Assembly (NCBI GenBank): GCA_002415345.1
Contig: DHXV01000001.1
Location: forward strand, 332,517-396,516
Direction: 5' to 3'
DNA from: Patescibacteria group bacterium UBA5147
Lineage (GTDB): Bacteria > Patescibacteriota > Saccharimonadia > UBA4664
DNA length: 64,000 bases
Both the position numbers and the translations under genes were made by a program. The notes below the pieces were generated by a model, which searched no databases, had not been told where the DNA came from, and was given only the letters and a program-made list of their open reading frames with translations. How positions within the stretch are numbered: the first letter of the stretch is position 1; the number at the start of each line of letters is the position of its first letter. Positions 1-64,000 of this stretch are shown one piece after another.

Positions 1-2054
1 AGGCCTTTTTGGGTCATCTTGCCACTTGCGTCATAGGTGTCCGCGATGTCATATTTGGCGATTTCCGCATCGGTGAAGCCGTAGCGCTGAAGCTTATTGG
101 GGTTGGCATAACTGCTGGTATCGGCGTATACCGGATTAATGAGAGCCAGTAGATGGTTAGAAAAGACTTGGCGAATGTTGAAGAAGCTGCCGGAGAGAGA
201 GGCTATCGCTGATTGGGGGCTTGATGGCGATTGATCGATAAGGCGCGATATCATTGAGCGCGGATTTTCAGTTGAGAAGACATTAAAGTATATGCCCTTG
301 CCTCTGTCAGCGATGGCCTGCTCTTGGTCGGCGGCCATGGCGAGCGTGGTGTAAGCCTGGTCGGAAATTGGGGCGGACCCACTGGCCCGGCCGTAGTCGT
401 GGGCCATCATCTCCATGCCGGTGCCACTCATGGCAATCTGCTGGACGGCGTTCTCGGTACCGGTGATGGCAAGGCCTGAGGCGGAAGCCAAAACGGTTGG
501 TACTACTTTAATCATTAGGGCGGCCTGCAGGGTGAGCTTGGCGGCATTTGACGCAATGGCCTCGCTACCGCCGATGAAGATGTTGGCGACGAGTTCCACG
601 ATGGACAAGAACGTACCGAGCGGGCTTAGGATGAGACTACAAACCTTGTCACCCAGCCCGCCCGCCGCGCCGGTAATGGAGTTGATTGTTGCCATAATCG
701 TAGCGAGGCCGGTTTTGCCATCGGGGTTGGCGCCGGCGCTCAGCTCGACATCGCCAGAGGTCACTGGCTGGTTGGTCGCACGCTTCCAGTCGGCTGATTG
801 GGTGAAATCCTTGGTGTCGTCGGTGGGGATGGTTTTGCCGGTCTGCTGATCGACCGTGGTAGCCGCTGGATCACCGACGTATGTTTCCATGAGGTAATTA
901 AGGGTTTGCGGGTCAACCGTCTCGCCCTTGCGGAGTTGCGCGGCACTGGAGAGCAAAGCCCCGCCCGTACGCATGAGCTGCTTGGCGCGTATGTCGTAGC
1001 CATTAGCCAAGGCGTCGTTGGCCAGTTGTTGGATGGTACAGATGATAGCAACGATACCGATGGCGCCAGCGGTTTTGCTATTGAAGACTGACTTGGCCCC
1101 CTCCCTCAGGGCTAGTTTGATGTCGCCCGATTCGCCAAAGACCCGCTTGACGACGGAGGTCGACTCGTCAGCTGCTGCGGCCGCGGCTTTTACGTCGGCC
1201 GCGGTGGTTTCCGGCGTCGTACCTTTGGCAGCAGCAACCTCGGCGGCCGAGGCACCATTTTGAATTTTTTTGAAGCGGTCTTTTAGGTACTCGGCCGCCG
1301 TCTTGAATTTTTCGTTAGTGAAGAACTTGAACGATACGCCGTACCGGGCCGTCATGAGGCGGATTAATTTGACGCGTTGTCCGACGCGCCAAGGCGGGAC
1401 GTTTTCATTGACTACGGATGCAAGGCGCCCTAGCTTTTCGCCTTGGGGCAGCCCTTTGGTATTCTCGATGATGCCGTTGCGCTCGATTGAGACGAGTTCT
1501 TTAGATGCGGGGTCAAAATTTAACTTCACGCCTTTTTCAGCCAGGCTCGCTTCAAAACGATCTAAACTGAACGTCGCCCACTTGTTACCAAAGAAACCGC
1601 GGCCTTTGATCTTGTAGCGGCCATCCTTGTCGAACATGCTCAGGGAGCCGCGCATCAGTTTGGATGCCATACGTGCTTCCGTACGTTGATTCGGCTGGAA
1701 TATGTGATTAAACATGTTCTGCTCGATATGGAGCAGCTTTAGCGGCAGCAGGCTCGAGAAGCCAAACAAGGCGGCCGCAATGATGCCGATGATCCCACCG
1801 CCAGCTCCTAATTTCTTCTTATTGCCGGCAAGATATGAGGCGCCGGCTTTGGCGGCGTTCGCCAGCTGACTGAAGCGGCCGCCGTCTTGATCATTGCCTG
1901 CGCTGCCTGGGTTGGACCCTGAGGCGTTCTTGGGGTCGTTGGCAAAGGCTTCGGCCTGGTCGGTACCGCCGCCGACGTAGTCCTGGGTGGCCTTGTCCTG
2001 GGACGCCTGGTTCGTTTCGGCGTCCTTAACTAGCTGGTCACCCTCGGTTTCCAC
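1..2054 (-). CDS. Partial CDS (3' end beyond window), more than 680 aa. Bitopic membrane protein with about 65 aa cytoplasmic N-terminus, one TM (GIIGIIAAALFGFSSLLPL) and a large extracytoplasmic domain; T4SS-associated hypothetical.
   Basis: Hand translation of the minus strand from GTG at 2054 stays open to position 1, with the frame consistent at both ends. A GGAGG sits 9 nt upstream of the GTG, 2 nt after the virB4 stop. It is absent from the ORF track because no stop lies within the window. Confidence 0.55.
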   Translation of the reverse strand, partial: METEGDQLVKDAETNQASQDKATQDYVGGGTDQAEAFANDPKNASGSNPGSAGNDQDGGRFSQLANAAKAGASYLAGNKKKLGAGGGIIGIIAAALFGFSSLLPLKLLHIEQNMFNHIFQPNQRTEARMASKLMRGSLSMFDKDGRYKIKGRGFFGNKWATFSLDRFEASLAEKGVKLNFDPASKELVSIERNGIIENTKGLPQGEKLGRLASVVNENVPPWRVGQRVKLIRLMTARYGVSFKFFTNEKFKTAAEYLKDRFKKIQNGASAAEVAAAKGTTPETTAADVKAAAAAADESTSVVKRVFGESGDIKLALREGAKSVFNSKTAGAIGIVAIICTIQQLANDALANGYDIRAKQLMRTGGALLSSAAQLRKGETVDPQTLNYLMETYVGDPAATTVDQQTGKTIPTDDTKDFTQSADWKRATNQPVTSGDVELSAGANPDGKTGLATIMATINSITGAAGGLGDKVCSLILSPLGTFLSIVELVANIFIGGSEAIASNAAKLTLQAALMIKVVPTVLASASGLAITGTENAVQQIAMSGTGMEMMAHDYGRASGSAPISDQAYTTLAMAADQEQAIADRGKGIYFNVFSTENPRSMISRLIDQSPSSPQSAIASLSGSFFNIRQVFSNHLLALINPVYADTSSYANPNKLQRYGFTDAEIAKYDIADTYDASGKMTQKG

Positions 2055-2055
2055 G

Positions 2056-3948
2056 CTACGCTACCTCCCCGACTTCCTGGGCCGCGGCCGCGGCTTGCTC
2101 CTTGCGGGCGGCCTCAAGGGCCTTGGGGTCGGTGGAGATAAGCTGGGACTCGGTCTCGGAGGCCAGGATGCGGATGACGACGTGGTTGAGGCCGGCAAAG
2201 AACAGGCCCTCGCCCACAGGGAACTGGCTGAGGCGGTTCTTTTCCTCGCTGGTGAGCTTGAAGGTTTCGGCCACGATGTCGATGGCGCTCGGCGCCTGCT
2301 TGAGCAGCAGCTGAAGGGACGAGTTCGCCACCACGGCGCGGCCCATCTTGTTGCTCAGGAAGTCCTCGACGTCCTGGCTGATGGTTGTCAGGCCCAGGTA
2401 GTACTTACGGGCGCGCTTGGCCAGCGAGAACATGAAGGCGGCGGAGTCGTCGTACTTCATCAGCTGCCAGGCCTCGTCGATGATGAGGATGCGCTTGCGC
2501 TTGTCGCTTTTGACCTTGTTCCAGATGTAGTTGAGGACGATATACATCCCGACCGGGCGCAGTTCGTCTTCCAGGTCGCGGATGTTGAACACCAGGAAAG
2601 GGTTGTCGAGCTGGACGTTGGATTGTTCGCTGAAGATGCCGCTGAAGGTGCCGGTGGTGTACTTGCGCAGGCGCTGGGCCAGCGACGGGCCGTTGCCGGT
2701 CATTGAAGCCAACGTGTTGTAGAGGTCATTCATGGTGGGCGGCGTGGCGTTGTGGGTCAGAGGGTCCTTGGAGATACCGGCCCGGGCGTAGGTGTTGATG
2801 ATGGCCACGTCCATGTCGGCGTCCTCGGCCGGGGTCAGGGGCGAGGTCAGGGTGGCTCCGGTGGTTGAGTTGACCGTGGCGCCGCCCATCATCAGGCGCA
2901 GGAGGCCGTGGAGGGTAATGATGTTGGCCTGCAGGGCGTTGTCGGCCTCTTCCTGGTCGAAGACGCGGGGCAGGTCAAACGGGTTGATGCGGGTTTGGGA
3001 GGCCAGGCTCAGGCGCAGGTAGCTGCCGCCGACAGCGTCGCTCAGGGCGCGGTACTCGTTTTCCGGGTCGATAACGATGACCTCGACGCCCATCATCAGG
3101 CTGCGCAGGGCCTCTAATTTAATGGCGAAGGATTTACCGGCACCGGACTTGGCGAAGACCACCATGTTGGCGTTCTCCAAACTGAAGCGGTCGAACAACA
3201 CCAGGCCGTTGTTGTGGCGGTTGAGGCCGTAGAGGATGCCCTCGTTGCGGCTGAGTTCCGAGGAGGTGAAGGGGAAACTGGTGGAGAGGGCGCCGGTGTT
3301 CATGTTGCGGCTGATTTGCATCTGGTCGCTGGCCAGAGGTGTAGTGGTGTTAAAGCCCTGCTCCATCTGCAAGGTGGCCGGCTTGGTATAAATGAGCGAC
3401 TGGCCAAAGATGCCTTCGATCTTACGGCCGATCTGCGTGAGCTCGTCGATGCTGTTGGCGTACATCGTCAGGTACAGGCCGAAGCGGAAGAAGCGCTCCT
3501 CGCCCACCTGGAGCTTGTCGCGGAGTTCCTCGGCGTCTTGGATGGCCGCTTCCAATCCGGGGTCGCGGACACGGCCCTTTTCCTGGTTGATGGAATAAGA
3601 CGCCTCCAGTTGGCCGACCTTACGCTTAAGGTTATCAAGCACTACGCGGCTTTCGACCGGGTAGATGTAAAGGGAGATATCGATGATTTCGTCCAGGTTG
3701 ATGATGGGCGACAGCCAGCCGGTGAAGACTTGGCGGGGGTAACCGTAGACGTAGACGGTCTTGGCGTAACGCTTGCCAATGCGGATGTAGCCCGAATCCA
3801 CTTCAATTGAGGGCGGGGCGATGAGGTCGCGCATAGTGACTACGCCCTGACGGTAAATCAGCTCGGCTTCGCGCTGTTCGGCGGCGCGTTGTGACTCGGC
3901 CAGTGCACCCGGATCGATCTGTTCATTTTTTTTGCCAAATAGTGCCAT
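2056..3948 (-). CDS. virB4: Type IV secretion/conjugation ATPase, VirB4/TrbE/TraE family.
   Basis: Walker A FAKSGAGKS and Walker B RILIIDEAW (the DEAW is typical of VirB4). Size of 630 aa is typical of monoderm VirB4. The start overlaps the upstream stop in a TAATG. Confidence 0.85.
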   Translation of the reverse strand: MALFGKKNEQIDPGALAESQRAAEQREAELIYRQGVVTMRDLIAPPSIEVDSGYIRIGKRYAKTVYVYGYPRQVFTGWLSPIINLDEIIDISLYIYPVESRVVLDNLKRKVGQLEASYSINQEKGRVRDPGLEAAIQDAEELRDKLQVGEERFFRFGLYLTMYANSIDELTQIGRKIEGIFGQSLIYTKPATLQMEQGFNTTTPLASDQMQISRNMNTGALSTSFPFTSSELSRNEGILYGLNRHNNGLVLFDRFSLENANMVVFAKSGAGKSFAIKLEALRSLMMGVEVIVIDPENEYRALSDAVGGSYLRLSLASQTRINPFDLPRVFDQEEADNALQANIITLHGLLRLMMGGATVNSTTGATLTSPLTPAEDADMDVAIINTYARAGISKDPLTHNATPPTMNDLYNTLASMTGNGPSLAQRLRKYTTGTFSGIFSEQSNVQLDNPFLVFNIRDLEDELRPVGMYIVLNYIWNKVKSDKRKRILIIDEAWQLMKYDDSAAFMFSLAKRARKYYLGLTTISQDVEDFLSNKMGRAVVANSSLQLLLKQAPSAIDIVAETFKLTSEEKNRLSQFPVGEGLFFAGLNHVVIRILASETESQLISTDPKALEAARKEQAAAAAQEVGEVA

Positions 3949-4679
3949 TACAGTTTTGCTCCTGGGAGCGGCCGGTGCGGCGCGGCGCCCTCACCCTTTT
4001 CCACGACCGGTGTCATGAGCTGGGCGGTATCGATTAGTTTCTGGTTGACGGCCACGTCCGGGTTGTACCAGCCGTAGTAGAGGTCGATGAGTTCCTGGGT
4101 GCCGAGCGCGATGGCGCGGATGCCCATTTGGCTCATGCCGCTCGATACCAAGGCCACGCGTTGGGATAATTCCTGCTTGTAGTGCTTGAAGTCGTCCTCG
4201 GCCACAGTGATGACCGGCGTCGGTTGGAAGGCGGCCTTGAGTCCGGTGATGAGGCTGGCGCTCTTCTTGACGTTGACCGGCGGGAAGAACGGCACCACCA
4301 CGTAGAACTGCTTGTCCATGATGTTGACCTCCTCCACCAGGGCGCGGATGTTGGCGATGTAGTCTTCCATGAGGAGGCCCAACAGGTCGTTGGATTGCTG
4401 GGTGCGCAGGCCCACCAGCTTCTCAATGTAGTTGTCGAGGTCGATTTTCTGGCTCTTGATGACGATTTGGACCGGGAAGTGCAGCGAGTTCAAAAATCCC
4501 TGGTAGGCGAACTCGACGCCGTCCTGTTCCTGGGGGCTCATGAGGTCAAAGTTTATGGCACTGCCCAATACCACGGCGCGCATGCTGCCGTCTTTCATCA
4601 GCACCACACCGTCCTTGATCTCGGTGATCAGGAGCGTGTTCTGGGTACTCTTACTGGTCTTATTTACTGCTTGAGCCAT
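3948..4679 (-). CDS. Hypothetical soluble protein, translationally coupled to virB4 (TAATG overlap).
   Basis: 243-aa ORF with no TM or recognisable motif. Its position inside the T4SS block suggests an accessory role. Confidence 0.5.
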   Translation of the reverse strand: MAQAVNKTSKSTQNTLLITEIKDGVVLMKDGSMRAVVLGSAINFDLMSPQEQDGVEFAYQGFLNSLHFPVQIVIKSQKIDLDNYIEKLVGLRTQQSNDLLGLLMEDYIANIRALVEEVNIMDKQFYVVVPFFPPVNVKKSASLITGLKAAFQPTPVITVAEDDFKHYKQELSQRVALVSSGMSQMGIRAIALGTQELIDLYYGWYNPDVAVNQKLIDTAQLMTPVVEKGEGAAPHRPLPGAKL

Positions 4680-5520
4680 TGCTTCGTAATTCCACCGACT
4701 GACCTTCTTGTAACGGCGTAATGCGCGTGGCGGTTGCCGCCAGTTGCGACACCGTAAGGTCGTCTCTCTCCGTTGCTAATTTAAGTATATCGTTCGGGTT
4801 GGCTGTTGTCACGCTTGTGCTTATCTGCCGATTGTCGGCAACCTTGGGGGCCGGGCGACCGGTCATCTGGTCGATGGCTTCCTGGCGGATATCCACGGCG
4901 GCCTCCTGGATGAGCGAGGCCAGATTCTGCGCCAGAGGACTTTGCTGCAGGTCGAGCATATCGGGGGCCTGGGTTTCGTCGGCGACGTGCGGGGAGGTTT
5001 GGGCAGGTTCCACCAGTCGGTCGGAAACCACGTTCGGCTGGATGATCAGCGCGTCGGAAGCCGCCGAGGGCGGTGCGTTCCAGCCGCGCGAATCGATCAT
5101 GGTCCCGAGCCGCTCCAGCTCGCTGCGAACCTCCCTGGGGTTGCGCTGCGTCTGCTCCACCACCACGGCGTTGGGTTGGATGCGGAAGGAATCCACAACC
5201 TCGTCCTTGCGCCATAACCGTTGCCGCGACTGGGAGAAGTACCCCACCATGGCAATGAGCAATTGCTCAAAGTTCTGGCCGTCGCGCTGATAGAACGCCA
5301 GCAGGAGGAACAAAATGGTGACGGGCGCCGCCATGATAATCATCAACGGAACGACAGCGTGGAGCAGGGCATAACTTAACCCCGCCCACGTCACGCCGAT
5401 GATGGCGTAGATAAACTGCTTGAGCGTCAACGGCCCAAGAATATGGTCTTCGGCCTCAACGTTCTGCGGCACTTTATACTGGCTCATACCCTCTTGCTCC
5501 CTCATTCCACGCCCGCTCAC
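4660..5520 (-). CDS. Membrane protein with two adjacent N-proximal TM helices, possibly VirB3/PrgI-like, and a long C-terminal soluble region.
   Basis: Hydrophobic hairpin FIYAIIGVTWAGLSYALLHAVVPLMIIMAAPVTILFLLLAFY immediately upstream of the virB4 partner gene, the conserved VirB3-VirB4 order. Overlaps the downstream ORF by 20 nt. Assignment by architecture only. Confidence 0.4.
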   Translation of the reverse strand: MSGRGMREQEGMSQYKVPQNVEAEDHILGPLTLKQFIYAIIGVTWAGLSYALLHAVVPLMIIMAAPVTILFLLLAFYQRDGQNFEQLLIAMVGYFSQSRQRLWRKDEVVDSFRIQPNAVVVEQTQRNPREVRSELERLGTMIDSRGWNAPPSAASDALIIQPNVVSDRLVEPAQTSPHVADETQAPDMLDLQQSPLAQNLASLIQEAAVDIRQEAIDQMTGRPAPKVADNRQISTSVTTANPNDILKLATERDDLTVSQLAATATRITPLQEGQSVELRSNGSSSK

Positions 5521-5620
5521 TTTAATAGCGGAACATACTTGAGCTTATTATCGCCTACTTACTATCACCTATCAAGCAATGGGTCATCGTACACCCGGAC
5601 CGGCGGACGTTCAAGCCCAG

Positions 5621-8600
5621 CTAGTTGATGCTGCGGTCGTCGCCTGGTTCATTGGTTTGGTCGCGCGGAGCGAGACGGAGCGACGTACTCGGGCCGTTCG
5701 TTCGACTGCCAGGAGTGGTCGGCAAGATAATGGTCCCGTAGTCGGGGCGCCCGCCGGATTGCTTCAACCTTTCGGAAAGTGTAAAACTGGGTCGCTCCGA
5801 CGTTACATTCGGGATGTCAGTAACTGATGAACCTTGGTTGGGCGCAGTTCGCCACGTCATGGTTGCCGGCGGACTCATCGTAGTCGGCGCAGGTTCGGGT
5901 GTGCCTCCGCCAGGTACGTTAATAGTCACGTTAGTATCATAGGCATTGCTCGACGAAGGATTATGGTTGGGCAGGATCAAATTAGGATTTGGATTAACGC
6001 TAGTAGTAGGAATAACCAGGCCGTTTGGCTGGGTTGACCAACCGCCCGAGACGCCGCTTCTGGCTTGGGCAGCATTGGGATTGGGGCTGGTATTTTGATT
6101 GTAAGGAATGTTTTGGGTCGGCGCAGGGCCTGCAGAGACACCCGATGGAGCCGAGCTGGCCGCGGGTGCACTACCCCCAGCACTTGTCCCTGATCCGCCT
6201 CCACTCGGGGTACTCCCGCTAGGTCCAGAGCCGCCACCCACTGGTCCGGATCCTGTGACCGCACCGCCGGCCCTTTGGGCCGCTAGTAAATTGGCTTTCT
6301 CAACCGGGGTATGAACGCTTACTCCGATATCTGTGCCAAGTTGGTTCAGGGTATCTCGGGTATCATTGTTGATATTGTTAACGCCGGTCGTTGATCCGTT
6401 GATACCGACTACTACGTTTCGCATATTCTCATCAAAGGCATCCAGCTGCTGTTTTGCTGCAACTTCGCCCGTACTTCCGATAGCGGATACGTGCGCAGCC
6501 TTCAATGCGTTGCGACGGTTGACCATAGCTTGTGCGCCGACGTTATCAAGCCGGACGCCTTTCTCGGCCTTGATATTATCGTAAGCAGCTGCACCTCCGG
6601 GAGAGACTAAATGGGGTGCCTTTTCTTTTAGGCCGGAAAAATTCCCCGCCGTTGCCTTAATCCACTCGGAATTAGTCGTGTCGTTGCCATATTTATTGGC
6701 TAGGACGGTCTGTAGTTTTCCGGTATCTTCAATCGCCGCCAGCTTAGCCGTAGCAGCCCGGCTTGTGAACTGACTTGATTTGGTATCTAACGCCTTAGCT
6801 AACAGTGTCGACGGATTATCATTCTCTAGCAGGCGACCGGCCGCTGTCAGCTGATCTTTATCATTCTTTTCAAGAGCTCCTGCCATACGGTTAGGATCGA
6901 TTTTGTCGATACTCAGACCCGCCTGTTGTTGGGCTAATTTACGCTGGGTCCCCTGCTTTAAACGACCAAAACCGGTAGTTGCGGGACCCGCCTGATTTAA
7001 GGAATTGATTTTGGAAAGTCCCTTCTGCTGGCGGTTGTAAGCCCGGTTCTGTTTCATCTTGTCCTGCGCCCCGGAGATGGCGCTGTGGCCACGTTTGGCA
7101 TGGCCACTAATAAAGCCATGGCCCATCATCAAGGCGCTACCGGCAAATTTGAACGTTGCCGGAATAAGGAACAAGGCAATGATTGGCGCTAGGGCAGAAC
7201 CGAGCTTAGTCCAGTTTGAGGCATCCCCCGAACCTGTAATGACGACACTGAAGAATTTGGATGTCGCAAGCAATAGGACAATAATCGGGTACATTAGCAG
7301 CAGCTTGACAAGGGTTTCGCGCCACATCTTGAAGTACTTGTCGGTATTGGGCAGGACCCAAAGTAGAAAGGCTATCGGAGCTATAATAATCAGGAAGTCT
7401 ATGAGCATGATGCGAATCTGAAGAGTAATAAAGACCGCTATCAAACCAATAATAGCTGCGGCCAGGGCTAGTAAAAGCGGTATGGCAAACTCCGCGAGGA
7501 ATGGCGCGAAAGTCGCTGCCGCAACACCCGCACCAACACCCGCGCCGACTAATTCAACGGCGCCCGCGATTTGCATAACCCCTTCATTACCGGTTTTTAC
7601 CCCTCCGGGGATTGCTGCGGCCATGAGACTGTCGATACCCATACCCAGCACATTAGAGATGTCCACCATGAAGCCTACCAAAAGGTAGGAGAATTGAACG
7701 AGAACGGCTGCCGCTATGAGGCGGGGAAGGATTTTTTTGACCGTGTAATTATCGAGACCCATACTGGTGCCAAAAATAACAATAAAGAATATAAGCACAA
7801 AAAAGACGTCCGCTAGATTCCTAAACACAGCCCAGGCAGGCTTTAGGCCTGTGTCGCCAGACGCTAGGGGCGTGAACTTCAGTTGGTTCTTGACGACGCC
7901 GGTAAGATTGTTAACTGCACCTTGGGCTATGCTAATGACCGGACATAACAACCAGGTAAGACTGTCGACGGAGCAGACGGCTTGGACCTCGCTGGGTGTT
8001 GGATCTGTTGTCGGAGCAGCAGGAGCGTTGTTCTGACTGAGATTTAATGTATTTGACCCGGCCGCCAATACTACGCCGGGTTTGGTAATTTTTACGGGGA
8101 AGGAGGCCAGTCCTGGGCCTTCGCTGTACGCGCCATCAATAGTGACAGTGTAAGTTCCGGGCTTCAAATTTCCGAGAGTAAAACTGCCATTTGTGTTCAA
8201 GGGGACTTTTTGGGTTCCGCTCGGCCCGCCGGAGACGGTAAGGTAACCCGAGGTTACCGGCATGTCTTTTTTTAGGCCCTGGTCAAAAAAAGTGGCGGTG
8301 CCGGAGAGCGTTGCGGTCTTGGCTACGGCTGCCAGTGTCTTAACAGGTATCGTAACCTGGTCTAATTTGCCACCGACCGTACATAGATTCCGGCTGGGTC
8401 CACCGAGAAGCGTACCCCAGGTAAGAGAACTGGTGGGTGAACCCGTTCGGTCGGAAACTGAGACATTAAATAGGACGGTGTTATCGCATCCGCCGGAACT
8501 GCTTACCTGAGTGTTGTTTATCGGGCCGGATTTCCAGGTCTTCGACTTGGCATCATAGGTTAAGTTGACGGTTACGGGTTGTTCATTTGTGTCGCGTCGC

Positions 8601-8779
8601 GTGGCGATAACGGCAACATTGCTTGTCATGTTTGGAGTAAGGGTAACCTCTACTCCTCCGCGTCCCTGAGGATCTCCGGTGGTCGCCTGCGCCTGCGCTG
8701 GAAGTGCGGCAAATAAGTTACCTATAGACAATAAGCCTGTAGCCACCACCAACAACATTCGAGATAGTCTTTGCACCAT
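5621..8779 (-). CDS. VirB6/TrbL-like polytopic membrane protein (1052 aa) with signal peptide, a roughly 300-aa extracellular N-domain and a roughly 280-aa Ser/Gly/Pro/Asn-rich disordered C-terminal tail.
   Basis: Multi-TM core (FFVLIFFIVIFG...ILPRLIAAAVLVQFSYLLVGFMVDISNVLGMGI...) is paralogous to the core of 10157-12769. A LKPGTYTVTI Ig/CarbopepD_reg-like segment lies in the N-domain. The tail is low complexity (GSGPVGGGSGPSGSTPSGGGSG..., NPNPN). Confidence 0.6.
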   Translation of the reverse strand: MVQRLSRMLLVVATGLLSIGNLFAALPAQAQATTGDPQGRGGVEVTLTPNMTSNVAVIATRRDTNEQPVTVNLTYDAKSKTWKSGPINNTQVSSSGGCDNTVLFNVSVSDRTGSPTSSLTWGTLLGGPSRNLCTVGGKLDQVTIPVKTLAAVAKTATLSGTATFFDQGLKKDMPVTSGYLTVSGGPSGTQKVPLNTNGSFTLGNLKPGTYTVTIDGAYSEGPGLASFPVKITKPGVVLAAGSNTLNLSQNNAPAAPTTDPTPSEVQAVCSVDSLTWLLCPVISIAQGAVNNLTGVVKNQLKFTPLASGDTGLKPAWAVFRNLADVFFVLIFFIVIFGTSMGLDNYTVKKILPRLIAAAVLVQFSYLLVGFMVDISNVLGMGIDSLMAAAIPGGVKTGNEGVMQIAGAVELVGAGVGAGVAAATFAPFLAEFAIPLLLALAAAIIGLIAVFITLQIRIMLIDFLIIIAPIAFLLWVLPNTDKYFKMWRETLVKLLLMYPIIVLLLATSKFFSVVITGSGDASNWTKLGSALAPIIALFLIPATFKFAGSALMMGHGFISGHAKRGHSAISGAQDKMKQNRAYNRQQKGLSKINSLNQAGPATTGFGRLKQGTQRKLAQQQAGLSIDKIDPNRMAGALEKNDKDQLTAAGRLLENDNPSTLLAKALDTKSSQFTSRAATAKLAAIEDTGKLQTVLANKYGNDTTNSEWIKATAGNFSGLKEKAPHLVSPGGAAAYDNIKAEKGVRLDNVGAQAMVNRRNALKAAHVSAIGSTGEVAAKQQLDAFDENMRNVVVGINGSTTGVNNINNDTRDTLNQLGTDIGVSVHTPVEKANLLAAQRAGGAVTGSGPVGGGSGPSGSTPSGGGSGTSAGGSAPAASSAPSGVSAGPAPTQNIPYNQNTSPNPNAAQARSGVSGGWSTQPNGLVIPTTSVNPNPNLILPNHNPSSSNAYDTNVTINVPGGGTPEPAPTTMSPPATMTWRTAPNQGSSVTDIPNVTSERPSFTLSERLKQSGGRPDYGTIILPTTPGSRTNGPSTSLRLAPRDQTNEPGDDRSIN

Positions 8780-8891
8780 AATAAACTAACTTTAGCATTA
8801 GCGTTATGTATACGTAAATGCGCAAATAAAAAACACCCAGATGTGACACTCGAAAGAGTGTCACATCTGGGCTTATTTCTACGGGACGCGA

Positions 8892-9995
8892 TCAGTGTGA
8901 ATTCGCCCACAAGTTGGTATATCCGCCGGGGTCCGGCGAACTGAACCAGTTGTACATGAGCGAACGGGAGATGGTTTTGCCACCCCTCTGCTCGGTAGCC
9001 TCAACGGTTATTGTGCCCGGGTGGGCAGGCCCCGTTGATTTGAGCAAAGTTGACGTGAAGCCCGTTGGAACCTTGCCAGCCTTGAGGTCGGCAATTTCCT
9101 GGATTTCGACGGGATTGTCGCCCATTTCTCCGGGGTAGTAGAACCGAAGGAGGCCCTCGCTCTTTTGGATGAAAGCCTGCTGGCGCATACCCTCAAGCCG
9201 GGCGACGACCTTGGCCGGGTCGTCCTGAACCGATTGTCCGGTTTCAACCTGGGCGAACGAGGAGTTCGCCATGAACGCGGGCGCACCAACGATGAGCCAG
9301 TGCGTGCCTTCCAGACGGACGAGAACGGGACCCCATGACTTGGGGTCGCCTCCATTCGTGAACGAAAGCGACAGGTCGTACCAGCGGCTGGTCGAACCGG
9401 CTGCTGCCTGAGGGTCCGAAACGACAGTCGGTTCATTGGTCAGTGAGACGATTCCGCACAAGGCGGGCGACTGCTGACCGTACTGGACGTACCAGAATGA
9501 CTTCATCTCCTGCATGAACCCCCACAGGTAGTGAGGGTTAAGAGTAGACTTGCCGCCGTGACCGCACGATGCGGACCACGCGATGTTGAAACCTCCGAGG
9601 ATTTTGTCGATTCGATCGGTCGCCGCGCCCTTTATCGGAGGAAACTCCGGGAGGGCGTCAGCCGTCTTGAGGCGCTGGGCCAAAGGCACCCGTGCATCGG
9701 CAATACTGCCGACAAACGCCTTTGGGGTCGCAGGTACGTGTGCCGGAGCGACAGGCGCGTTGCCGGAGTTGCCGGTAAGAGGAGCCCTTACTGCCGGGTC
9801 GCTGAAGATGTTTGCAGATCCGGCGTTGTCCTGATTCACGGCGTTGATGAGGGAGGTTGCGAACCACGCCGCGCCAATGACCAGAAGAACCAGGGCAATC
9901 CAGACGACTCGCATGACCTTCTTCTTGGTGCTGGTCGGCTGCGGCTGGATTGAGGGAGTCTCGGTGACCCCATCAGTGTGACGTGTGGTAGTCAT
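8892..9995 (-). CDS. Bitopic protein (27-aa cytoplasmic N-terminus, one TM, about 310-aa extracytoplasmic domain); candidate VirB8/TcpC-like T4SS component.
   Basis: The topology matches VirB8-like proteins and it lies between the two VirB6 paralogs. No sequence motif was recognised. Confidence 0.4.
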   Translation of the reverse strand: MTTTRHTDGVTETPSIQPQPTSTKKKVMRVVWIALVLLVIGAAWFATSLINAVNQDNAGSANIFSDPAVRAPLTGNSGNAPVAPAHVPATPKAFVGSIADARVPLAQRLKTADALPEFPPIKGAATDRIDKILGGFNIAWSASCGHGGKSTLNPHYLWGFMQEMKSFWYVQYGQQSPALCGIVSLTNEPTVVSDPQAAAGSTSRWYDLSLSFTNGGDPKSWGPVLVRLEGTHWLIVGAPAFMANSSFAQVETGQSVQDDPAKVVARLEGMRQQAFIQKSEGLLRFYYPGEMGDNPVEIQEIADLKAGKVPTGFTSTLLKSTGPAHPGTITVEATEQRGGKTISRSLMYNWFSSPDPGGYTNLWANSH

Positions 9996-10078
9996 GAGCT
10001 TCCCCTTCCGGGAAAAAGAACTTGGATGTCAAATTCCGCGGAGTGCGGAACTGCCTACGGTTGATGCCGTTATATCAG

Positions 10079-10108
10079 TTTATACAGCATAACCGGTAAA
10101 ATGTCAAT
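10079..10108 (-). promoter_or_regulatory. Sigma70-like promoter (TTGACA-N18-TGnTATAAA, extended -10) for the 8892-9995 gene. The 5' UTR contains a TTCCGC-N5-GCGGAA hairpin.
   Basis: Read on the minus strand. A GGAAGG RBS precedes the ATG at 9995. Confidence 0.45.
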
Positions 10109-10156
10109 GCTTACCTCTCGAAGTACTCCTTGATCGGTCCGGCTGCACCCAACATA

Positions 10157-12769
10157 TTATGAGGTAGGTGGCGGCGTGGTATTGCGCCCGATATTCTTCA
10201 ACCGGGCAGCCTCCTGCTTTGTCACCCAATTGCTAGCATCTGAATTGAGCTTGAGAGTACTGGTTGCGGGGTTATACTTGCGGCCCTGCATCAACTCATA
10301 GGCTACCCATGCCTTGGTTGTCGTCGATAGATTATCGAGCAAGGTAGCCGGTACGCCGGCTTCGCGGGCAAGCTCGTGGGTTATATCTGAGTCGCGGTGG
10401 AAGTCGGCTGTGAGAGCCTCATATTTATCGCGTCCCACTTGCGTTGCGGTGATGGCAGCCCGCTGGGATGCAAAGGCTCGGGCCATTTTGAGGCGGTGTT
10501 CAACCGGGGCCATGTTGCGACCCGTAACGTCAAATGCACCGGTAATTGAACGCTGAGGCAAGCTGGCTGCCACACGCTCGGCGCTTTCCCTGGACACGCG
10601 TTTTTCAAGTTCGGTGGCATCCGGCTCCTGGCCTTTGAGGATAACGCCCCAGTTGTCGGTGGAAAACTTGTCGCCCAGGGTGTTGGCGGTGGTCTTGCGG
10701 AGCTGCTTATCGATTGAGGTCCAATCCAGGTCGCCGCGTTCGCGCTTCATTACCAATTCAACTTCATTGCCGCTGGAGTCGATGACCTTCATGGGCTGTC
10801 CTGCCGCATCCTTAGGGGTATATTTATCTTTGGCTTCTGTCATGCGCATCGTGGAAAACGGGTTGGAGGAGCGACTCTTGCCGACTTCACTCATCAATGC
10901 GGCGTATTCGGACGCGGGATCGCGACTGACGCTCGTGGGGTTAGAGAGCCTACCGGCCTTTAAGACGTTGTTGACATCGTTGTCGGTTAGGAAACCCTTG
11001 TCGCTGAGGCGGCTGAGTATCGCCCGGCGTCCGGTTTGGTTGGAGCCTATTTGTGCCAGGTTGGGTACGGTACGGTTCAGATCGTCAATCCTTCCCCTAC
11101 GTTTGGCTGCGTCCGGTTCGGCGTAGGCGGCCAAAACATCTTGCATGTTCTTTGGGCTCTGAGCCTCGGTCAGGTCATCAAGTAATTTGCCGTCCGACTT
11201 TACCAGCTGTGCATTTCTCTTATCCAGTGCGCGCTTGCTGGTTGGCCCGCCTGCCAGCATGCCGCCGCCGAAGCCGACCATCGCCGCCCCGGCGACTCCG
11301 CGCTTTAATTTATTACCGCTCGAGAGTGAGGTTATCGGCTTTGAATTCATGAAGTTTTCCATATGCTGGTTCTTACGCTTTTTGCGCTCATCAACCCCGC
11401 GCTGCCAGAAATCGCTGCTCTTGAGGGCGCCTTTTCCGCGTTGGGCGTGGCCGTTCATCAGATCGTAGGCCCGGGTGAGGCCCTTTCCGGCTAGTTTGAA
11501 CGTCACAGGAATAATCAGGAAGGCCGCAATGACCACTATGGGTTTGATCAGGTTTCCGGCCATACCGGCGCCAACACTGTCGGCGGTTGAACTGCCAGCT
11601 GGCAGGATTGAGTTGACGAGGCCGGCCAGAGAAATTACGCCGACGATAATCGGATACATTAAGACGAGCCGAAATAACAGCTCCATCCAGTCCTTGGCCC
11701 AGTGGCGCGTGTTGGGCAGAACCCAGGCAACCATGGCCAAAGGTGAAACCACGATGAGAATGGCGATGAGCAGGAAGCGCAGGCCCAACACCAGGAAGAC
11801 GACCAGGAGCGAAATGGCCATGCTCGCCAGGAGCGGCGCGATTGCTACCCACGACGCGGCACCTAGAACAGCGCCAAGCGCCAGGGCGCCGGCCAGACCT
11901 ATTCCAACCAGGTTAGTCAGGACGTGGGCAAAGCTGGCGTCGCTTTGCGGCCCGGTAGCCGCTCTCAGCAGGTCTTCAATCCCCGCCCCCATGACGTTGC
12001 CGATATCCACCATGAACCCGACAAGCAGGAATGAAGCTTGGACTAAGATCGCCGCTACCACGAGCCGCGGCAGGACCTTTTTGATGGTGTATTGATCGAA
12101 GTAGCCGATATCCTGCTGGGTGATGGTCGCAAAAATAATAACCAGGAAAACCAGCAGGAACATAATCTCTGCCAGATTGACCATTTTGAGCCAGATATCG
12201 TATAGCTCGGGCGTGGACTGTTGATTGATGGCCTTCACCCGAAGGAGCGGTATCAGGACGCCGTTCGCGAGCTTAGTGATGGCGCCGGTAGCGTTGTCGA
12301 TGAACGGACACATGAGCCAGGACATGCTGCCCTGGTCGCACGAGGCGGCGGCCGCCTGCTGGTCGGCCGTGGTGGTACCGTCCGCTTTGGCCACGGCAAT
12401 AGCGAGGTCAAAGGCGGCACAGGATGCCTCGGACGGAACAGTCAGGTTCGCCAGGGTCGGATAAATCTTTTTGAAGTCGGCATTGCTGACGTCAAGGGAG
12501 ACTTTGGAGGTTTTTGCGGCCCCGCTGCATGTGTAGGAGACGTCGCCCGTGAAGGTCGCCGCGGAGGTAGCGGCGGTCTTCTTGAGGGTTCCGCTGACCT
12601 GGCCACTGCCCCCGGCTACCGTCACAGATTGGTTGGTATCGTCGGCCCAGGCGTATGTTTCCCCCGCCGCGTGCGCGGGCTGAGCTATCAAGGTCAGCGC
12701 GGCTATTGCGACTGCCGCCAAAAACGCGCGGCTAAAGTGTAGTTTTAAGATAGATATAAGGTAAAACAC
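10157..12769 (-). CDS. VirB6/TrbL-like polytopic membrane protein paralog (870 aa) with signal peptide, Cys-containing extracellular N-domain and about 420-aa hydrophilic C-terminal domain.
   Basis: TM core MFLLVFLVIIFAT...TIKKVLPRLVVAAILVQASFLLVGFMVDIGNVMGAGIEDLL closely parallels the 5621-8779 core. A shared pre-TM motif (SMSWLMCPFI versus SLTWLLCPVI) is present. Confidence 0.6.
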   Translation of the reverse strand: MFYLISILKLHFSRAFLAAVAIAALTLIAQPAHAAGETYAWADDTNQSVTVAGGSGQVSGTLKKTAATSAATFTGDVSYTCSGAAKTSKVSLDVSNADFKKIYPTLANLTVPSEASCAAFDLAIAVAKADGTTTADQQAAAASCDQGSMSWLMCPFIDNATGAITKLANGVLIPLLRVKAINQQSTPELYDIWLKMVNLAEIMFLLVFLVIIFATITQQDIGYFDQYTIKKVLPRLVVAAILVQASFLLVGFMVDIGNVMGAGIEDLLRAATGPQSDASFAHVLTNLVGIGLAGALALGAVLGAASWVAIAPLLASMAISLLVVFLVLGLRFLLIAILIVVSPLAMVAWVLPNTRHWAKDWMELLFRLVLMYPIIVGVISLAGLVNSILPAGSSTADSVGAGMAGNLIKPIVVIAAFLIIPVTFKLAGKGLTRAYDLMNGHAQRGKGALKSSDFWQRGVDERKKRKNQHMENFMNSKPITSLSSGNKLKRGVAGAAMVGFGGGMLAGGPTSKRALDKRNAQLVKSDGKLLDDLTEAQSPKNMQDVLAAYAEPDAAKRRGRIDDLNRTVPNLAQIGSNQTGRRAILSRLSDKGFLTDNDVNNVLKAGRLSNPTSVSRDPASEYAALMSEVGKSRSSNPFSTMRMTEAKDKYTPKDAAGQPMKVIDSSGNEVELVMKRERGDLDWTSIDKQLRKTTANTLGDKFSTDNWGVILKGQEPDATELEKRVSRESAERVAASLPQRSITGAFDVTGRNMAPVEHRLKMARAFASQRAAITATQVGRDKYEALTADFHRDSDITHELAREAGVPATLLDNLSTTTKAWVAYELMQGRKYNPATSTLKLNSDASNWVTKQEAARLKNIGRNTTPPPTS

Positions 12770-12814
12770 AATATACCAACGTAACAGGATTTGACTGTTT
12801 TGTCAAAAGCTGTT

Positions 12815-12843
12815 TTGACTTATTGTTTCCGCTTGGCTATGAT
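12815..12843 (+). promoter_or_regulatory. Promoter TTGACT-N17-TATGAT. The -10 ends 6 nt before the ATG at 12850, implying a leaderless or near-leaderless pilin transcript.
   Basis: Hexamers read directly. Divergent from the VirB6 paralog gene. Confidence 0.5.
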
Positions 12844-12849
12844 TTGGCC

Positions 12850-13281
12850 ATGAAGCGCATATTTCTCGCAATCTGGATAGCTCTCGTTTTGGCTGCCGCG
12901 GCAATGCCAGTCAGCTATGAGTTAACCAGCGGCCGAATGACAGTCGTCTCTTCTATGGCCCTCGCAGCATGTCCTGACGGTCAAGTTGAATTGAGTGTCA
13001 AAGTTAATAGCACCGATAGCGGATGCGTTAAGCCTGATCCTAATGGCGGGGTAATCATTACTTATCTCAAGACGATCTTGAAGTTCTTGAGCGGGGGCGT
13101 CGGCATTGTCATTTTGCTTATGCTCACCATAGCGGGCGTCCAATACATGACCGCTGTCGGCCAACCCGAGCAGGTGAAGGCTGCCAAGACCCGGATCCAG
13201 AACGCCCTCACCGGCTTGGTGCTGTTCCTTATTGCCTTCGCCGTCCTTAACTTAATCATCCCCGGGAGTATCTTCGGCTAA
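12850..13281 (+). CDS. VirB2/TrbC-like T4SS pilin paralog 1 (the ORF track starts at TTG 12823; the ATG at 12850 gives a clean signal peptide MKRIFLAIWIALVLAAAAMP).
   Basis: Signal peptide, a variable region with a Cys pair (AACPDG...DSGCVKPD), then two C-terminal hydrophobic helices separated by a short polar loop (VGQPEQVKAAKTR). Confidence 0.5.
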   Translation: MKRIFLAIWIALVLAAAAMPVSYELTSGRMTVVSSMALAACPDGQVELSVKVNSTDSGCVKPDPNGGVIITYLKTILKFLSGGVGIVILLMLTIAGVQYMTAVGQPEQVKAAKTRIQNALTGLVLFLIAFAVLNLIIPGSIFG

Positions 13282-13625
13282 TGTTTGCTTTAAGCTTCTT
13301 TAAACTGGCCGCCGCCTGCACGACGACCACCAAAGGCGGAATCGCTCCGGGGTTGTATGATAACTTGTGCTCGAACGGCACAGATATGTTTTCCAGCTTG
13401 ACTGACATCTGGATCGTCGTCGCCAACGTCATCCGTATCCTGGTGGCGCTCGGCGGGGCGCTGGCGGTTATTTTCATCATCGTCGGCGGCCTGTTCTACG
13501 TCGTATCATCGGGAGATCCCGGCCGCATCAAGCGGGCCAAGGACATACTCAAGGAATCGATTATCGGTCTGATTATTACATTGATAGCGTATTCGGCTAT
13601 AACGTTTATAGCGGCGCAGTTTTAG
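13281..13625 (+). CDS. VirB2/TrbC-like pilin paralog 2.
   Basis: TAATG overlap with paralog 1. N-terminal region has a Cys pair, followed by IIVGGLFYVVSSGDPGRIKRAKDILKESIIGLIITLIAYSAITFIAAQF. Confidence 0.5.
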   Translation: MFALSFFKLAAACTTTTKGGIAPGLYDNLCSNGTDMFSSLTDIWIVVANVIRILVALGGALAVIFIIVGGLFYVVSSGDPGRIKRAKDILKESIIGLIITLIAYSAITFIAAQF

Positions 13626-13627
13626 CG

Positions 13628-13936
13628 ATGATGAACTTACAGCACCTTTATTCCGTCGTCGCCCCCATTTCGGTTAAGGCCGATGAAATCGGGCTTCCTC
13701 ACTCCACAGAAACCGTCGGCGGGGCACTGAACGTCGCTGTAAAAATCCTGATCTTCCTGATCGGGATGCTGTCGGTGGTAATGATTATCGTCGGCGGAAT
13801 TAAGATTGTCGTTTCAAATGGCGACCCGGGTCGGTATAAATCGGGACGGGACACCATAACCTACGCTATAGTTGGTCTGATTCTATCCTTGGTAGCCTAC
13901 TCGATAGTAATTTTCATCGCCAGTAACGTTAAATAG
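13628..13936 (+). CDS. VirB2/TrbC-like pilin paralog 3.
   Basis: MIIVGGIKIVVSNGDPGRYKSGRDTITYAIVGLILSLVAYSIVIFIASNVK. No Cys pair and a weak N-terminal hydrophobic region. Confidence 0.45.
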   Translation: MMNLQHLYSVVAPISVKADEIGLPHSTETVGGALNVAVKILIFLIGMLSVVMIIVGGIKIVVSNGDPGRYKSGRDTITYAIVGLILSLVAYSIVIFIASNVK

Positions 13937-13947
13937 AAGGATTCATC

Positions 13948-14256
13948 ATGCCTGCCACTTTTTTGGCCAATGCCAGCGACATTATTAAACAATCAGCGGA
14001 TCTGGCATGTAAGACCGACTGTAACACCAGGGGCCTCCCGCTCATCATCCAGTCGGTAACTACTGCACTCCTGGGAGTCATCGGGGCGCTGGCGGTAATC
14101 ATGATTATCGTCGGCGGTCTTCGGTATGTCACCTCCGGAGGCGACCCGAAGAAAACGGCCGATGCTAAAAATACCATAATGTACTCTATCGCCGGCGTCG
14201 TGGTGGCGATTATGGCTTATGCGATAGTGAAGTTTATCATCGCCTCGGTAAAATAG
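13948..14256 (+). CDS. VirB2/TrbC-like pilin paralog 4.
   Basis: RBS AAGGAT. Cys pair CKTDC, followed by IMIIVGGLRYVTSGGDPKKTADAKNTIMYSIAGVVVAIMAYAIVKFIIASVK. Confidence 0.5.
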   Translation: MPATFLANASDIIKQSADLACKTDCNTRGLPLIIQSVTTALLGVIGALAVIMIIVGGLRYVTSGGDPKKTADAKNTIMYSIAGVVVAIMAYAIVKFIIASVK

Positions 14257-14334
14257 CGCTCCGTTGCCATACCTCAAACGGTATGGTAATCTCAGCGTAA
14301 GTTATTCAACAAAAATAAGGAGTCATATACTCAG

Positions 14335-14754
14335 ATGAGAATCGCAATCCTCGGCAAGAAAATTGCCTTAACCATGCAGGCAGTCGCCATCGGCCTGGGC
14401 TTTAGCGCCTTCAGCCTGGCTGCCGTAACAGTTGTCCCGTCAACTGCCCTAGCCGCAGACTGTTCCACTCTCAATATTTCAAACGGAGCCGACTGTGCCG
14501 CCCCGACTGGTGCCAAACCCACATTGTTCGGTGAAGGCAGCATCTTCAACACCGTTGCCAACACCCTGATCTTCCTGGTCGGCGCCATTGCCGTCCTGTT
14601 CCTGATTATCGGCGGTCTCCGCTACGTCGTATCCAACGGCGAGGCCAAGAACGTTGAAGCAGCCAAGAACACCATTCTCTATGCCATCATCGGTATCGTC
14701 GTGGCGATCCTGGCCTATGCGGCCGTCAAGTTCGTCATCACGTCCCTGGCCTAG
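14335..14754 (+). CDS. VirB2/TrbC-like pilin paralog 5 (clear signal peptide).
   Basis: RBS AAGGAG. Cys pair CSTLNISNGADC, followed by FLIIGGLRYVVSNGEAKNVEAAKNTILYAIIGIVVAILAYAAVKFVITSLA. Confidence 0.5.
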   Translation: MRIAILGKKIALTMQAVAIGLGFSAFSLAAVTVVPSTALAADCSTLNISNGADCAAPTGAKPTLFGEGSIFNTVANTLIFLVGAIAVLFLIIGGLRYVVSNGEAKNVEAAKNTILYAIIGIVVAILAYAAVKFVITSLA

Positions 14755-14862
14755 TCCCGACTCAAATAAATAGGCTCAACCAAGCCGCAAAGAGCGCCTC
14801 CCAGGAGGCGCTCTTTAGTTGCTTGTGACTTCCATGAATCGGATTAACCAATCCGCTGGCAA

Positions 14863-14897
14863 TAAAAAATAGCCCCTATCGGCAGGGGCTATTTTTT
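14863..14897. terminator. Bidirectional rho-independent terminator (AAAAAAT-AGCCCCTATCGGCAGGGGCT-ATTTTTT) between the pilin array and hsp20.
   Basis: Perfect 8-bp stem flanked by an A-run and a T-run. Confidence 0.8.
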
Positions 14898-14929
14898 AGA
14901 TTTGCATTAGGCCCGAACGGTGGTCGTAA

Positions 14930-15373
14930 CTAGACGACCGGCTTGACCTTGATCTTCTTGACCTTGTCCTGAGCAACCTTGGGGATGCTGATGGTGAGGA
15001 CGCCGTCCTTGAGGCTGGCGGCAGCCTTCTCGGCGATGGTTGAGGTGGGCAGGATGACGCTGCGGCTGAATGAGCCCCAGTAGCATTCCTGGACGTAGTA
15101 GTGCTCGCGGTCGACTTCTTTGTCTTCGATACGCTCACCGCGGATGGTGACGACGTCTTCGGCGACTTCGATATCAATCTTGTCCGGAGTCACGCCGGCG
15201 ATAGGCGCCTTGATGATGACGTTCTCTTTGGTCTGGTAAACGTCGACGGCCAGCTGGCCTTCTTCGGCTTCGGCCATCCAATCCTCTTCGCCTTCAATGG
15301 GCGTATCGAGGAAATCGTCCTGCAGGACGTTGTTGTCTTCTTCTAACTGGGGAGCGTTTTTTTTGCCCGACAT
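14930..15373 (-). CDS. Small heat-shock protein, Hsp20/alpha-crystallin family.
   Basis: Alpha-crystallin domain pattern (VDVYQTKENVIIKAPIAGV...LKDGVLTISIPKV). Confidence 0.85.
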   Translation of the reverse strand: MSGKKNAPQLEEDNNVLQDDFLDTPIEGEEDWMAEAEEGQLAVDVYQTKENVIIKAPIAGVTPDKIDIEVAEDVVTIRGERIEDKEVDREHYYVQECYWGSFSRSVILPTSTIAEKAAASLKDGVLTISIPKVAQDKVKKIKVKPVV

Positions 15374-15517
15374 TGCTTGGTGATCTCCACATTAATAACT
15401 AAGGACGAAGTCTTGAACGGCTTCGGATTTTTTGCCCACACTTTTTGTCATTTGCATTTATGAGCGTGTTTTACCTATTATAGTCAAATCTTCAGCTAGA
15501 ACGCAAGGAACCGCTTC

Positions 15518-16180
15518 ATGCTCGTACAAAAACTCATCGAACTGCTGGCTCCGGCATACTGCGTCGGCTGCACTAAAGAGGGTGATTGGCTCTGCCGTAA
15601 CTGCCAGACCGCCAGCGTAATCGTGCCGGCCCCAGCCTGCTACCGGTGTGAAAAGCTGACATTGAACGGCGACACCTGCACCGGCTGCCGCGAGGTCGGC
15701 GGGCTGACGCGGGTTACCTCGGCCGCGGTTTATGGCGGGCCGGTGAAGGAACTGATCCGCGTCCTAAAATTCAAGCGTGGACGGTCGGCGGCGGGTGTGG
15801 CTGCCAGGTTAATTTTACAACACCTGCCCGCGGTCGCTGACTTCGACCTGGTTACGGCCGTACCGATTTCGCCGTCGCGCTACCGGGAGCGCGGCTATAA
15901 CCAGAGTGAACTCATTGCTAAAATTATCGCCAGTCAGGTTGGCGTGCCTTATCGTTCTGCGCTCATGCGTTCGACCTCAGTTCACCAGATCGGCCGCAGC
16001 CGCAGTGAGCGGCTGGCCGCCATCCGTGGCAGCTTCCAGGCGATCCGCCCGGTGGACGGCCGACGAATCCTCGTCATCGACGACGTACTGACCACAGGAG
16101 CCACCCTGGCCGAATGTGCGGCCGTACTGTCGGCCGCCGGCGCCAGCAGCGTCCAGGGAGCCACAGTGGCCCGCCGCTAG
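15518..16180 (+). CDS. comF: ComF family protein (phosphoribosyltransferase-type, ComFC-like).
   Basis: N-terminal 4-Cys zinc finger (CVGC...CRNC...CYRC...CTGC) and a PRTase motif ILVIDDVLTTGATL. Confidence 0.75.
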   Translation: MLVQKLIELLAPAYCVGCTKEGDWLCRNCQTASVIVPAPACYRCEKLTLNGDTCTGCREVGGLTRVTSAAVYGGPVKELIRVLKFKRGRSAAGVAARLILQHLPAVADFDLVTAVPISPSRYRERGYNQSELIAKIIASQVGVPYRSALMRSTSVHQIGRSRSERLAAIRGSFQAIRPVDGRRILVIDDVLTTGATLAECAAVLSAAGASSVQGATVARR

Positions 16181-16232
16181 GTCTTGAGTCCCCGCCCCGC
16201 TCGCGGTATCATGTGTGAGTTCGACAAGGCAA

Positions 16233-16325
16233 GGAGAGGTACCCAAGTGGCTGAAGGGGCGGGTTTGCTAAACCTGTAGGGGGAAGTAATTCCCCGCGAG
16301 AGTTCGAATCTCTCTCTCTCCGCCA
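16233..16325 (+). tRNA. tRNA-Ser (anticodon GCT), class II long variable arm, CCA encoded.
   Basis: Hand-folded cloverleaf. T-arm GGTTCGAATCC. Anticodon loop TTGCTAA. Confidence 0.8.
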
Positions 16326-16327
16326 AG

Positions 16328-16360
16328 AAAAAGACCCGGTTTGTAGCCGGGTCTTTTTCT
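16328..16360. terminator. Bidirectional terminator (AAAAA-GACCCGGTTTGTAGCCGGGTC-TTTTTCTT) shared by the tRNA-Ser and the convergent 16369-18849 gene.
   Basis: 8-bp stem plus T-run. Confidence 0.8.
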
Positions 16361-16368
16361 TGGCTTAA

Positions 16369-18849
16369 TTAGTTGTCGTAAACAATCCCGGCCACTCTTT
16401 GGTCTTTTGAATCGATTTGGTCGGAACGGAAAGTAACGTTACCGTCCGGCTCAATAATAAAGGCGCCCTTCGTGGCAAACGGCGACCCCGCTACCGACAA
16501 GTTGTGCTCCTGGCTAAGTGTCTCGGCGATATTGCGCCCTCCCTTTGGTGTTCCGGCCGTGGAGCAGGCCTGGAGGATGACCCGGAAATTCGGTCCGAGA
16601 TGGCGGGTATAGTCGTTAGCCCGACCATGAATCTTAGCGCGTTTGGTATCCAGGTCGATAAAATCAGCAACATCTATCCCCTCATTAACGTCGTTCCTGC
16701 TCCCCAGCAGGAGGCCGTCCGGATTTGCATGGCCGTGGATGATAAGGTTTTTAACCGTGCCTTCTTTGAGCGGATCGCGGCCGTTGGCTCGGTCGCGGCT
16801 CCCAATCGCCACTAGGTCTTTGGCGAGCGAAGTCGAGTCACCTGCCTCAAAGTAAACCGCTGAGGAGCCGATTTGGCTGGTGAAATCCGAACCGACATCC
16901 TTAACCGCTCCGTTCCAGTCTGACTGTGCAGCAATAATCACATTTTCGTAAGTTGCGGAGCCGTCGTCCCAGCTGGCGAGTTGATTATGGAGTTGGCCAG
17001 GCCTGTAGCGGCGGAAGTTGCGTATGCCAAAAGTGTTTATGACCGAATTGAGCTCATTGGCCCCATAGCTGTCGGCGTAGTCGGTGAAAGCTTCGACTTG
17101 GCTCGCGATCATTTCGCACTGGTTTTTTTCTACGCTCATCAGCTCGCCCGAGCTTACTTCGGGCTTTGCGCCTGAATTGAAGCGCAACATAGAGAATGCC
17201 GAGAATTCGGTCCAGGTATCGAACATCTCCCGCGCGGCCTCATCGGTTAGGCCGGATTGGTCGAACTCGGCTGCCAGGGTCGGCATATCCTCAAACCTGG
17301 GCCTCAGCGCGCGGTCCGCTGAGCTGGCCAACCCGGATGCGGCTACAGGAACTAAACCGCGCTCAAAGGCCTTGGCGTATTCGCTGTTGATCTTCCAGTT
17401 GGTGCAGAATCTTTCAACCTTGGCGTCGAGCTGCTCGCTGTCGTGATGGGCTTCAACCAGGCTCTTGAGGGAGAGGAACGATTTACTATCGATGGAACCG
17501 GAATTTATATCCTGGGCAGACAGGCTACGGGCAGTTTCAATGAAGGCGTTGGCGGTTGCCTGCGGTTCCGGGCCGGTAGCCAAGGCGTCGACAAACATGT
17601 TTTTTAACTGGGGTGAGGCGTCCGCCAGAAGCGGCTTCGCTACCAGCAGGGCCTTGGCAACCTCAAGTGGCTGATTGCCTCTGATGACGCGGTCGGCAAA
17701 ATCGGGGCTGCCATCAAAATCAGTGCCGACGATGTCCAAACCCTGCCGGATGACGTCGCAGGTTCGCGTTGGCTCTGCCTCATCACGGACGCGTCGGGCA
17801 ATCAAATCCAGGTACGGCGTAGCCTGCGGGTCCGCAGCCGCATCTTTGAGGGCGATAGCGAAACCGGGACTGAACTCGATAAGATCAGTGGGGTATTTAT
17901 CGCAAAGCGCTGCAAACTGCCTGATAGTCTGCGCGTTCGGTTCGCCGAAGATCGCTTCGCTGGCGCGGAGGGCGACCACAGGATCAGCAAACGGGGCCAC
18001 GCTCTTAATGGCGTTTTGACGCGCTGCCGATGACGGGTTATCCGGTTCAATCGTTGCCAGGGCTTCGGCAGCCAGTCGGGCTGAGTCGAGGTAGATCTTG
18101 CGATCGGCCGGGTCCTTGAGCTTGGTCGCGTTGGGAACAAATTCCCCGGCGTAGTTACCTAAGCCGCGGTCAACAACCCCGCTAATCAATTCCATTCGTA
18201 CGGCAATATCGCCCTCAAAGTTTGAAGCTTCACGCTTGGCTGCATCCGGGTAGGCAGGCAATTCTTGCCAGATTTTCTGCGGGACGGTCGAGGCTGAATC
18301 CGGCGAACCCGCAGTTTCGATTAAGATATTGGCGCTTTGAGCATCCAGACCGTTACCGGTGATTGTCGTAAAGAGCTCGCGGTGTTTTTCTTCGCTGAGG
18401 CGGGCAATTGTAGTCCTTACCCGCTCAGCTTCTTCCGGTTCAAGGGACGCGTTGGTCAGTGGAAATTCGATTACTTTAGCTTCGCTAGGGGAGGCAGACA
18501 CCAAACCCTTGGCGGCTTCAATCTGGCCTTGTCTTACAAGGAGAATCAAGGTGGTGTCGAGTTTATACTTGGCTCCGTCGTTGTCTCGGTAAGGACTCCC
18601 CACCTCTCTGGTAGTACAGAGCGCGGCCAGATGGGTCTTCGCAGCCTCAGGATTCGCCGCGATAGCTTCGATAATTGCTGTCGACAGGTCTTCCGGGGTG
18701 GCGGATTCGCGCAGGCCGGCGATACTTGATTCAAGGCTTTCGGCAGCCTTTTGTTGCTCTTGGATTGCTAACAGATTTTGGGCCAATTCAGCACCAGATA
18801 AGGAAGGGGCTTCTTGATTGGTGGGTAACGGCTCTGCTTCAGTGTTCAT
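16369..18849 (-). CDS. Large (about 826 aa) protein with a helical/repeat N-terminal region and a C-terminal caspase-like (CHAT / clan CD peptidase) domain.
   Basis: C-terminal candidate dyad: His in LIIHGHANPDG and Cys in RVILQACSTAG (compare the caspase QACRG motif). The track start at 18897 falls inside the tRNA at 18870-18955, so the Met17 start at 18849 is used. Confidence 0.45.
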   Translation of the reverse strand: MNTEAEPLPTNQEAPSLSGAELAQNLLAIQEQQKAAESLESSIAGLRESATPEDLSTAIIEAIAANPEAAKTHLAALCTTREVGSPYRDNDGAKYKLDTTLILLVRQGQIEAAKGLVSASPSEAKVIEFPLTNASLEPEEAERVRTTIARLSEEKHRELFTTITGNGLDAQSANILIETAGSPDSASTVPQKIWQELPAYPDAAKREASNFEGDIAVRMELISGVVDRGLGNYAGEFVPNATKLKDPADRKIYLDSARLAAEALATIEPDNPSSAARQNAIKSVAPFADPVVALRASEAIFGEPNAQTIRQFAALCDKYPTDLIEFSPGFAIALKDAAADPQATPYLDLIARRVRDEAEPTRTCDVIRQGLDIVGTDFDGSPDFADRVIRGNQPLEVAKALLVAKPLLADASPQLKNMFVDALATGPEPQATANAFIETARSLSAQDINSGSIDSKSFLSLKSLVEAHHDSEQLDAKVERFCTNWKINSEYAKAFERGLVPVAASGLASSADRALRPRFEDMPTLAAEFDQSGLTDEAAREMFDTWTEFSAFSMLRFNSGAKPEVSSGELMSVEKNQCEMIASQVEAFTDYADSYGANELNSVINTFGIRNFRRYRPGQLHNQLASWDDGSATYENVIIAAQSDWNGAVKDVGSDFTSQIGSSAVYFEAGDSTSLAKDLVAIGSRDRANGRDPLKEGTVKNLIIHGHANPDGLLLGSRNDVNEGIDVADFIDLDTKRAKIHGRANDYTRHLGPNFRVILQACSTAGTPKGGRNIAETLSQEHNLSVAGSPFATKGAFIIEPDGNVTFRSDQIDSKDQRVAGIVYDN

Positions 18850-18869
18850 AACGGTAGTATAGCGATTTT

Positions 18870-18955
18870 TGGCGGAGGGGGTGGGATTCGAACCCACGGA
18901 GCTTTCGCTCGCCGGTTTTCAAGACCGGAGCACTCGGCCACTATGCGACCCCTCC
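18870..18955 (-). tRNA. tRNA-Ser (anticodon TGA), long variable arm.
   Basis: Reverse complement reads GGAGGGGTCGCATAGTGG...CTTGAAA...GGTTCGAATCCCACCCCCTCCGCCA. Confidence 0.8.
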
Positions 18956-19074
18956 GTGCCAACCTATTGTAGTTACCTGGCCGATATTTTCAATCCTGTT
19001 CTTACCCAACCATAACCATTGTATTGTACAATCGCTGCGCTATCGGCCATAATGAGAGCGAATAAGGACTACTC

Positions 19075-19692
19075 ATGGACGATTCCAACGTCTCCCCTAC
19101 CCAGCCTAAAGATCAGCAAGATACGGCTTCCTCGGACAACGAAGCGGCAGCCGAAGTTTTAGAGGCGCCTAAGGACGGGGCCGCCGAGGAGGTGGAGAAC
19201 CAGCAGCCTGAGCTCCAGGAGCAGGAGCAAGAGCCGGAGCCGGATTTCACCTGGCAGGCCAGCGAGTACGTCCATCATCATAAGGGAGCCGGTTGGTATG
19301 CCAGCCTGGCAGGAATTATCGCCCTGTTAATAATCGTTGCCGTGTTCTATAAATCATGGGTCAGCATAGGTGTTTTTCTAGCCATGGGTGCGGCCATTGC
19401 CGTATACGCGCAGAAGCCGCCGCGGGTTCTGACCTACGAATTGGATTCCCAAAGCGTGACGATTGAAGGTAAGGCGTACCCGTACAAGAACTTCCGTTCG
19501 TTCGGCGTCATCAGCGACATCGAATGGCACACCATCGACCTTGAACCAACCCAGCGCTTCATGCCCCGCCTGACGGTTCTGTTCAGTGATGAAGATTTTG
19601 ACTCAATTGTGGATCACATGTCGCTCCATCTCCCCCGCGCCGACCGCCAGCCGGACGTGATTGAGCGGCTCACCCGCTATTTACGCTTTTAG
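19075..19692 (+). CDS. Hypothetical membrane protein with an acidic N-terminus (E/Q/D-rich), two TM helices and a C-terminal domain.
   Basis: 205-aa ORF with a single coding frame and hydrophobic segments AGIIALLIIVAVFY / IGVFLAMGAAIAVYA. Confidence 0.5.
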   Translation: MDDSNVSPTQPKDQQDTASSDNEAAAEVLEAPKDGAAEEVENQQPELQEQEQEPEPDFTWQASEYVHHHKGAGWYASLAGIIALLIIVAVFYKSWVSIGVFLAMGAAIAVYAQKPPRVLTYELDSQSVTIEGKAYPYKNFRSFGVISDIEWHTIDLEPTQRFMPRLTVLFSDEDFDSIVDHMSLHLPRADRQPDVIERLTRYLRF

Positions 19693-19744
19693 CCGCCCGG
19701 GCTCTTCACGCACAGCCTCAAATATGCTATCTTCATTAGGTCGT

Positions 19745-19820
19745 GCGCCTGTAGCTCAGTGGATAGAGCATCGCCTTGCGGTGGCGGGGGTCGCAGGTTC
19801 GAGTCTTGCCAGGCGCACCA
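19745..19820 (+). tRNA. tRNA-Arg (anticodon read as GCG; verify).
   Basis: 76-nt cloverleaf GCGCCTGTAGCTCAGTGGATAGAGC...TTGCGGT...GGTTCGAGTC...CACCA. Confidence 0.7.
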
Positions 19821-19919
19821 AAGAAATTACCTCACTAACGTGGGGTTATTTCTTTTTTATGCTAAGTTGTATTGGTTGATAAGCCTTTTCATATCGAAAT
19901 AACTTATGCTTACATATCC

Positions 19920-20009
19920 GGAGAGGTCGCATAGTGGACTAGTGCGCCGCACTCGAAATGCGGTGAGGCCGCAAGGCTTCCGAGAGTTCGAATCTCTCCC
20001 TCTCCGCCA
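19920..20009 (+). tRNA. tRNA-Ser (anticodon CGA), long variable arm.
   Basis: GGAGAGGTCGCATAGTGG...CTCGAAA...GTTCGAATCTCTCCCTCTCCGCCA. Confidence 0.8.
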
Positions 20010-20012
20010 AAG

Positions 20013-20043
20013 AAAAACCCCACGATTTGTGGGGTTTTTCTTT
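20013..20043 (+). terminator. Rho-independent terminator (AAACCCCACGATTTGTGGGGTTTTTCTTT).
   Basis: 7-bp G/C-rich stem plus T-run directly after the tRNA. Confidence 0.8.
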
Positions 20044-20203
20044 GGCGATGCCCGGAACGATATTCCGAACGGAGTTCGGGTGACGAACACTAGGCAGCTT
20101 AAGGCAAGTAACACGTGAGGAACGTGGCAAAGCCACAATATCTCCCTCGCCGCAGGCCAACAATCCCCTGCCTTACTTGCTCAATCTTTCGCCATGAAAA
20201 CGC

Positions 20204-21034
20204 TTATGGTCGACCGGAATCAAGTCGATTGAGCAGCTTTTGCTCCGCATCCGCCGCCGCATAGTCTTTCTGCGCCCGAAGCACGGCAATCAGCTCAGTT
20301 CGGGCAGCCGTTGCGGCCGGATCAAGCGCAATTGCCTCGCGGTACAACTTTGCGAGCGCCGGCAGGTCGGCGGCTCGTCCGTCGGCCTTAATGAGGCTGG
20401 CCAGCAATAAATTCCGCGGAACGCTGACCTCGGACCGTTTCAGGATACTTCTTGAGCTTACTAGAAGCCCTGTGGCCCGCAGCTCAACGGCTAACGTCAG
20501 TTTGGACCCACCGGCCCTCAGAACGCCTTGGATGGCCTGTGGTGAGGTTACACGGGCCTTTAAACCCTCAATCCGCTCAGGCTTCCCCGCTACCCCGTAG
20601 GCCAAGGATGATAAAACCAAATCAGCGTCGGGCGCGCCAGCAGCAGATAATCGGTCGGCGGCGGCTATGGCGTTTCCGATATCCCCGGCTTCCAGTGCGG
20701 CCTTGACCCTTACCCGGTCGGCTCCCCTCTCCTGCCCCGCGTTATTCAGGGTCTTCAGGGCGGCGGCCGGCTCCCCTGCCACCTGCTGGGACTCCGCTAC
20801 CGAGAGTGCTGCGACCTGATTGCCGTGATTCAAAAGGTAGGCCAGCTTGAAGTCCAGACGGGCCTCTTCCCCGTTGGCGCGATTCCCTGCCATGCTCAAG
20901 TTCGTCGACTGCTCGCGGGCGTATGACAAGACCGCCGGCCAGGCAGAGGCTGCGAGGCCGGCGGTGAGCACGATAATGAGGCTGGCGGCGGCCAGGAAAC
21001 TACGGTTTTGGGCTGAAGGCTGCAAGTTGCTCAT
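20204..21034 (-). CDS. Membrane-anchored TPR-repeat protein.
   Basis: N-terminal TM (FLAAASLIIVLTAGLAASAW), then Ala/Leu-rich repeats with TPR-like spacing. Overlaps valS by 35 nt. Confidence 0.5.
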   Translation of the reverse strand: MSNLQPSAQNRSFLAAASLIIVLTAGLAASAWPAVLSYAREQSTNLSMAGNRANGEEARLDFKLAYLLNHGNQVAALSVAESQQVAGEPAAALKTLNNAGQERGADRVRVKAALEAGDIGNAIAAADRLSAAGAPDADLVLSSLAYGVAGKPERIEGLKARVTSPQAIQGVLRAGGSKLTLAVELRATGLLVSSRSILKRSEVSVPRNLLLASLIKADGRAADLPALAKLYREAIALDPAATAARTELIAVLRAQKDYAAADAEQKLLNRLDSGRP

Positions 21035-23570
21035 CTAGCTTTGATAGTAGCATGACGGTTTCCTCCCGGCGATCTTTGGTTTCCTGGACGACAGCCGGCG
21101 GGGCGCTCTGCAAGTAGCGGGCGTTGGCGAGCTTGGCGTCGAGGCTCGTCAGATAACTTCCCTGCTCGGTTTTTTGCTTGGTCAGACGCTCGACGATAGC
21201 GGCCTGCGTCCTGGGGTCGACCTCGATCCAGGCCTTGGATTCCGAGCTTTTGATCAGCAGACCTAGCGAGGCGGGATCAAGCTTGAGCTCCGCTTGGCGC
21301 ACCAGCCCGGCGATCACTTCCCCGTTCTCGTGCCACATAGAGCCTCCGGCATGGGCCAGGATGATCTTGTCCAGGCCAAGGTTGGCACGCGTCGCCCTGA
21401 TTTCGTTAACGATGGCCATGACTGCCTCGAATTCGTGCGGCGAATGGTGGTCGGAGGCGATAAGTGTTCGCATTTTGTTCGCATCAGGCCACTCAGTGAC
21501 AATCAGCTGGTCAGTCTGCCAGGGGAGGTGCTCCCAGATCGCCTCGGTCACGAAGGGGGCTATCGGGTGGGCGAGCTTAAGGATGGTGCCAAGGCCGAAG
21601 ACCAGCATGTCGTGGTTGACCTCAACCTTGGAAGCTTCCAGATACCAGTCGGCAAAATCGTCCCACAGCAGGGTATAGATGGCCTGGCCGGCATCGCTGA
21701 AACGGTAGTTTTCGATATCATCGGTGATGTCGCGGGTGGCGCTGATGATCTGCTCCGCGATCCAGGCGTCGGCCGTAGTGACAGCGGCAGGGACGGCGGG
21801 GGAGTAGCCGTCGGGCAGCTGGCCCAAGATAAACCGGGCGACGTTCCAGAGCTTGTTGCAGAAATTGCGGTAACCCTCGATTTTGGCCTCAGAGAGGGAA
21901 CCGTCGTTGCCGGGCGTGATGCCGATGGTGAGCGCCAGCCGGAGGGCGTCGGTGCCGTACTTGTCGGTCATTTCCAGCGGGTTCATTCCGTTGCCCTTGG
22001 ATTTGGACATCTTCTTGCCGTGTTCGTCGTTGATGAGGCCGTGCAGGTACACGGTGCTGAAGGGAACTTTGCCGGTGCGGTAGAGGCCGAACATGGCCAT
22101 TTTGGTGACCCATTTGGTGAGGATGTCCCGTCCCGTCTCCATGACGCTGGTGGGGTAGAACTGCTCGGCATCTCCCGTAGCCTGCAGCGTGGCGTACGGC
22201 CATTGGCCGCTGGAGTACCAGGTGTCGAAGACGTCGGTTTCGGCGCGGTAATTGCCCTTGCCGTAGTACTCCGCAGCCTCGTTCTCGTCGTCCGTCACCA
22301 GATAAGGCTCCTTGGCAGGGTCGTTCGAGGTTTTGTAGTAGACGGGGATGCGGATACCGAACCAGTTTTGGCGGCTGATGTTCCAGTCGTACTCGTTTTT
22401 GATCCAGTCGAGGGAGATTTTCCTGAAACGCTCGGGCACGAGAGTGATGGCGCCGCTTTGGATCGCCTCGGTTACTTTGGCGTTGGGGGCGGCGACTCGC
22501 ATATACCATTGCTCGGTGATGAGGGGCTCGATGACGGTGCCGCAGCGGTCGTGCGTGCCGACGCTGTGCTCGATGGGGGCGCTGGAAACGAGCTTGCCGG
22601 CGGCTTCCAAGGCCGCGACCACGAGCTTGCGGCCGGCTTCAACCGTTAAGCCCGCGAACTCGTCCGGCACGTTTATGAGCTTGCCGTCCAGATCGACCAC
22701 GGTGATTTCGGGCAGATCGTGGCGCTTGCCGATTTCGTAGTCGTTCTTGTCGTGGGCCGGGGTCACTTTGAGGGCGCCGGTGCCGAAGTCTGTGGCCACG
22801 TGGCTGTCGGCGATTATGCCGATAGGACGGTTAACCAGGGGAATGATGGCGGTTTGGCCGATTAAGCCGGCGTAACGGTCGTCGTCCGGGTTCACGGCTA
22901 CGGCCGCGTCGGCGAAAATGGTTTCGGGGCGGGTAGTGGCGATTTTAACGGTGCCGTAATCGAGCGTGTAGATGGTGTCGGTACGGTCGACGAACCTGAC
23001 CTCGATGTCGGCGAAGCTGGACTGGCAGCTGGTGCACCAGTTGACGATGCGGTTGCCGCGGTAAATGAGGCCGTCGGCGTGCATCTGCTTGAAAGTGGCG
23101 TAGACGGTGGCGACGATGTCGCGGTCCAGAGTGAACTTGAGGCGGCTCCAATCGGCGGAGAAACCAAGGCTGCGCAGCTGGGCGACGATGTTGGGCTGGT
23201 TGGCCAGGGTGAAGTTGAGCGCGGCATCATAGAAGGCTTCGCGCCCCAGGTCATAGCGGCTTTTGCCGGTTTTCGCGAGCTCGCGCTCGTACATGACCTG
23301 GGTTTCGATGCCCGCGTGGTCGGTGCCGGGAAGCCAGAGTGTTTTGTGGCCCTGCATGCGGCGGTACCGCACCATGATGTCCTCGATGACGAACATGGCG
23401 TGGCCCAGGTGGAGGTCGCCGTTGGCATTGGGCGGCGGCATGATGATGGTGAAGGGATCCTTGGGCGCGGCCATGTTAGGCTGAAACGCGCCTGATTCCT
23501 CCCATCGTTCATAGATGGAGGGTTCATATTTCTTGGGGTCGTAAGCTTTATCAAGCTCAAAGCTGCTCAT
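21000..23570 (-). CDS. valS: Valine--tRNA ligase.
   Basis: HIGH motif (PPPNANGDLHLGHA), KMSKS, and N-terminus KKYEPSIYERWEE typical of ValRS. 856 aa. Confidence 0.9.
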   Translation of the reverse strand: MSSFELDKAYDPKKYEPSIYERWEESGAFQPNMAAPKDPFTIIMPPPNANGDLHLGHAMFVIEDIMVRYRRMQGHKTLWLPGTDHAGIETQVMYERELAKTGKSRYDLGREAFYDAALNFTLANQPNIVAQLRSLGFSADWSRLKFTLDRDIVATVYATFKQMHADGLIYRGNRIVNWCTSCQSSFADIEVRFVDRTDTIYTLDYGTVKIATTRPETIFADAAVAVNPDDDRYAGLIGQTAIIPLVNRPIGIIADSHVATDFGTGALKVTPAHDKNDYEIGKRHDLPEITVVDLDGKLINVPDEFAGLTVEAGRKLVVAALEAAGKLVSSAPIEHSVGTHDRCGTVIEPLITEQWYMRVAAPNAKVTEAIQSGAITLVPERFRKISLDWIKNEYDWNISRQNWFGIRIPVYYKTSNDPAKEPYLVTDDENEAAEYYGKGNYRAETDVFDTWYSSGQWPYATLQATGDAEQFYPTSVMETGRDILTKWVTKMAMFGLYRTGKVPFSTVYLHGLINDEHGKKMSKSKGNGMNPLEMTDKYGTDALRLALTIGITPGNDGSLSEAKIEGYRNFCNKLWNVARFILGQLPDGYSPAVPAAVTTADAWIAEQIISATRDITDDIENYRFSDAGQAIYTLLWDDFADWYLEASKVEVNHDMLVFGLGTILKLAHPIAPFVTEAIWEHLPWQTDQLIVTEWPDANKMRTLIASDHHSPHEFEAVMAIVNEIRATRANLGLDKIILAHAGGSMWHENGEVIAGLVRQAELKLDPASLGLLIKSSESKAWIEVDPRTQAAIVERLTKQKTEQGSYLTSLDAKLANARYLQSAPPAVVQETKDRREETVMLLSKLDEQLAAFSPKP

Positions 23571-23738
23571 GTGTCGTACTCCTCTGAACGTTGTCGTTAT
23601 GTGGCGAGGATCGCCGGATTGGTATGTTTAGGCTAATTGTAACGGCTTTTTGGTTTATAGGTAACGTTTGAATGGCAAATCAGGAATATGGCCCGCCGAG
23701 AGTATCGGCGGGCCATTGGAGCGAGGCGGGGTAGGGTA

Positions 23739-24053
23739 TCATGCTCTGACGACGTCGCTTTCGGAGCTGAAAGTGATCTCCGGCTTTTCCGGGTCTTTCA
23801 GATAGCGAGTGACGCAGCCAGAGATTTTTCCTAAATCGATGGTTCCGAAGATCCCCAAGGTAATGATAAGAGCACCGTCTTCTCGTTTGATGCTGCTTGG
23901 CTCTTGGGTTAAGACGCCGCTAGCATAGAGGCGTTCCTTAAGCTGTCGAGTGATGTCTTCATCGCTGATGCTTGCCTTGAGATCGTGAATAAGGATCTTG
24001 ACGGTGTCCATGGGCGTCCTTTGGCTCGGGTCGAAGGAGAGGAACTTAGCCAT
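23739..24053 (-). CDS. Hypothetical 104-aa protein.
   Basis: ORF only. A 12-bp-stem hairpin (23688-23716) lies between it and valS. Confidence 0.4.
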   Translation of the reverse strand: MAKFLSFDPSQRTPMDTVKILIHDLKASISDEDITRQLKERLYASGVLTQEPSSIKREDGALIITLGIFGTIDLGKISGCVTRYLKDPEKPEITFSSESDVVRA

Positions 24054-24089
24054 ACTACACTACATTTATCAAAAAACGCGTTAGTTTAG

Positions 24090-25121
24090 TTATCCCAGAG
24101 ACAAACTTGGATTGGTTTTCAGATCGTCGGGGACGGTGGAGCGGCCTGCCTCGGCCAAAAAGTAGCCCAGGCTGGCTATCATCGCGCCGTTGTCGGTGCA
24201 GTACTCCATGGGAGCGTACGTCATCGGTAGCGGCAATAAGCGGGAAACTTCCTCCCGCAGGCGGGAGTTGGCCGCCACGCCTCCGGCTATTACCACTGAT
24301 TTGGGCTTGAATTCGTTGAAAGCCTTGAGCAGGTTGGCCGTCAGGGTTTCGCAAGTCGTGCGCTGGAAGCTGGCCGCCATGTCGTTCTTTTGGGTGTCTG
24401 TCAGGCGGGCGGGGAGCTGGCTGGATGGCGTGCGGAAGTCGCCGCCCACCTCACGCTGCAACGTGCGCAGGACGGCGGTTTTGAGGCCGCTGAAGCTGAA
24501 ATCGTAGGTGTCGCCCATGTTGGCCCGCGGCAGGGTATAGCGTTGTTCATCGCCCAGGAGAGCGGCCCGGCCGATGCTCGGGCCGCCGGGGTAGGGGAGG
24601 CCCATCATTTTGGCGACTTTGTCGAAGGCCTCGCCGGCGGCGTCGTCGCGGGTGGCACCGAGCAGGCGGTATTCCAGCGGGCTCTCGAAATACAGCAGGT
24701 GCGAATGGCCGCCGGAGACGGAGAGGGCCAGCATCGGGAACTCCGGCTCGGGGGTGGTCAGGAAGTTGGCAAAGGTGTGCGCCACCACGTGATTGACCGC
24801 GTACAGCGGCTTGTTGCGGACGGTCGCAATAGTACGCGCCGTCAGTGTGCCGATCAGCAGGGAGCCCAGCAGCCCAGGCCCGGCGGTCACGGCAATGCCG
24901 TCGATATCGTCCCAAGTACAGCCGGCAGTGGTGAGTGCCTCGTCGATGACCGGCAAAATGACCTCAATGTGGCTGCGGGCCGCAATTTCCGGCACCACGC
25001 CGCCGTACTGGGCGTGGATATCGATTTGCGAGGCCACCACGTTCGACAGCACGCGCCGGCCGTCTTCGACGACGGCGGCCGCAGTCTCGTCGCAACTGGT
25101 TTCGATTCCGAGTATTTTCAT
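24090..25121 (-). CDS. tsaD: tRNA N6-adenosine threonylcarbamoyltransferase TsaD (Kae1/Gcp).
   Basis: MKILGIETSCDETAAAVV and the conserved HxxAH and metal-binding pattern. Confidence 0.9.
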   Translation of the reverse strand: MKILGIETSCDETAAAVVEDGRRVLSNVVASQIDIHAQYGGVVPEIAARSHIEVILPVIDEALTTAGCTWDDIDGIAVTAGPGLLGSLLIGTLTARTIATVRNKPLYAVNHVVAHTFANFLTTPEPEFPMLALSVSGGHSHLLYFESPLEYRLLGATRDDAAGEAFDKVAKMMGLPYPGGPSIGRAALLGDEQRYTLPRANMGDTYDFSFSGLKTAVLRTLQREVGGDFRTPSSQLPARLTDTQKNDMAASFQRTTCETLTANLLKAFNEFKPKSVVIAGGVAANSRLREEVSRLLPLPMTYAPMEYCTDNGAMIASLGYFLAEAGRSTVPDDLKTNPSLSLG

Positions 25122-25191
25122 GAGGCTGATTGTACCGTGCTACGGGCGGTAAGGGAATGCGTTTAAGCGAGTAGTCGGCTACAATGCGGAT

Positions 25192-26181
25192 ATGAAACTC
25201 GTCGAAATCACAGACCGCGATCGTTGGGACAAGTTCGTCACCGTTAATCCCTGGGGCCACCCGCTGCAGCTGTGGGGCTGGGGCGAGGCCAAACGCGCTA
25301 ATAACTGGACCCCTCATCGCCTGGCGTTGATGGAGGGTGATACTATCGTTGCCGGCGCGCAGGTCTTGTTGTGGCCGATTCCGCGGCTCGGTAAGAAAGT
25401 CGCCTACGTGCCGTGCGGCCCGGTAGTTGCGCCATCGGCCGCCAAGGAACTGCTCGGCGAGCTCGCCGAGTGGGCCAGGCAGCATAATGCCCTGTATCTG
25501 CGAATTGAGCCGAGTTGGAAGGACGCCGCCTTGGCCGCCGGCTGGAAGCGCTCGCCTCACGCTATTCAGCTGCGGGAAACCTACACTATCGACCTGACAA
25601 AAGACGAAGACGCCTTACTTGAGCCGATGTCCCGCAAGCACCGCCAGTATATTCGCAAAGCAGAGCGTGACGGCGTCACTGTTGAATTAAGCACCTCCGA
25701 CAACAGCCACTTGGGTGCTATGTATGACATTTACTGCGACACTGCATCCCGGGCGGGCTTCGGGATTCATGACAAGGAATATTACGACCTGCTGTTTACG
25801 GAGCTAGGAGATGGTAACTCCCTCTACACCGCACTGGTCGACGGCAAGCCGGCCGCGTTTTTATGGCTGGCCCACGCAGGAACAACCGTCTATGAGCTCT
25901 ACGGAGGCGTCACCGATGCCGGCCAGGAAGCCAAAGCCAATTATTTCCTCAAATGGACGGCTATCTTGGCGGCCAAGCGCGAGGGCTACCAAATTTATGA
26001 CTTTAACGGCCGCCTGAACGAAGGCGTGAGCCGCTTCAAGGAGGGCTTTGGTCCTACTGAGACCGACTGGATCGGGACCTGGGATTACCCTTTCAACAAT
26101 TTGGGCTACCAGTTGTGGGAACGGTTGTGGCCTATAGCCAAGCCTATTGGGCGCAAACTGATGAAGGCTGTGAAGCGCTGA
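25192..26181 (+). CDS. FemAB-family peptidoglycan interpeptide-bridge aminoacyltransferase (paralog 1).
   Basis: GNAT-like FemAB pattern and N-terminus (NPWGHPLQLWGWGEAK...VAYVPCGPV) typical of FemX/FmhB-like enzymes. Confidence 0.65.
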   Translation: MKLVEITDRDRWDKFVTVNPWGHPLQLWGWGEAKRANNWTPHRLALMEGDTIVAGAQVLLWPIPRLGKKVAYVPCGPVVAPSAAKELLGELAEWARQHNALYLRIEPSWKDAALAAGWKRSPHAIQLRETYTIDLTKDEDALLEPMSRKHRQYIRKAERDGVTVELSTSDNSHLGAMYDIYCDTASRAGFGIHDKEYYDLLFTELGDGNSLYTALVDGKPAAFLWLAHAGTTVYELYGGVTDAGQEAKANYFLKWTAILAAKREGYQIYDFNGRLNEGVSRFKEGFGPTETDWIGTWDYPFNNLGYQLWERLWPIAKPIGRKLMKAVKR

Positions 26182-26185
26182 TCGA

Positions 26186-26983
26186 CTAGATATCGAGCGT
26201 GACACTCACGGGGCAGTGATCCGAGCCCATAACGGCCGGATATATCTCGGCGGCGGTGACATGCTCGCGGAGGCTGGCTGAAACGAGGAAATAATCGATG
26301 CGCCAACCGACGTTGCGGGCTCTGGCGCCGCCGAAGTTGCTCCACCAGGTGTAGTAGCCGTTACCTTCTTTGAATAGCCGCAGCGTGTCGACGAACCCGG
26401 CGTCCAGGAAAGCTTGGAAGCCGGCGCGTTCCTCGAGGGTGAAGCCTTTTTTACCCATGTTGGGCTTGGGGTTGGCCAGGTCCAGCTCGGTGTGGGCCAC
26501 GTTGAGGTCGCCGCAGAAGACAACCGGCTTGGTCTGCTCTAATAATTTACAGTACTCCAGGAACGCCGGGTCCCAGTGGTCACGGCGCAGGGGGATGCGG
26601 CTGAGGTCCTCTTTGGCATTGGGCGTGTAGACGGTGACGACGTAGAACTGCTCGTACTCGGCGGTCAACACACGGCCCTCGGTATTGGGGTCGCCGTAGG
26701 CGTTGTCGGTCATGTCGTATTTGAGCTTTATGTCGTCAGGCAGGCCATTGATGGTGGCTATTGGTTCGGTTTTACTCAAGATGGCCGTACCCGAGTAGCC
26801 CTTTTTTTCGGCTGAGTTGACGTAGACGTGGTAGCTGTCCAGGCCGAGGTTGATTTCCTCAGGCTGGGCCTTGGTTTCCTGCAGGCACAAGATATCGGGC
26901 TGCTCGGCCTCAATAAAGGGGCTGAAAGCCTCCTTGCGCAAGACCGCGCGTATCCCGTTGACATTCCATGAGTAGATTTTCAT
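26186..26983 (-). CDS. xth: Exodeoxyribonuclease III (AP endonuclease).
   Basis: MKIYSWNVNGIRA...DILCLQETK and a C-terminal SDHCPV motif. Confidence 0.9.
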   Translation of the reverse strand: MKIYSWNVNGIRAVLRKEAFSPFIEAEQPDILCLQETKAQPEEINLGLDSYHVYVNSAEKKGYSGTAILSKTEPIATINGLPDDIKLKYDMTDNAYGDPNTEGRVLTAEYEQFYVVTVYTPNAKEDLSRIPLRRDHWDPAFLEYCKLLEQTKPVVFCGDLNVAHTELDLANPKPNMGKKGFTLEERAGFQAFLDAGFVDTLRLFKEGNGYYTWWSNFGGARARNVGWRIDYFLVSASLREHVTAAEIYPAVMGSDHCPVSVTLDI

Positions 26984-27019
26984 ATCCGTATTATATCGGG
27001 TTTACGCTACAATGAGGAC

Positions 27020-28060
27020 ATGAAAATTGCTTCGCAAGACGAAATTAACCGTTGGGACGAGCTGGTCGCGGCCAATCCTGACGGCGGCAACGCTTTGCAG
27101 ACGCTTGCCTGGGGTGACTTCAAAGGCCGCTGGGGCTGGGAGCCTCGCCGCTACGTGGCGACGGTTGGCGGGCGCCAGGTGGCAATCCAGTTTTTGGTCC
27201 GCCGCATCCCATTGTTCGGTGAGGTCTGGTACTGCCCCAAGGGGCCGGGCGTTTCCAAGCAGTCCGACTTGATCGAGCTCGTCGCCCAGATCAAGGCTGC
27301 CGGCACCGGCGCCGCGTTTGTGAAGCTTGAGCCCGAAGTGCTGGAATCGTCGGTCGACCGGAAAAAGATGACTGCCGCTGGTCTGGTCAAGGGCGCCCGC
27401 GACCTGCAGTCCAAATCCACGATATTCATCGACCTGACATCGGGCGAAGAAGGCGTGCTCGCCAGCTTCAACCAGAGCGCCCGACGTAATATCCGCAAAG
27501 CCGAAGCCGGCGGCGTCCAGGTAGAGCCGGTCGAAGCTACCGCTGCCAACCTGGAAACCATGTTCCAGCTTATGAAAGCCACCGAGGCCCGCGCCGATTA
27601 CGGCCTGCGGCCGGCCGCCTATTTCAAGGACTACTGGAAGAGCCAGATCGATGCTGGCCAGGGCCAGCTGTTGTTCGCGACCCACGAGGGCGACGTCTTA
27701 GCCGGATTGTTCGTCACCTTCATTGGTACGCGCGCCTGGTATAAGGATGGTGGTTCTTTTGCAATTAAACGCGAGCTCCAGCCGAGTTACGCCATGCAGT
27801 GGGTAACTATGCGCTGGCTGATGCAGTGCGGAATTACGAGCTACGATACGGTGGGCGTGCCTAATCCGGATGAAATCGGCATCGGTAACGCACGCCAGGG
27901 CCTGTACGATTTCAAATCTAAGTTTAATCCGGAAATTACCGAGTTTATTGGCTGCTGGGATGTGCCAATCGATGCGCGCAAGTACGGCCTGTGGCTCAGA
28001 ATCGGCGAGCGCGCCGCCAGTAAGCTTGCCAATCGGTCGCCGGAAAAGTTCTTATATTAA
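27020..28060 (+). CDS. FemAB-family aminoacyltransferase (paralog 2).
   Basis: Paralogous to 25192-26181 (QTLAWGDFKGRWGWEPRR...VWYCPKGPGV). Confidence 0.65.
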   Translation: MKIASQDEINRWDELVAANPDGGNALQTLAWGDFKGRWGWEPRRYVATVGGRQVAIQFLVRRIPLFGEVWYCPKGPGVSKQSDLIELVAQIKAAGTGAAFVKLEPEVLESSVDRKKMTAAGLVKGARDLQSKSTIFIDLTSGEEGVLASFNQSARRNIRKAEAGGVQVEPVEATAANLETMFQLMKATEARADYGLRPAAYFKDYWKSQIDAGQGQLLFATHEGDVLAGLFVTFIGTRAWYKDGGSFAIKRELQPSYAMQWVTMRWLMQCGITSYDTVGVPNPDEIGIGNARQGLYDFKSKFNPEITEFIGCWDVPIDARKYGLWLRIGERAASKLANRSPEKFLY

Positions 28061-28115
28061 CAAACGCGGCAGTCAATAGTAGCTGACCGTAAACAAGGTT
28101 GTTCTAATATTGGAT

Positions 28116-28168
28116 TATAGTCCATTGGACTATAACTAATGCCCTTTTTTATACTCCGCTTGACTATA
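28116..28168. promoter_or_regulatory. 53-bp double-palindrome operator module, copy A (TATAGTCCATTGGACTATA-N15-degenerate repeat TATACTCCGCTTGACTATA), upstream of the MurE-like gene.
   Basis: Same 19+15+19 architecture as the modules at 41619-41671 and 60209-60261. Confidence 0.55.
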
Positions 28169-28214
28169 ATCCGCCGTATTAGCTGTCGCCTGGATTGTTC
28201 TTAACTGCTAGCCC

Positions 28215-29552
28215 ATGTGGCATACTGGATTCAAGTCAAAAGGAATCATCATGTTTCGCAAAGCCGTCAAACGTCTCATTCCGCGTCAGTTCTTCGCAAA
28301 TATCGAGCCGTACGGACACCTGGCCGAAGCCATCATGTGGAATGTCGTGGAAGGGTTTCCTGCCCGGGGGATGAAAGTAATCGGGGTTACCGGCACCGAT
28401 GGCAAGACGACGACCGCGACGTTTATCTACACCATGCTCAATGATGCCGGGATCAAAACCGGCCTCATGACCACTATCGGATACGGGACACCTGGAAACT
28501 GGCACGACAATCACGTCCACATGACAACCATGCCCACGCGTCCGATGCTCCGACGCATCAAGGAGCTAAAGCGCGAGGGTATCAAGTGGCTGGTGCTGGA
28601 AACGACGAGTCATGCCTTGGCTCAAAACCGTATTTGGGGAGTTCCGTACAATGTGGCCGTAATGACGAACGTCACCCACGAGCACTTGGACTATCACAAA
28701 ACATTCGAACGCTATCGTGATGCCAAAGTACGCTTATTCAAGCTCACGGCCGGCAACGAACGGGGACTGCGTTGTGGAATCGTCAACGCCGACGACCCGA
28801 GCGCGCCGTACTTTTCCAACCGCATGCCCAACGTCATCCGTTACGGCTTGGGCCAAGCCGACCTTAAGGCAACCGACGTAACAAGTACCCCGTTAGGGAG
28901 CACCTTTACGGTAACCTGCGACCAGAAGAAATTTGAACTGACGACCAACCTGCCGGGCAGCTTCAACGTGTCAAACTCGCTGGCGGCGGCGGGAGTGGGT
29001 CTGGCGCTCGGCTTGAGCACGGAACAAATCGCCCGTGGCATCGGCGCTCTAAAAACCGTCGAAGGGCGCATGAACAGCCTTGATGAGGGTCAGGATTATT
29101 CAGTTATCGTGGATTTCGCCCACACGCCGGACAGCTTCGAGAAGATTTTGAGCAGCATGCGCAACCTCACCAAGGGCCGCCTGATCGTGATGTTCGGCTC
29201 GGCCGGACGCCGTGATGAAGCCAAGCGCGCCAAACAAGGGGCCAGCGCCGGCAAATGGGCCGATATCGTGGTGGTGACCGAGGAAGACGACCGCGACATC
29301 GACGGCGACGGCATCATGAACCAGATTGCCGAGGGGGCCGAGACTCAGGGCAAGGTTCGGGATAAGGACTTATTTCTGGTTCATGACCGCACGGAGGCCA
29401 TCAACTTTGCCGTGGCCCAAGCCAAGCAGGGCGACACCGTGATTTTGCTGGGCAAGGGTCATGAAAAAACCATCGAGCGGGCCGACGGCGAATTTCCCTG
29501 GGACGAGACGGCCACCGCCAAAGCGGCCATTGCCGCTGCTTCCAAAAAATAA
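28215..29552 (+). CDS. murE: Mur ligase, MurE-like (UDP-MurNAc-tripeptide synthetase); probable true start near 28251 (MFRKAVK, RBS AAAGGAA).
   Basis: GVTGTDGKTTT ATP-binding loop and Mur ligase middle and C-terminal domain patterns. 445 aa. Confidence 0.7.
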   Translation: MWHTGFKSKGIIMFRKAVKRLIPRQFFANIEPYGHLAEAIMWNVVEGFPARGMKVIGVTGTDGKTTTATFIYTMLNDAGIKTGLMTTIGYGTPGNWHDNHVHMTTMPTRPMLRRIKELKREGIKWLVLETTSHALAQNRIWGVPYNVAVMTNVTHEHLDYHKTFERYRDAKVRLFKLTAGNERGLRCGIVNADDPSAPYFSNRMPNVIRYGLGQADLKATDVTSTPLGSTFTVTCDQKKFELTTNLPGSFNVSNSLAAAGVGLALGLSTEQIARGIGALKTVEGRMNSLDEGQDYSVIVDFAHTPDSFEKILSSMRNLTKGRLIVMFGSAGRRDEAKRAKQGASAGKWADIVVVTEEDDRDIDGDGIMNQIAEGAETQGKVRDKDLFLVHDRTEAINFAVAQAKQGDTVILLGKGHEKTIERADGEFPWDETATAKAAIAAASKK

Positions 29553-30446
29553 CTAGAGCGTATCGAGGGCCAAGGTGGTGCAGCGGATACTGCCTCCACC
29601 TTTCCACAACTGTTCGATCGACCGCTCGATCACGATCATTCCTTCTGCCCGCAGGGCTTCGGCCATGTCGGGGACGCCCGAGGTAATAATCACCGTGGTA
29701 CCGTCGGAAACCAGGTTCAAGGCGGCTTTTTGGGCCTCTTCCAGGCTGACAGGGATAATCCGCAGGTCGCGGCGCGCGGCCAGAAGGAGCTGGCTCTCGT
29801 CGTCGAGCGTAGCCAGGCAGACGGCAATGACGCCGGGCTTGATTATGCCAATCGAGAGGTCGATGTCATACCACTGGCCGCTGACGCTTTGCACCGGAAT
29901 GATTTCATAACCCAGCGTGTCGGCGACGAATTTATCGGAATCGGGGTGGCTGCGCCAGCCGCGGCCTTTGATGAGCGCCCCCGTTCCGGTGGGCAGGGCG
30001 TCGCCCTGGCCACTGAACAGAACAGGGCAGGTAAAGGTCTCAAAGCCGTGGGCCCGGAGCCAGGCTCCGGCCAGCTCCACCTCGCCGGCGCGTTCCTTGG
30101 GCAGGTTGGCGAGCACGGCTTTTTTGCCCCGGATAAGCGCGGTATTGGCCGTATAAACCATGTCCGGCCAGGCGGGATCGGGCTCGATGAAGTGCAGTTT
30201 GCGGCCGAGGGCCTCATGAGCTCCTACGATAGCTGCGTATTCGGGAGCTAGTTTTTCGGGATCAGGCTGAGACGAGGTGTGCATGTAGGGATTGATCTGG
30301 TAGGCGATCCGAAAGAAGTCGGGCCGGCACATAAGTAATTCTTGGTTGTACAAAAGGGGGCTCCCGTAACAGATTTGGTAACTCCAAACATTATAACCTG
30401 ACGGAGCAAAATGGTACGATAGGCTTATGAATATTACCGAATCCAT
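29553..30446 (-). CDS. Amidinotransferase-superfamily enzyme (DDAH / arginine- or agmatine-deiminase-like guanidino-group-modifying enzyme); true start probably the internal Met (MCRPDFFRIAYQINPYM).
   Basis: C-terminal GGGSIRCTTLAL catalytic-Cys motif and an N-terminal F(R)IAYQINP motif. Confidence 0.6.
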   Translation of the reverse strand: MDSVIFISLSYHFAPSGYNVWSYQICYGSPLLYNQELLMCRPDFFRIAYQINPYMHTSSQPDPEKLAPEYAAIVGAHEALGRKLHFIEPDPAWPDMVYTANTALIRGKKAVLANLPKERAGEVELAGAWLRAHGFETFTCPVLFSGQGDALPTGTGALIKGRGWRSHPDSDKFVADTLGYEIIPVQSVSGQWYDIDLSIGIIKPGVIAVCLATLDDESQLLLAARRDLRIIPVSLEEAQKAALNLVSDGTTVIITSGVPDMAEALRAEGMIVIERSIEQLWKGGGSIRCTTLALDTL

Positions 30447-31773
30447 TTTTAAAGCTTATGACATCCGCGGTCTCGTGGGGACGCAACTTACTAATCAGGT
30501 GGCGAAGGCTGTCGGGCGGGGTTTGGCCGATTACCTGCCCACTGCCGGCCCCGTCTGCGTCGGCTACGACATGCGTCCCGATTCCGAGGAGCTCGCTGCC
30601 GCCGTTCGGTCGGGCCTGACCCAGCAGGGCCGCGACGTCATTGATATCGGCTGTGTGGCCAGCGACATGATTTATTTTGCTGTCGGCAGCTTGGGTGCTG
30701 CCGGCGGTGCCATGGTGACGGCCAGTCACAATCCCGGCAAGTACAACGGCATCAAGGTATGCGGCGAAGGAGCCCGGGCCATCGGTTTGGAATCGGGGTT
30801 GTCGGAAATAAGGGACGCCATTAGAGCCGACAGCTTCAAGCTGTCGTCAGCTGAGGGAACGGTCACTGAACGCGACGTCATGGAAGACTGGGTAACGCAT
30901 GCCCTAAGTTTTATTGATACGACGGCCTTAAAGCCCTATCACATCGCCGTGGATGCCGGCAACGGCATGGGCGGAGCGGTGGTTCCGCACTTGGAAGGCA
31001 AATGGCCTGTCACAGTTGAGCCGCTGTTTTTTGAGCTCGACGGGACATTCCCGAACCACATTGCCAATCCGCTGATCGACGCCAATAACCGCTTTCTGAT
31101 TGCCAAGGTCAAGGAAGACCACCTGGACTTTGGTGTGGCTTTCGACGGCGACGGCGACCGGGCGTTTTTGGTCGATGAGCTGGGCCGAACCGTTCCCGGG
31201 CACATCATGTCGGCCATGATGGCCCAGTATTTCCTGCAGAAATTCCCCGGCTCGAATATTATTTACGACGCGCGCAATTCGCGCCTGGTTGAGGAAATTA
31301 TTGCGGAAAATGGTGGCAAGGGCGTGCGTAGTCGGGTTGGTCATTCGTTAATCAAACAGGCCATGCGGCAGTACGATGCCCCCTTTGGCGGCGAGTTCTC
31401 CGGGCATTTCTACTTCCGCGACAATTGGTATGCCGACTCCGGTCTCATCGGTGCTTTGGTGGCCATTCAGGTGTTAAGTAATTCCGGTAAAAAGTTATCC
31501 GAGCTCGTCGGTGAATACAGCAGTCGATATGCCCGCTCGGCAGAAATTAATTTTGAGATAGAAGATAAAGCTGCCAAGCTGGCGGAGCTGCGGGAGAAAT
31601 ACAGCGACGGAACGCCGGACGATCTCGACGGGCTGACGGTCAACTATCCCGATTGGTGGTTTAATGTCCGGGGAAGCAATACAGAGCCCTTACTCCGCCT
31701 GAACGTCGAGGCGCGTACGCCGGCAATGCTCGCCGAGAAATTAGCCGAACTTAACGCCGTGTTATCGGCCTAG
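30427..31773 (+). CDS. Phosphohexomutase (phosphomannomutase/phosphoglucomutase/GlmM family).
   Basis: Active-site TASHNPGKYNGIKV and Mg-loop FDGDGDR. Confidence 0.8.
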   Translation: MNITESIFKAYDIRGLVGTQLTNQVAKAVGRGLADYLPTAGPVCVGYDMRPDSEELAAAVRSGLTQQGRDVIDIGCVASDMIYFAVGSLGAAGGAMVTASHNPGKYNGIKVCGEGARAIGLESGLSEIRDAIRADSFKLSSAEGTVTERDVMEDWVTHALSFIDTTALKPYHIAVDAGNGMGGAVVPHLEGKWPVTVEPLFFELDGTFPNHIANPLIDANNRFLIAKVKEDHLDFGVAFDGDGDRAFLVDELGRTVPGHIMSAMMAQYFLQKFPGSNIIYDARNSRLVEEIIAENGGKGVRSRVGHSLIKQAMRQYDAPFGGEFSGHFYFRDNWYADSGLIGALVAIQVLSNSGKKLSELVGEYSSRYARSAEINFEIEDKAAKLAELREKYSDGTPDDLDGLTVNYPDWWFNVRGSNTEPLLRLNVEARTPAMLAEKLAELNAVLSA

Positions 31774-31790
31774 GATACGCACGCAAAAAT

Positions 31791-31817
31791 CTAGCACTCA
31801 TCGTTATTGAGTGCTAA
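31791..31817 (+). promoter_or_regulatory. CIRCE element (HrcA operator) CTAGCACTC-N9-GAGTGCTAA overlapping the -10 (TAAAAT) of the groES promoter.
   Basis: 8/9 + 9/9 match to the TTAGCACTC-N9-GAGTGCTAA consensus. Confidence 0.85.
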
Positions 31818-31862
31818 AATATACACATAAGGGTCGTCATTTTTTAACAAGAGTGGCGATTC

Positions 31863-32156
31863 GTGATGTTAATCCAAGGAGAAACTATGCAGTTACAGCC
31901 ATTAGCCGATCGAATTGTCGCAAAGCCTGTTGAGGCCGAAGCCAAGACCGCATCGGGTATTTTATTGTCTGAAAACGCCAAGGAAAAGCCGCAGCTGGCA
32001 GAAGTTCTGGCAGTTGGTAAAGACGTTAAGGAAGTTAAGGTCGGCGACCGTATCGTCCACGCTGAATCGGAGTACAGCTCAAACCGCCTGAAAGTTGCCG
32101 GTGAAGATTATTTGATCGTAAAAGAGGAAGACGTCCTCGCAGTGGTGAAAGGTTAA
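31863..32156 (+). CDS. groES: Co-chaperonin GroES (probable start at ATG 31887, MQLQPLADRIV).
   Basis: GroES fold signature (RIVAKPVEAEAKTASGILL, VGDRIV). Confidence 0.9.
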   Translation: MMLIQGETMQLQPLADRIVAKPVEAEAKTASGILLSENAKEKPQLAEVLAVGKDVKEVKVGDRIVHAESEYSSNRLKVAGEDYLIVKEEDVLAVVKG

Positions 32157-32165
32157 GGAGACATT

Positions 32166-33827
32166 ATGGCTAAGAAGATTTTATACGACGCCGAAGCCCG
32201 CGCTGCCGTTTTAGGCGGGGCCAAAGAACTGTATGACGCAGTTAAGGTAACTATGGGACCCAAGGGCCGCAACGTGGTTATCCAAAAGAGCTACGGCGCC
32301 CCGACAATCTCCCACGACGGCGTGACCGTGGCTAAGGCCGTTGATATCGAGATCAAGAAAGACGGCTCCAACCTGGGTTACAACGTCGGCAGCGAGCTCA
32401 TCAAGCAGGCCGCCTCAAAGACCAACGATACCGTCGGCGATGGCACCACTACCTCAACCGTTCTGGCCTATCATATCCTCGATGAGGCCAACAAGATGAT
32501 TGCCGCCGGCCACAATCCGATGGACCTCAAAAAGGGCCTGGACAGCGCCGCCGAGCAGGTGCTGAGCGACATCGCCGGCATGACCGACCAGGTCGCCGGC
32601 AACAAGGACAAGATTGCCCAGGTTGCCACTGTCAGCGCCGGCGACAGTGAAATCGGCAACTTAATCGCCGAAGTCATTGAAGCAGTTGGTGAAGACGGTA
32701 CAGTGACCGTTGAACAGAGCCAAACGCTGGACATGGAGAAGGAAATCGTCGAAGGCTTCAAGATCGACCGCGGTTACGTCTCAACCTACATGGTCACCGA
32801 CCCGGCCCGCATGGAAGCTAGCTATGAGAAGCCGCTGATTCTGGTGACAGACAAGAAAATCGGCTCCATCCAGGAAATCCTGCCCATCATCGAGAAGGTC
32901 GCCCAGAGCGGCCGCAAGGACATGGTTATCATCGCCGAGGACGTCGAGGGTGAAGCCTTGGCAACACTGGTCTTAAACCGCCTCAAGGGCGTCTTCAACG
33001 CGCTAGCCATTAAAGCCCCGGCTTTCGGTGACCGCCGCAAGGCCATCCTCCAGGACATCGCTACCTTAACCGGGGCCACGGTCATCAGCGATGAGCAGGG
33101 CTACAGCTTTGAGAACGCTACCGTCGACATGCTCGGTTCGGCCAGGAAGATTATCTCCACCAAGGACGACACCACCATCATCGAGGGCGAAGGCGACCCA
33201 GAGGCCGTTAAGAGCCGCATCTCAGAAATCAAGGCTCAGGCCGACAACGCCACCAGCGAGTACGAAAAAGAGAACCTGGAAAAGCGACTGTCGGCTCTGG
33301 CCGGCAAAGTCGCCGTCATCAAGGTGGGCGGTGCCACCGAGACCGAAATTGAAGAAAAGAAGTTTCGTGTCGATGACGCCGTGGCCGCCACCAAAGCCGC
33401 CGTGGCCGAAGGTATTGTTCCGGGCGGCGGCGTAATCCTGGTAGACCTCTCAAAGAACCTCAAGGTTGAGGCAACCACCGTGGCCGGATCCGCCGCGGCA
33501 GGCCAGCTGATTCTTAAAAATGCCCTGGCCCAGCCGTTCAAGCAGCTCATGAAGAACGCCGGACTAAACGCCGAGGCCAATCTGGCCGAGGTTCTGGCAT
33601 CCAAGCAGTCCGGATTCGGCTTTGACGTCAATTCGCCCGAAAAGATGGTCAACCTCAAGGACGCGGGCATTGTTGACCCGGCCAAGGTTACCCGTGAAGC
33701 AATCCAGAACGCGGTCAGTATTGCCGGAACGGCCATGACCATGGGCTCGCTCATCGTCGATATCCCCGAAGACAAGGCGGCCGGCGCCGGCGGCGGCATG
33801 CCGGGTGGCATGGGCATGGACTACTAA
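32166..33827 (+). CDS. groEL: Chaperonin GroEL.
   Basis: MAKKILYDAEAR..., GDGTTT and a C-terminal GGM repeat (GGMPGGMGMDY). Confidence 0.95.
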   Translation: MAKKILYDAEARAAVLGGAKELYDAVKVTMGPKGRNVVIQKSYGAPTISHDGVTVAKAVDIEIKKDGSNLGYNVGSELIKQAASKTNDTVGDGTTTSTVLAYHILDEANKMIAAGHNPMDLKKGLDSAAEQVLSDIAGMTDQVAGNKDKIAQVATVSAGDSEIGNLIAEVIEAVGEDGTVTVEQSQTLDMEKEIVEGFKIDRGYVSTYMVTDPARMEASYEKPLILVTDKKIGSIQEILPIIEKVAQSGRKDMVIIAEDVEGEALATLVLNRLKGVFNALAIKAPAFGDRRKAILQDIATLTGATVISDEQGYSFENATVDMLGSARKIISTKDDTTIIEGEGDPEAVKSRISEIKAQADNATSEYEKENLEKRLSALAGKVAVIKVGGATETEIEEKKFRVDDAVAATKAAVAEGIVPGGGVILVDLSKNLKVEATTVAGSAAAGQLILKNALAQPFKQLMKNAGLNAEANLAEVLASKQSGFGFDVNSPEKMVNLKDAGIVDPAKVTREAIQNAVSIAGTAMTMGSLIVDIPEDKAAGAGGGMPGGMGMDY

Positions 33828-33855
33828 GTCCAGGTTAATGTCCAGCCAATGAAAC

Positions 33856-33878
33856 GGGACCCTGCGGGGTCCTTTTTC
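33856..33878 (+). terminator. Terminator (GGGACCCTGCGGGGTCC-TTTTTC).
   Basis: Hairpin plus T-run after groEL. Confidence 0.7.
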
Positions 33879-33960
33879 TATTGGCGTAACCGTTTTGTAT
33901 ATCTGTCGCGCAAGTGCAATAATCACAGCATCGTTGTTCCTTCAAACCTCAGGAGCCCTC

Positions 33961-34524
33961 GTGGGAAGAATCAGAGTCCGGGACGGCGTCCTCGTAAGAG
34001 GGGAGCCTAGCGCCCGGAAAAAACGAATCGCCGAGCATGCCAAGCACGAACCGAATCCAAACAAGTTAGTTATCTCCAAACCGCAGTGGGACGGCGTCCT
34101 ATTCCCCCCGCCAGAGGCCGTTACTTCCGAAGCGATGAAGGAAATGGATGTCCGGCGCAAAGAGATCCTAAGCGAGGCCGTGAGACTGAACATTCTCGGT
34201 AATCTGTCGCCAGGCTACCAAGAGCGACTTCAAACACGGTTTACCGGCTCCCCCCGGCCTCTTGAAGAAGAAGCGATGGGTGAGGGACTCGATTCCATCC
34301 AGTACGTAATGCTGCGCCTTAAGGCTCGCGCGGAGTGCGAGCTGCTACGACTCAAGCTTCAGCAGGCCGTAATTACGGGCGGACCTCTGGCAAAATTCAT
34401 CGAGCTCAACGTTCGCTACGACCTCAACGAGGAGACCCCTCGAACGCTTCGTCCCAGTTCCTGCGACGAGCGGTCTGCGCACTTCAAGGAGGCCATTGCC
34501 AAGTATTTGCCGCAGCGTAGCTAA
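33961..34524 (+). CDS. Hypothetical protein (track ORF from 33895; the GTG at 33961 has a GGAG RBS).
   Basis: ORF only. Basic N-terminus and a helical C-terminus. Confidence 0.45.
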   Translation: MGRIRVRDGVLVRGEPSARKKRIAEHAKHEPNPNKLVISKPQWDGVLFPPPEAVTSEAMKEMDVRRKEILSEAVRLNILGNLSPGYQERLQTRFTGSPRPLEEEAMGEGLDSIQYVMLRLKARAECELLRLKLQQAVITGGPLAKFIELNVRYDLNEETPRTLRPSSCDERSAHFKEAIAKYLPQRS

Positions 34525-34542
34525 CTAACCGCTTTACTTATT

Positions 34543-34580
34543 CGCCCGCCCGCCTCCTTACCGGGGCGGGCCTTTTCTTT
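34543..34580 (+). terminator. Terminator (GC-rich stem CGCCCGCCCGCC...GGGGCGGGCC then TTTTCTTTT).
   Basis: Hairpin plus T-run. Confidence 0.6.
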
Positions 34581-34610
34581 TGCTCGCTTAATCTAAATAA
34601 TGCTAGGCTA

Positions 34611-34772
34611 TGTTCATGAATGAACGCATTTCTTCAGAGACGTCGGATGGCTTTTTGGCAGCAAATAAGCTCACCCAGTCCCTCGCTGCGGAACACGCCG
34701 CGACAGTTGCAGAAACCGAACCGGAACACCAATACCAGCAACTGGCGGATAACAACCGTAACCAGGTCTAAT
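34611..34772 (+). CDS. Small acidic ORF (53 aa: MFMNERISSETSDGFLAANKLTQSLAAEHAATVAETEPEHQYQQLADNNRNQV), 2 nt upstream of the 261-aa gene.
   Basis: Hand-translated. Below the track size cutoff. Confidence 0.3.
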
Positions 34773-34774
34773 TC

Positions 34775-35560
34775 ATGAGCATTCAGAACGGTTCACCTGA
34801 AACGATGGTCCAAGGGATAGTAACCACACCTGGCATCACCGTGCAGGTCACGAGCCTGTTTGAAGAACTGGCAAGCCAGTCGCATCTGTATGGCAAGTCC
34901 GAAGCCGTTAATTATCTTGAGGAAGTTTATGCGAACGGGAGCCGGATGGAGCCGATGTCGAGACTGGCATTACTATTGCTTCATGCCGGTCAGCATGCCA
35001 AGTTGCAGACTCTTTTAGACTCTGACAGGGAAGCCTTGCATGGTGGGCGACTTGATCATGAGCAACGTATTGAAACAAGCAATCATTACGAGACCCTTCG
35101 CCATGCGGCGTGTGAGTACAACCACGCAGTACGTAGCTTTATTGAGTCTCACCGCGAAGACGTTACTCGCGACCAACTGGTCGACTGGCTCTCCCAGGCC
35201 AGCCTGGGCAATCACCGTTGGGCCGATGGGGAAGTAACCGGGGCTACCTCGGAAATCGCCCTGCACGCCGCCCTTATGGGTATGCCGGAGCTGGCCGGTC
35301 TCCGCTATGCCACGCTCGAAGAAGACTTGCATGGTTTTGACTTTACGGCCGAGTGGCAGGGCCAGGAGGTAACTATCGATGCCAAGACGGGTCGCTATGC
35401 TCCAATCGTTGAGCGCATGAGAGGGCACCGCCATCTGGAAATATACGTCCCGCGGGACGCAATGGAAGGCTTCCGGCTGACTCGCCACGGTCTGGATTCC
35501 TTGCGGCGTGAAATGCGCGTAGCCTTGGCGCAGGCGGCCCGCCTTCAAATGGCCATTTAG
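34775..35560 (+). CDS. Hypothetical protein (261 aa) with a possible C-terminal PD-(D/E)xK-like motif.
   Basis: GFDFTAEWQGQEVTIDAKTG shows the spacing D-x12-(V)DAK. Weak and unverified. Confidence 0.45.
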   Translation: MSIQNGSPETMVQGIVTTPGITVQVTSLFEELASQSHLYGKSEAVNYLEEVYANGSRMEPMSRLALLLLHAGQHAKLQTLLDSDREALHGGRLDHEQRIETSNHYETLRHAACEYNHAVRSFIESHREDVTRDQLVDWLSQASLGNHRWADGEVTGATSEIALHAALMGMPELAGLRYATLEEDLHGFDFTAEWQGQEVTIDAKTGRYAPIVERMRGHRHLEIYVPRDAMEGFRLTRHGLDSLRREMRVALAQAARLQMAI

Positions 35561-36433
35561 CACATTTCAGGCGTTGGGTTGATAATTAGTATTGACATTA
35601 GTAACCGCAAGTGCTACGCTTCGACACATCTACTTTTTGAGGATAACCTCGAGGTAGTCCATTGACAGATTAGCAAGTCAGAACCAAAGACCTTGGAGCG
35701 GGGTCGCGGCATGTGGTAGCGGACCCGCCCACTCAAGGAAAACGAAAGCCTCTAACGAGGCGACTATCGAAAGGATCGGTGCATATGGCTCGCTTCGGCA
35801 GCCAGGAGTTACCGTAGTTGTCTGATAGGGTGATGGGCGCTACGCTCCTCACTGAAGAAAACAACGATTCGATGGGAGTAGTGATACACCATGCGCGGTT
35901 TTTTCAAAGACTGCTCACGCGCGACTTACGTCCTCGGCAATTAGACGAAGACGATTGCTCGTCCTATACATAGCCCCTTTTAAGGGAGCTGCTCTTGTTG
36001 AAACGGATCTGTTAATTCAGTGACCCTGCACAGGCGGGCTGCAAAGCCTTAATGTACAAAGCTCGGTCATCCCGTTCAACGAGACATTAAACCAGGCCAT
36101 GACGGCCGAACCCGCAGCCAGCGGACTTCTATCGGGACCTCCGGGTAACGCTAGTAACGAATGGCATTCGTGGAATGGCGGTAACGTTGACCAACGACTT
36201 TACCCTTAGGGGAATATTGTCCGGGGTCTTTCATCCTACACCGCGCGCCACACTGGTATACAACTGAATATACAACTGAATATGGTTTGTATAACTGTTT
36301 TGCCGCAGGGGCGGGGATGTGTTGAGCGCAGCTGCATAAGCCGCCCTCCACATCCCCGCCCAAAACGACTTGCTAATCTGTCCCAACCCGCAATTATCCC
36401 AACGCCTTAACGGGCGTTTTCTGATATATAGGG

Positions 36434-36462
36434 TTGACAAAACATTATACTTATGCTACTAT
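36434..36462 (+). promoter_or_regulatory. Near-consensus sigma70 promoter TTGACA-N17-TACTAT, preceded by a small hairpin+T-run insulator (about 36401-36420).
   Basis: Perfect -35, 17-nt spacer, 4/6 -10 (TACTAT). Drives the 36611 gene, giving a 5' UTR of about 140 nt. Confidence 0.6.
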
Positions 36463-36523
36463 GTTATATTCCCTTCCAATACAGGGAATACCTTGACAAC
36501 ATATGCAACCAATTTCCCCGAGG

Positions 36524-36569
36524 CACTCTGCGTCGGGCCGCTCAAAATTAAGCGGTCTGACGCAGAGTG
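36524..36569 (+). promoter_or_regulatory. Long 5'-UTR stem-loop: 11-bp perfect inverted repeat (CACTCTGCGTC...GACGCAGAGTG) enclosing an inner 5-bp stem (CCGCT/AGCGG) with an 8-nt loop; about 40 nt upstream of the ATG at 36611.
   Basis: Read directly. Function (attenuator, riboregulator or protein site) unknown. Confidence 0.5.
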
Positions 36570-36610
36570 GCTCAACCTGAGACTCTCTCAACGCCCGGAA
36601 GGGGCACATC

Positions 36611-37309
36611 ATGAGCATTGCCAGCGCTAGTCCCTCTATGTTCTCTCACAAGCCCAAGCGACCGGCCCTTGTCATGAGTGTCCCCACAACCAAGAAGCCC
36701 ACTCCTCAGCCTCATCGCGAGGTCAAGCCGTGGGACGACCGTGACAAGGTCATCGCAATCGTCGACAGTTTCCTCGGCAAGTACAGGAGCCGCATCTCTG
36801 AGCTCCGTACCTGGCAGCGTAAGCTGCTGGTCCAGCCTGTTCCTGCTGATGCGAATCGGCAGCTGCGGGAGAGCTACTTCAAGGCCGTCAAGTGTGCCGT
36901 GGAACAGTTCAATGGCATGCGCCCCGCACCCGTGCGGGTGGCGAAGTCTCGCCGGTATGCTCCATCGATGCCTGTGGTGACGCCCAGCGCTCCACACCCG
37001 GCAACGGTAGAGGATCACACGTCAATCATGTACACCGTTTACGGCAGCGGTCAGGCGACCCTGTCTACCGGTAAGGCAACGGTTCGTGACATCAGGTCCG
37101 CCCCCAAGAAGGTGGACAACAACGGTTACGGCAAGACTCGTCGGGAACTCACATCTGATGAGCGGGCCACCGCTGATGCGCAGAGCGCGACCGCCATGGC
37201 CAAGAAGGAGGAGATGTTCGCCAGGAAGACCATACCGGTCGTCAAGGCGGACAAGGGATCCTCCAAGAATGGCAAGAAGGGCGCCAAGAAGGACTCTGCC
37301 ATGAAGTAG
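36611..37309 (+). CDS. Hypothetical basic protein (232 aa) with a Lys-rich C-terminus (KADKGSSKNGKKGAKKDSAMK).
   Basis: ORF with a strong promoter. No family recognised. Confidence 0.55.
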   Translation: MSIASASPSMFSHKPKRPALVMSVPTTKKPTPQPHREVKPWDDRDKVIAIVDSFLGKYRSRISELRTWQRKLLVQPVPADANRQLRESYFKAVKCAVEQFNGMRPAPVRVAKSRRYAPSMPVVTPSAPHPATVEDHTSIMYTVYGSGQATLSTGKATVRDIRSAPKKVDNNGYGKTRRELTSDERATADAQSATAMAKKEEMFARKTIPVVKADKGSSKNGKKGAKKDSAMK

Positions 37310-37649
37310 CTCAGGCTGCTTCGGTTCCCAGGAACACAACCGGGCGGGCGACGAGAGTCGCCTGCCCACCCGCATCTACAATCCATCAAGGCATACGTTG
37401 TCTCTCTTCTGAAGTGCTCACGCGAACATTTCAATAGGGGACTTAGCTAAAATTACAATTGACACGGCATGGCCGTGCCTGTATTTTTGGCATAAGTACT
37501 AAGTACGCTCTTTGAAATTCACAGTTCAATCGTGGAAAGAAAAGGGCAACCCCAATCGGGCGACGACTCTATTCCTAGCGTAATGCTATGGATGGACGCG
37601 TCGGTTTTTTATTTCAATCTACCTCACGGAAATAGAAACGGAGAACGTC

Positions 37650-37814
37650 ATGCCACAGCAACGGATTCAAATTTCCAAACGCATTCGCCGCCGCGGCGGG
37701 GGAGATGACACGCCAATTGATGGCATCAACACAGGTGAGGCGGAGCGGGCGAGGCAAACATCCTCCAACGCAGCCAGAGCCATTGCCGAAATCAATCGGC
37801 TGATCGGGCGGTGA
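37650..37814 (+). CDS. Small basic ORF (54 aa: MPQQRIQISKRIRRRGGGDDTPIDGINTGEAERARQTSSNAARAIAEINRLIGR).
   Basis: GGAGA RBS 7 nt upstream. Below the track cutoff. Confidence 0.35.
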   Translation: MPQQRIQISKRIRRRGGGDDTPIDGINTGEAERARQTSSNAARAIAEINRLIGR

Positions 37815-37864
37815 TTCGCCACAAGTAGGGCCTGTCTTGAACCGATTCTAGAAGGGAACGAGCC

Positions 37865-38074
37865 ATGACAACCGCACTTGCACTCCATCCCACCCTCAAA
37901 GCCACCGACCGCTGCGATCGCTGCGGCGCTCAGGCTTACGTCCGAGTTGATCTCAAGACTGGCGGAGGGCTCCTCTTTTGTGCTCACCATGCACGAGAGC
38001 ACCTCCCTAAGCTGCATGCTCTCGCCGCGAACGTCGTCGACGAGACCGGCAGACTTCGAGAAACATCCCCTTAG
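37865..38074 (+). CDS. Small zinc-ribbon-like protein (69 aa; DRCDRCGAQAYVRV...LLFCAHHAREH).
   Basis: C-x2-C...C-x-HH ligand pattern. The motif resembles a small conserved protein family that I associate with Actinobacteria (from memory, unverified). Confidence 0.5.
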   Translation: MTTALALHPTLKATDRCDRCGAQAYVRVDLKTGGGLLFCAHHAREHLPKLHALAANVVDETGRLRETSP

Positions 38075-38229
38075 ACCCTCTGGCGAGTGGCTAGCCGCCT
38101 GCCGCACATTCCAACTACCCAGTGGCCGCCTGAGACTTTCAGGCGGCCACTCATATTACCTACCCCCGGAATTTCGGTTTCGGGGGCCTCTTTATGCCAT
38201 AATGGGAACATTGCCATAGGAGACAACTG

Positions 38230-39261
38230 ATGCTCGACCAACCTGATATGATTGCCCGCTATGATAAAAGTGATGCGCTGGGGGTAATAACCGGTCTCCC
38301 AGGTCAGCTTGGCCATGATTTCCCCGTACCTGAGGGGCTTGCCGAAATGCCCGGGGTTACCAGTATCGTGCTAACCGGCATGGGTGGATCTGCCCAAGGT
38401 GCGGAATTTATCAAGACTTGGCTCGCCGACCGTCTCACTGTGCCGTTCATAGTTGTGCGTGATTACGCTTTGCCGGCGTTCGTCGGACCCGACGCGCTGG
38501 TGATTGCATCCAGTTATTCCGGGAACACCGAAGAAACCTTGGCCGCCATTAGTGATGCGAGTGCCAAAAAGGCCCGAATAGTCGTGATAACGGCCGGCGG
38601 AGCGCTGCTTGAGACCGCCAAAACAATGAAGTACCCGCATTTTGTGCTCCCGGGCGGCCTCCAGCCCCGTTTTGCGGTCCTCTACGCTGTCCGTGCAATT
38701 ACTACGGTGATTGAGTCGATCGGACTGGCGGAAGGCATTCTGGATGAGCTTGAGGCTTCTGGCGAGTGGCTGAGCGGGCAACTGAGTTCCTGGGGGCCCG
38801 GCGTCCCTTCCACCGACAACCATGCGAAACAAGTAGCGCAGGCTCTGGTCGGACACGTGGCGGTGGTTTACGCCGGACCAACGCTTGGTTTTGCGGCCAT
38901 GAAATGGAAAATCGCCTTCAATGAAAACGCCAAGAACATCGCCTTTTATAATTACTTTCCCGAAATGAACCACAACGAGTTCATCGGCTGGCAATTCCCG
39001 CAATCTAGCGGCCTCAAGGTAATTGAGCTGCGCAGCGATCTGGACAATGCCCAGATTACCAAACGCTTTGATATCACCAACCGCCTTCTCTCGGCATCAT
39101 TTTCTCCGATCGAGGTTCACGCCTCCGGCGACACTAAGCTCCGACAGCTGGTGTGGACCATCGGCTTGGGCGAATACGTTGCCACTTACCTGGCTTTCCT
39201 GAACGGCACCGATCCTACACCGGTAGGACTGGTTGAGAAGCTGAAGGCCGAACTGGCCTAG
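38230..39261 (+). CDS. Bifunctional phosphoglucose/phosphomannose isomerase (SIS-domain, archaeal-type PGI/PMI).
   Basis: SIS motifs (IVLTGMGGSAQGA, SYSGNTEETL) and a size of about 340 aa. Confidence 0.75.
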   Translation: MLDQPDMIARYDKSDALGVITGLPGQLGHDFPVPEGLAEMPGVTSIVLTGMGGSAQGAEFIKTWLADRLTVPFIVVRDYALPAFVGPDALVIASSYSGNTEETLAAISDASAKKARIVVITAGGALLETAKTMKYPHFVLPGGLQPRFAVLYAVRAITTVIESIGLAEGILDELEASGEWLSGQLSSWGPGVPSTDNHAKQVAQALVGHVAVVYAGPTLGFAAMKWKIAFNENAKNIAFYNYFPEMNHNEFIGWQFPQSSGLKVIELRSDLDNAQITKRFDITNRLLSASFSPIEVHASGDTKLRQLVWTIGLGEYVATYLAFLNGTDPTPVGLVEKLKAELA

Positions 39262-39272
39262 CCGAACTAATC

Positions 39273-39303
39273 AAAAAGACCCCCGTTGCAGGGGGTCTTT
39301 TTG
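39273..39303. terminator. Bidirectional terminator (AAAAAGACCCCCGTTGCAGGGGGTCTTTTT) between pgi and the convergent ABC operon.
   Basis: Perfect stem flanked by A-run and T-run. Confidence 0.85.
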
Positions 39304-39315
39304 ATTGTGAGGTGC

Positions 39316-40527
39316 TTATTCTGCCTTAAGTGCCTGGATCGGCCGTTTGCGAGCCGCCTTGATGGCAGGGGCAATGCCAAAGACGATTCCCACGCCAGCC
39401 GATACTCCGACGGCAATCAGGATGGAGTTCAGGGTGAACGCGGGCGTGATACCGGCCAGCTTCCCGGCTCCGGTAGCCATGCCTACGGCGGCAACGATTC
39501 CCAGCGCGCCGCCGATAATGCTGATAACCACCGCCTCAATGAGGAACTGGCTGAGTACGGTGGAGCTTGAGGCTCCCAGCGCTTTGCGGAGTCCGATTTC
39601 GCGGGTCCGCTCCGTTACGTTTACCAGCATGATGTTCATGATGCCTATACCGCCGACCAGCAGCGAAATTGAAGCGATGGCGGCGATGAAGGTAGTGAGC
39701 AGGTTCAGGATGGTATTGAAGGTGGCGAGGAGGTCAGCCTGGGTTTGGACATTGAAGTCGCTCTGGCCGCCGTGGTTCTTCTTGACGGCGCCTTTGATCT
39801 GGCCGACGGTCGGGTCAACATTGGTCGCGGAATCGACTTTGGCGTAGATGCGCAAGATGGAGGGGTCGGTGCCGGTGAGGGCCTTGGCGGTTCCTTTGGA
39901 CAGGTAGGAGATGGCGTCCTGCGAAGCGCCGATGGTGCCGCCGGTGTCTTTTTTCTTAACTACGCCGATGACCGTCAGCGGCGTGCCGCGGAAAGTGACG
40001 GCCCGACCGACGGCCTCGCTGGTCCCGAACAAATCGGTCTTAGTTTTGTCTCCGAGGACGATGACCTTGGCGTTCAGATCGGCATCGGCCAGGAAGCGGC
40101 CATCCGCTAAGGGCTGGTCAATAATTTTGGCGAATTCCGGGGTGGTTGAGACGATTAGGGAATCGCTGGAAATTGCCGTGCCATGGGCCAGGATTCCTGA
40201 CAGGAGGCTAATGGAGCTGGCGCCGGAAATGTGTTTAAGCTTACCGATAGTGGCGACGTCGGCGGCGGTAAGCGTTGAGGTGCCCAGGGCGGCTGCAAAG
40301 TTGGCCCCACCTTTGCCCGACGTTTGGGCCTGGCCGGAAGTTATGGTCAGGACGTTGGAGCCGAGGCCGGAAACCTGTTTGGTAATTGAATCCTTAACGC
40401 CCTGGCCGATGGCGGTGATGGCTACCACCGACGCTACGCCGATGATGATGCCGAGCATCGTCAGGAACGAGCGCACCTTGGAGTTACGCAGGCTCGAGAA
40501 CGCCATCTTGATATTTTCCCACATCAT
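39316..40527 (-). CDS. ABC transporter permease, MacB/FtsX-like (N-terminal TM, extracytoplasmic MacB-type domain, C-terminal FtsX 3-TM).
   Basis: 403 aa with architecture typical of MacB/FtsX-family permeases. Overlaps the ATPase gene by 4 nt. Confidence 0.75.
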   Translation of the reverse strand: MMWENIKMAFSSLRNSKVRSFLTMLGIIIGVASVVAITAIGQGVKDSITKQVSGLGSNVLTITSGQAQTSGKGGANFAAALGTSTLTAADVATIGKLKHISGASSISLLSGILAHGTAISSDSLIVSTTPEFAKIIDQPLADGRFLADADLNAKVIVLGDKTKTDLFGTSEAVGRAVTFRGTPLTVIGVVKKKDTGGTIGASQDAISYLSKGTAKALTGTDPSILRIYAKVDSATNVDPTVGQIKGAVKKNHGGQSDFNVQTQADLLATFNTILNLLTTFIAAIASISLLVGGIGIMNIMLVNVTERTREIGLRKALGASSSTVLSQFLIEAVVISIIGGALGIVAAVGMATGAGKLAGITPAFTLNSILIAVGVSAGVGIVFGIAPAIKAARKRPIQALKAE

Positions 40528-41237
40528 TTAACGGCACCTCCAGCGGCGGTTATTTTATGGGACTCGTCGCTGACGATGCCGCCGTCGCGCACGGTTATGG
40601 TCCGGTCGGTTTGGTTGGCGATTTCCGGGTTGTGGGTGACGATGACGATGGTCGTGCCTTGTTCCCGGTTGAGGCGGCGCAGTTCGTCGATGATGGCGCC
40701 GGAGCTTTTGGTATCCAGATTGCCGGTGGGCTCGTCGGCCAGCAGGAGGCTGGGGTTGTTGGCGAGGGCCCGGGCGATGGCGACGCGCTGCGTCTGACCG
40801 CCGGAGATCTGGTTGGGCCGGTAGCCCGCGCGGTCCTTGAGGCCGACCAGTTCGAGCAGTTCCAGGGCGCGTTCACGGCGGTTCTTGCGGCGCTGCCCGG
40901 AGTAGATCATCGGCAGTTCAACGTTTTGGAGGACGTTGAGTCGTGGCAGCAGGTTGAAACTCTGGAAGACAAAGCCGATTTTGTCACGGCGCAGGGCGGC
41001 CAGGACGTGATCCTTGTAGCTTCCGACTGGCTGGCCGTCCAGCAGGTACTCGCCGGACGTGGGAGTATCAAGCAGGCCCAGCAGGTTCATCAGGGTTGAC
41101 TTGCCCGAACCGGACGGCCCGATAATGGCGACGAATTCACCGGCGGTGATGGTGAAATTAATGTTTTCCAGAGCGACGGTCGGTTCGGCCCGGTCGGTAA
41201 AGGTTTTGCCAATTTGGCGTAGTTCAATAACGTTCAT
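40524..41237 (-). CDS. ABC transporter ATP-binding protein (MacB/LolD/FtsE-like); true start at Met32 (MNVIELRQIGKTF).
   Basis: Walker A GPSGSGKST, Q-loop, signature LSGGQTQRVAIARAL, Walker B LLLADEPTGNLD. Confidence 0.9.
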   Translation of the reverse strand: MNVIELRQIGKTFTDRAEPTVALENINFTITAGEFVAIIGPSGSGKSTLMNLLGLLDTPTSGEYLLDGQPVGSYKDHVLAALRRDKIGFVFQSFNLLPRLNVLQNVELPMIYSGQRRKNRRERALELLELVGLKDRAGYRPNQISGGQTQRVAIARALANNPSLLLADEPTGNLDTKSSGAIIDELRRLNREQGTTIVIVTHNPEIANQTDRTITVRDGGIVSDESHKITAAGGAVK

Positions 41238-41253
41238 GCTTAGATTGTAGCAG

Positions 41254-41610
41254 TTAGCGCCGTGCGTTGCGATTGAACAGGAGGCGATGCAGCCCAAGGT
41301 TTGCCTGGTTGATCTGCTCACTGCAGGCAAGTTCCAATACGCTCGTACCTGCGATAGTTAAGTCGAATATTTTGCGTTGGAAGGGTGAGGCGGTACCTGG
41401 TTTGATATCGCATTCCTGGACATATCCGTATTCTCTCAGTCGGTTTAACGTCTTGTAGACGGAGGATGCCTGTATATGACTGTAGCCGGTGTCTATATTG
41501 ATTTGCACGGCAATCCCATATCCGTGCATGGGGGTTTTACATAGGGCTATTAAAGTGAGGGTGTCTAGTTGTGTCAGTGTAGGCGCATCGTCCGGGGAGA
41601 GTTGTTTCAT
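41254..41610 (-). CDS. padR: PadR-family transcriptional regulator, first gene of the padR-ABC operon.
   Basis: Winged-helix pattern LTLIALCKTPMHGYGIAVQI...YSHIQASSVYKTLNRLREYGYV. 118 aa. Confidence 0.75.
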   Translation of the reverse strand: MKQLSPDDAPTLTQLDTLTLIALCKTPMHGYGIAVQINIDTGYSHIQASSVYKTLNRLREYGYVQECDIKPGTASPFQRKIFDLTIAGTSVLELACSEQINQANLGLHRLLFNRNARR

Positions 41611-41618
41611 ATGCTAAT

Positions 41619-41671
41619 TATAGTCCAGTGGACTATAAAAAAGCCACAATGTTATAGTCCAGTGGACTATA
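41619..41671. promoter_or_regulatory. 53-bp double-palindrome operator module, copy B (TATAGTCCAGTGGACTATA-AAAAAGCCACAATGT-TATAGTCCAGTGGACTATA), starting 9 nt upstream of the padR ATG; embeds TGGACT-N18-TATAGT promoter-like hexamers.
   Basis: Two perfect 19-bp palindromes with a 15-bp spacer. Likely autoregulatory PadR operators. Confidence 0.65.
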
Positions 41672-41757
41672 ATCGGATAAATGAGTTCCGCAAAGAAGGG
41701 AGAAAAAGGGGGACATTAATCAACCGCCAGCCCAATCGATAAAATGCCCAAGAAACC

Positions 41758-42330
41758 TTATAAGGAAGCACTTAAAGGGTACCGGAAACACGAAACAAGA
41801 TGATCGTTCACCAGCCCCGCCGATTGCATATGGGCATAAACGATAGTGGGCCCCACAAACCCAAACCCCCGTTTCTTTAAATCGGCGCTGATGACTTCGG
41901 CCAAAGGTGTTGTGGCCGGCACATCACTGTCGTGCTCAAAATGATTCAATATCGGCGTATTGTCGGCGAACCCCCATTGATATCGGTCAAAGCTCCCAAA
42001 CTCCTGCTGCACAGCCAAAAAACCGCGGGCGTTGTTAATAGAAGACCTGATTTTAGCCCGGTTGCGGATGATTCCGGAATTACCCATCAAACGTTCGAAG
42101 TCCGTTTCGTCAAAATTGGCTACGATTGCCGGGTCAAACCCACGGTAGGCCTCACGGTAAGCCTCCCGCTTGCGCAGGACGGTAAGCCAGCTCAAGCCTG
42201 CCTGGGCGCCCTCTAGGACGAGTAGCTCAAACAGCTCGCGGTCATCATGCGTTGGGACGCCCCATTCCTCATCGTGGTAGCGGATGTAGAGCGGGTCGTC
42301 GCCGGGCCAGGGGCAGCGGGTGATATCCAT
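41758..42330 (-). CDS. tag: DNA-3-methyladenine glycosylase I.
   Basis: CPWPGDDPLYIRYHDEEWGVP...ELFELLVLEGAQAGLSW. Confidence 0.9.
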   Translation of the reverse strand: MDITRCPWPGDDPLYIRYHDEEWGVPTHDDRELFELLVLEGAQAGLSWLTVLRKREAYREAYRGFDPAIVANFDETDFERLMGNSGIIRNRAKIRSSINNARGFLAVQQEFGSFDRYQWGFADNTPILNHFEHDSDVPATTPLAEVISADLKKRGFGFVGPTIVYAHMQSAGLVNDHLVSCFRYPLSASL

Positions 42331-42434
42331 GGGCTAATTATATCAACCTGATGGCTCAATGAGTAATTGAGAACTCGGGTTGGTGCCCAACCTTCCGCAA
42401 TGAGGGAAGGTTGGGCTGAGCAGGTGTTGCTCGG

Positions 42435-42770
42435 CTAAGTGGGCAAGCGGTAGTTGGTCTGGCCGACTTGAAGGTCGGCTTCGAGCCGCGCTTCCGCAAG
42501 CTTTCTTCGGGCTTCCGGATCATCATCACCGATGACGGCGACTTCCCTGTCCGGATCTGCGAGCAATTCCGCGCCGCCGTTGAGGACGCTCCGCCGAAGA
42601 ATGACATGGGTGTTGCCCTCGTCATCGACGAACTCCGATCGGCGCCACTTGGAGCGCCGTAGCCGGCGGTTAAGCACCATAGAGTCGATCCGCTTTGTCA
42701 GCAAGAGGAACGTCAGGATGATCGCCCCAGCCATGCAGGCAAAAACGAACAGACCTACGACTTCCTTCAT
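42435..42770 (-). CDS. Small membrane protein (N-terminal TM, charged C-terminal domain); possible SPFH partner.
   Basis: 111-aa ORF immediately downstream of the SPFH-like gene. Confidence 0.4.
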   Translation of the reverse strand: MKEVVGLFVFACMAGAIILTFLLLTKRIDSMVLNRRLRRSKWRRSEFVDDEGNTHVILRRSVLNGGAELLADPDREVAVIGDDDPEARRKLAEARLEADLQVGQTNYRLPT

Positions 42771-42778
42771 GTCTCACC

Positions 42779-43789
42779 TCACTTTGCGGTTATGCCGAAG
42801 CCGGCTCCAGGTGCGAACGTAGTGACACTCGGCGGGATTGCCTTCAGCGTGTCGATGGTGACACAGGCAGGGCAGTTCTTGTAGCCTCTCTGACGTTCGG
42901 CGTTGGCATCGGCGTCTGCCTTTGCTTGCTGAACCTTTGCCAGTGATCCAGCAACGGCCGCGAACTCGCCCTGGGCATCGTTGATTTTATTCTGCACTGT
43001 GGCGGGCAGGGTAATCTTGGCCAGATTGAACCGAACATCGGTGATGAACGGACCGCCCAAGGTGGCATTGAAATCATCTTTGAGGGATGTGTTCACACCG
43101 TCCTGTATCTTGGCAATGTTGAAATTGCTTTTTCCAGCTGTAGCTACATTTGCATCGGCTTTTTTGCCAGATTGGATGAGCGCACAAGAGGCCTGGAGCT
43201 CGGCGCAGGGTATACTACCGATCTGTTGACGAAGATCGTTGCTGATGACCGGTCGTAAGATTTGATCGAGGAACGCGGAGAAACCGGCCTCGTCTTCCCA
43301 AGCGTACTTATACTCCACCGTCGCGTCTGCGCCAGTCGTCATCTTGTAGGTACGTGTTCCGTACTTATTGTCAAACTGCTTGAGGGCAGTATTGTCTCGA
43401 GTGAGCGTGAAATAGACTGTCGCTTCGATGCCTACTTCAACCCCATCAGATGTCGGGATTAGCTCAACATCGACTCCGGTCTTGTCGCCGGCTTTGGGGT
43501 CAGCGGTAATGGTGTAGAAACGCTGTTGGGCGGGGTACTTGTGAATCGAGGACCACCACCCTGTCCAGGTGAGACTGGAGGCGGGCTGTATGACCTGGCG
43601 GATGTTGTTGTTGTCGAATGGGCCGCCGTTACGTACGACGGCTATCTGTCCGCCATCCGTCTTGTCGAATTGCATCCAGGCAGCAATGCCGCCGATGACA
43701 CCGAAGACGAGGAGGGCGATGACCGCCATTCCGACGATACTTGCTGTGCTAGAACTGCCTGGACGATCTGATTCGCCATAGCGAGGCAT
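42779..43789 (-). CDS. Membrane-anchored SPFH/band-7-like protein with a C-terminal coiled coil.
   Basis: N-terminal TM, then GQIAVVRNGG...VDVELIPTSDGVEVGIEATVYFTL and a helical tail with CPAC. Confidence 0.5.
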   Translation of the reverse strand: MPRYGESDRPGSSSTASIVGMAVIALLVFGVIGGIAAWMQFDKTDGGQIAVVRNGGPFDNNNIRQVIQPASSLTWTGWWSSIHKYPAQQRFYTITADPKAGDKTGVDVELIPTSDGVEVGIEATVYFTLTRDNTALKQFDNKYGTRTYKMTTGADATVEYKYAWEDEAGFSAFLDQILRPVISNDLRQQIGSIPCAELQASCALIQSGKKADANVATAGKSNFNIAKIQDGVNTSLKDDFNATLGGPFITDVRFNLAKITLPATVQNKINDAQGEFAAVAGSLAKVQQAKADADANAERQRGYKNCPACVTIDTLKAIPPSVTTFAPGAGFGITAK

Positions 43790-44132
43790 GATCTACCTTT
43801 CTGTCAAAGAGCTTGGCGAAGAAGTCGCCTGCTTAGCAGTAGGATGCTAGCCCGAAGATATGGCTGTGTTAACAGTTACCCCCTCGTGATTGCCGTAAGC
43901 AAATACGAGATAATAACAAAACATAATTTTGACACATTGGTACTTTCCAGTCAACACTGGCGGATTCATGTCTAAACATCTTGAGAAGCACTTCGGTTTG
44001 AACACAAAACTCCCGTTTTGGGCCGGAGTTAGGTTATACCGGGCGCCGAAACGGGAGAGGGTTCGATACCATAGCTTGCTTTAGATGTTATAACACTATA
44101 GGGCATTACTTTAAAGCTGTCAAGAGGATATT

Positions 44133-44162
44133 TTGAACTAACCGGCACCAATAACGTATAAT
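44133..44162 (+). promoter_or_regulatory. Promoter TTGAAC-N18-TATAAT for tRNA-Ser(GGA).
   Basis: Hexamers end about 17 nt upstream of the tRNA 5' end. Confidence 0.55.
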
Positions 44163-44179
44163 GACCAAGTTCCGGTTAC

Positions 44180-44267
44180 GGAGGGGTCGCCTAGTGGCCT
44201 ATGGCGCTCGCTTGGAAAGCGGGTTGGGTGCAAGCCCTCGAGAGTTCGAATCTCTCTCCCTCCGCCA
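44180..44267 (+). tRNA. tRNA-Ser (anticodon GGA), long variable arm.
   Basis: GGAGGGGTCGCCTAGTGG...TTGGAAA...GTTCGAATCTCTCTCCCTCCGCCA. Confidence 0.8.
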
Positions 44268-44270
44268 AAA

Positions 44271-44304
44271 GAAACACCCCACCGCCGTGGGGTGTTTCTT
44301 GTTA
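44271..44304 (+). terminator. Terminator (GAAACACCCCACCGCCGTGGGGTGTTTCTTGTT).
   Basis: 10-bp stem plus a T-rich tail. Confidence 0.7.
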
Positions 44305-44363
44305 TGCTGTAGCATCGGACGCCATCGAGATATAATTAGATCTGATAATGGGGCAGCTTACCA

Positions 44364-44774
44364 ATGAGCGAAGAGATGAAATCCAAGCCCGAAGAATTTT
44401 GGAAAACAAAACTGACGCCGGAGCAGTACCGAGTTCTCCGGGAAAAGGGGACCGATATGCCGTTCATGGGTGAATACGTCAGCAATCATGAAGAGGGTGT
44501 TTACGAATGCGCCGCCTGCGGCCAAGAGCTGTTCCGCTCCAGCGAGAAATTCGACAGCGGTTCCGGTTGGCCGAGCTTTTATGACGTGGCGGCCGCCGGG
44601 CACGTCGATCTCCGCGAGGACAATTCCATGGGTATGCGGCGCACCGAAGTGACCTGCTCCAATTGCGGCGGGCATCTAGGACACTTGTTCCCGGATGGCC
44701 CCATCGACAAGGGCGGACAGCGTTACTGCGTCAACTCAGTGGCTTTAAAATTTGATCCCAAAAAGGACAAATAA
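44364..44774 (+). CDS. msrB: Peptide-methionine (R)-S-oxide reductase MsrB.
   Basis: Two CxxC zinc motifs and the catalytic RYCVNSVAL. Confidence 0.9.
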   Translation: MSEEMKSKPEEFWKTKLTPEQYRVLREKGTDMPFMGEYVSNHEEGVYECAACGQELFRSSEKFDSGSGWPSFYDVAAAGHVDLREDNSMGMRRTEVTCSNCGGHLGHLFPDGPIDKGGQRYCVNSVALKFDPKKDK

Positions 44775-44777
44775 GAC

Positions 44778-45086
44778 GTGAATGTCGCCGAATACTGCCT
44801 GAGTAAAACTCATACCGAAGAAACCTATCCGTTCGGACCAAATGTTACGGTCTTCAAAGTCCGCGGCAAGATGTTCGCGTTGGCGCCGGCCGCCGACGAA
44901 CCGCCCACGCTGAGCCTTAAATGCGATCCCACGCGTGCCATCATACTGCGGCAGGACCATCCCGAAATTACCCCGGGATATCATTTGAATAAGCAGCATT
45001 GGAATACTCTTAGTTTGGTCGGAAACCTTCCGGACGGCCTTGTTCGTGAGCTTATCGACCATTCGTACGCTCTTGTCATCAGATAA
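44778..45086 (+). CDS. MmcQ/YjbR-family protein.
   Basis: KMFAL...LKCDP...ITPGYHLNKQHWNTLSL pattern typical of YjbR. Confidence 0.6.
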   Translation: MNVAEYCLSKTHTEETYPFGPNVTVFKVRGKMFALAPAADEPPTLSLKCDPTRAIILRQDHPEITPGYHLNKQHWNTLSLVGNLPDGLVRELIDHSYALVIR

Positions 45087-45109
45087 TTTCTATCTGTTAC
45101 GATAGGTTC

Positions 45110-45661
45110 ATGAGAAAACCTTTAGAACTTCCCGGTATCAATCCATCGGCCCTCCTGGTGGAGGCAGTGAAGCATTCTAGCGGCGGAACGGCACTTCACT
45201 TGGGAGCTTCAAGTGGCCGAAACAGCCTGTATCTGGCAGCCAATGGCTTTAAAGTAACGGCCGTCGACTCAAATTTGAGCAACATGGAAGTATTGAGCTT
45301 TGCCGCCCACCATGCCGGCCTGGACGTCGCAGTCCTGCAGGCAGACACCTCCGAATTCAAGCCGGAAACTACCTATGATCTGGTGCTGGGTTCGGCGATG
45401 GTTCACCTGTTTGATCGTGAGACGATTGCCGAAACCATCCGCATGATGCAGAGCATTACCAAACCGGGCGGCCTCAACGTCCTGCTGATATCAGCAGAAA
45501 ACGACGATTCCGGCGAGCGCCCCAAGCTGTTTGGGAGCGGCATTTTGCCGGGGTACTACAAAGAATGGGAGCTGATAGCCGAAGAAGAGCAGCTGGCCGC
45601 GCCCTTTGATTTGGACGCCCGCCATGTTCATCGCGCGGGACTCATCGCCAAACGTCCCTAA
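45110..45661 (+). CDS. Class I SAM-dependent methyltransferase.
   Basis: Motif I ALHLGASSGRNSLYLAANGFKVTAVD and post-I acidic loop. Confidence 0.7.
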   Translation: MRKPLELPGINPSALLVEAVKHSSGGTALHLGASSGRNSLYLAANGFKVTAVDSNLSNMEVLSFAAHHAGLDVAVLQADTSEFKPETTYDLVLGSAMVHLFDRETIAETIRMMQSITKPGGLNVLLISAENDDSGERPKLFGSGILPGYYKEWELIAEEEQLAAPFDLDARHVHRAGLIAKRP

Positions 45662-45704
45662 TTAGACGATTCATTAGATACACGCAGGCGATGAAAATGA
45701 TACG

Positions 45705-46121
45705 ATGGTGGGCATGGCAGGATACTCTGATAAAACTTTGCGCGATAAATTGGGCCTTAAAGTGGGGCAGCGCAGTGCAATCGTTCGGTTACCCGAATCG
45801 GTGCGCGATGACCTGGGCGATGTAGCCGATCTCAACACGCTTACCCGCGTGGTCGGCGTGCCGTTTGATTTCATCATCATGTTCATTACCAGCCGTGAGC
45901 AGTTGGAGGCGGTCTTGCCGAATTTGGTACGGCACCTTCACTCGGGCGGCATGCTGTGGCTCGCCTGGACCAAACGCACTTCACCCATTAATCATGGCCT
46001 AAGCGAAAATCTGATCCGGGAATTCGGGCTCAAGGCCGGTCTTGTCGACGTCAGGGTCGCTAGTCTCACTTCCGATTGGTCGGGGCTTAAGTTTGTCCAC
46101 CCAGTAAATAACCGAAAGTAG
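45705..46121 (+). CDS. Hypothetical protein (138 aa).
   Basis: ORF only. Confidence 0.45.
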   Translation: MVGMAGYSDKTLRDKLGLKVGQRSAIVRLPESVRDDLGDVADLNTLTRVVGVPFDFIIMFITSREQLEAVLPNLVRHLHSGGMLWLAWTKRTSPINHGLSENLIREFGLKAGLVDVRVASLTSDWSGLKFVHPVNNRK

Positions 46122-46124
46122 CCC

Positions 46125-47129
46125 ATGTACGAGTCGATGCACAACCACACGGTTATTTCCGATGGCCTGCAATCCCATCTTGAGGTCTTGGAATCTGCCC
46201 ACGAGGCCGGTTTCAAGGTCATAGCTTTTACCGACCACGATGTCTTTCCGGATGATGCCATCATGGGGCAGCTCAAAGGCTATGACGGCCCGGTAACCTG
46301 GACCCTGGGCATTGAATTGTCATGCGGTTTACCGACCGAGCTGGGAGGCACCGACGAAGGCAATCTGCATGTTTTGGGGTACTTCTGTGACCCACAGAAC
46401 TCGCAGCTGCGGGAATACCTCGCGAAGCTGGGTTCAAGCCGGATTGTGCGGCTGGGGCGGCAGGTAAAACATATTCAATCTCTGGGGTTTGACCTCACTG
46501 TTGAGGATTGTCTGGCGGTCGCCGGTATTGGCGCGCCGGGATCGCACCATGTGGTTACGGCTCTTAAACTTAAGCCGGCGAACTTGAATCGCATTGATGT
46601 GCTAAGAAGCGAATTTGAGGCGGCGTCCAAAACCGATACCGACCTTGCCCGCGATTACGCCGTCATGATGGACCGCGGCCCGGTGCAGTATCCGTACGCT
46701 TTATTCATGAAGGGCAGCTCCTTCAAGCCCATGCCCGAGGACACGCTCGGAAGCGGCATGGTAGACTTTGACGATGCCGTGCGACTAATCCGTGGAGCTG
46801 GCGGCATCGCCGTGTTGGCGCATTGGTACTTCCATGAAGACCAGTTCCCCCGCGCCGCACTGAGCACGGTTATCTCGGACGGCCGCATCGACGGTATTGA
46901 GACCGCCGTATATAACCGCCAGATCGGGACGGCGGATTATTCCGCGCAACATCAATATTTGGCCGCCTTGGCCGCCCGCCTTGGCTGCGCCACAGTCATA
47001 GGAATCGACGGCCACTACCCGGACGATTTTCAAGTTTTTCTGGACAGCGGCCTCGCCGGCAGCACCGTCGGGCAGTTCCAGGCGCTAATCGACCGTTTTA
47101 AACCAGCACTAATCATAGGTAATCTCTAA
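46125..47129 (+). CDS. PHP-domain metal-dependent phosphoesterase (TrpH/YciV-like), paralog 1.
   Basis: PHP motif I HNHTVISDG and motif II AFTDHD. Confidence 0.7.
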   Translation: MYESMHNHTVISDGLQSHLEVLESAHEAGFKVIAFTDHDVFPDDAIMGQLKGYDGPVTWTLGIELSCGLPTELGGTDEGNLHVLGYFCDPQNSQLREYLAKLGSSRIVRLGRQVKHIQSLGFDLTVEDCLAVAGIGAPGSHHVVTALKLKPANLNRIDVLRSEFEAASKTDTDLARDYAVMMDRGPVQYPYALFMKGSSFKPMPEDTLGSGMVDFDDAVRLIRGAGGIAVLAHWYFHEDQFPRAALSTVISDGRIDGIETAVYNRQIGTADYSAQHQYLAALAARLGCATVIGIDGHYPDDFQVFLDSGLAGSTVGQFQALIDRFKPALIIGNL

Positions 47130-48139
47130 TGTACGAATCGTTACACAACCACACTTTGGCCTCGGATGGCTCCCAAACCTACTTGGAGGTGCTGGAAACG
47201 GCCAAGGACCTGGGTTTTGGAACCGTGGCTTTTACCGACCACGATTCGCTGCCCGACGAGAAGGCGCTCAACCAGTTGGCCTTCTACGAAGGCCCGGTAA
47301 AGTGGCTGTTAGGCTGCGAGATTTCCAGCGGTCTGCCCAAGGAACTTGGGGGCGAACCCACGGGGTCGCTGCACATCCTGGGATTGTTTACCGATCCTGA
47401 CAACGAAGCTTTGCTCGAGCATTGCCGCAAGGCAAACACAGCCCGGACGGAACGCATGGAGTTGATGGTGAAAAACCTGCAGCGAATCGGCCTGACGATA
47501 TCGGTCGAGGATTGCCTGCACGAGTCCAGCGGCGAAAACGTCGGTCGGCGGCATATTGCCCAGGCTATCTTTGCCCACCCTGAAAACGAGGAGGTAATCG
47601 ACCGTATCAAGGACGAAATGGAGGTTGCAGCACGCGACGACGCCGGAGTGGCGATGCAGTATATGCGCCTGCTGGAGCGCGACCGCAGCGACTACCCGTT
47701 CCGGCTGTTCCTGGCTCCCGAGGCCTACATCGGCGACGTGTATGTCGACTACTTGTATTGGGTTGATATGGACAGCGCTGTAAAGCTGATCCGAGACGCC
47801 GGAGGTATCGCAATCTTGGCCCACTGGTTTACTATCAAAGACTCGATGAGCCTGGAGATGGTTGAGGGCATGCTGAGTGACGGCCGGCTGGATGGCATCG
47901 AAATCATGGGTAAGCCTGGCAACGGCGACGCCGTCCGCGCCGCGCCCGCCATGAAGGAACTGGCCGAAAAAACCGGATGCGTCGCGACTTACGGCATCGA
48001 CGGCCATAGTTACGGGCAGATGCGCGGCTTCGCCAGTGATCGTACGCTGGCTGAAGCAACGGTCGGTCAGACGGCAGCTATTATTAAGCGTTTCAAGCCG
48101 GATCTTGGCTGGACCAACTTCCCTGACGGACTCAAATAG
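47129..48139 (+). CDS. PHP-domain phosphoesterase, paralog 2 (TAATG coupling with paralog 1).
   Basis: HNHTLASDG and AFTDHD. Collinear with paralog 1. Confidence 0.7.
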   Translation: MYESLHNHTLASDGSQTYLEVLETAKDLGFGTVAFTDHDSLPDEKALNQLAFYEGPVKWLLGCEISSGLPKELGGEPTGSLHILGLFTDPDNEALLEHCRKANTARTERMELMVKNLQRIGLTISVEDCLHESSGENVGRRHIAQAIFAHPENEEVIDRIKDEMEVAARDDAGVAMQYMRLLERDRSDYPFRLFLAPEAYIGDVYVDYLYWVDMDSAVKLIRDAGGIAILAHWFTIKDSMSLEMVEGMLSDGRLDGIEIMGKPGNGDAVRAAPAMKELAEKTGCVATYGIDGHSYGQMRGFASDRTLAEATVGQTAAIIKRFKPDLGWTNFPDGLK

Positions 48140-48219
48140 CTTTTCACTTGTAATGCTTTAAGCGTAAGCAGTATTATTGTCATAATACTCCGCATTACAT
48201 CAGGTGAAGGGAGTCGCAC

Positions 48220-48540
48220 ATGTCCAAAAACGCCCGTATCAGTCAGCACGCCATGCAATCGCAATGGAGCGGCCCCACGCATAGAGATGTATTGAATGCC
48301 AGCGGGCGTCGCAACTCAATTATCCGCTTTGTCCGCACCGGCCGTGGTCCCCATATGGAGCTCCTAATCCAGGTTGGCCAAGCCTTCACTGGTAACGACA
48401 ACAAAATCGTCGTTTTCACCGGCCGCACGGTCGACGGCAAATACACCATCAAAGGCGTTCTTGATGGCACAGCTCGCGGCCCGGCGCTAGCCACAATTGA
48501 GCGTACACCGTTCAAATGGGTTGGTCGCCGCGCAAGTTAA
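48220..48540 (+). CDS. Hypothetical protein (106 aa).
   Basis: ORF only. Confidence 0.4.
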   Translation: MSKNARISQHAMQSQWSGPTHRDVLNASGRRNSIIRFVRTGRGPHMELLIQVGQAFTGNDNKIVVFTGRTVDGKYTIKGVLDGTARGPALATIERTPFKWVGRRAS

Positions 48541-48775
48541 TGTTTCTCGGCGCTCAAGTTCGTCACTCTAGCCACACAGGCTCAACATCCCTTATCCACT
48601 GCCCGCCGCCAGGCGGGCCTTATTTTGTTTACGTAAGGTTGATTAGTAACCACAATCCGTGCCTGCAAATGCATCGGCATTGGCTGCATTGTAGTTTACC
48701 CGAGCAATAAAATCTGCTATAACAATAACCTGCGAGACCGTCTCGTTGTATCCTCACAAATTGGAAGTGATTTGG

Positions 48776-48928
48776 CGTGCCCGACATATGCAGACATTGC
48801 AAAACGAGGCTTCAGAAATGTCCTGATTGCGGTGGATGGGGTCATACCACATCCTTTCTTTCAAGGTTCACCTGCAATACGTGCGGCGGTTCAGGCAAGC
48901 TGTGCCCGACGCATGGAAAAAACACGTA
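48776..48928 (+). CDS. Mini-ORF (about 50 aa, GTG start) encoding a DnaJ-type zinc-finger repeat peptide: VPDICRHCKTRLQKCPDCGGWGHTTSFLSRFTCNTCGGSGKLCPTHGKNT.
   Basis: Two exact CxxCxGxG motifs (CPDCGGWG, CNTCGGSG) plus CxxC and CxxHG. GGAAG about 9 nt upstream. Overlaps the track ORF 48772-48963, which is in another frame with a low-complexity product. Coordinates approximate (+/-2). Confidence 0.45.
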
Positions 48929-48996
48929 ATGCCCGCCCGCCCAATTTCTCAAAGAATTCCTAACCAAGAAGCCCTACCGTCAGGTAGGGCTTAGTT

Positions 48997-50835
48997 ATGC
49001 CGCACAGTTTCGTATTTTGTTCGCGCTTTTCAGATAAAGGGTATAATCGGGCTATGGATGAAGTGGCGGAAATCAAGAACCGGCTGGAGATTACGGAGGT
49101 GGTGGCAAATTACCTTCCGCTCAAGCAATCCGGGCGGAACCTGAAGGCGGCGTGTCCGTTCCATCAGGAAAAATCCGCCAGCTTCATGGTGAGCCCGGAG
49201 CGGGGGATATATCACTGCTTCGGTTGTAATGAAGGCGGCGATATATTCAGCTTCGTCATGAAGATGGAGGGGCTGGAGTTCCGCGAGGCGTTGGAAAAGC
49301 TGGCGCGTCAGGCAGGAGTCGAGCTTAAAGCCCGCAAGGGTGAAAGCGCCGACCTCAACCGGCGCCGGACGCGGATTTATGAGGCCACGGAGCTGGCTGC
49401 CCGTTATTTCCAGGCTTCGCTCGTACAGAATCCCAATGCGCTTGAGTACGTCATCAAAAAGCGGCATCTCAACCGTGAAACCGTCAAAGCCTTTCAAATT
49501 GGCTATGCCCCGGACTCTTGGAACGCCCTGACCGACTTTCTGACTAAAAAAGGTTTCAGCCATGAAGAAATGCTGGAGGCCGGCCTGGCGGGTCAAAAAG
49601 AGGGGCGGAACACCGTTTATGACCTGTTCCGCGGTCGGCTGACCTTTACTATTTGCGACCGAGACGGCCGGCCGATCGGCTTCACCGCCCGGGTATTGGA
49701 CGACAGCCTCCCTAAATACCTAAATACCCCCCAAACTCCGTTGTATGACAAATCCAGCGCCATTTTTGGGCTCCATCTGGCCCGCGAAGCAATTCGTGCC
49801 GGCGATGAGGTCGTCCTCGTTGAGGGCAATATGGACGTGGTGGCGAGCCATCAGGCAGGTGTGCTACAGGTAGTAGCGACGTCGGGCACGGCTTTGACGT
49901 TGGACCAATTGCGCACGCTCAGCAAGCTCACCAAAAACATTAAACTCGCCTTCGACTCGGACCGCGCCGGACTGGCCGCTACCGAGCGGGCCATCGAGCT
50001 GGGCCAAAAGCTCGGACTCACGCTCAGAATGGTCGAAGTCCAGGGGGCCAAGGACGCTGACGAGCTGATCCAACAGAGTCCCCAGGCCTGGAGTGAGGCG
50101 ATTGCCAGTGCCAAATACATTATCGACTATTTGATTGACCGCTTTGAACACGATTTTGACCTGACGACCTCAATCGGCAAGCGGCAGTACGCCGACCGTT
50201 TGGCGGCCAATCTTCGCCGCCTCGGCGACCCGGTTGAGCAGGACCACTACGTAAAGGTCTTGGCGGGCAAACTTGATATCGATGAAGACGCCATCAAAGC
50301 CAAGATCAACCAAACGGACAAGGCCGCCTATGCTCCGGCCGGCAGCCCCGGTCCAGTGAGCGAAAGCAACGAACCGTCGCCAAGGGCTAAAATTCAGGCG
50401 CAAGGCAAACCCAGCATGAGCGTCCAACAGGAAGAGGCCGTTCTGGCTATTACTTTGGCCTACCCTCTGACCAGATTGACGCTGCAGGATTTGACGGTCG
50501 ATTGTTTTACCGCGAAATCGCGGCAGGAAATATATGATTTGCTTTGTTCCAAGAGCCAGGATTCCGGCGATATGATCGCATCAAACATGAGCGAGTACGG
50601 CAATTACGCCAAGGAACTGCTGATGATTGCCGAAAAAGAGTACGGACATATGGAAGAGGACAAACTGGCGTTTCAAGCCTTTGAGACGGCCAGCGTGGTT
50701 TTGAAAAACCACTATAAAGCCCTACAGAACGAAATCATCATCCGGTTGCGCGAGGCCGAGCAACAAAAAGATGACGCACTGATTAAGAAACTGAGCCTGG
50801 AATATCAGGAAATTCTCAACAAAAGCGCCGAATGA
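48997..50835 (+). CDS. dnaG: DNA primase DnaG; probable true start at Met20 (49054, MDEVAEIKNRLEI), with TATAAT 7 nt upstream, so possibly leaderless.
   Basis: Zinc-binding CPFHQEK...HCFGCNEGGD and TOPRIM EGNMDVV...DSDRAG. Confidence 0.9.
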   Translation: MPHSFVFCSRFSDKGYNRAMDEVAEIKNRLEITEVVANYLPLKQSGRNLKAACPFHQEKSASFMVSPERGIYHCFGCNEGGDIFSFVMKMEGLEFREALEKLARQAGVELKARKGESADLNRRRTRIYEATELAARYFQASLVQNPNALEYVIKKRHLNRETVKAFQIGYAPDSWNALTDFLTKKGFSHEEMLEAGLAGQKEGRNTVYDLFRGRLTFTICDRDGRPIGFTARVLDDSLPKYLNTPQTPLYDKSSAIFGLHLAREAIRAGDEVVLVEGNMDVVASHQAGVLQVVATSGTALTLDQLRTLSKLTKNIKLAFDSDRAGLAATERAIELGQKLGLTLRMVEVQGAKDADELIQQSPQAWSEAIASAKYIIDYLIDRFEHDFDLTTSIGKRQYADRLAANLRRLGDPVEQDHYVKVLAGKLDIDEDAIKAKINQTDKAAYAPAGSPGPVSESNEPSPRAKIQAQGKPSMSVQQEEAVLAITLAYPLTRLTLQDLTVDCFTAKSRQEIYDLLCSKSQDSGDMIASNMSEYGNYAKELLMIAEKEYGHMEEDKLAFQAFETASVVLKNHYKALQNEIIIRLREAEQQKDDALIKKLSLEYQEILNKSAE

Positions 50836-51082
50836 TTGGTTGACAAAAGTAAGTTTCGAGCATACCATCAAACAGTTACGGGGCAGTCATTCATTAAAGT
50901 GTTGAAACCGCTCCTGCAGACCACAGTATCGAAGCTATTCGACTGACAAGCGGCTGCAAATCACGGTCAAAACATAAATATTTGAATATAAACCGGCTAC
51001 GCTAACCCTTTAAAGAGGGCGAATGCGAGGCTGGATTTCGAGTTAAATATCGTAATCATCGATTTATTTAGGAGTACTAAGT

Positions 51083-52189
51083 TTGGCGAAAAAGCACGTA
51101 GAAGAAGAGTCCGCAGAGAATTCAACCAGTTATTCACCCGAAGTCGAGCGTCTGATTGCCAAGGGCAAGGAACAGGGATTCGTTACCCAGCAGGAAATTG
51201 CCGGAGTTATTCCCGAAGCCGAAGAGAACCTGGAAGAACTGGACGAGCTTTATGCCGCTCTGACCGAGCAGGGCGTAGAAGTAACCGATCAGAAGGACGC
51301 GCTTATTTGGGATAAGGATGATGAGGAGCCGACCTCCGGCGGCGACGATTACATCAAGGATATCGCCGACGACTCCGTCCGCCTCTACCTGCGCGAAATC
51401 GGCAAGATCCCGTTGCTCACCAGCGAGCAGGAAGTTGCCCTTGCCAAGCGCATCGAGCAGGGCGATAAAGCGGCCAAAGATGCCATGGCCGAGGCCAACA
51501 TGCGTCTGGTGGTTTCCATCGCCAAGAAATACATTGGCCGGGGACTCGACCTGTTGGACCTCATCCAGGAAGGCAACACCGGCTTGCTTCGCGCCGTCGA
51601 GAAGTTCGACTACGAGAAAGGCTTCAAATTCAGTACTTACGCCACTTGGTGGATCCGTCAGGCCATTACGCGTGCCATTGCCGACCAGGCCCGCACCATA
51701 CGGATCCCGGTACACATGGTCGAGACCATCAACAAGCTCATCCGCACCCAGCGCCGCCTGGTCCAGGAACTTGGCCGCGAGCCGCTGCCGGAAGAAATCG
51801 CCGCCGAAATGGAAATGGACGTCGAGAAGGTCAACCACATCCTTAAGATCAAGCAGGACATCGTTTCGTTGGAAGCACCCGTGGGCGAAGAAGAAGATTC
51901 CGCCCTGGGCGACTTCATCGCCGACGAAGACGCTCCAACGCCGTTGGAGGCCGCGACCCATCAGCTCCTCAAGGAGCACGTCAACGAAGTGCTGGCCCTG
52001 CTCACCCCGCGCGAGCAGAAAATCCTGCGCATGCGCTTTGGCCTGGAAGACGGCCGCAGCCACACCCTGGAAGAGGTCGGCCAGGAGTTCGGCGTCACTC
52101 GTGAGCGTATCCGTCAGATTGAGGCCAAGGCCTTGGCGAAACTGCGCAAGCACCGCGAGAGCAAGAAGCTTAAGGACTACCTCCGCTAA
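51083..52189 (+). CDS. rpoD: RNA polymerase primary sigma factor (sigma70/RpoD), compact 368-aa form.
   Basis: Regions 1.2, 2, 3 and 4. Region 2.4 [17 protein letters not shown] and the C-terminal [15 protein letters not shown]. Confidence 0.95.
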
Positions 52190-52213
52190 GTCCAAGCTAA
52201 TACTCGGATAGAT

Positions 52214-52242
52214 AAGAAGAGACCCGACCGGGGTCTCTTCTT
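52214..52242 (+). terminator. Strong hairpin (AAGAAGAGACCCGACCGGGGTCTCTTCTT) after rpoD; no clear U-tract.
   Basis: 12-bp stem. Confidence 0.45.
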
Positions 52243-52290
52243 AGTTGTGCAAAGATAGCGTTATCAGATAGGCTGTAAGGGAACTATCCG

Positions 52291-52977
52291 TTGGTACCTA
52301 CTGTTTGGAGCATCATGAGACAACTACCTGACGTGGTTGTGGTCGGCCCGCCCGTCGCCGGCAAAGGGACGGTTAGCAAAGTACTGGTCGAATGCGGCTA
52401 TGGCTCAATCATCGACACGGGCTCGCTCGTGAGGGCTGAGCTCGCAACGCTAGGCGAAACCGCACCCGAGCGCAATCGCCAAGGTGCCTATGCCACCGAG
52501 ATGATTCGCAGGCACGGTGGCGGCTATTTTGTGGATCCATGGCTCGAGTCTGATCAGGGACCCTACGTCATCGACGGGCCGCGGCGTCAGATTGAAATCG
52601 ATCATCTACTCGGGCGTGGCGCCTTGCTGTTGTTCGTGGATGCCCCCATTGATTGGCGCCACGAGTGGAGTAGTGCCCGCGACACCGAGCGCGATGGACT
52701 GACACGTTCGGAGTTTGGAGACAAGGACATGTTGGAGTGGGGGTACAAGGAGTACCCGCTTCATGGGTTTATCAAGCACAATGACCCCCATGAGCGTAAT
52801 CTTCGCCACGCACTCGGTCACGCCCATGCCATCCTCAACAACACCACTAGCCGCGAAACGCTTGAACATCTCACGCAGCTGTGCGTGAAGCACATGTTGA
52901 CCGGCAAGGTGGGGCAGGGCAGCCAATGGGGCCAGCGAGTTTATGGCCTGGCAATGCCGCAGTTTGTCCACGCTTAG
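52291..52977 (+). CDS. P-loop nucleotide kinase-like protein (adenylate-kinase-like N-terminus) with a divergent C-terminal domain.
   Basis: VVVGPPVAGKGTVSKVL Walker A. Confidence 0.5.
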   Translation: MVPTVWSIMRQLPDVVVVGPPVAGKGTVSKVLVECGYGSIIDTGSLVRAELATLGETAPERNRQGAYATEMIRRHGGGYFVDPWLESDQGPYVIDGPRRQIEIDHLLGRGALLLFVDAPIDWRHEWSSARDTERDGLTRSEFGDKDMLEWGYKEYPLHGFIKHNDPHERNLRHALGHAHAILNNTTSRETLEHLTQLCVKHMLTGKVGQGSQWGQRVYGLAMPQFVHA

Positions 52978-53105
52978 CAGCCCGGACGTATCAACATTAC
53001 TGTTGGTATGTCCGGGCTTTGTCATGCGTCGCATTGGGTTGACAACGCATTTCAAGGTGCTAATATATTTGATTCCCAACACGAGGCCGCCACAAGCAGC
53101 CCGGG

Positions 53106-53954
53106 ATGTACCTTAAGGTGAACTCATGTAAATCTTCTGCACCATCGATCCCGTTAGGAGACCGAATCGTGCGACGTTTTAGGATTTTAGAAGCGATTTC
53201 AGCAGTTATCGTACTTGCTCTGATGGCGATGGCTTTCATCATCGGCACGCCAACGGCGTACAAGGGAGAGTCATTCAAGCCTGAGCCGGCTGCTATGGCG
53301 AGCAATTTCAGGCAAACTGTACCTCCTAGCGTAGTAGTCAGCCGCTCGGAAATCCGTCCCGCCATCGAGTCCTCTCGCAGGCAGGCTGACGGTTCCAAGG
53401 CGACTAAGGTCGTCGGGCGCTACACGGTTAAGGGCGGCGACACGCTGTCCCAGATTGCCGTCGACCACCATCTCAGATCGTGGCATCCGTTGGCCGTTGC
53501 AAATACCGACACGATCAAGAACCCGGACCTGATCTTCATCGGGCAGAAATTGCGTGTTCCAACCAACGGTCAGGTTGCCAAAGCCCCCACGGCCCAAACC
53601 CAGCCGAAACGGTCTTCCGTGGCGCATATTGTCGTCAGACAGCCCATTGCCGTAAATGGCAGCCCTCAGGTAATAGCCAGGCAGCTGCTCGTAGGTCGTG
53701 GCTGGAGCAGCCAGTGGAGCTGCCTCAACTCGCTCATCAACCGCGAGAGCGGCTGGAATGTCCACGCCACCAACTCCGGCAGCGGGGCCTATGGTATTCC
53801 GCAATCCCTTCCGGGCGGTAAAATGGCATCGGCAGGTTCCAACTGGCGCGACAGCGCCCGAACCCAGCTTGAGTGGATGATGGGATACATCCACGCCCGG
53901 TATGGCAGCCCGTGCGGCGCCTGGGGACACAGCCAGGCCACCGGCTGGTACTAG
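53106..53954 (+). CDS. LysM-domain peptidoglycan hydrolase (C-terminal lysozyme/transglycosylase-like domain).
   Basis: LysM YTVKGGDTLSQIAVDHH...IFIGQKLRVP. C-terminus ESGWNVHATNSGSGAYGIPQ...GSPCGAWGH. Confidence 0.6.
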   Translation: MYLKVNSCKSSAPSIPLGDRIVRRFRILEAISAVIVLALMAMAFIIGTPTAYKGESFKPEPAAMASNFRQTVPPSVVVSRSEIRPAIESSRRQADGSKATKVVGRYTVKGGDTLSQIAVDHHLRSWHPLAVANTDTIKNPDLIFIGQKLRVPTNGQVAKAPTAQTQPKRSSVAHIVVRQPIAVNGSPQVIARQLLVGRGWSSQWSCLNSLINRESGWNVHATNSGSGAYGIPQSLPGGKMASAGSNWRDSARTQLEWMMGYIHARYGSPCGAWGHSQATGWY

Positions 53955-54310
53955 AAGCAATATGTGAACCGCGATGTGGTTTGAGCTTAGCTGATACGGA
54001 AACGTATCGGCGGATCTCCTGCCCTTTCACCTCTCACATCTTGTTGTCTGCGGTACGAAAGGGCGGGTTCAATCATGAACCTTTAACCTTGGCGTAACCG
54101 CATTGCTTGATTGCACCTGACGTTCGCGCCAATTTGGCGCTTCGTGAGCACCTGTTCCACCCGGTGTCTTAGACCCCGTTCCGGCTTAGCCGTACTAGTC
54201 GGCTTCCACCGTTCGGCCGCGTCTTTCGCGATTTATCTTGGGCGTGTACACCGTCCATCTCGTGTCGCGACGCCCACTTAACCCTGTGCGAGCTGCAGCT
54301 CGCATACATC

Positions 54311-57169
54311 TTGGATGGCTATCCCAGCTATCCGGATAACACCCCTGCCTTGGCCAAGGCAGGGGTGTTCCCGTTTAAACCTGCAAACCTGTACAATAAC
54401 CCTATGAACAAAAAGCCTCTTATCGTACTCATTGACGGCAGCGCTGTGTTTCACCGCGGCTACCATGCTATTCCGCACTTATCTACCCGCGACGGCGTCC
54501 CTACCAACGCGGTCTTGGGCTTTGCCAACATCGTATTAAAGGTCTTAAACGAGCTCAAGCCCACCTATGCCATCGTGGCCTGGGATAAATCGTCCAAGAC
54601 CTTCCGCAATGAGATGTACCCGGCTTACAAGGCTCATCGCATTAAGCAACCCGACGATCTGTACGCCCAAATTCCCGCCACCCATGAACTGGTGGACGCG
54701 CTGCACCTGCCGTGGATTGAGCTGCAAAACTACGAGGCCGATGACATCATTGGAACCCTGGCTCGGATGGCCGAAGAGCGCGGCGACCTGGACATCGTCA
54801 TTGCGACCGGCGATAAGGACCAGCTCCAGCTCATCGACAACCGTACCGTGGTCGACATGTTCAATCCGCGTGGATCGGAGCCCACCCGCTACGACTTGGC
54901 TAAGATGCAGGAACGTTACGGCATGACCCCGGCGCAGTTCATCGACTACAAGGCGCTGGTGGGCGACCCGAGTGATAATATTCCCGGCGTAGCCGGCATT
55001 GGCGACGTGGGCGCACGCAAATTGATCGCCGAGTTCACTACGCTCGACGGAATTTATGAGAACCTTGATAAGATTCCTGGCAAAACCGGCGAGAAGCTGC
55101 GTGATAACCGTGAAATGGCCTACTTGAGCCGGAAGTTGTCGGTTATAGTGCTGGACGCCCCAGTGGAGTTGGATCTAAAAGCGGCACGGGTCGGCCATTA
55201 CGACCGCGAGCACGTTACGGCTTTGTTCCATCGGTTGGAATTCCGCAGTCTGCTGGCCAAACTGCCGCCCCAAATGAGCGATGCGCCAGCTGGGGCCGAA
55301 CCTGCCGGACCGTTGACGCTCTTCGCCCAGAGTGATGCGGCACCCGGCAATGCTGCAACGCCGCCCTCGCGCAAGCATTTGGAGACGGTGAGGTATCAGG
55401 CCATAACGACGCCGCCCGAGTTTAATGCCTTTATGGATAGGCTGGAGGCCCAATCAAACTTTGCCTTTGATACTGAGACGACGTCGGTGGACGTGAGCGT
55501 AGCCGAGCTCGTGGGGTTATCGTTTTCCTGGGAAGACGGTGTGGCGTTCTATATTCCCGTCGGTCATGCAGAGGGGGCACAACTTGATCGCCAGCTGGTG
55601 CTGGACCGCCTGAAGCCGGTTCTTGAGGACAAAGACAAGGGAGTTTACGGCCACAACATCAAATATGACGTCTCGATGCTGGCAAAATACGGCGTTCATA
55701 TCGGCACAGTTGCCTTTGATACTATGATCGCGGCATTTTTGATAAATTCCGCCGGCCGCTCGCAATCGCTGGACGACCTGGCTTACAGCGAACTGGGTAT
55801 TGAGATGATTCCGATCAGCGAGATGATCGGCACCGGCAAAACTCAGACGACCTTTGACCAGGTCACTATTAAGGATGCCACGGTTTATGCCGCCGAAGAC
55901 GCGGACATGTCCTGGCGTCTGGCAATCAAATTACAGAAACAGCTTGAAGACGAAAAATTGGACGATCTCGCCCGCCTGATGGAATGGCCGCTTATTTCGA
56001 TATTATCCAAAATGGAACTGGCCGGCATCGAACTTGACGCTCCGTTCCTGCGCAAGTTCGGGGACCGGCTGAATCTTGAACTGGGGAAGCTCAAAGCCAC
56101 CATATTTGACCTGGCCGGAGAAGAATTTAACCTCAACAGCCCCTCGCAACTGGCGCAGGTTCTGTATGGCAGCCTGGGCCTATCGACGGTCGGACTCAAA
56201 AAAGGCAAGACGGGCTTCTCGACGGCCGCTGGCGAGCTGGAGAAGCTGCGGGAATCGCATCCGATAATTGAGCACATCATGCGGTTCCGCGAGTATGACA
56301 AGCTAAAAAATACCTATGTCGACGCTCTGCCGCTGTTGGTTAAGGCCGATGGCCGTATTCATACCAGTTTCAATCAAACTATTGCCCAAACCGGCCGGCT
56401 GAGCTCAACTAACCCCAACTTGCAGAACATACCGGTGCGGACGGAGATCGGCCGGGAGATCCGCCAGGCCTTTGTGGCGCCGAAGGGCCGCGTATTCGTA
56501 GGTGCGGACTATTCGCAGATCGAACTGCGCGTCGCCGCGGCCTTGGCCCATGACGAAAACATGATCGAGACCTTCAGGAAGGGCATCGACCTGCATCAAC
56601 AGACCGCCGCTGAGCTGTTTGGCGTACCACTTGAAACGGTGACTAAGGAGCAACGGTACAACTCAAAGACTATCAACTTCGGCGTGCTCTACGGCATGAG
56701 CGCGCATGGTCTCAGTGTTGCCACCGGCATGGACCAGAAACAAGCCGCCGATTTCATCATGCGCTACTTTGAAGTGCGGCCAAAGTTAGCACAGTACATC
56801 GAAGACACCAAGAAGTTCGCCCATGACAACCTCTACACCGCCACCATGTTCGGCCGCCGCCGTCCGTGCCCGGAAATCCGCAGCACCAACTTCCAAATTC
56901 GCCAGAGTGCCGAGCGCGTGGCCGTGAACGTCCCCATCCAGGGCACCGCCGCCGATATCTATAAACTGGCAATGATCGCCTTAGACGCCCGCCTGGACGA
57001 CGACTGCCTGCTGCTGCTCCAGATTCACGACGAACTCATCGTGGAGGCGCCGGAGGCCAAGGCTGAAGCCGTAGCCGAATTGATGCGCGACGTCATGGTT
57101 AACGTCTACGACCTGGGTGTGCCATTGGCCGTCGATACCGCAATCGGGAAGAACTGGGGCGAAATTTAA
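54311..57169 (+). CDS. polA: DNA polymerase I (5'-3' exonuclease + 3'-5' exonuclease-like + polymerase domains); likely true start at Met32 (54404).
   Basis: 5' nuclease motifs (LIDGSAVFHRGYHA), Pol A motif A DYSQIELR, motif B RRRPCPEIRS...K, motif C QIHDELIVE. Confidence 0.95.
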   Translation: MDGYPSYPDNTPALAKAGVFPFKPANLYNNPMNKKPLIVLIDGSAVFHRGYHAIPHLSTRDGVPTNAVLGFANIVLKVLNELKPTYAIVAWDKSSKTFRNEMYPAYKAHRIKQPDDLYAQIPATHELVDALHLPWIELQNYEADDIIGTLARMAEERGDLDIVIATGDKDQLQLIDNRTVVDMFNPRGSEPTRYDLAKMQERYGMTPAQFIDYKALVGDPSDNIPGVAGIGDVGARKLIAEFTTLDGIYENLDKIPGKTGEKLRDNREMAYLSRKLSVIVLDAPVELDLKAARVGHYDREHVTALFHRLEFRSLLAKLPPQMSDAPAGAEPAGPLTLFAQSDAAPGNAATPPSRKHLETVRYQAITTPPEFNAFMDRLEAQSNFAFDTETTSVDVSVAELVGLSFSWEDGVAFYIPVGHAEGAQLDRQLVLDRLKPVLEDKDKGVYGHNIKYDVSMLAKYGVHIGTVAFDTMIAAFLINSAGRSQSLDDLAYSELGIEMIPISEMIGTGKTQTTFDQVTIKDATVYAAEDADMSWRLAIKLQKQLEDEKLDDLARLMEWPLISILSKMELAGIELDAPFLRKFGDRLNLELGKLKATIFDLAGEEFNLNSPSQLAQVLYGSLGLSTVGLKKGKTGFSTAAGELEKLRESHPIIEHIMRFREYDKLKNTYVDALPLLVKADGRIHTSFNQTIAQTGRLSSTNPNLQNIPVRTEIGREIRQAFVAPKGRVFVGADYSQIELRVAAALAHDENMIETFRKGIDLHQQTAAELFGVPLETVTKEQRYNSKTINFGVLYGMSAHGLSVATGMDQKQAADFIMRYFEVRPKLAQYIEDTKKFAHDNLYTATMFGRRRPCPEIRSTNFQIRQSAERVAVNVPIQGTAADIYKLAMIALDARLDDDCLLLLQIHDELIVEAPEAKAEAVAELMRDVMVNVYDLGVPLAVDTAIGKNWGEI

Positions 57170-57172
57170 GCG

Positions 57173-57478
57173 CTATATCGCGCAGATCGACATTCCGATG
57201 AACATGGCGCTAAGAATGCCGCCGCTGATGAGCAGTGCGAATACCGTGGCGAAATAGGCCGTTTTCTCGGCTTCCCAGTTCTGGCGCAAGCGGATGGCTC
57301 CAAGGAGGAATACGACGTATGCGACGGCGGCAATGCTGAACTGGATAAGGGACAATTCAAAATTGGGTGAGACCTTAACGCCGGGACAGCTGGGATTGCC
57401 AGTAAGTGTTAATACGCCCTGCATCAGGGAAAGGAAGGCGATAAGTCCGGCTGAGGCTACTATTACCAGCCGTCGCAT
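57173..57478 (-). CDS. Small 3-TM membrane protein (about 101 aa; internal start of track ORF 57173-57760).
   Basis: The N-terminal 94 codons of the track ORF overlap the DUF427 gene in another frame. Met95 begins the hydrophobic protein MRRLVIVASAGLIAFLSL... Confidence 0.45.
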   Translation of the reverse strand: MRRLVIVASAGLIAFLSLMQGVLTLTGNPSCPGVKVSPNFELSLIQFSIAAVAYVVFLLGAIRLRQNWEAEKTAYFATVFALLISGGILSAMFIGMSICAI

Positions 57479-57518
57479 CGGTATCGGCCGCGAATTGGTA
57501 TTAAATAATTTTCTCATC

Positions 57519-57815
57519 CTAGACTCTAACCTCGACGCCGCGCCAGAACGCCATGTAGTCGGTGAAATCTGTCCCGGTCTTTTTGATGGCCGCCGGAAGG
57601 GGTGTCTCATAGGTCCAGGCCATATCCTTGTTTTCTTCGCCCTCAACCATGAGGGAATAGTAGGTGCATTCGCCTTTCCACGAGCTGACATACGGGGTAT
57701 CCGAGGGAACAAGATATTCGCGATGCACCGAGTCGGGCGGGAAGTACTCGTTGCCTTCAATGTTGATGGTCTTTTCAGATTCGGCGATTACCGCCCCATT
57801 CCAGACTGCTTTCAT
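57519..57815 (-). CDS. DUF427-domain protein.
   Basis: MKAVWNGAVIAESEKTINIEGNEYFP...CTYYSL...AFWRGVEV matches the conserved DUF427 pattern. Confidence 0.65.
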   Translation of the reverse strand: MKAVWNGAVIAESEKTINIEGNEYFPPDSVHREYLVPSDTPYVSSWKGECTYYSLMVEGEENKDMAWTYETPLPAAIKKTGTDFTDYMAFWRGVEVRV

Positions 57816-57911
57816 GATTTTCCCTCTTGTTACGGTTAAGTATACATGAAAGCCCCAGATTAGCGGCTGCTTGTGTTGAAAGGTATACTTGAGGGGTAAT
57901 AGGGGAAGATT

Positions 57912-58790
57912 ATGCCGGAGGGTCCAGAGGTTGAAACAATCAGACGCGGGCTGGAGCTGGGCATTGTCGGCCAGACTTTAGGTGCGGTCGAGGTGCTGTG
58001 GGAGAAAAGCTTCCCAGTGCCGCTGGATTTAATCGCCCAGATAGTGACGGGCTCAAAAATCACGCACCTCGGCCGGCGGGCGAAGGTGCTCATCATTGAG
58101 CTGGATAATGGCTATTCGCTGCTTTTCCACCTCAAAATGACCGGCCAACTGGTGCTCGTTAAGGCTGACGGTGAGCGTTTTGCGGGCGGGCACCCCACCT
58201 TGAGCATGAGGGACGCTCTGCCTGACCGCAGCACCAAGGTTATCTTTGACTTTGAAAGCGGCGACCGGCTGTTTTTTAACGATTTTCGCAAGTTCGGCTG
58301 GATCAAGCTGGTGCAGACGGACGAAATCGAGCTTGACTCGCTGGTGGCACGACTGGGGCCCGAGGCGTTGTCAGAGGGGTTTACGCCAGCCTTTCTGCAA
58401 TCACAACTGGACCGACACAAACGCGCGCCAATAAAGCCGGTCATCCTGGATCAATCGACGGTGGCAGGCATCGGGAACATTTACGCCGATGAGTGTCTGC
58501 ATTTGGCCAGGCTGCATCCGCAGCGCCTCTGCGGCAGCCTGACATCAGGCGAGGTAAAGCGGTTGCACGCGGCAATCCGCGACATCATCGCCTCCGGCAT
58601 CGAGCACGGCGGTACCAGCTTCTCGAGCTACGTCAATGCGCTTGGCGGCAAGGGGGATTATCTGGATCACGCCCGCGTCTTTCGCCGCGACGGCCAGTCC
58701 TGTCCGCTACACCCGGATACGCTAATCGAGAAATTCAAGGTTGCCGGCCGCGGGACGCACATTTGCCCAAAGTGCCAGCCTAAGCCGTAG
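57912..58790 (+). CDS. fpg: Formamidopyrimidine-DNA glycosylase (Fpg/MutM, Fpg/Nei family).
   Basis: N-terminal MPEGPEVE, H2TH domain, and C-terminal zinc finger CPLHPDTLIEKFKVAGRGTHICPKC. Confidence 0.9.
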   Translation: MPEGPEVETIRRGLELGIVGQTLGAVEVLWEKSFPVPLDLIAQIVTGSKITHLGRRAKVLIIELDNGYSLLFHLKMTGQLVLVKADGERFAGGHPTLSMRDALPDRSTKVIFDFESGDRLFFNDFRKFGWIKLVQTDEIELDSLVARLGPEALSEGFTPAFLQSQLDRHKRAPIKPVILDQSTVAGIGNIYADECLHLARLHPQRLCGSLTSGEVKRLHAAIRDIIASGIEHGGTSFSSYVNALGGKGDYLDHARVFRRDGQSCPLHPDTLIEKFKVAGRGTHICPKCQPKP

Positions 58791-58821
58791 CTGGGAATAC
58801 TGGATAAGGTAAGATAAAGCC

Positions 58822-59784
58822 ATGACGTTATTCTTTTACGGACCGAATACTTATCTGATGCGCCGCCAGATTGACCAGATGGTGGCGGCGTTCATCAAGA
58901 AGACCGGCTCGGATCTGGGGCTTGAGCGTGTCGACGGGCTGGTAGCCAAGCCGGACGGGGTGCGGGCCGCCCTTCAGGCCACGCCGTTCCTGTCGACGAG
59001 CCGGCTGGTCATCATTGACGGCCTGGCGGCCAACAAGGCCACCTTTGAGAAGCTCGGCAACCCTTTGGAACTGGTGCCCCAGACCACCGTGGCGGTCTTT
59101 GTCGAGTCCGCCGTCGACCAGCGCACCACGGCCTTTAAACTTCTCGGCGGTGCCAACAAGGTGGTAAAATTCGAATCCCAAACGTCGGCCCAGCTGACGC
59201 TGTGGTGCAAGCGGCTCATCGAGGAAGCCGGGGGCACGGCCGAGCGGGGAGCCATCGTTGAACTGTTGAAGCTGGCCGGCGAGGACCAATGGCGCCTGAG
59301 CGAGGAAATTACCAAACTGGTCAATTACTCGCCGCAGGTTACGGTCGAGTCGGTCCGAGTGCTGGTGGTTGCAAGTCCCGAGGTCAGTATTTTTGACCTG
59401 GTTGAGGCGATGACGGCCGGACGTACCGCCGACGCCTACGCGGCCCGGGCTGTCCTGGCAAACCAGAAACAGGATGATATCTATGTCCTGTCGATGATCC
59501 AGTGGCAGCTACGTAACCTGCTGCTCGCCAAAGTCGCGCCGTCCGGAATCACGTCGGCCGAGTTGGCCAAAGCCGCGGGCATGTCGCCGTATGTGGCCGG
59601 GAAAATGCAGTCGGCGGCCAGCAACCATGCCCAGGAGGTGCTGACGGCCGGCCTCAAACTGGCTATCGATTACGAGCATGAGATAAAATCCGGCCGGCGG
59701 GCCAGCGAGGCGGCAGTGGAACAGCTGATATACCGTGTGTCGGTAGCGGCCGCTAGTAGCCGTTCTCCGCGTCGAACTGCTTGA
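58822..59784 (+). CDS. holA: DNA polymerase III subunit delta.
   Basis: LFFYGPNTYLMRRQIDQ and the delta N-terminal fold pattern. 320 aa. Confidence 0.7.
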   Translation: MTLFFYGPNTYLMRRQIDQMVAAFIKKTGSDLGLERVDGLVAKPDGVRAALQATPFLSTSRLVIIDGLAANKATFEKLGNPLELVPQTTVAVFVESAVDQRTTAFKLLGGANKVVKFESQTSAQLTLWCKRLIEEAGGTAERGAIVELLKLAGEDQWRLSEEITKLVNYSPQVTVESVRVLVVASPEVSIFDLVEAMTAGRTADAYAARAVLANQKQDDIYVLSMIQWQLRNLLLAKVAPSGITSAELAKAAGMSPYVAGKMQSAASNHAQEVLTAGLKLAIDYEHEIKSGRRASEAAVEQLIYRVSVAAASSRSPRRTA

Positions 59785-59986
59785 TTTCTTCAAGCAGGGC
59801 CTCCAGCTCGCTGATGAGCTGGCCGACGGCCAGGAGTTCGGTTTGTGCCAGCCAGGCATTGCCCGGGGTGGTAGCGTAGTCGCGCAGCCGTGCCGAACGG
59901 TCGGTGATTTCTTCGATCATTTCCAATAGTTGGACGCGTAAGGGGTCGATTTGAGGTTTTGCCATATCTATCAGATTACAGGTCAC
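59753..59986 (-). CDS. Small helical hypothetical protein (70-77 aa), convergently overlapping the holA 3' end.
   Basis: ORF. GTG at 59986 or ATG at 59965. Confidence 0.4.
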   Translation of the reverse strand: MTCNLIDMAKPQIDPLRVQLLEMIEEITDRSARLRDYATTPGNAWLAQTELLAVGQLISELEALLEEIKQFDAENGY

Positions 59987-60208
59987 AGGCGATGAGGTCT
60001 ACGGATGGGTCTGTTTTGGTGTACCCTGCTGCTTATTTTGTGAGTTTCGGGTATTTCTTATAAGTGTGAGTGGGCCTGGTTGTGGCTGGGCCGGCGGCTG
60101 CTGAATCTGTTTCTACTCTTCTAGTCGTAGGTCGATTTTGTATCATGGGGCGATCTACGGCTGTATTGTCGCATTGTCCTACTCCTATCGGCGACTCGAG
60201 TAGCCGAT

Positions 60209-60261
60209 TATAGTCCAGTGGACTATAAAAAAGCCCCATTATTATAGTCCACTGGACTATA
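60209..60261. promoter_or_regulatory. 53-bp double-palindrome operator module, copy C (TATAGTCCAGTGGACTATA-AAAAAGCCCCATTAT-TATAGTCCACTGGACTATA), about 225 nt upstream of the 59753-59986 gene; a flanking imperfect palindrome ATCGGCGACTCGAGTAGCCGAT lies at 60186-60207.
   Basis: Same architecture and near-identical sequence as copy B. Confidence 0.6.
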
Positions 60262-60317
60262 AGTTAGGTAAGCAGTAGTCCCTCCTGATGCGGCGCTCTA
60301 CCTCAACCGCACGTAAT

Positions 60318-60905
60318 CTACTTTTTAACGGCCAACGCCGCCGTGTAGGTCCGGCTTTGCTTGAGTTTATCGTAGTTGCCGAAGACCTCGGTAAGGTTGC
60401 GCTTCATATAGTCCTTGAGACCGGAAATCGTCACCACGTAGAGCTTCCCGCCAGGGTTGAGGCGGGCAAAGGCGTCGTTTAGGAAAATACTGAGCAGCTC
60501 GCCGCCGATTTTTGCGGGGATATTGGATACGATGACATCGAATTTGAGAGAAGGATCCACATGGCTGAAGCCGTTGGATAGGTAACACTGGGCGTTAGCA
60601 AGGCCGTTAAGTTTGGCATTCTTGGCGGAGTATTCGACGGCCACAAAGTCCTTGTCCACCAGATGCACCTGACCCTTGGGAGCGAGTTTGGCCAGAGTCA
60701 GGCCGAGCGGCCCATAACCGCAACCCAAATCCAAACACACGGCGTCTGGCGCGACTTCCAGATACTTTGCGAGCAGCTCCGTGCCTTCATCGATCCCGCG
60801 TGGGCTGAATAGACCCCAGGTGCTGACGTAGGTGAGTTTCTGGTCGTGCAGCGTAGCGCTAAAGGTCAGGTCGTTTTTGAGTTGGCTGGTATCAGTACTT
60901 GTCAT
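60318..60905 (-). CDS. Class I SAM-dependent methyltransferase (RsmC/RlmG-like small-domain rRNA MTase family).
   Basis: VCLDLGCGYGPLGL (motif I) and VIVSNIPAKIG (motif IV-like NPP variant). Confidence 0.7.
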   Translation of the reverse strand: MTSTDTSQLKNDLTFSATLHDQKLTYVSTWGLFSPRGIDEGTELLAKYLEVAPDAVCLDLGCGYGPLGLTLAKLAPKGQVHLVDKDFVAVEYSAKNAKLNGLANAQCYLSNGFSHVDPSLKFDVIVSNIPAKIGGELLSIFLNDAFARLNPGGKLYVVTISGLKDYMKRNLTEVFGNYDKLKQSRTYTAALAVKK

Positions 60906-60956
60906 ATGGTTTTAAGTGTAATCCAAAAGAGGCCCGGAGGCCTCTTGGTTGGGGAG

Positions 60957-61394
60957 CTATTTGGCGGCGGTTTTCTTGGCGGGAGCCTTTTTGGCTACCG
61001 GCTTCTTTTCAGCGGCTGGTTTCTTCTCCGCGGGCTTCTTGGCGGCGGTGGCGGCCTTTTTGGCGGTCGGCTTGGTGGCAGCTTTCTTAGGGGCTTTTAC
61101 CTTAGTCTCAGCGGCCGGCTTAGCTTCGGCGCCTTCGGCTTTCGCCACGGCAGTGGCAAGTTGGCTCTTGCGGCGGGCAGCCGTATTCTTGTGCAGGGTG
61201 TGCTTCTTTACAGCTCGGTCGATTTCCGAGTAGGCGGCAGCCAGCTTGGTCTGGATTTCGGAGGCTTCACCCGTAACAATGGCTGCGTGCAGGGCAGTCA
61301 CGTCTGCCTTGACGGCGCGCTTTACCTGCAGGTTGCGGCTGCGGCGGACCAGAGACTGCTTGGCTCGTTTAATGGCTTGCTTGATAATCGGCAT
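60957..61394 (-). CDS. rpsT: 30S ribosomal protein S20 with a roughly 60-aa Lys/Ala/Pro-rich C-terminal extension.
   Basis: MPIIKQAIKRAKQSLVRRSRN...EIDRAVKKHTLHKNTAARRKSQL, then an AKKPAEKKPAAEKKP tail. Confidence 0.85.
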   Translation of the reverse strand: MPIIKQAIKRAKQSLVRRSRNLQVKRAVKADVTALHAAIVTGEASEIQTKLAAAYSEIDRAVKKHTLHKNTAARRKSQLATAVAKAEGAEAKPAAETKVKAPKKAATKPTAKKAATAAKKPAEKKPAAEKKPVAKKAPAKKTAAK

Positions 61395-61602
61395 GAGTAA
61401 TCCTTGTAAATAATTTAGCGTACGTTGTCCCCGGAGGAGAGATTGGCGCCATCGGCGGCCAAATACTCAAGGAATATACCGCAATTGATGCGGTTTGTAA
61501 AGTTTACCAGGCATAACCTGTCCGAATCATAAGCGTAAACGTTGACAAAATGCTTATTTATTGGTATGTTAGTGAATTGTTTAATCTCTTAGGCTATCGC
61601 AC

Positions 61603-62967
61603 ATGAACCAAGACCTCACCCCGAAGCAACAGACATCCGAGGCTATCCGGCAAGCGGAAACCATCCTCATAACGACCGGCCAGCATCCCAGCGTTGACCA
61701 GGTTACGGCAGTGTTGTCGTTGGCGGCCTTGCTGCGCAAATTCGGGAAGAAGGTCAGCGTCGTCATATCCGACGCCTTGCCAACCCAGGTTCAGTTCCTG
61801 GATTCGTCAATGGTAAGTCAGAGCCTGAGCGGACTCCGTGACTTCATCGTTAAAGTGGACCTGACACGGGCGGAAGTCGATAAGCTGCGTTATGAGGTGC
61901 AGGACGGCAAGCTCAACGTCTTTATCACCCCTTTCCAGGGAGGCTTTCAGCAAAGCGATGTCAGCTTCGGCTATGGCGACTACCACTTTGACCTGGCAAT
62001 TGTGCTGGGAGTTCCGACGCACACCCGAATAGACCGCGTTTATAGCGACAATCAAAGTTTGTTCAACACGATACCTGTGTTGAACTTGGATTATCATCGC
62101 AGTAATGAGAATTTCGGGGCGGTCAATCTAATTGAGTCCACCGCTTCCAGCTTGTGCGAAATTTTGGTGGCGCTCAGCGAGAGTCTTCAGACCGGTCTGA
62201 TTGACGCCGACATCGCGACCATCATGCTTACGGGCCTCATCAGTTCCACCGACCGTTTTACCGCCAGCCACACTACTGCCAAGAGCATGACGGTAGCCGC
62301 TCAGCTGATGGCGGCGGGTGCTCGCCAGCAGGCAATTATCAAGGGGCTTTACCACGACAACCGCGATAGTTCCGACCGCCAGCCGGCCCGCTCCGACCAA
62401 GCACCTCGCTCCGACCAAGCGACGCGCCCAATTCAGCCTGCACGCACTGAGCGCCAGGATCGTCCGGCCCGTCAGGACAACCGTCCCCAGGCTCAGGTTC
62501 GCCAGGATGCGCCCCGCGGGGAACGCGACGCCGATCGTAATAAGGCGGCATCAAGCCAGGAGAATAAAATTCGCCAAGATATTCCGGCCAGCACCGACGC
62601 CCATTCGTTTGAGCATCCCGCAGACGACCGGCCCGCATCGACCCCGGTAATTACCCCTGCTCCGGCGGTCGAGGCACCAGACGTAGTCTTTCCCAAGGCT
62701 GACCCCGCACCGGCAGAAATCAGCGAGCCTATCATCAACCCAAGCCATATTGAAATGAGCCGGATGGACAGTCATGCTCCAGTCAGCGATCAGCTCGCAA
62801 TCGATGTTCCGGCCATGGCCGATTTTGCCGCTGCCGCCCAGTTCCTGCGCCGCGACGACCAACATCCCGACGCGCGTCCGCAGCAGCAGCCGGAAAACCC
62901 TGCCAAGGCAGCAGAAGCTGAGCCCTCCGACCAGGCGGGCGCTAACTCTGCCCGGGATCAGGCTTAG
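61603..62967 (+). CDS. DHH-family phosphoesterase (NrnA-like) with a roughly 140-aa disordered R/Q/D/P-rich C-terminal extension.
   Basis: DHH/DHHA1 region to about residue 310, then low-complexity repeats (RQPARSDQAPRSDQATRP...). Confidence 0.6.
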   Translation: MNQDLTPKQQTSEAIRQAETILITTGQHPSVDQVTAVLSLAALLRKFGKKVSVVISDALPTQVQFLDSSMVSQSLSGLRDFIVKVDLTRAEVDKLRYEVQDGKLNVFITPFQGGFQQSDVSFGYGDYHFDLAIVLGVPTHTRIDRVYSDNQSLFNTIPVLNLDYHRSNENFGAVNLIESTASSLCEILVALSESLQTGLIDADIATIMLTGLISSTDRFTASHTTAKSMTVAAQLMAAGARQQAIIKGLYHDNRDSSDRQPARSDQAPRSDQATRPIQPARTERQDRPARQDNRPQAQVRQDAPRGERDADRNKAASSQENKIRQDIPASTDAHSFEHPADDRPASTPVITPAPAVEAPDVVFPKADPAPAEISEPIINPSHIEMSRMDSHAPVSDQLAIDVPAMADFAAAAQFLRRDDQHPDARPQQQPENPAKAAEAEPSDQAGANSARDQA

Positions 62968-63045
62968 CTGTGACGCGAACCTTGCGCGCAGCCTATCGCT
63001 CCCTATCGTTCCGCCTGGCATCATTGACGGGTTCATCGTTTATCA

Positions 63046-63879
63046 TTGAGCACGATCATGTTGAATTCAGTGTGGCTCCCAAGAAGCGCTCGTCCAAAGC
63101 TAGTGCAGCTCGGTCTGATTGCGGCCGACGTCCCGCCCACCAAAAGGCCCAGTAGCCTGCCTCAGGCCTTGTCGCATCAACCAACCTCCCGGATACTTAT
63201 AGACATGAACGGACTTTTACTCGTCAACAAACCCATCGGGATAACCAGTTTCGACATTATCCGGGTGCTGCGCCGCAAAACCGGCGTACGCAAAATCGGC
63301 CACGCCGGTACGCTTGACCCGTTGGCCTCCGGGCTCATGCTCATGCTATTCGGCACGGCCTGCAAACAGGCACAGAGCTTTTCCAAGCTCGATAAGCGCT
63401 ACGTTGCCCAGATAACGCTGGGTGCGACGTCAACGACGGGCGACAACGAAGGCGATAAAACCCCCGTGTCACACACGGCTCCCGGCGAAGCAGCGGTCCT
63501 AGCTGCCCTAAACAAGTTCCAGGGGCAATTGACGCAAATACCGTCGGCTTATTCAGCTATTAAGATTAACGGTAAGGAGGCCTACAAGCGAGCAAGGGCA
63601 GGCGAAAAAGTCGAAATGCCTAGCCGAGAAGTGATCGTCTATGAGAATAAGCTCGTTAGTTACGCCTACCCGATAGTTGAAATCGACACTAAAGTCTCCA
63701 GCGGAACCTATATTCGGACACTCGCTCAGGATATGGGGGAGGAATTGGGAACCGGCGCCTACTTGAGCGGGCTAGTTCGCACTGAAGTAGGGGAGTTTCA
63801 GCTGACAGAAGCCATTATCTTGGATGAGGCCGACGCCGCGACCGCGGCGGAGCATATGCGGGATGTCACGGCTAATTGA
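63046..63879 (+). CDS. truB: tRNA pseudouridine(55) synthase TruB; probable true start at Met54 (63205, MNGLLLVNKP).
   Basis: LLVNKPIGITSFD...GHAGTLDPLASGLM catalytic-Asp motif. Confidence 0.85.
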   Translation: MSTIMLNSVWLPRSARPKLVQLGLIAADVPPTKRPSSLPQALSHQPTSRILIDMNGLLLVNKPIGITSFDIIRVLRRKTGVRKIGHAGTLDPLASGLMLMLFGTACKQAQSFSKLDKRYVAQITLGATSTTGDNEGDKTPVSHTAPGEAAVLAALNKFQGQLTQIPSAYSAIKINGKEAYKRARAGEKVEMPSREVIVYENKLVSYAYPIVEIDTKVSSGTYIRTLAQDMGEELGTGAYLSGLVRTEVGEFQLTEAIILDEADAATAAEHMRDVTAN

Positions 63880-64000
63880 CAAAATAAACAATAGTGCTAT
63901 AGTTTAAAGGTTACGGTGTTACCTGACGCTATCTGTTGACCATGTCGACTGATGGCGTGAGGTCTCAGCCTCAAGTGCAATCTGCAAGTACCTCTCAATT

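Follow-up and report, generated by a model that had tools for sequence, protein, structure and literature searches.

The locus described here is best read, with a probability of about 0.85, as a type IV secretion system (T4SS) that a Candidatus Saccharimonadia bacterium carries near its chromosomal origin and inherits vertically, that is the gene-by-gene ortholog of the T4SS essential to Southlakia epibionticum ML1, and that belongs to the Patescibacteria clade of systems derived from the MPF_FATA type. It is a genuine T4SS, but of an already described kind, and does not represent a new kind of system. The organism is an uncultured Candidatus Saccharimonadia (Saccharibacteria) bacterium, and the DNA analysed was a stretch of 64 kb (the window) together with 8 kb of its left flank; positions 1-13948 of the window were 100% identical to three public contigs (L001-L003). 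Saccharibacteria are tiny bacteria that live on other bacteria, and few machines apart from their T4SS have been shown to be essential to this epibiotic life; the locus adds a complete and clean case from a high-GC, uncultured member of the Saccharimonadia. The features found in the window were as follows.

1-2054, minus strand: codons 1-684 of the 'giant downstream of virB4', a membrane protein of 1006 aa (open frame; full gene in L001-L003)
2056-3948, minus strand: VirB4 ATPase, C-terminal two thirds, 630 aa, Gram-positive (MPF_FATA/CD1110) type (NF045971)
3948-4679, minus strand: TrsD/TraC-like protein, 243 aa, a separately encoded VirB4 N-terminal domain (TrsD match, PF26593)
4660-5520, minus strand: PrgI family (VirB3-like) membrane protein with a C-terminal extension of ~180 aa (PF12666)
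5621-8779, minus strand: extended VirB6-like protein B6a, 1052 aa as the longest ORF (precomputed PF19590; paralogy to B6b)
8835-8872, minus strand: terminator-like hairpin, 17-bp stem and 4-nt loop followed by GTTTTTTATT (a T-run), a consensus match only
8892-9995, minus strand: bitopic membrane protein of a rare family, 367 aa, with one N-terminal TM helix, lying between B6a and B6b
10157-12769, minus strand: extended VirB6-like protein B6b, 870 aa (paralogy to B6a; PF19590 in homologues)
12823-13281, plus strand: VirB2-like T4SS pilin 1, two C-terminal hydrophobic helices (PF18895, 31 bits, cutoff 26.6)
13281-13625, plus strand: VirB2-like T4SS pilin 2 (PF18895, 36 bits)
13628-13936, plus strand: VirB2-like T4SS pilin 3 (PF18895, 37.5 bits)
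13948-14256, plus strand: VirB2-like T4SS pilin 4 (PF18895, 57 bits; PF04956 TrbC/VirB2, 28.6 bits, cutoff 27.9)
14335-14754, plus strand: VirB2-like T4SS pilin 5 (PF18895, 38.1 bits)
15518-16180: ComF-type phosphoribosyltransferase, a conserved neighbour of the T4SS block

The initial annotation had placed seven consecutive, co-directional minus-strand T4SS genes between positions 1 and 12769, and all seven were recovered. These limits were too narrow, as the five divergent pilin genes on the right (12823-14754, plus strand) belong to the same locus, as do two or three further co-directional genes leftward of the window. The genes had also been described as joined by overlaps of 1-20 nt, which held at two junctions only, with 20 nt shared by PrgI and TrsD and 1 nt by TrsD and virB4; a 1-nt spacer parts virB4 from the edge gene, and the three remaining junctions are gaps of about 100-160 nt. 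A strong terminator-like hairpin (8872-8835) divides the seven-gene block, standing between the genes for the 367-aa protein and B6a (1052 aa).

The identification of virB4 withstood profile searches, the 630-aa product scoring 354.4 bits against the NCBIfam model NF045971 (conju_CD1110, cutoff 325) and 90 bits against P-loop_TraG. The nearest solved structures were 4AG5/4AG6 (E 2.1e-46), and the translation contains a Walker A (GAGKS) and a Walker B (LIIDEAW) motif. The adjacent 243-aa protein, previously put forward as a VirB8-like candidate, matched TrsD and the N-terminal domains of VirB4 instead and had no predicted TM segment, so that a bitopic protein of the VirB8/NTF2 type was ruled out. 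Its match to NCBIfam TrsD (NF041427) had an E value of 5e-7, far under the curated cutoff of 200 bits; it aligned to N-terminal positions 98-233 of 894, 7-118 of 752, and 18-135 of 792 in three VirB4 models, the remainder of which was covered by the 630-aa protein, and PF26593 (TraC-like) is precomputed for an identical gene. As judged from these alignments, VirB4 is encoded in split form, as a TrsD-like N-domain and a 630-aa motor. The neighbouring VirB3-like candidate proved to be a PrgI protein (PF12666, 56.5 bits against a cutoff of 27, residues 16-101), with two adjacent hydrophobic helices predicted.

The gene at the left edge was absent from the ORF track because its frame runs off the window edge. 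Re-translation from 2054 to 1 gave 684 codons without a stop, in agreement with the earlier claim of an open frame of more than 680, and the suggested leftward extension showed the gene to be complete at 1006 aa in the three identical public contigs, its last 322 codons falling left of the window. At its C-terminus is a Peptidase_M23 match (97 bits, residues 881-972), which also matched solved M23 structures, down to E 1.5e-22, and which retains the zinc-ligand motifs HxxxD (HPGDD) and HxH (HVH); the protein is confidently predicted to carry a peptidoglycan endopeptidase of the LytM type. For the N-terminal 840 aa, 57 of 80 related loci encode a homologue immediately after virB4, and the 'giant downstream of virB4' represents a conserved family in which the peptidase domain has been swapped between lineages. 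Downstream of it lie a CHAP hydrolase, an Ig-like exported protein and then dciA-recF-dnaN-dnaA, the dnaA start being ~6.4 kb left of the window edge and ~8.5 kb from the virB4 stop.

The two giants B6a and B6b are true paralogues whose common part is the membrane core only, with 36% identity over 359 aa (E 8e-53). In B6a, which is called as 1045 or 1002 aa in public annotations, a signal peptide precedes a beta-rich head of ~235 aa, and the polytopic core (about residues 266-575) leads through a helical region into a low-complexity end. In B6b the signal peptide is followed by a small beta head, the polytopic core spans about residues 144-460, and the tail (about 510-860) is all-helical. An identical copy of B6b is encoded on an NCBI contig of 570 kb. 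Their designation as VirB6 proteins was upheld by part of the profile evidence. The gene of B6a has a precomputed PF19590 (TrbL_3) hit, as have 16 of 25 B6b homologues, and PF04610 (TrbL) was matched by five of the 25 members of the B6b family alignment (best E 1.3e-5), but in a local Pfam scan neither giant was significant, TrbL appearing at E about 6 for both cores. A profile of the VirB6-like family found no relevant match among PDB sequences, and a Foldseek search of the B6b model against the PDB returned only non-significant alpha-solenoid matches. The VirB6 assignment of both giants is based, accordingly, on the precomputed TrbL_3 hits and on the family members, rather than on the local Pfam scan or the PDB.

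The giants had been described as having different heads and disordered tails. The heads, which are extracytoplasmic, do differ, but the tail of B6b is, in the AlphaFold2 model, confidently folded and helical rather than disordered (pLDDT 85-95, against a mean of 69.8 for the whole model), and by regional composition the low complexity of B6a is confined to its last ~230 aa, which are rich in S, P, G, T, and N. Nor is the presence of two such giants unusual, as had been supposed, because the same arrangement of giant, small gene, and giant is found in ML1, and two VirB6-like cores are present in 16 of 54 related loci. Where a related locus has a single copy, the VirB6 was closest to B6a rather than B6b in 37 of 38 cases.

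The pilin array is transcribed divergently from B6b, and all five genes scored above the PF18895 cutoff, with pairwise identities of 25-52%. Two terminator-like hairpins (14789-14816 and 14863-14898) follow pilin 5, and a tRNA-Ser gene is situated about 3.5 kb from the T4SS block.

At least 561 relatives of the locus were found, and synteny was counted in the best 80 loci, the titles of which were almost only Saccharibacteria or Saccharimonadia (top VirB4 identity, 89%). Among these best 80, TrsD was present in 78, PrgI in 65, VirB6 in 54, a pilin array in about 32, Hsp20 in 21, and ComF in 17. A dnaN gene was at most 10 kb away in 48 of them, and this was the case for dnaA in 43 and for recF likewise in 43. 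Comparison with the closest species (L006) revealed a graded pattern of conservation, with identities of 89% for VirB4, 79% for TrsD, 76-77% for DnaA, DnaN, and RecF, 60% for PrgI, 44-60% for the pilins, 32-35% for the VirB6 giants, and 22% for the M23 giant; the 367-aa protein had no match in that species. Divergence is much faster in the surface parts than in the ATPase, and for the variable VirB6 heads, the pilin paralogues, and the giant hydrolase it runs at about three times the rate of housekeeping genes. This surface divergence, together with the core shared by the giants, the helical tail, and the conserved M23 giant, could serve as a guide for mutagenesis in tractable species.

The earlier claim that the T4SS is important for epibiotic growth is documented for S. 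epibionticum ML1, the only organism for which this is known and in which the T4SS genes (SEML1_0005-0019) are essential by Tn-seq (Wang et al. 2023, PMC10633639). That system has pilins and is without a recognisable coupling protein or relaxase (PMC10633639). The ML1 gene order begins with recF, 0004, an Ig-like exported protein (0005), and a lysozyme/cysteine-proteinase protein (0006), continues with a protein of 1114 aa that ends in a peptidase (0007), VirB4 (0008), 0009, PrgI (0010), a 999-aa T4SS protein (0011), a 279-aa NTF2-like protein (0012), and a 1089-aa TrbL/VirB6 (0013), and ends with six pilins (0014-0019), Hsp20, ComFC, and tRNA-Ser (PMC10633639). A comparison of synteny with a Saccharibacteria T4SS, as had been suggested, was made with ML1 and showed the two loci to be collinear from recF to tRNA-Ser in gene order and orientation, by annotation and order (Tables S1/S2 of PMC10633639) rather than by sequence alignment. 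Both have a split TrsD and VirB4, PrgI, two VirB6-like giants of ~900-1100 aa around a small gene, a giant that ends in a peptidase, with a hydrolase and an Ig-like protein after it, and a divergent pilin array. Both lie close to dnaA, with Hsp20 and ComF as neighbours, and neither has a relaxase or T4CP nearby. They differ in that ML1 has six pilins rather than five, in the peptidase of the giant (a DD-peptidase/M15 fold in ML1, M23 in the present locus), and in the second hydrolase, which in ML1 has two lysozyme-like domains and a cysteine proteinase, whereas CHAP is the only detectable domain here. The slot between the giants also differs, being occupied by an NTF2-like protein in ML1 and here by a 367-aa protein of a rare family, for which no similarity to the proteins in this slot elsewhere could be detected.

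A survey of Patescibacteria described a clade of T4SS derived from Gram-positive conjugation systems, with VirB2-like pilins, no relaxase or coupling protein nearby, and dnaA adjoining (Quinonero-Coronel et al. 2025, PMC12102498). The components listed were TrsD, PrgI, VirB6, M23-containing hydrolases, and pilin arrays of 2-11 genes (PMC12102498). With its FATA-type VirB4, adjacent TrsD, PrgI, and pilin array, and its position near dnaA, the present locus appears to fit this clade.

The resemblance to the MPF_FATA systems themselves (PrgH-PrgI-PrgJ-PrgK-PrgL of pCF10, Trs of pGO1, and CD1110 of Clostridioides difficile CTn2) is seen in the shared order VirB6 - VirB3 (PrgI) - VirB4 - cell-wall hydrolase, in a VirB4 that reaches the CD1110 equivalog cutoff, in a TrsD-like protein as in pGO1, and in having no outer-membrane core components. 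PrgK combines hydrolases of the LytM/M23 and CHAP types, both of which occur in the present locus. The differences are that VirB2-like pilins, present here, are absent from Gram-positive systems (PMC12102498, PMC12857230), and that VirB6 is about 300 aa in those systems (PMC12857230) against 870-1052 aa here. In addition, the present locus has no relaxase, coupling protein, or adhesin, and is chromosomal and origin-proximal rather than carried on a mobile element.

Adjacent giants are also a feature of the Rickettsiales rvh T4SS, which has tandem 'extended VirB6' paralogues with large hydrophilic extensions. It too belongs to an obligately host-associated bacterium with a reduced genome, and it serves host interaction, not conjugation, as the present system probably does. 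It is, however, of the MPF_T type found in diderms and includes VirB7-11 and VirD4, and the likeness is drawn for the VirB6 core. Extended VirB6 proteins have been described (PMC12857230). The tandem, sequence-divergent pilin genes recall the VirB2 arrays of Bartonella and Anaplasma, a parallel already drawn (PMC12102498), although those are diderm pathogens of eukaryotic cells in which the variation is linked to immune evasion.

How such a system might work can be outlined from its parts. VirB4, PrgI, and the VirB6 proteins would form a membrane translocon, the hydrolases would open peptidoglycan, either that of the cell itself or that of the host, and the pilins, by homology, would build a short pilus or tube toward the host bacterium. 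The system would be a contact-dependent conduit at the epibiont-host interface, which is more likely than a role in conjugation. Neither a relaxase nor a coupling protein was found in the 8-kb left flank or among the 30 long window ORFs outside the block that were scanned (209-952 aa), as had been noted for the window, and because of this the T4SS is probably not used for conjugation; the label 'conjugative-type' given to it initially is apt as ancestry but probably wrong as function. In many Patescibacteria VirD4-like genes lie far from virB4 (PMC12102498), and the present genome may have a gene for a coupling protein outside the 72 kb inspected. The VirB6 tails are probably cytoplasmic, following the positive-inside rule, and one may speculate that they act as docking platforms in place of the missing coupling protein.

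As to the direction of transport, we lean toward export of proteins (effectors or hydrolases), with uptake of host molecules a close second. An import conduit, in which the pilus or tube taps the host and brings its nucleic acids or metabolites into the epibiont, is possible though somewhat doubtful. To our knowledge, bulk nutrient import has been found for no T4SS, there is no experimental link between these pili and uptake, and the sequence does not discriminate import from export. In its favour, a review speculates that the T4SS and pilus may form a conduit for uptake from the host (PMC12857230), tubular structures that may be T4SS pili are reported in a 2026 preprint from the parasite-host interface of a parasite feeding on host RNA, and the system is essential in an organism unable to make nucleotides or amino acids (PMC10633639).

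Another reading would make the block a DNA-uptake (competence) T4SS like the ComB system of Helicobacter, working with the neighbouring ComF-like gene, which is conserved beside the block in 17 loci and in ML1. ComB-type systems, as far as we know, are likewise without a relaxase and T4CP. This is nevertheless very improbable, as competence in S. epibionticum depends on comEC and type IV pili, and deletion of comEC ends transformation while viability is kept, whereas the T4SS is essential (PMC12857230); moreover, the ML1 ComFC homologue, SEML1_0021, is listed as non-essential (PMC10633639). Least credible of all is a DNA-transferring role, with the block as the mating-pair-formation module of a conjugative element integrated in the chromosome. 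In its favour, the VirB4 family takes its name from a Clostridioides conjugative transposon (CD1110), PrgI and TrsD belong to families of conjugation systems, and a tRNA-Ser gene is close by. A mobile element was rejected in that no relaxase, T4CP, or integrase was found among the same 30 ORFs or in the left flank, no att-like repeat of the tRNA was found on searching, and the composition of the block is similar to that of housekeeping genes (the only kind among those of the 30 ORFs with a family assignment). The same position, from recF/dnaN/dnaA to Hsp20-ComF-tRNA-Ser and with no mobile-element hallmarks, in a distantly related cultured species and dozens of MAGs also argues against it.

There remains the 367-aa protein between the giants, for which no Pfam or NCBIfam family was found, and a profile of its family likewise found nothing among PDB sequences and Pfam. 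Its homologues are few, three among 5.8e9 proteins and 26 among 1.84e9 representatives. One of them (P0030) occupies the same slot in L091 and L092, while two partial hits (P0034 and P0035) match the N-terminal module only and have uninformative gene contexts. The AlphaFold2 model, from a 4-sequence alignment, was unusable (pLDDT 38), and hhalign comparison with eight or nine positional analogues revealed no homology, except for the N-terminal membrane segment in L008. By its place in the gene order, it is only a positional analogue of the NTF2-like SEML1_0012, the slot occupant in S. epibionticum, which is flagged as non-essential (PMC10633639). It is an unlikely proposal that the slot between the VirB6 genes is a replaceable cassette for unrelated, fast-turnover bitopic proteins, and that the slot protein, along with the VirB6 heads, pilins, and giant hydrolase, could set host range instead of forming part of the core machinery. 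Horizontal acquisition of the 367-aa gene was considered, since homologues elsewhere lie on contigs of GC 0.62, and was rejected because its own GC of 0.596 falls within the range of its neighbours. Some members of the family are located outside T4SS loci, beside defence genes.

[quoted passage not shown] The locus is a correct, well-bounded call of a known system, except that it reaches further on both sides.

Genes of the T4SS block
1-2054, minus strand: edge gene (M23 giant), frame open from 2054 down to 1 (684 codons)
2056-3948, minus strand: VirB4 (630 aa)
3948-4679, minus strand: TrsD-like protein (243 aa)
4660-5520, minus strand: PrgI (286 aa)
5621-8779, minus strand: VirB6-like giant (1052 aa)
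8892-9995, minus strand: 367-aa protein
10157-12769, minus strand: VirB6-like giant (870 aa)

By sequence, the 630-aa protein is a Gram-positive-type VirB4 ATPase, matching NCBIfam conju_CD1110 (354 bits, cutoff 325) and P-loop_TraG (90 bits), with the C-domain of Thermoanaerobacter VirB4 (4AG5, E 2e-46) as its closest solved structure. The 243-aa protein, publicly annotated as TraC-like (PF26593), had been labelled VirB8-like, but it is not VirB8: it has no membrane segment, and its matches are to TrsD and to the N-terminal portions of three VirB4 models. Since the remainder of these models is covered by the 630-aa protein, VirB4 is split into two genes. The 286-aa protein is PrgI (VirB3-like, 56.5 bits).

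The edge gene was absent from the ORF lists solely because it runs off the window, and its frame is without a stop, as had been claimed. An exact-sequence look-up of the VirB4 protein led to three public metagenome contigs, 100% identical to window positions 1-13948, in which the edge gene is complete at 1006 aa and ends in an M23 peptidase (97 bits, with PDB matches). Outside the window it is followed by a protein with a CHAP domain and an exported, Ig-like (Big_5) protein, and then on the opposite strand by dciA, recF, dnaN, and dnaA. At the other end, five genes missed initially (12823-14754) diverge from the 870-aa gene. All encode proteins of two-helix pilin layout that exceed the T4SS_pilin (PF18895) cutoff, one also passing that of TrbC/VirB2, and they share 25-52% pairwise identity. 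Past this array are Hsp20, a ComF-type phosphoribosyltransferase, and a tRNA-Ser (14930-16325), an order also seen for SEML1_0020-0022 of Southlakia epibionticum.

The overlaps of 1-20 nt reported between the genes of the block hold for PrgI/TrsD (20 nt) and TrsD/VirB4 (1 nt), but VirB4 and the edge gene are separated by 1 nt, and about 100-160 nt lie between the genes at the remaining junctions. Between the 367-aa and 1052-aa genes is a terminator-like hairpin (8872-8835) with a perfect 17-bp stem and a T-run on the coding strand (both strands). Given these gaps and the hairpin, the block probably comprises at least two transcription units; the hairpin points to a separate unit made up of the 870-aa and 367-aa genes.

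The T4SS of S. epibionticum (SEML1_0006-0019) is essential, including its pilins, and no coupling protein or relaxase could be recognised for it (Wang et al. 2023, PMC10633639). Its gene order (supplementary tables of the same study) corresponds one for one to that of the window, including two proteins of ~1000 aa annotated as T4SS/TrbL-VirB6, with ARM-repeat-like tails, and between them a 279-aa NTF2-like protein (ECOD e4ec6D1) flagged as non-essential. More broadly, Patescibacteria carry a VirB4 clade related to MPF_FATA, in which TrsD, PrgI, and VirB6 are abundant, M23-containing hydrolases occur, pilin arrays comprise 2-11 genes, relaxases are lacking, and dnaA is close by (Quinonero-Coronel et al. 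2025, PMC12102498). A 2025 review restates these features and discusses 'extended VirB6' proteins. The parts of the system and, by annotation and gene order, their orthology are established.

Relatives of this VirB4, one genome per species, numbered at least 561, and all locus counts refer to the best 80 of these, with titles almost only of Saccharibacteria/Saccharimonadia. TrsD was found in 78, PrgI in 65, a VirB6-like core in 54, and pilins in about 32 of the 80 loci, while the first 840 aa of the edge protein had a homologue directly downstream of virB4 in 57. Within 10 kb were dnaN (48/80), dnaA (43/80), and recF (43/80). Linkage of the Hsp20 (21/80), ComF (17/80), and tRNA-Ser stretch to the T4SS is also conserved, in 17-21 loci. 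The closest species (locus L006) showed a steep gradient of divergence.

Identity to L006
VirB4: 89% (closest of all)
TrsD: 79%
DnaA, DnaN, RecF: 76-77%
PrgI: 60%
Pilins: 44-60%
VirB6 giants: 32-35%
M23 giant: 22%
367-aa protein: no match

Conservation of the motor exceeds that of the replication proteins, whereas the envelope-exposed parts evolve much faster, which is compatible with, but no proof of, a role in host contact.

Between the two giants, only a polytopic core is shared (36% identity over 359 aa, E 8e-53). Neither matched TrbL/VirB6 significantly in a local Pfam copy, but TrbL was matched by 5 of 25 family members, and a precomputed TrbL_3 match exists for the 1052-aa gene and most homologues. 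Both have a signal peptide and, after the last membrane helix, a K/R-rich sequence, so by the positive-inside rule their heads are probably outside and their tails inside. The tails had been described as disordered; low complexity (S/P/G/T/N-rich) is confined to the C-terminal ~230 residues of the 1052-aa protein, and AF2 modelling of the 870-aa protein (mean pLDDT 69.8) gave a confidently folded, all-helical tail for residues 510-860 (pLDDT 85-95). Nor is a pair of VirB6 paralogues unusual, as had been thought, since S. epibionticum likewise has two and 16 of the 54 loci with a VirB6-like core have two cores, eight of them with a 230-330-aa gene in between. In 37 of 38 single-copy loci VirB6 is nearer to the 1052-aa copy, which is therefore probably ancestral, the 870-aa type being an extra paralogue. 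Third-position GC of the 1052-aa gene (0.54) is much below that of its neighbours and housekeeping genes (0.66-0.85), and overall GC is lowest in the pilin array (0.52). Possible causes are selection that is relaxed or of another kind, or exchange with lower-GC relatives.

The 367-aa protein is bitopic. Pfam, NCBIfam, and family-profile searches gave no family assignment; only three homologues were found among 5.8 billion proteins, and 26 in a complete HMMER search of 1.84 billion representatives, about eight of them covering the globular part. One homologue (P0030) occupies the equivalent slot, behind a TrbL_3 giant and a pilin array, while two others (P0002, P0003) are in unrelated contexts, one adjoining a defence island. 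The AF2 model was unusable and profile comparison with slot proteins of related loci detected no homology, so that, from shared position, the protein is described only as a positional analogue of the NTF2-like (VirB8-like) SEML1_0012. For many of the proteins P0034-P0052 the match is limited to the first ~110 residues of the family profile, a membrane anchor with an 'RYW' motif, and these proteins bear other C-terminal domains, one having SecD/SecDF head domains; most of this module is missing from the window's own protein.

As to function, the split VirB4, PrgI, and VirB6 proteins would form a monoderm translocon, peptidoglycan hydrolases would open the wall, and a VirB2-type pilus or tube would extend towards the host bacterium, the system serving host interaction rather than conjugation. 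Import of host molecules has some support, in that a 2026 preprint reports possible T4SS pili at a parasite-host interface and the 2025 review speculates on import, but we lean slightly to protein export, although sequence data cannot separate the two. DNA uptake is unlikely because of the comEC result in S. epibionticum (2025 review). A conjugative element was rejected, as no relaxase, coupling protein, or integrase was found in 30 scanned window ORFs of 209-952 aa, nor an att-like repeat of the nearby tRNA-Ser, and the block has a GC content similar to housekeeping genes and a chromosomal position conserved in S. epibionticum and related loci. The scanned ORFs with a family match were housekeeping genes (ValRS, GroEL, DnaG, PolA, sigma-70, Mur ligase, and others); eight had no family at the threshold used.

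Elsewhere in the window, two FemAB-family (peptidoglycan interpeptide-bridge) genes (25192-26181, 27020-28060) form a small cell-wall synthesis cluster with a nearby Mur ligase (28215-29552) and GlmM (30427-31773). There are four tRNA-Ser genes (anticodons gct, tga, cga, and gga; 16233-20009 and 44180-44267), three of them within 4 kb of each other together with one tRNA-Arg. Between two of these, ~3.6 kb from the T4SS block, is an 842-aa ORF (16369-18897, minus strand) with neither a membrane segment nor, even at E 1, a match in Pfam. Because its longest reading would share 28 nt with tRNA-Ser(tga), translation probably begins at an internal start; its C-terminal part holds 'IIHGHANPDG' and 'LQACSTAG', reminiscent of a putative caspase-like His/Cys dyad.

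Follow-up and report, generated by a model that had tools for sequence, protein, structure and literature searches.

Five divergent VirB2-like pilin paralogs form a conserved array beside the T4SS genes of a Saccharimonadia chromosome

Analysis of a 64-kb chromosomal stretch from a Saccharimonadia bacterium (the window, hereafter) points to a single operon that probably specifies five anciently diverged, non-redundant VirB2-like pilins of a chromosomal, monoderm-type (MPF-FATA-related) T4SS. The array is correctly recognized but is not new as a phenomenon: such arrays were reported in 2020, catalogued in 2025 and, in a relative that has been cultivated, shown to be essential.

The array comprises five tandem ORFs on the forward strand (12850-14754), encoding proteins of 143, 114, 102, 102 and 139 aa, which are flanked by candidate transcription signals:

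12815..12843, forward strand: sigma-70-like promoter candidate (TTGACT-17-TATGAT; 10 of 12 matches; prediction only)
12850..13281, forward strand: pilin 1, 143 aa from the ATG or 152 aa from a TTG at 12823; PF18895 31.2 bits
13281..13625, forward strand: pilin 2, 114 aa; PF18895 36.0 bits
13628..13936, forward strand: pilin 3, 102 aa; PF18895 37.5 bits
13948..14256, forward strand: pilin 4, 102 aa; PF18895 57.0 bits, PF04956 28.6 bits
14335..14754, forward strand: pilin 5, 139 aa; PF18895 38.1 bits
14789-14816 and 14863-14898, forward strand: two terminator-like hairpins with 12-bp and 15-bp stems

The inference of a single operon follows from the promoter-like site, the overlapping or abutting stops and starts of the first three genes, and the hairpins past the fifth. 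The stop of pilin 1 and the start of pilin 2 overlap (TAATG), pilin 3 starts 2 nt past the stop of pilin 2, and the hairpins lie between the array and a convergent hsp20 gene. Pilin 4 has a Shine-Dalgarno sequence (GAAGGA), and AAGGAG lies upstream of pilin 5. No Shine-Dalgarno sequence is seen ahead of the pilin 1 ATG at 12850, and given that the promoter candidate ends just 7 nt upstream of this ATG, the mRNA of the array may be leaderless. In those orthologue gene calls of pilin 1 that start further upstream, the promoter stretch is translated as a conserved 'LGYDL', which fits a conserved -10 box.

All five proteins share a C-terminal two-helix module, and the consensus of our alignment agrees with that given by the first-pass annotation, which had proposed both the shared module and its VirB2/TrbC character. 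Comparisons of the modules by BLASTP recover every pair of pilins at 28-54% identity (E 1e-10 to 1e-27), and an HMM of the module searched against the six-frame translation of the window retrieves exactly the five pilin ORFs, with no further copies. The divergence between them is illustrated by pilin 1, which shows 18-30% full-length identity to the other four. Family assignment is equally consistent: all five exceed the gathering score of PF18895 (T4SS_pilin; 26.6 bits), in agreement with the precomputed annotation of identical contigs, while PF04956 (TrbC/VirB2; 27.9 bits) is passed by pilin 4 alone (28.6 bits, E = 1.7e-6, i.e. 0.7 bits over the cutoff), with no reported match for the other four at E of 1 or below. 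Pilin 4 is the most canonical of the five, and PF04956 recurs in the precomputed annotation of many relatives in the family. A profile of the five pilins matched 77,163 cluster representatives and, in a separate search, PF18895 was carried by all of the best 120 proteins. Against the model NF045849 (cutoff 40 bits), which describes the Mbov_0395 family of pilin-like conjugal transfer proteins from Mycoplasma ICEs, pilins 1-5 score 35.7, 19.4, 25.1, 38.2 and 22.5 bits (E 8e-10 to 6e-4); as all lie below the cutoff, the scores mark them as relatives of this equivalog rather than members.

The VirB2-type organization, with two hydrophobic segments and a short charged loop, is apparent from hydropathy, from the alignment and from an AlphaFold2 model of pilin 4 (pLDDT 70), in which three helices (3-24, 30-62 and 67-100) form a head helix followed by a helical hairpin. 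The profile of pilin 4 orthologues detected no solved pilin among PDB sequences, its sole match being a chance one to MacB (E = 0.39), and a Foldseek search of the PDB with the model returned only generic helical hairpins (E above 0.7; none at 0.001 or below), a null result of little negative weight for so simple a fold. The likeness to structurally characterized VirB2/TraA pilins is therefore carried by the PF04956 match of pilin 4. It is extremely improbable that these are unrelated two-helix membrane proteins merely adjoining the T4SS, such as the holins that the first-pass annotation had itself named as an example of a profile-search outcome that would speak against it: such proteins can be of this size and carry two hydrophobic helices, and fold searches cannot separate helical hairpins, but no holin family appears in the Pfam/NCBIfam results and the best matches are pilin families, the window otherwise carries housekeeping genes of the chromosome and no phage context, and the linkage to T4SS genes is kept from Saccharimonadia to Bacillota plasmids. 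We regard this reading as refuted by the profile searches, the hydrophobic architecture and the context.

The T4SS genes themselves lie on the opposite strand:

10157..12769, reverse strand: extended VirB6-like polytopic membrane protein, 870 aa, divergent from the array; aligns over 401 positions with the 1052-aa TrbL_3 protein at 35% identity (E = 4e-55)
8892..9995, reverse strand: 367-aa protein of no assigned family (no Pfam or NCBIfam match), in the position of SEML1_0012
5621..8779, reverse strand: extended VirB6/TrbL-like protein, 1052 aa; PF19590 (TrbL_3) in the precomputed annotation of identical contigs
4660..5520, reverse strand: PrgI family (VirB3-like) protein; PF12666 56.5 bits
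3948..4679, reverse strand: TrsD/TraC-like protein, 243 aa; PF26593 (TraC-like) in the precomputed annotation, NCBIfam TrsD E = 5e-7, below its cutoff
2056..3948, reverse strand: VirB4-like T4SS ATPase, 630 aa; PF19044 (TraG P-loop) 90 bits, plus AAA_10 and DUF87

The array adjoins, as had been noticed at the outset, a T4SS with VirB4-like, TrsD-like and PrgI components and two VirB6-like paralogs, and this encoding of the pilins in one cluster with VirB4 and VirB3/PrgI is kept in the related loci L007-L012. Orthologues of the 870-aa VirB6-like protein carry PF19590 (TrbL_3), and the 243-aa TrsD/TraC-like protein corresponds to an N-terminal portion of VirB4 that is split off as a separate protein. 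A scan of a genome collection with the 870-aa protein recovered one genome. The source organism of the window is environmental, with a GC content of about 55%.

The closest parallel is the locus SEML1_0008-0022 of Southlakia epibionticum, in which SEML1_0014-0019 are six PF18895 pilin genes, each essential by Tn-seq (Wang 2023, PMC10633639); all six scored GD/ES/ES, with the proviso that polar effects can make genes located upstream in an operon score as essential by Tn-seq. Both loci, each from the class Saccharimonadia, show the series VirB4, small protein, PrgI, VirB6-like, small protein, VirB6-like with the pilins arrayed on the other strand, and Hsp20, ComF-like and tRNA-Ser genes downstream of the array; both encode PF18895 pilins, some of which also match PF04956. 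They differ in the lengths of the pilin genes and in their number, six in S. epibionticum (132, 185, 103, 126, 127 and 138 aa) as against five here. SEML1_0012, whose position is taken here by the 367-aa protein, is NTF2-like and non-essential. Judged by gene order, we take the present locus to be orthologous by position to the T4SS/pilin locus of S. epibionticum ML1. Others have shown that locus to be essential for epibiotic growth. An equivalent array was described in TM7x as an 'array of small secreted proteins' (McLean 2020, PMC7427843), and Quinonero-Coronel 2025 (PMC12102498) catalogued 441 arrays in Patescibacteria, each with 2-11 pilin genes in the vicinity of virB4, abundant in Saccharimonadia and with a mean within-array pilin identity of 25%, from which the present array shows no substantial difference. 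Neither Cys pairs nor signal peptides are mentioned in that study, nor is the conservation of paralog types among orthologues.

N-terminal to the module, the five proteins part company. As initially observed, the heads are unrelated to each other, with one exception, namely the approximately 40-aa leaders of pilins 1 and 5, which are 39% identical over 41 aa; the pre-module regions span 30-72 aa rather than the 40-90 aa first given. Pilin 1 has such a leader ending in ALA|AC, followed by the head and a module that is divergent yet very strongly conserved, and the leader of pilin 5 ends in TALA|ADC. Pilin 2 has a short, 12-aa hydrophobic N-terminus, MFALSFFKLAAA|C, and a head resembling a widespread class with the pattern C..FLGxPxWYxxL..C. 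The N-terminal sequences of pilins 3 and 4 show no signal peptide; on inspection of the sequences, a segment resembling a classical signal peptide is present in pilins 1 and 5 only. Lipoprotein processing was considered for the L-A-A-C of pilin 1 and dropped, the lipobox not being conserved among its orthologues.

These leaders bear on the view of McLean 2020 and the TM7x transcriptome paper, where the proteins figure as 'small hypothetical proteins with signal peptides' and later as 'putative effector genes', i.e. as small Sec-secreted effectors delivered to the host. While the signal-peptide-like N-termini of pilins 1 and 5 are in keeping with it, all five proteins close with a pair of long hydrophobic helices, as is typical of hairpins integral to the membrane, and all match pilin HMMs, while a signal peptide is absent from three of them; we consider this view very improbable and reject it on the profile matches, the hydrophobic architecture and the context.

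Exactly two Cys residues are present in the pre-module region of four of the five, in line with the first-pass annotation, at C41/C59 in pilin 1, C13/C30 in pilin 2, C21/C25 (CxxxC) in pilin 4 and C43/C54 in pilin 5, the spacings, in ascending order, being 4, 11, 17 and 18 instead of the 4-16 reported there. Pilin 3 has no Cys, nor does the module of any of the five. This pattern extends across the family: in a first set of 120 proteins, the heads contain 0 Cys in 24, 1 in 6, 2 in 88, 3 in 1 and 4 in 1, and the module lacks Cys in 113. For 136 representatives of the family, taken from clusters at 50% identity or less, the corresponding counts from 0 to 6 Cys are 36, 14, 62, 9, 8, 2 and 5; setting apart the 36 with no Cys, 75 have an even and 25 an odd number, where 41% even would be expected under a Poisson model (p = 7.5e-12). 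This family-wide bias towards even counts supports disulfide formation, and a disulfide-bonded extracellular head is a reasonable interpretation. No disulfide-forming enzyme was found among the part of the window's ORFs that was screened with Pfam, a result uninformative for the genome as a whole.

Comparisons with relatives show that the head of each paralog type is conserved. In the orthologue group of each paralog the heads are alignable, with 54-69% mean identity and retention of the Cys positions; for pilin 1, identity in the group is 0.89 in the module, 0.64 in the head and 0.45 in the leader. The five types recur in identical order in five related loci (L007-L011), bordered by the VirB6-like gene and, on contigs long enough to include it, also by hsp20; the types left unconfirmed in them are pilin 5 of L009, at a contig end, and pilin 4 of L010, which was called at 70 aa and not compared. 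Pooled dN/dS over these loci (NG86) is 0.14-0.22 for the heads and 0.05-0.125 for the modules, values that are rough and qualitative only, since pS of 0.47-0.72 implies saturation of dS in most comparisons, and that leave room for positive selection at particular sites. Non-synonymous divergence (pN) is 0.20-0.34 in heads versus 0.04-0.15 in modules, a difference in rate of about 2-5 times. Qualitatively, then, heads evolve faster than modules, both at ratios well below 1. Six further contigs from as many metagenome assemblies (L001-L006) match the window at 100% identity along 10-20 kb; these represent the same genome and hence are uninformative about variation of the heads between strains.

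These data bear on the description of the heads in the first-pass annotation as 'hypervariable' and on its suggestion of antigenic variation, for which it had proposed comparing dN/dS of heads and helices. In such a reading, for which speculation on host range and antigenic variation in the pilin arrays of Patescibacteria is already present in PMC12102498, the paralogs would be interchangeable variants, only one or a few of which are needed at once, comparable to the VirB2 arrays that this study names for Bartonella and Anaplasma phagocytophilum. The resemblance to the latter lies in tandem, divergent genes of a host-associated bacterium, and the lack of relationship between the heads and their faster non-synonymous change would accord with the idea. 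However, the arrays of Bartonella and Anaplasma are tied to immune evasion in animal hosts, whereas here each head type is conserved in its orthologue group, the same five stand in the same order in related loci, head dN/dS indicates purifying and not diversifying selection within the limits of saturation, near-identical DNA repeats or cassettes are absent from the array, and the six syntenic pilins of S. epibionticum are individually scored as essential, which argues for non-redundant roles. Hypervariability of the heads is thus not upheld, and interchangeable variants appear quite unlikely. The conservation of ancient paralog types in a fixed order instead favours a division of labour among the five.

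As to the provenance of these pilins, they share with the VirB2/TrbC/TraA pilins of diderms the small size, the two hydrophobic helices with a short basic loop, a location adjoining VirB3/VirB4 homologues and, in pilins 1 and 5, the long leaders. They differ in that four of the five fall below the PF04956 cutoff, the searches with pilin 4 gave no match to a solved pilin, there are extra N-terminal heads with Cys pairs, and five paralogs instead of one serve a monoderm that has no outer-membrane core complex. The premise of the first-pass annotation that monoderm conjugation systems normally lack VirB2 pilins holds as a generality (PMC12102498, according to which MPF-FATA systems have no pilins, and PMC12857230); it is qualified by single PF18895-type genes in Bacillota plasmid clusters and by the NF045849 family of Mycoplasma ICEs, to which the pilins of the window are related. 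On plasmids of Planococcus and Pontibacillus, homologues of the pilins adjoin PrgI and VirB4-like genes as a single gene with no array, and in that of Pontibacillus, too, a signal peptide precedes a Cys pair. The related single-copy genes in conjugation clusters of Bacillota and Mycoplasma suggest that the pilin arrived together with the MPF-FATA-type system, borrowing from diderm systems being less likely.

A mechanistic interpretation may be offered for the preferred reading of five non-redundant pilins. Each would insert in the cytoplasmic membrane as a helical hairpin, with the positively charged G-D-P...K loop in the cytoplasm and the head and C-terminus facing outward. Pilins 1 and 5 are predicted to use a long Sec-type leader, probably cut by signal peptidase I at the A-x-A just ahead of the first Cys, and pilins 2-4, with their short N-terminal tails, could be translocated without a cleaved leader. 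The paired Cys would form one disulfide stapling each small extracellular head. The VirB4/TrsD ATPase, PrgI and the VirB6-like platform would then extract the subunits and build from them a pilus-like or conduit structure that crosses the envelope toward the host bacterium, with the heads displayed on its outer surface. In it the five types would have distinct structural roles that are not interchangeable, e.g. shaft as opposed to minor, tip or base subunits. The polymerization step is proposed by homology, and in the literature, where no T4SS pilus has been seen in Patescibacteria, PMC12857230 terms it a 'possibility'.

A pilus-independent role in the translocation channel or stalk is known for VirB2. 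The pilins could likewise stay in the membrane as T4SS channel or stalk parts that form no extended extracellular pilus, an alternative that shares most of the above steps and differs only in the final state of assembly. It is in accord with the monoderm type of the system, whose Firmicutes counterparts work without a pilus, with the lack of any observed T4SS pilus in the CPR, and with the existence of relatives in which 2-17 tandem pilin modules are found in single polypeptides, which are awkward for extraction subunit by subunit. It is rendered unlikely, in our judgement, by the pilin-profile matches and by the conserved heads of disulfide type, which suggest exposure beyond the membrane. 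A bolder elaboration, tentative and unlikely, is that the five paralogs co-assemble in fixed roles as a heteromeric, disulfide-stapled host-exchange conduit, a VirB2-type structure made by a monoderm T4SS and with no known homopolymeric counterpart, the same module being supplied elsewhere as 'poly-pilins' of 2-17 modules. If true, this mode of supply would imply a route of assembly or processing that is not known among conjugative pilins, e.g. with signal peptidase cutting behind each second helix.

The pilin arrays of Patescibacteria are the only case of a monoderm T4SS that apparently builds a VirB2-type structure, and the system is essential for S. epibionticum on its host. The window adds one more instance, from an environmental member of the Saccharimonadia, and not a new phenomenon; what the present analysis contributes is the even-Cys bias, the poly-pilins and the single homologues in conjugation clusters of Bacillota. 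The even-Cys signature, located just past the likely site of leader cleavage, could be probed simply, by mutation and biochemistry, in S. epibionticum, a genetically tractable species, and the conservation of the paralog types predicts that each non-polar deletion of a single pilin would be defective.

Five tandem genes encode small VirB2-like proteins, each with a leader or head followed by a C-terminal two-helix module, together with the following signals:

12850-14754, + strand: pilins 1-5, tandem ORFs of 143, 114, 102, 102 and 139 aa
12815-12843, + strand: sigma-70-like candidate site TTGACT-17-TATGAT, ending 7 nt 5' of the first ATG
14789-14816 and 14863-14898, + strand: two strong hairpins, 3' of the last pilin gene

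The first-pass annotation had described five genes with a common module, unrelated heads and two cysteines in four of the five, and apart from small numerical slips this is right. The shared C-terminal module spans ~70 aa and combines two hydrophobic helices with a G-D-P...K loop; its pairwise identity is 28-54% (E 1e-10 to 1e-27), and across the full 64 kb window an HMM of it matches these five ORFs and no others. The pre-module regions (30-72 aa) are mutually unrelated except for the ~40-aa leaders of pilins 1 and 5. Four of the five pilins have exactly two cysteines, spaced by 4, 11, 17 and 18 and all within the head, and there are none in the five modules. All five exceed the gathering score of PF18895 (T4SS_pilin; 31-57 bits against 26.6), and pilin 4 also passes PF04956 (TrbC/VirB2; 28.6 bits vs the 27.9 cutoff). 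All five likewise match NF045849, the NCBIfam 'Mbov_0395 family pilin-like conjugal transfer protein' of Mycoplasma ICEs, significantly at sub-threshold scores. In an AlphaFold2 model of pilin 4 (pLDDT 70), a head helix leads into a helical hairpin; comparison of this protein with solved structures, by fold and by sequence profile, was uninformative.

The start codon of gene 2 begins on the final base of the gene 1 stop (TAATG), and the subsequent gaps are 2 nt (genes 2 to 3), 11 nt (3 to 4) and 78 nt (4 to 5). Given this spacing, the promoter-like site and the hairpins after the last gene, pilins 1-5 look like a single operon. As the -35/-10 pair lies so close to the ATG of pilin 1, with no Shine-Dalgarno sequence before it (12815-12849), that transcript may be leaderless; gene calls that start upstream read the -10 region as a conserved 'LGYDL'.

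From the array outward, on the opposite strand, lie six T4SS-side genes:

10157-12769, - strand: polytopic protein, 870 aa, a paralogue of the 1052-aa protein (35% identity over 401 aligned positions, E = 4e-55)
8892-9995, - strand: 367-aa protein, no family assigned
5621-8779, - strand: TrbL_3/VirB6-like protein, 1052 aa
4660-5520, - strand: PrgI (VirB3-like), 286 aa
3948-4679, - strand: TrsD/TraC-like protein, 243 aa
2056-3948, - strand: VirB4-like ATPase, 630 aa

The passing of PF18895 by all five proteins in the Pfam check, along with these adjoining genes, supports the proposed pilin and T4SS identity. In both extended VirB6/TrbL-like paralogues (870 and 1052 aa), a polytopic core leads into a long hydrophilic C-terminal region; the N-terminus of the 870-aa protein is a signal-peptide-like, cysteine-containing region. 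Immediately 3' of the VirB4-like gene, a 686-codon open frame (3-2060, - strand) continues beyond the first base of the window. Neither Pfam nor NCBIfam gave a match for it, and its position is that of SEML1_0007, which encodes a large essential protein in the T4SS locus of Southlakia epibionticum ML1.

The gene order of the window is that of the S. epibionticum locus, where SEML1_0008 (VirB4), 0009, 0010 (PrgI), 0011, 0012 and 0013 (VirB6-like) are followed on the other strand by six PF18895 genes (SEML1_0014-0019), then Hsp20, ComFC and tRNA-Ser (Wang et al., 2023, PMC10633639). The two loci share the VirB6-like duplication (SEML1_0011 and 0013). In one related locus the two VirB6-like genes flank an IS481-type transposase (rve domain; L011:830-1720) in place of the small gene, which suggests that this position tolerates disruption and fits the non-essential SEML1_0012. 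An array of small secreted proteins was reported in TM7x (McLean et al., 2020, PMC7427843), and 441 arrays of 2-11 genes each, with a mean within-array identity of 25%, have been catalogued, most abundantly in Saccharimonadia and Microgenomatia (Quinonero-Coronel et al., 2025, PMC12102498); a review from 2025 says the same (PMC12857230). In view of the same locus order and this catalogue, the window array is a correctly recognized instance of an already known phenomenon.

On its 3' side the array is followed by hsp20, a ComF-like phosphoribosyltransferase gene and tRNA-Ser, and the remaining window is ordinary chromosome (ValRS, TsaD, FemAB, Mur ligase, GroEL, DnaG, RpoD, PolA). Four tRNA genes cluster at 16233-20009: three tRNA-Ser (gct, tga, cga) and tRNA-Arg(gcg). 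The annotated 5' end of an 842-aa ORF without a Pfam match (16369-18897, - strand) overlaps tRNA-Ser(tga) (18870-18955), so its true start probably lies further downstream; gene calls on identical contigs give 826 or 842 aa. Two FemAB-family genes (25192-26181 and 27020-28060, + strand) adjoin the Mur ligase, pointing to branched or interpeptide-bridged peptidoglycan in this bacterium. Window-identical contigs were assembled from at least six metagenomes, and among species-representative genomes the nearest is a Candidatus Saccharimonadia MAG (72% identity on the 870-aa protein).

The heads had been called hypervariable, and this did not hold. Among the best 120 of 1,515 relatives from a profile search, there is a separate full-length orthologue group for every window paralog, and head motifs and cysteine positions are kept within it; compared with the window protein, group members are on average 0.45-0.57 identical in the leader, 0.54-0.69 in the head and 0.64-0.89 in the module. 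In five related loci the stretch from the VirB6-like gene to hsp20 has these pilin types in unchanged order, with one pilin unconfirmed in each of two loci (one contig stops short of pilin 5 and hsp20; in the other, pilin 4 is called at only 70 aa and was left out of the comparison), and a more distant locus has a multi-gene array at the same place. Pooled NG86 dN/dS is low, at 0.14-0.22 for heads and 0.05-0.125 for modules, values reliable solely as a qualitative ordering because dS is saturated. No near-identical DNA repeats able to drive cassette exchange occur within the array, and all six S. epibionticum pilin genes scored as growth-defective or essential (Wang et al., PMC10633639). Antigenic variation, suggested at first pass and already offered along with host range as speculation by Quinonero-Coronel et al. 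(2025, PMC12102498), is thus not supported, and the conserved types and order, the dN/dS values, the lack of repeats and the individual essentiality in S. epibionticum favour five non-redundant structural roles.

The cysteine pair recurs across the family. Head counts among the 120 closest members are 0 in 24, 1 in 6, 2 in 88, 3 in 1 and 4 in 1, and the module lacks cysteine in 113 of the 120. A wider search, through 1.84 billion cluster representatives, gave 77,163 relatives, of which the best 150 were listed; among 136 of these representatives (clusters at 50% identity or less), heads have 0 (36), 1 (14), 2 (62), 3 (9), 4 (8), 5 (2) or 6 (5) cysteines, with 75 even vs 25 odd counts where a Poisson expectation is 41% even (p = 7.5e-12). 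The first cysteine usually falls just after an A-x-A-type site ending a signal-peptide-like leader, and recurrent head classes include C-G-F-x-G-x-x-C and C..FLGxPxWYxYL..C, the second of which the pilin 2 head resembles. This parity supports, short of proof, a predicted single disulfide per extracellular head. Neither 'cysteine' nor 'disulfide' occurs in the main text of Wang et al. (PMC10633639); in Quinonero-Coronel et al. (PMC12102498) 'disulfide' is absent and 'cysteine' appears solely in the context of VirB1.

Many family members, including the highest-scoring ones, combine 2-17 tandem pilin modules in one polypeptide (P0121-P0267, among the matches listed). A signal peptide comes first, then a Cys-pair head and one module, after which units of a 15-30 aa G/S/T/P-rich linker and a further module are repeated. 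The six-module P0121 (552 aa; L016:1777-3435) is encoded within a pilin gene array, and translation of its contig reproduces the protein faithfully; the two-module P0014 (L012:8001-8519) sits in a syntenic T4SS locus. The portions seen of the literature on these pilin arrays make no mention of such poly-pilins. Single PF18895-type genes, annotated as 'pilin' or 'Mbov_0395 family pilin-like', also adjoin genes for PrgI and VirB4-like proteins in conjugation clusters of Bacillota plasmids:

L014:9938-10300: pilin-like gene, Planococcus plasmid NZ_CP025123
L015:9719-10174: pilin-like gene, Pontibacillus plasmid NZ_CP062975

The premise that monoderm systems normally lack VirB2 pilins is qualified by these single genes and by the Mycoplasma-ICE family NF045849, suggesting that MPF-FATA-type monoderm systems are not devoid of pilin-like subunits.

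Our observations concern family membership, context, synteny, conservation and cysteine parity; the mechanism below is otherwise inferred from the VirB2 family, essentiality having been shown by others in a relative. The pilins would insert as membrane hairpins with the head outside, pilins 1 and 5 would undergo leader cleavage, and a disulfide would staple the head. The VirB4/TrsD, PrgI and VirB6-like machinery would then extract and assemble them. The main rival is that the pilins form a membrane-retained channel without an extended pilus. On the assembly reading, a pilus-like or conduit structure aimed at the host bacterium would result, with the five pilin types in distinct roles.

Follow-up and report, generated by a model that had tools for sequence, protein, structure and literature searches.

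Separase (C50), HetF and the YabG-type enzymes are cytoplasmic clan CD proteases, and separase carries its protease at the C-terminus, behind a large helical region. Members of the clan are recognized by an alpha/beta/alpha sandwich with a mainly parallel central sheet (PMC4357240). The C80 domains of this clan, found in MARTX/RtxA toxins (3GCD, 3EEB, 3FZY and 8YJC) and in TcdA/TcdB, process themselves by a cut some 30 residues ahead of the first strand and are activated by InsP6, a molecule that the bacterium is described as lacking (PMC4357240). Tce1 (PA0256; PDB 9QPE chain G) of Pseudomonas aeruginosa is a protein of 310 aa that is loaded onto Hcp3 as a type VI secretion (T6SS) effector and carried inside Hcp rings, and toxicity of the related Tce2 requires its predicted active site (PMC13323088). 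A third described group, the CHAT proteins (PF12770), includes TPR-CHAT/Csx29 Craspase and SAVED-CHAT and couples a helical-repeat N-terminal region to a C-terminal clan CD protease, a layout shared by the protein described here. Our results suggest that this protein probably belongs to a hitherto undescribed family of soluble cysteine endopeptidases that is restricted to Patescibacteria and built from two modules.

The gene lies in a window of 64,000 nucleotides, the whole stretch of DNA that was analysed, from Patescibacteria group bacterium UBA5147, and its features are collected in Table 1. Its product is a soluble, acidic protein for which sequence analysis found neither a signal peptide nor a transmembrane segment. 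The ATG start agrees with the N-terminus of a homolog (P0002); a GTG start at 18897, giving a longer ORF, was rejected because of a 28-nt overlap with tRNA-Ser(tga). The terminator common to the gene and tRNA-Ser(gct) has a perfect 18-bp stem (16322-16339 and 16347-16364), a 7-nt loop and a flanking A-run and T-run. As the ATG follows the other tRNA so closely, co-transcription of a housekeeping type is possible, and the promoter-like site upstream of that tRNA could drive such a tRNA-CDS transcript.

Table 1. Features of the gene and its immediate surroundings (positions in the window)
Feature	Position	Strand	Basis or remark
CDS, 826 aa plus stop codon, from ATG	16369..18849	minus	ORF analysis
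tRNA-Ser(gct)	16233..16325	plus	convergent with CDS
tRNA-Ser(tga)	18870..18955	minus	same strand as CDS; 3' end 20 nt upstream of ATG
Bidirectional intrinsic terminator	16322..16364	both directions	common to tRNA-Ser(gct) and CDS
Promoter-like site TTGAAA-16-TACAAT, upstream of tRNA-Ser(tga)	18966..18993	minus	consensus match only
N-terminal alpha-solenoid, residues 19-505	17335..18795	minus	model pLDDT 92
Helical subdomain ahead of protease core, residues 516-630, family-specific	16960..17304	minus	conservation and model
Clan CD alpha/beta protease core, residues 631-826	16372..16959	minus	model and Foldseek
Asp644 codon, candidate S1-pocket residue	16918..16920	minus	conservation and analogy with caspase-family loop L1
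His707 codon, predicted catalytic histidine	16729..16731	minus	conservation; alignment to Tce1 His186
Cys762 codon, predicted nucleophile	16564..16566	minus	conservation; alignment to Tce1 Cys240

Apart from the protein itself, a word-indexed homolog search recovered a single 70% relative, and it recovered nothing with the C-terminal domain alone; it was an exhaustive HMMER search that opened up the family. This search yielded 146 representatives at E<=1e-3, corresponding to about 146 clusters at 50% identity, with 83 at E<=1e-30, and on these numbers the gene is clearly real. The C-terminal domain is present in 129 of the 146. There is no Pfam model for the family, and our literature searches turned up no protease of this kind described from Saccharibacteria or Patescibacteria. 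All relatives with a named source genome come from Patescibacteria metagenome-assembled genomes (MAGs), with the exception of one contig labelled Sphingomonadaceae, which is probably misbinned; the loci derive from Saccharibacteria/Patescibacteria MAGs, and one protein carries the name Nomurabacteria. Scans of genomes and metagenomes gave only 7 and 14 loci, respectively, because they depended on short peptide patterns, and these counts are no measure of prevalence.

In the full-length AlphaFold model (pLDDT 92.1), the protein is entirely helical up to residue 630 and continues as a C-terminal alpha/beta domain, whose separate model has a pLDDT of 94.1 and a pTM of 0.92. The solenoid is modelled as paired helices of 10 to 17 residues each and is the fastest-evolving part of the protein, with a median identity to family members of 17%. 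Searches of structure libraries with the full-length model gave generic helical-repeat matches only, of a TALE-like kind with TM<=0.25, from which DNA binding is not inferred. In the family-specific helical subdomain, W546, F607 and F612 are invariant across the family alignment and Q623 (119/120) and W627 are nearly so; near-invariant positions of the core include E668 (118/120) and P693 (100/102). The core contains strands 636-641, 664-669, 701-705, 756-760 and 785-788, and the alternation of strands with helices in the model fits the clan CD sandwich. Beyond the fifth strand, the model shows strands only (805-808, 818-820 and 822-824) and no helices, at the level of secondary structure.

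Conservation, the model and the alignment with Tce1 point to a catalytic dyad of His707 and Cys762, in which Cys762 would serve as nucleophile and His707 as general base, on two neighbouring parallel strands. His707 is invariant in 118/118 family sequences and Cys762 in 122/122. Each follows a hydrophobic strand (701-705, NLIIH-G-H-A; 756-760, RVILQ-A-C) and sits at the C-terminal end of that strand, with the His before the Cys and the two strands adjacent. This matches the clan CD pattern, in which a His followed by Gly or Ala and then a Cys close the neighbouring strands beta3 and beta4. H705 was rejected as the catalytic His because its position is unconserved (H31/S20/A15). D644, which lies in the loop that follows core strand 636-641, is kept in 111/120 sequences; by analogy with loop L1 of the caspase family (PMC4357240), it is a candidate S1-pocket residue, and a conserved Asp at the usual S1 position suggests a specificity other than for Leu. 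A preliminary description of this DNA had recognized a clan CD arrangement behind an Ala/Leu-rich, helical N-terminal region, and the model, the structural matches and the composition (Ala 13.8%, Leu 8.4%) bear out both points. The motifs that it singled out, LIIHGHANPDG and RVILQACSTAG, are present; however, the conserved His is H707 and not H705, and the His-Cys spacing is 55 residues rather than about 45. Likewise, it correctly placed the clan CD arrangement at the C-terminus but assigned about 150 aa to it, whereas the alpha/beta core occupies about 190 aa (636-824) within a conserved module of about 310 aa (516-826).

The C-terminal domain has, in its model, the clan CD (caspase-haemoglobinase) fold and is predicted to lie on the C80/DUF4347 (Tce1-like) branch. 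A Foldseek search of the PDB matched C80, DUF4347, CHAT, C13, C25 and C14 structures with probabilities of 0.87-1.0, at modest TM-scores of 0.4-0.54 (normalized by target length). The best match was the RTX cysteine protease domain of V. cholerae (3gcd_A, E 1.8e-5), and the second was Tce1 (9qpe_G, E 5.6e-5), with the highest TM-score, 0.54 on the same target-length normalization. C80 domains occupied ranks 1 and 3 to 6 (3gcd_A, 3eeb, 8yjc, 3fzy; E 1.8e-5 to 1.5e-3, probability 0.99-1.0), among them the MARTX domain of V. vulnificus (8yjc). Lower matches comprised SAVED-CHAT, TPR-CHAT, GPI transamidase (7wld_K), gingipains, CED-3 (4m9r; E 8e-3, probability 0.87) and legumain. CHAT structures took ranks 9 to 12 at an E of about 3e-3; 8tl0, 7y84 and 8d9f, from ninth place downward, spanned E 3e-3 to 4e-2, with an rmsd of 5-6 A over about 180 columns. 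The BFVD library of viral structures gave weak and scattered clan-CD-like matches only.

At the level of sequence, single-sequence searches of Pfam, NCBIfam and PDB sequences with the focal protein gave no matches. With a profile of the family, 9qpe_G alone was matched among PDB sequences (E 0.027), with both motifs aligned, and no C80 chain appeared at E<=10; chain positions 77 and 131 of 9qpe_G are His186 and Cys240 of Tce1 (PMC13323088). Alignment of the family with Tce1 by hhalign gave a probability of 81% and an E of 1.2e-5. DUF4347 (PF14252) was the sole family detectable by sequence profile: it was touched by 9/35 members with a best E of 1.8e-5, all below the gathering score (23.3 bits for the best member, P0112, against 24.6), and was unmatched by the focal protein. 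Pfam Peptidase_C80 matched neither the focal protein nor the 35 family members. The same was true of Pfam CHAT and Peptidase_C14, for the focal protein at E<=10 and for the 35 members at E<=1, and with C80 and Tce1 also ranking higher by structure, the CHAT label of the preliminary description is not supported.

The protein resembles Tce1 in that His707/Cys762 align with His186/Cys240 and in that both have a helix-flanked central sheet, while sequence identity is about 15%. It differs in size, at 826 aa against 190-310 aa for Tce1/Tce2, and in two extra parts of the focal family, a helical subdomain of 115 residues and a solenoid of 500 residues. The genes annotated in the window region and at the fetched related loci include none of a T6SS. 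With the C80 domains, it shares a His-then-Cys dyad at the ends of adjacent strands; the strands past its fifth core strand, in place of helices alpha4/alpha5, would at the level of secondary structure be consistent with a C80-like beta-flap. However, identity to C80 is about 10%, the protein is not part of a giant secreted repeat toxin and activation by InsP6 is implausible in bacteria.

The genomic setting speaks to whether the gene is mobile cargo. The preliminary description had placed it between two oppositely oriented tRNA-Ser genes, one with a terminator, and had reported that no integrase was visible; coordinates and strands agree, and no integrase is annotated within about 10 kb on either side. 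It had also read the site as a tRNA-associated island, which the locus does not support. The gene has a GC content of 0.557 against 0.561 for the window, no att-type direct repeats flank it, and the only repeat similarity at the site is an inverted one between the 3' halves of the two tRNA-Ser genes. A GC3 of 0.617 is low, yet horizontal transfer as a reading of it was rejected because the value falls inside the continuous range of 0.54-0.85 of the window. The block pilin-HSP20-tRNA cluster-gene-ValRS is kept in the window and at two related loci (L027 and L018) at protein identities of 32-46%, and the exact position between a pair of tRNA-Ser genes is specific to the lineage of the window. 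The gene has thus long resided in the chromosome, in a tRNA-rich block by type IV secretion system (T4SS) pilin genes, and is not island cargo.

For the role of the protein we slightly favour, as a tentative reading, an exported protease directed at the host, as all the relatives that could be detected are protease domains from toxins and effectors that are translocated. Such a protein would leave the cell without a Sec signal, possibly through the adjacent T4SS, and its solenoid would most likely bind a substrate or partner protein; a binding module is suggested by the fast evolution of the solenoid, its truncation in one relative and its reuse with other C-terminal heads. Against export, no secretion signal or chaperone was identified, and T4SS genes adjoin the gene in one Saccharibacteria clade only, with none near the loci at which Mur ligase, BacA, IleRS-RecO-FtsK or SecA-M16 genes are the neighbours.

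It is rather less likely that the protein is an endogenous regulatory or processing protease, which would act in the cytoplasm on one or a few of the bacterium's own proteins, such as cell-division or cell-envelope factors, with the solenoid picking the substrate by analogy with separase, HetF and YabG-type proteases. The resemblance to these three is architectural only, and no sequence match or top-ranking structural match to them was obtained. An endogenous role fits the absence of a signal peptide and transmembrane segment, the possible co-transcription with the tRNA 20 nt upstream and the occurrence of the family in Saccharibacteria MAGs, with shorter versions in a MAG of Nomurabacteria and on other contigs. 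It also fits the housekeeping character of the neighbours: in the window ValRS-TsaD-Mur ligase-FemAB and, at other loci, BacA, IleRS, RecO and FtsK (co-directional and overlapping), or SecA and an M16 peptidase, with a Mur ligase near the family gene in 13 loci and directly convergent in 8 of the 13. However, housekeeping-rich neighbourhoods are the default in genomes of about 1 Mb, and linkage to aminoacyl-tRNA synthetase genes was not taken as meaningful, since chance alone would produce it in small genomes. In some lineages, the gene is truncated (L027) or pseudogene-like, as in a fragment with an in-frame stop (L011), indicating that it is not strictly essential; another locus (L032) carries a tandem pair. 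The fast evolution of the N-terminal module and its exchange among different heads also argue against an endogenous role, as does the origin of all detectable relatives, C80 domains and Tce1/Tce2, in translocated toxins or effectors.

An extension of the host-directed reading, itself rather unlikely, is that the protein forms the protease arm of a modular effector system specific to Patescibacteria, in which the solenoid would deliver interchangeable heads and a relaxase-less T4SS would export the proteins into the host. A sister group of 1130-1350 aa has the same solenoid with other C-terminal heads in place of the protease domain, and these heads have no relatives among Pfam families or PDB sequences. 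The solenoid would then be a delivery or targeting module, the heads would be the clan CD protease and, in the sister proteins, kinase-like and Cys-rich domains, and the targets that the exported proteins cleave or modify would be those of the bacterial host. The T4SS of Patescibacteria is reported to be essential for epibiotic growth, with no substrate named (PMC12102498).

It is very unlikely that the domain is an autoprocessing module only, cutting between solenoid and protease to free the solenoid as the active factor, or that it acts as a transpeptidase or ligase instead of a hydrolase. The top structural matches are indeed autoprocessing C80 domains, a conserved helical segment lies ahead of the core, and clan CD includes the GPI transamidase noted above. 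However, the family alignment reveals no conserved cleavage site of the Leu-small type ahead of the core, the sole candidate, L532-G533, reading S-G in the focal protein. InsP6 is reported to be lacking in the bacterium (PMC4357240), the conserved basic residues R685, R687, R691 and R749 sit outside the flap-like C-terminal strands, and the sister proteins carry the same solenoid with no protease domain.

Least probable of all, and largely refuted already, is the proposal of the preliminary description that this is a caspase-like effector of the CHAT type, serving anti-phage defence or abortive infection from a tRNA-associated island: the clan CD fold, the CHAT structures among the Foldseek matches, the layout recalling TPR-CHAT, the two flanking tRNA genes and one weak PADLOC match, which was disregarded (PD-Lambda-5_A, 43 residues, E 0.004), are outweighed by the failure of the CHAT and Peptidase_C14 models, the missing island features, the absence of relatives from a scan of viral contigs and the absence of any recurrent sensor (TPR or TIR), NTPase, SAVED, CRISPR, CBASS or immunity partner in the window and about 30 related loci, where linked sensors had been thought worth seeking.

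In summary, we provide evidence for a conserved, well-folded and previously unannotated protease family in the Patescibacteria (CPR), a group of obligate epibionts that accounts for a large part of the diversity of bacteria. To our knowledge, almost nothing has been established about the proteins that Patescibacteria use on their hosts. The tempting annotation as a "CHAT defence island" is corrected, and the family becomes a testable candidate for a host-directed factor, given that it is related only to protease domains from toxins and effectors and that T4SS pilin genes are its neighbours in one Saccharibacteria clade. Should the protein turn out to be an endogenous regulator, it would still represent a clan CD family not defined before, with a new helical subdomain and fusion to a solenoid, worth an entry in Pfam and MEROPS. 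Critically, if the modular effector reading is true, these proteins would give the T4SS of Patescibacteria its first candidate substrates.

The predicted cysteine protease of 826 aa belongs to a real family without prior annotation. As a single query it matched nothing in Pfam, NCBIfam or the PDB sequences, and its sole PADLOC match spanned 43 residues (E 0.004). An exhaustive HMMER search with a two-sequence alignment as query found 146 cluster representatives at E<=1e-3, 83 of them at E<=1e-30, and the C-terminal domain is present in 129 of the 147 proteins collected. Over about 120 aligned C-terminal domains, H707 (118/118), C762 (122/122) and W546 (99/99) are invariant, Q623 (119/120), E668 (118/120) and P693 (100/102) are nearly so, and D644, F607 and F612 are strongly conserved. 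The His and Cys motifs quoted in a preliminary description are both present; the former does contain a conserved histidine, which is H707 and not the variable H705, and the His-Cys distance is 55 residues rather than about 45. Conservation relative to the focal protein climbs from the N- to the C-terminus, with median identities of 17% for residues 1-515, 30% for residues 516-630 and 36% for residues 631-826. The conserved module is not the 150 aa or so proposed earlier but approximately 310 aa, within which lies an alpha/beta core of approximately 190 aa. A search of the literature found no description of such a protease family. Catalytic type and fold are already known; the family, its helical subdomain, the solenoid fusion and the restriction to Patescibacteria are new.

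Models were built with AlphaFold2 from a 35-sequence alignment for the domain (pLDDT 94.1, pTM 0.92) and from 45 sequences for the full-length protein (pLDDT 92.1, pTM 0.76). Residues 19-630 are modelled as all-alpha, in keeping with the Ala/Leu-rich helical region reported previously, and residues 636-824 as strands alternating with helices. H707 follows a strand at 701-705 and C762 a strand at 756-760, a placement that defines clan CD (structural review, PMC4357240). Foldseek against the PDB ranked the Vibrio cholerae RTX cysteine protease domain first (3gcd_A, E 1.8e-5), then the Hcp3-bound type VI effector Tce1 of Pseudomonas aeruginosa (9qpe_G, E 5.6e-5, TM 0.54 normalised to target length) and other RTX/MARTX cysteine protease domains (3eeb, 8yjc, 3fzy), with SAVED-CHAT, TPR-CHAT, GPI transamidase, gingipains, CED-3 and legumains at lower ranks. 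Because of the strand arrangement and this ranking, the predicted clan CD fold is robust, and the original assignment to this clan was correct.

Three independent lines, namely the Foldseek ranking, a DUF4347 sequence signal and the topology after strand 5, point to the C80/DUF4347 branch rather than to CHAT. Nine of 35 family members touched Pfam DUF4347 (best E 1.8e-5), one relative (P0112) scoring 23.3 bits where the cut-off is 24.6. Among PDB sequences at E<=10, the family profile found a single clan CD chain, 9qpe_G (E 0.027), and hhalign of the family with Tce1 gave a probability of 81% (E 1.2e-5) over a stretch spanning both catalytic motifs. Counted along the alignment, the family His and Cys land on chain positions 77 and 131, which are Tce1 His186 and Cys240, the residues that its authors aligned with the TcdB dyad (PMC13323088). 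The family is homologous to Tce1/DUF4347. Beyond the fifth core strand the model contains beta-strands and no helices, in secondary structure resembling the beta-flap that in C80 takes the place of caspase alpha4/alpha5 (PMC4357240). The CHAT label does not hold, as no CHAT or Peptidase_C14 profile matched the focal protein or the relatives searched and CHAT structures ranked below C80 and Tce1. The family does not reach the formal cut-off for either C80 or DUF4347, and it has two further parts, a conserved helical subdomain of 115 residues and a solenoid, so we treat it as a new family inside clan CD, related to DUF4347. A Siphoviridae sp. ctKUC4 protein in BFVD (A0A8S5P2H5), labelled "minor capsid protein (fragment)", was matched to the domain model by Foldseek at E 1.9e-6 over 307 columns with an rmsd of 23 A, a poor global superposition; it might be a phage-borne relative.

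The N-terminal region is predicted to be an alpha-solenoid of no specific assignment, the full-length model having retrieved only generic helical-repeat matches (TALE-like, TM<=0.25, rmsd >20 A). A profile of residues 1-515 detected five short sequences (191-303 aa) and 12 long proteins of 1128-1351 aa from outside the window (P0096, P0098, P0108, P0109, P0113, P0115, P0119, P0123, P0124, P0135, P0138 and P0143), which have other C-terminal regions and no protease domain. The solenoid thus behaves as a reusable module. One group of these sister proteins carries the motif GNWDATYNAANL...RIDTGN, reminiscent of kinase catalytic loops, and another a Cys-rich motif, GYDTGCCMT...SESCIW; no Pfam or PDB sequence relatives of either group were found.

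Features at the focal locus (window coordinates)
Feature	Position	Strand	Remark
VirB4-like ATPase	2056-3948		T4SS block
TraC-like gene	3948-4679		T4SS block
PrgI	4660-5520		T4SS block
TrbL_3	5621-8779		T4SS block
Unknown gene, 367 aa			T4SS block
Unknown gene, 870 aa	10157-12769		T4SS block
Five tandem T4SS_pilin genes	about 12823-14754		T4SS block
tRNA-Ser(gct)	16233-16325	+	ARAGORN
Perfect hairpin, 18 bp	16322-16339 / 16347-16364		A-run and T-run; between tRNA-Ser(gct) and focal stop codon
Focal ORF	16369-18849	-	826 codons from ATG
tRNA-Ser(tga)	18870-18955	-	ARAGORN
tRNA-Ser(cga)	19920-20009
tRNA-Ser(gga)	44180-44267

ORF, ARAGORN predictions and hairpin agree with the arrangement first described, a gene between opposed tRNA-Ser genes, and the hairpin is a bidirectional terminator. 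In NCBI/ENA records (P0154, 842 aa) the start codon is a GTG at 18897, which falls within tRNA-Ser(tga) and gives a 28-nt overlap. We rejected this longer version, as the ATG at 18849 is free of overlap and matches the aligned N-terminus of a 70% identical homolog (P0002). The ATG lies 20 nt after the tRNA, a promoter-like site (18966-18993) lies ahead of the tRNA, and co-transcription of the two is likely. No Shine-Dalgarno-like sequence was found ahead of the ATG, and a TATACT hexamer sits 7-12 nt upstream, so the mRNA could be leaderless or co-transcribed with the tRNA. The four tRNA-Ser genes, each with a different anticodon, fall inside 28 kb, three of them clustering with tRNA-Arg(gcg) around the focal gene. 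The 3' halves of the opposed pair are 79% complementary over 33 nt, making an inverted repeat with one arm on each side of the gene (16297-16329 / 18866-18898).

The genome is Saccharibacteria-like. Four metagenome contigs contain the locus in identical form, and the titles of related loci refer to Saccharibacteria/Patescibacteria MAGs, apart from one contig labelled Sphingomonadaceae, which was probably misbinned. In window coordinates the gene is preceded by a T4SS block of the Patescibacteria type (2056-14754), followed by HSP20 and a ComF-like phosphoribosyltransferase gene; beyond the gene come orf205, tRNA-Arg(gcg), tRNA-Ser(cga), orf276, ValRS, TsaD, FemAB and a Mur ligase gene. The 870-aa ORF and TrbL look partly paralogous, because each matches one and the same region of a single 1503-aa TrbL_3 protein from a related locus (L027). 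This gene set and four tRNAs (Ser-tga, Ser-gct, Arg-gcg, Ser-cga) recur in two further lineages, L027/L028 (GCA_002429485.1) and L018/L006, whose proteins are 46% and 32% identical to the focal one. Gene placement among the tRNAs varies: both tRNA-Ser genes precede the homolog in L027, and the homolog follows tRNA-Arg and tRNA-Ser(cga) in L018. This fits inversions or rearrangements at tRNAs, which the inverted repeat could promote. The preliminary description saw a typical island site with no integrase visible. Indeed, none of the genes annotated over roughly 10 kb to each side is an integrase, and there is no att-like direct repeat around the gene and no relative in the viral contigs scanned. 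GC is 0.557 (window 0.561), and GC3, at 0.617 the third lowest of 44 genes, sits in a continuous range of 0.54-0.85 (median 0.70; TrbL 0.54, ValRS 0.81, VirB4-like 0.85), for which weak codon bias in a gene that evolves fast or is little expressed is a likelier cause than foreign origin. The gene has long resided in a conserved chromosomal block, and the island reading is unsupported.

Clustering of ORFs from 22 loci showed a Mur-ligase family gene to be the commonest neighbour (13 loci). In a second synteny group (L007, L008, L014, L015, L016, L020, L021 and L024) it lies just downstream of the homolog and directly convergent to it, 18-24 bp from the stop codon in seven loci and 204 bp in L021. 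Distant short-form members neighbour BacA, PG_binding, ArgRS, IleRS-RecO-FtsK or SecA-M16 peptidase genes. That genes for the cell envelope (Mur ligase, FemAB, BacA, PG_binding) recur near family members may hint at a cell-wall link or, the genomes being small, be due to chance. Decay and duplication are also seen: L011 (9944-10708) retains a C-terminal fragment alone, broken by an in-frame stop, L027 (10001-11425) lacks the N-terminal 380 residues and has unrelated small ORFs between its tRNAs, and L032 (3272-6862) encodes two tandem paralogs, both with the protease domain.

In the caspase family, the loop after the first strand has an S1-pocket role (PMC4357240). By analogy D644, which lies in this loop, may give the S1 pocket a preference for basic residues. 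The corresponding loop plays a like role in other clan CD families. The His/Cys pair is invariant and in canonical clan CD positions; Cys762 and His707 would cleave peptide bonds, and the solenoid would recruit substrate or partner. No Sec signal or membrane segment was found in the protein. An endogenous regulatory protease is the main alternative and somewhat less likely than an exported one; housekeeping gene contexts outside the T4SS-linked clade, the presence of a short form in one or more further classes (a Nomurabacteria MAG) and the likely tRNA co-transcription would suit it. The defence role suggested initially finds no support, since the genes beside family members in the loci examined include no recurrent sensor, NTPase, TIR or small immunity-like gene. 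Patescibacteria T4SS substrates have not yet been named (PMC12102498). We tentatively favour an exported, host-directed protease, a reading that falls a little short of an even chance, because all detectable relatives are C80 toxin domains and Tce1/Tce2, of which Tce2 is toxic in yeast in an active-site-dependent manner (PMC13323088), because nearness to pilin/T4SS genes is kept across one clade, because the N-terminus is modular and fast-evolving, and because the gene is dispensable in some lineages.
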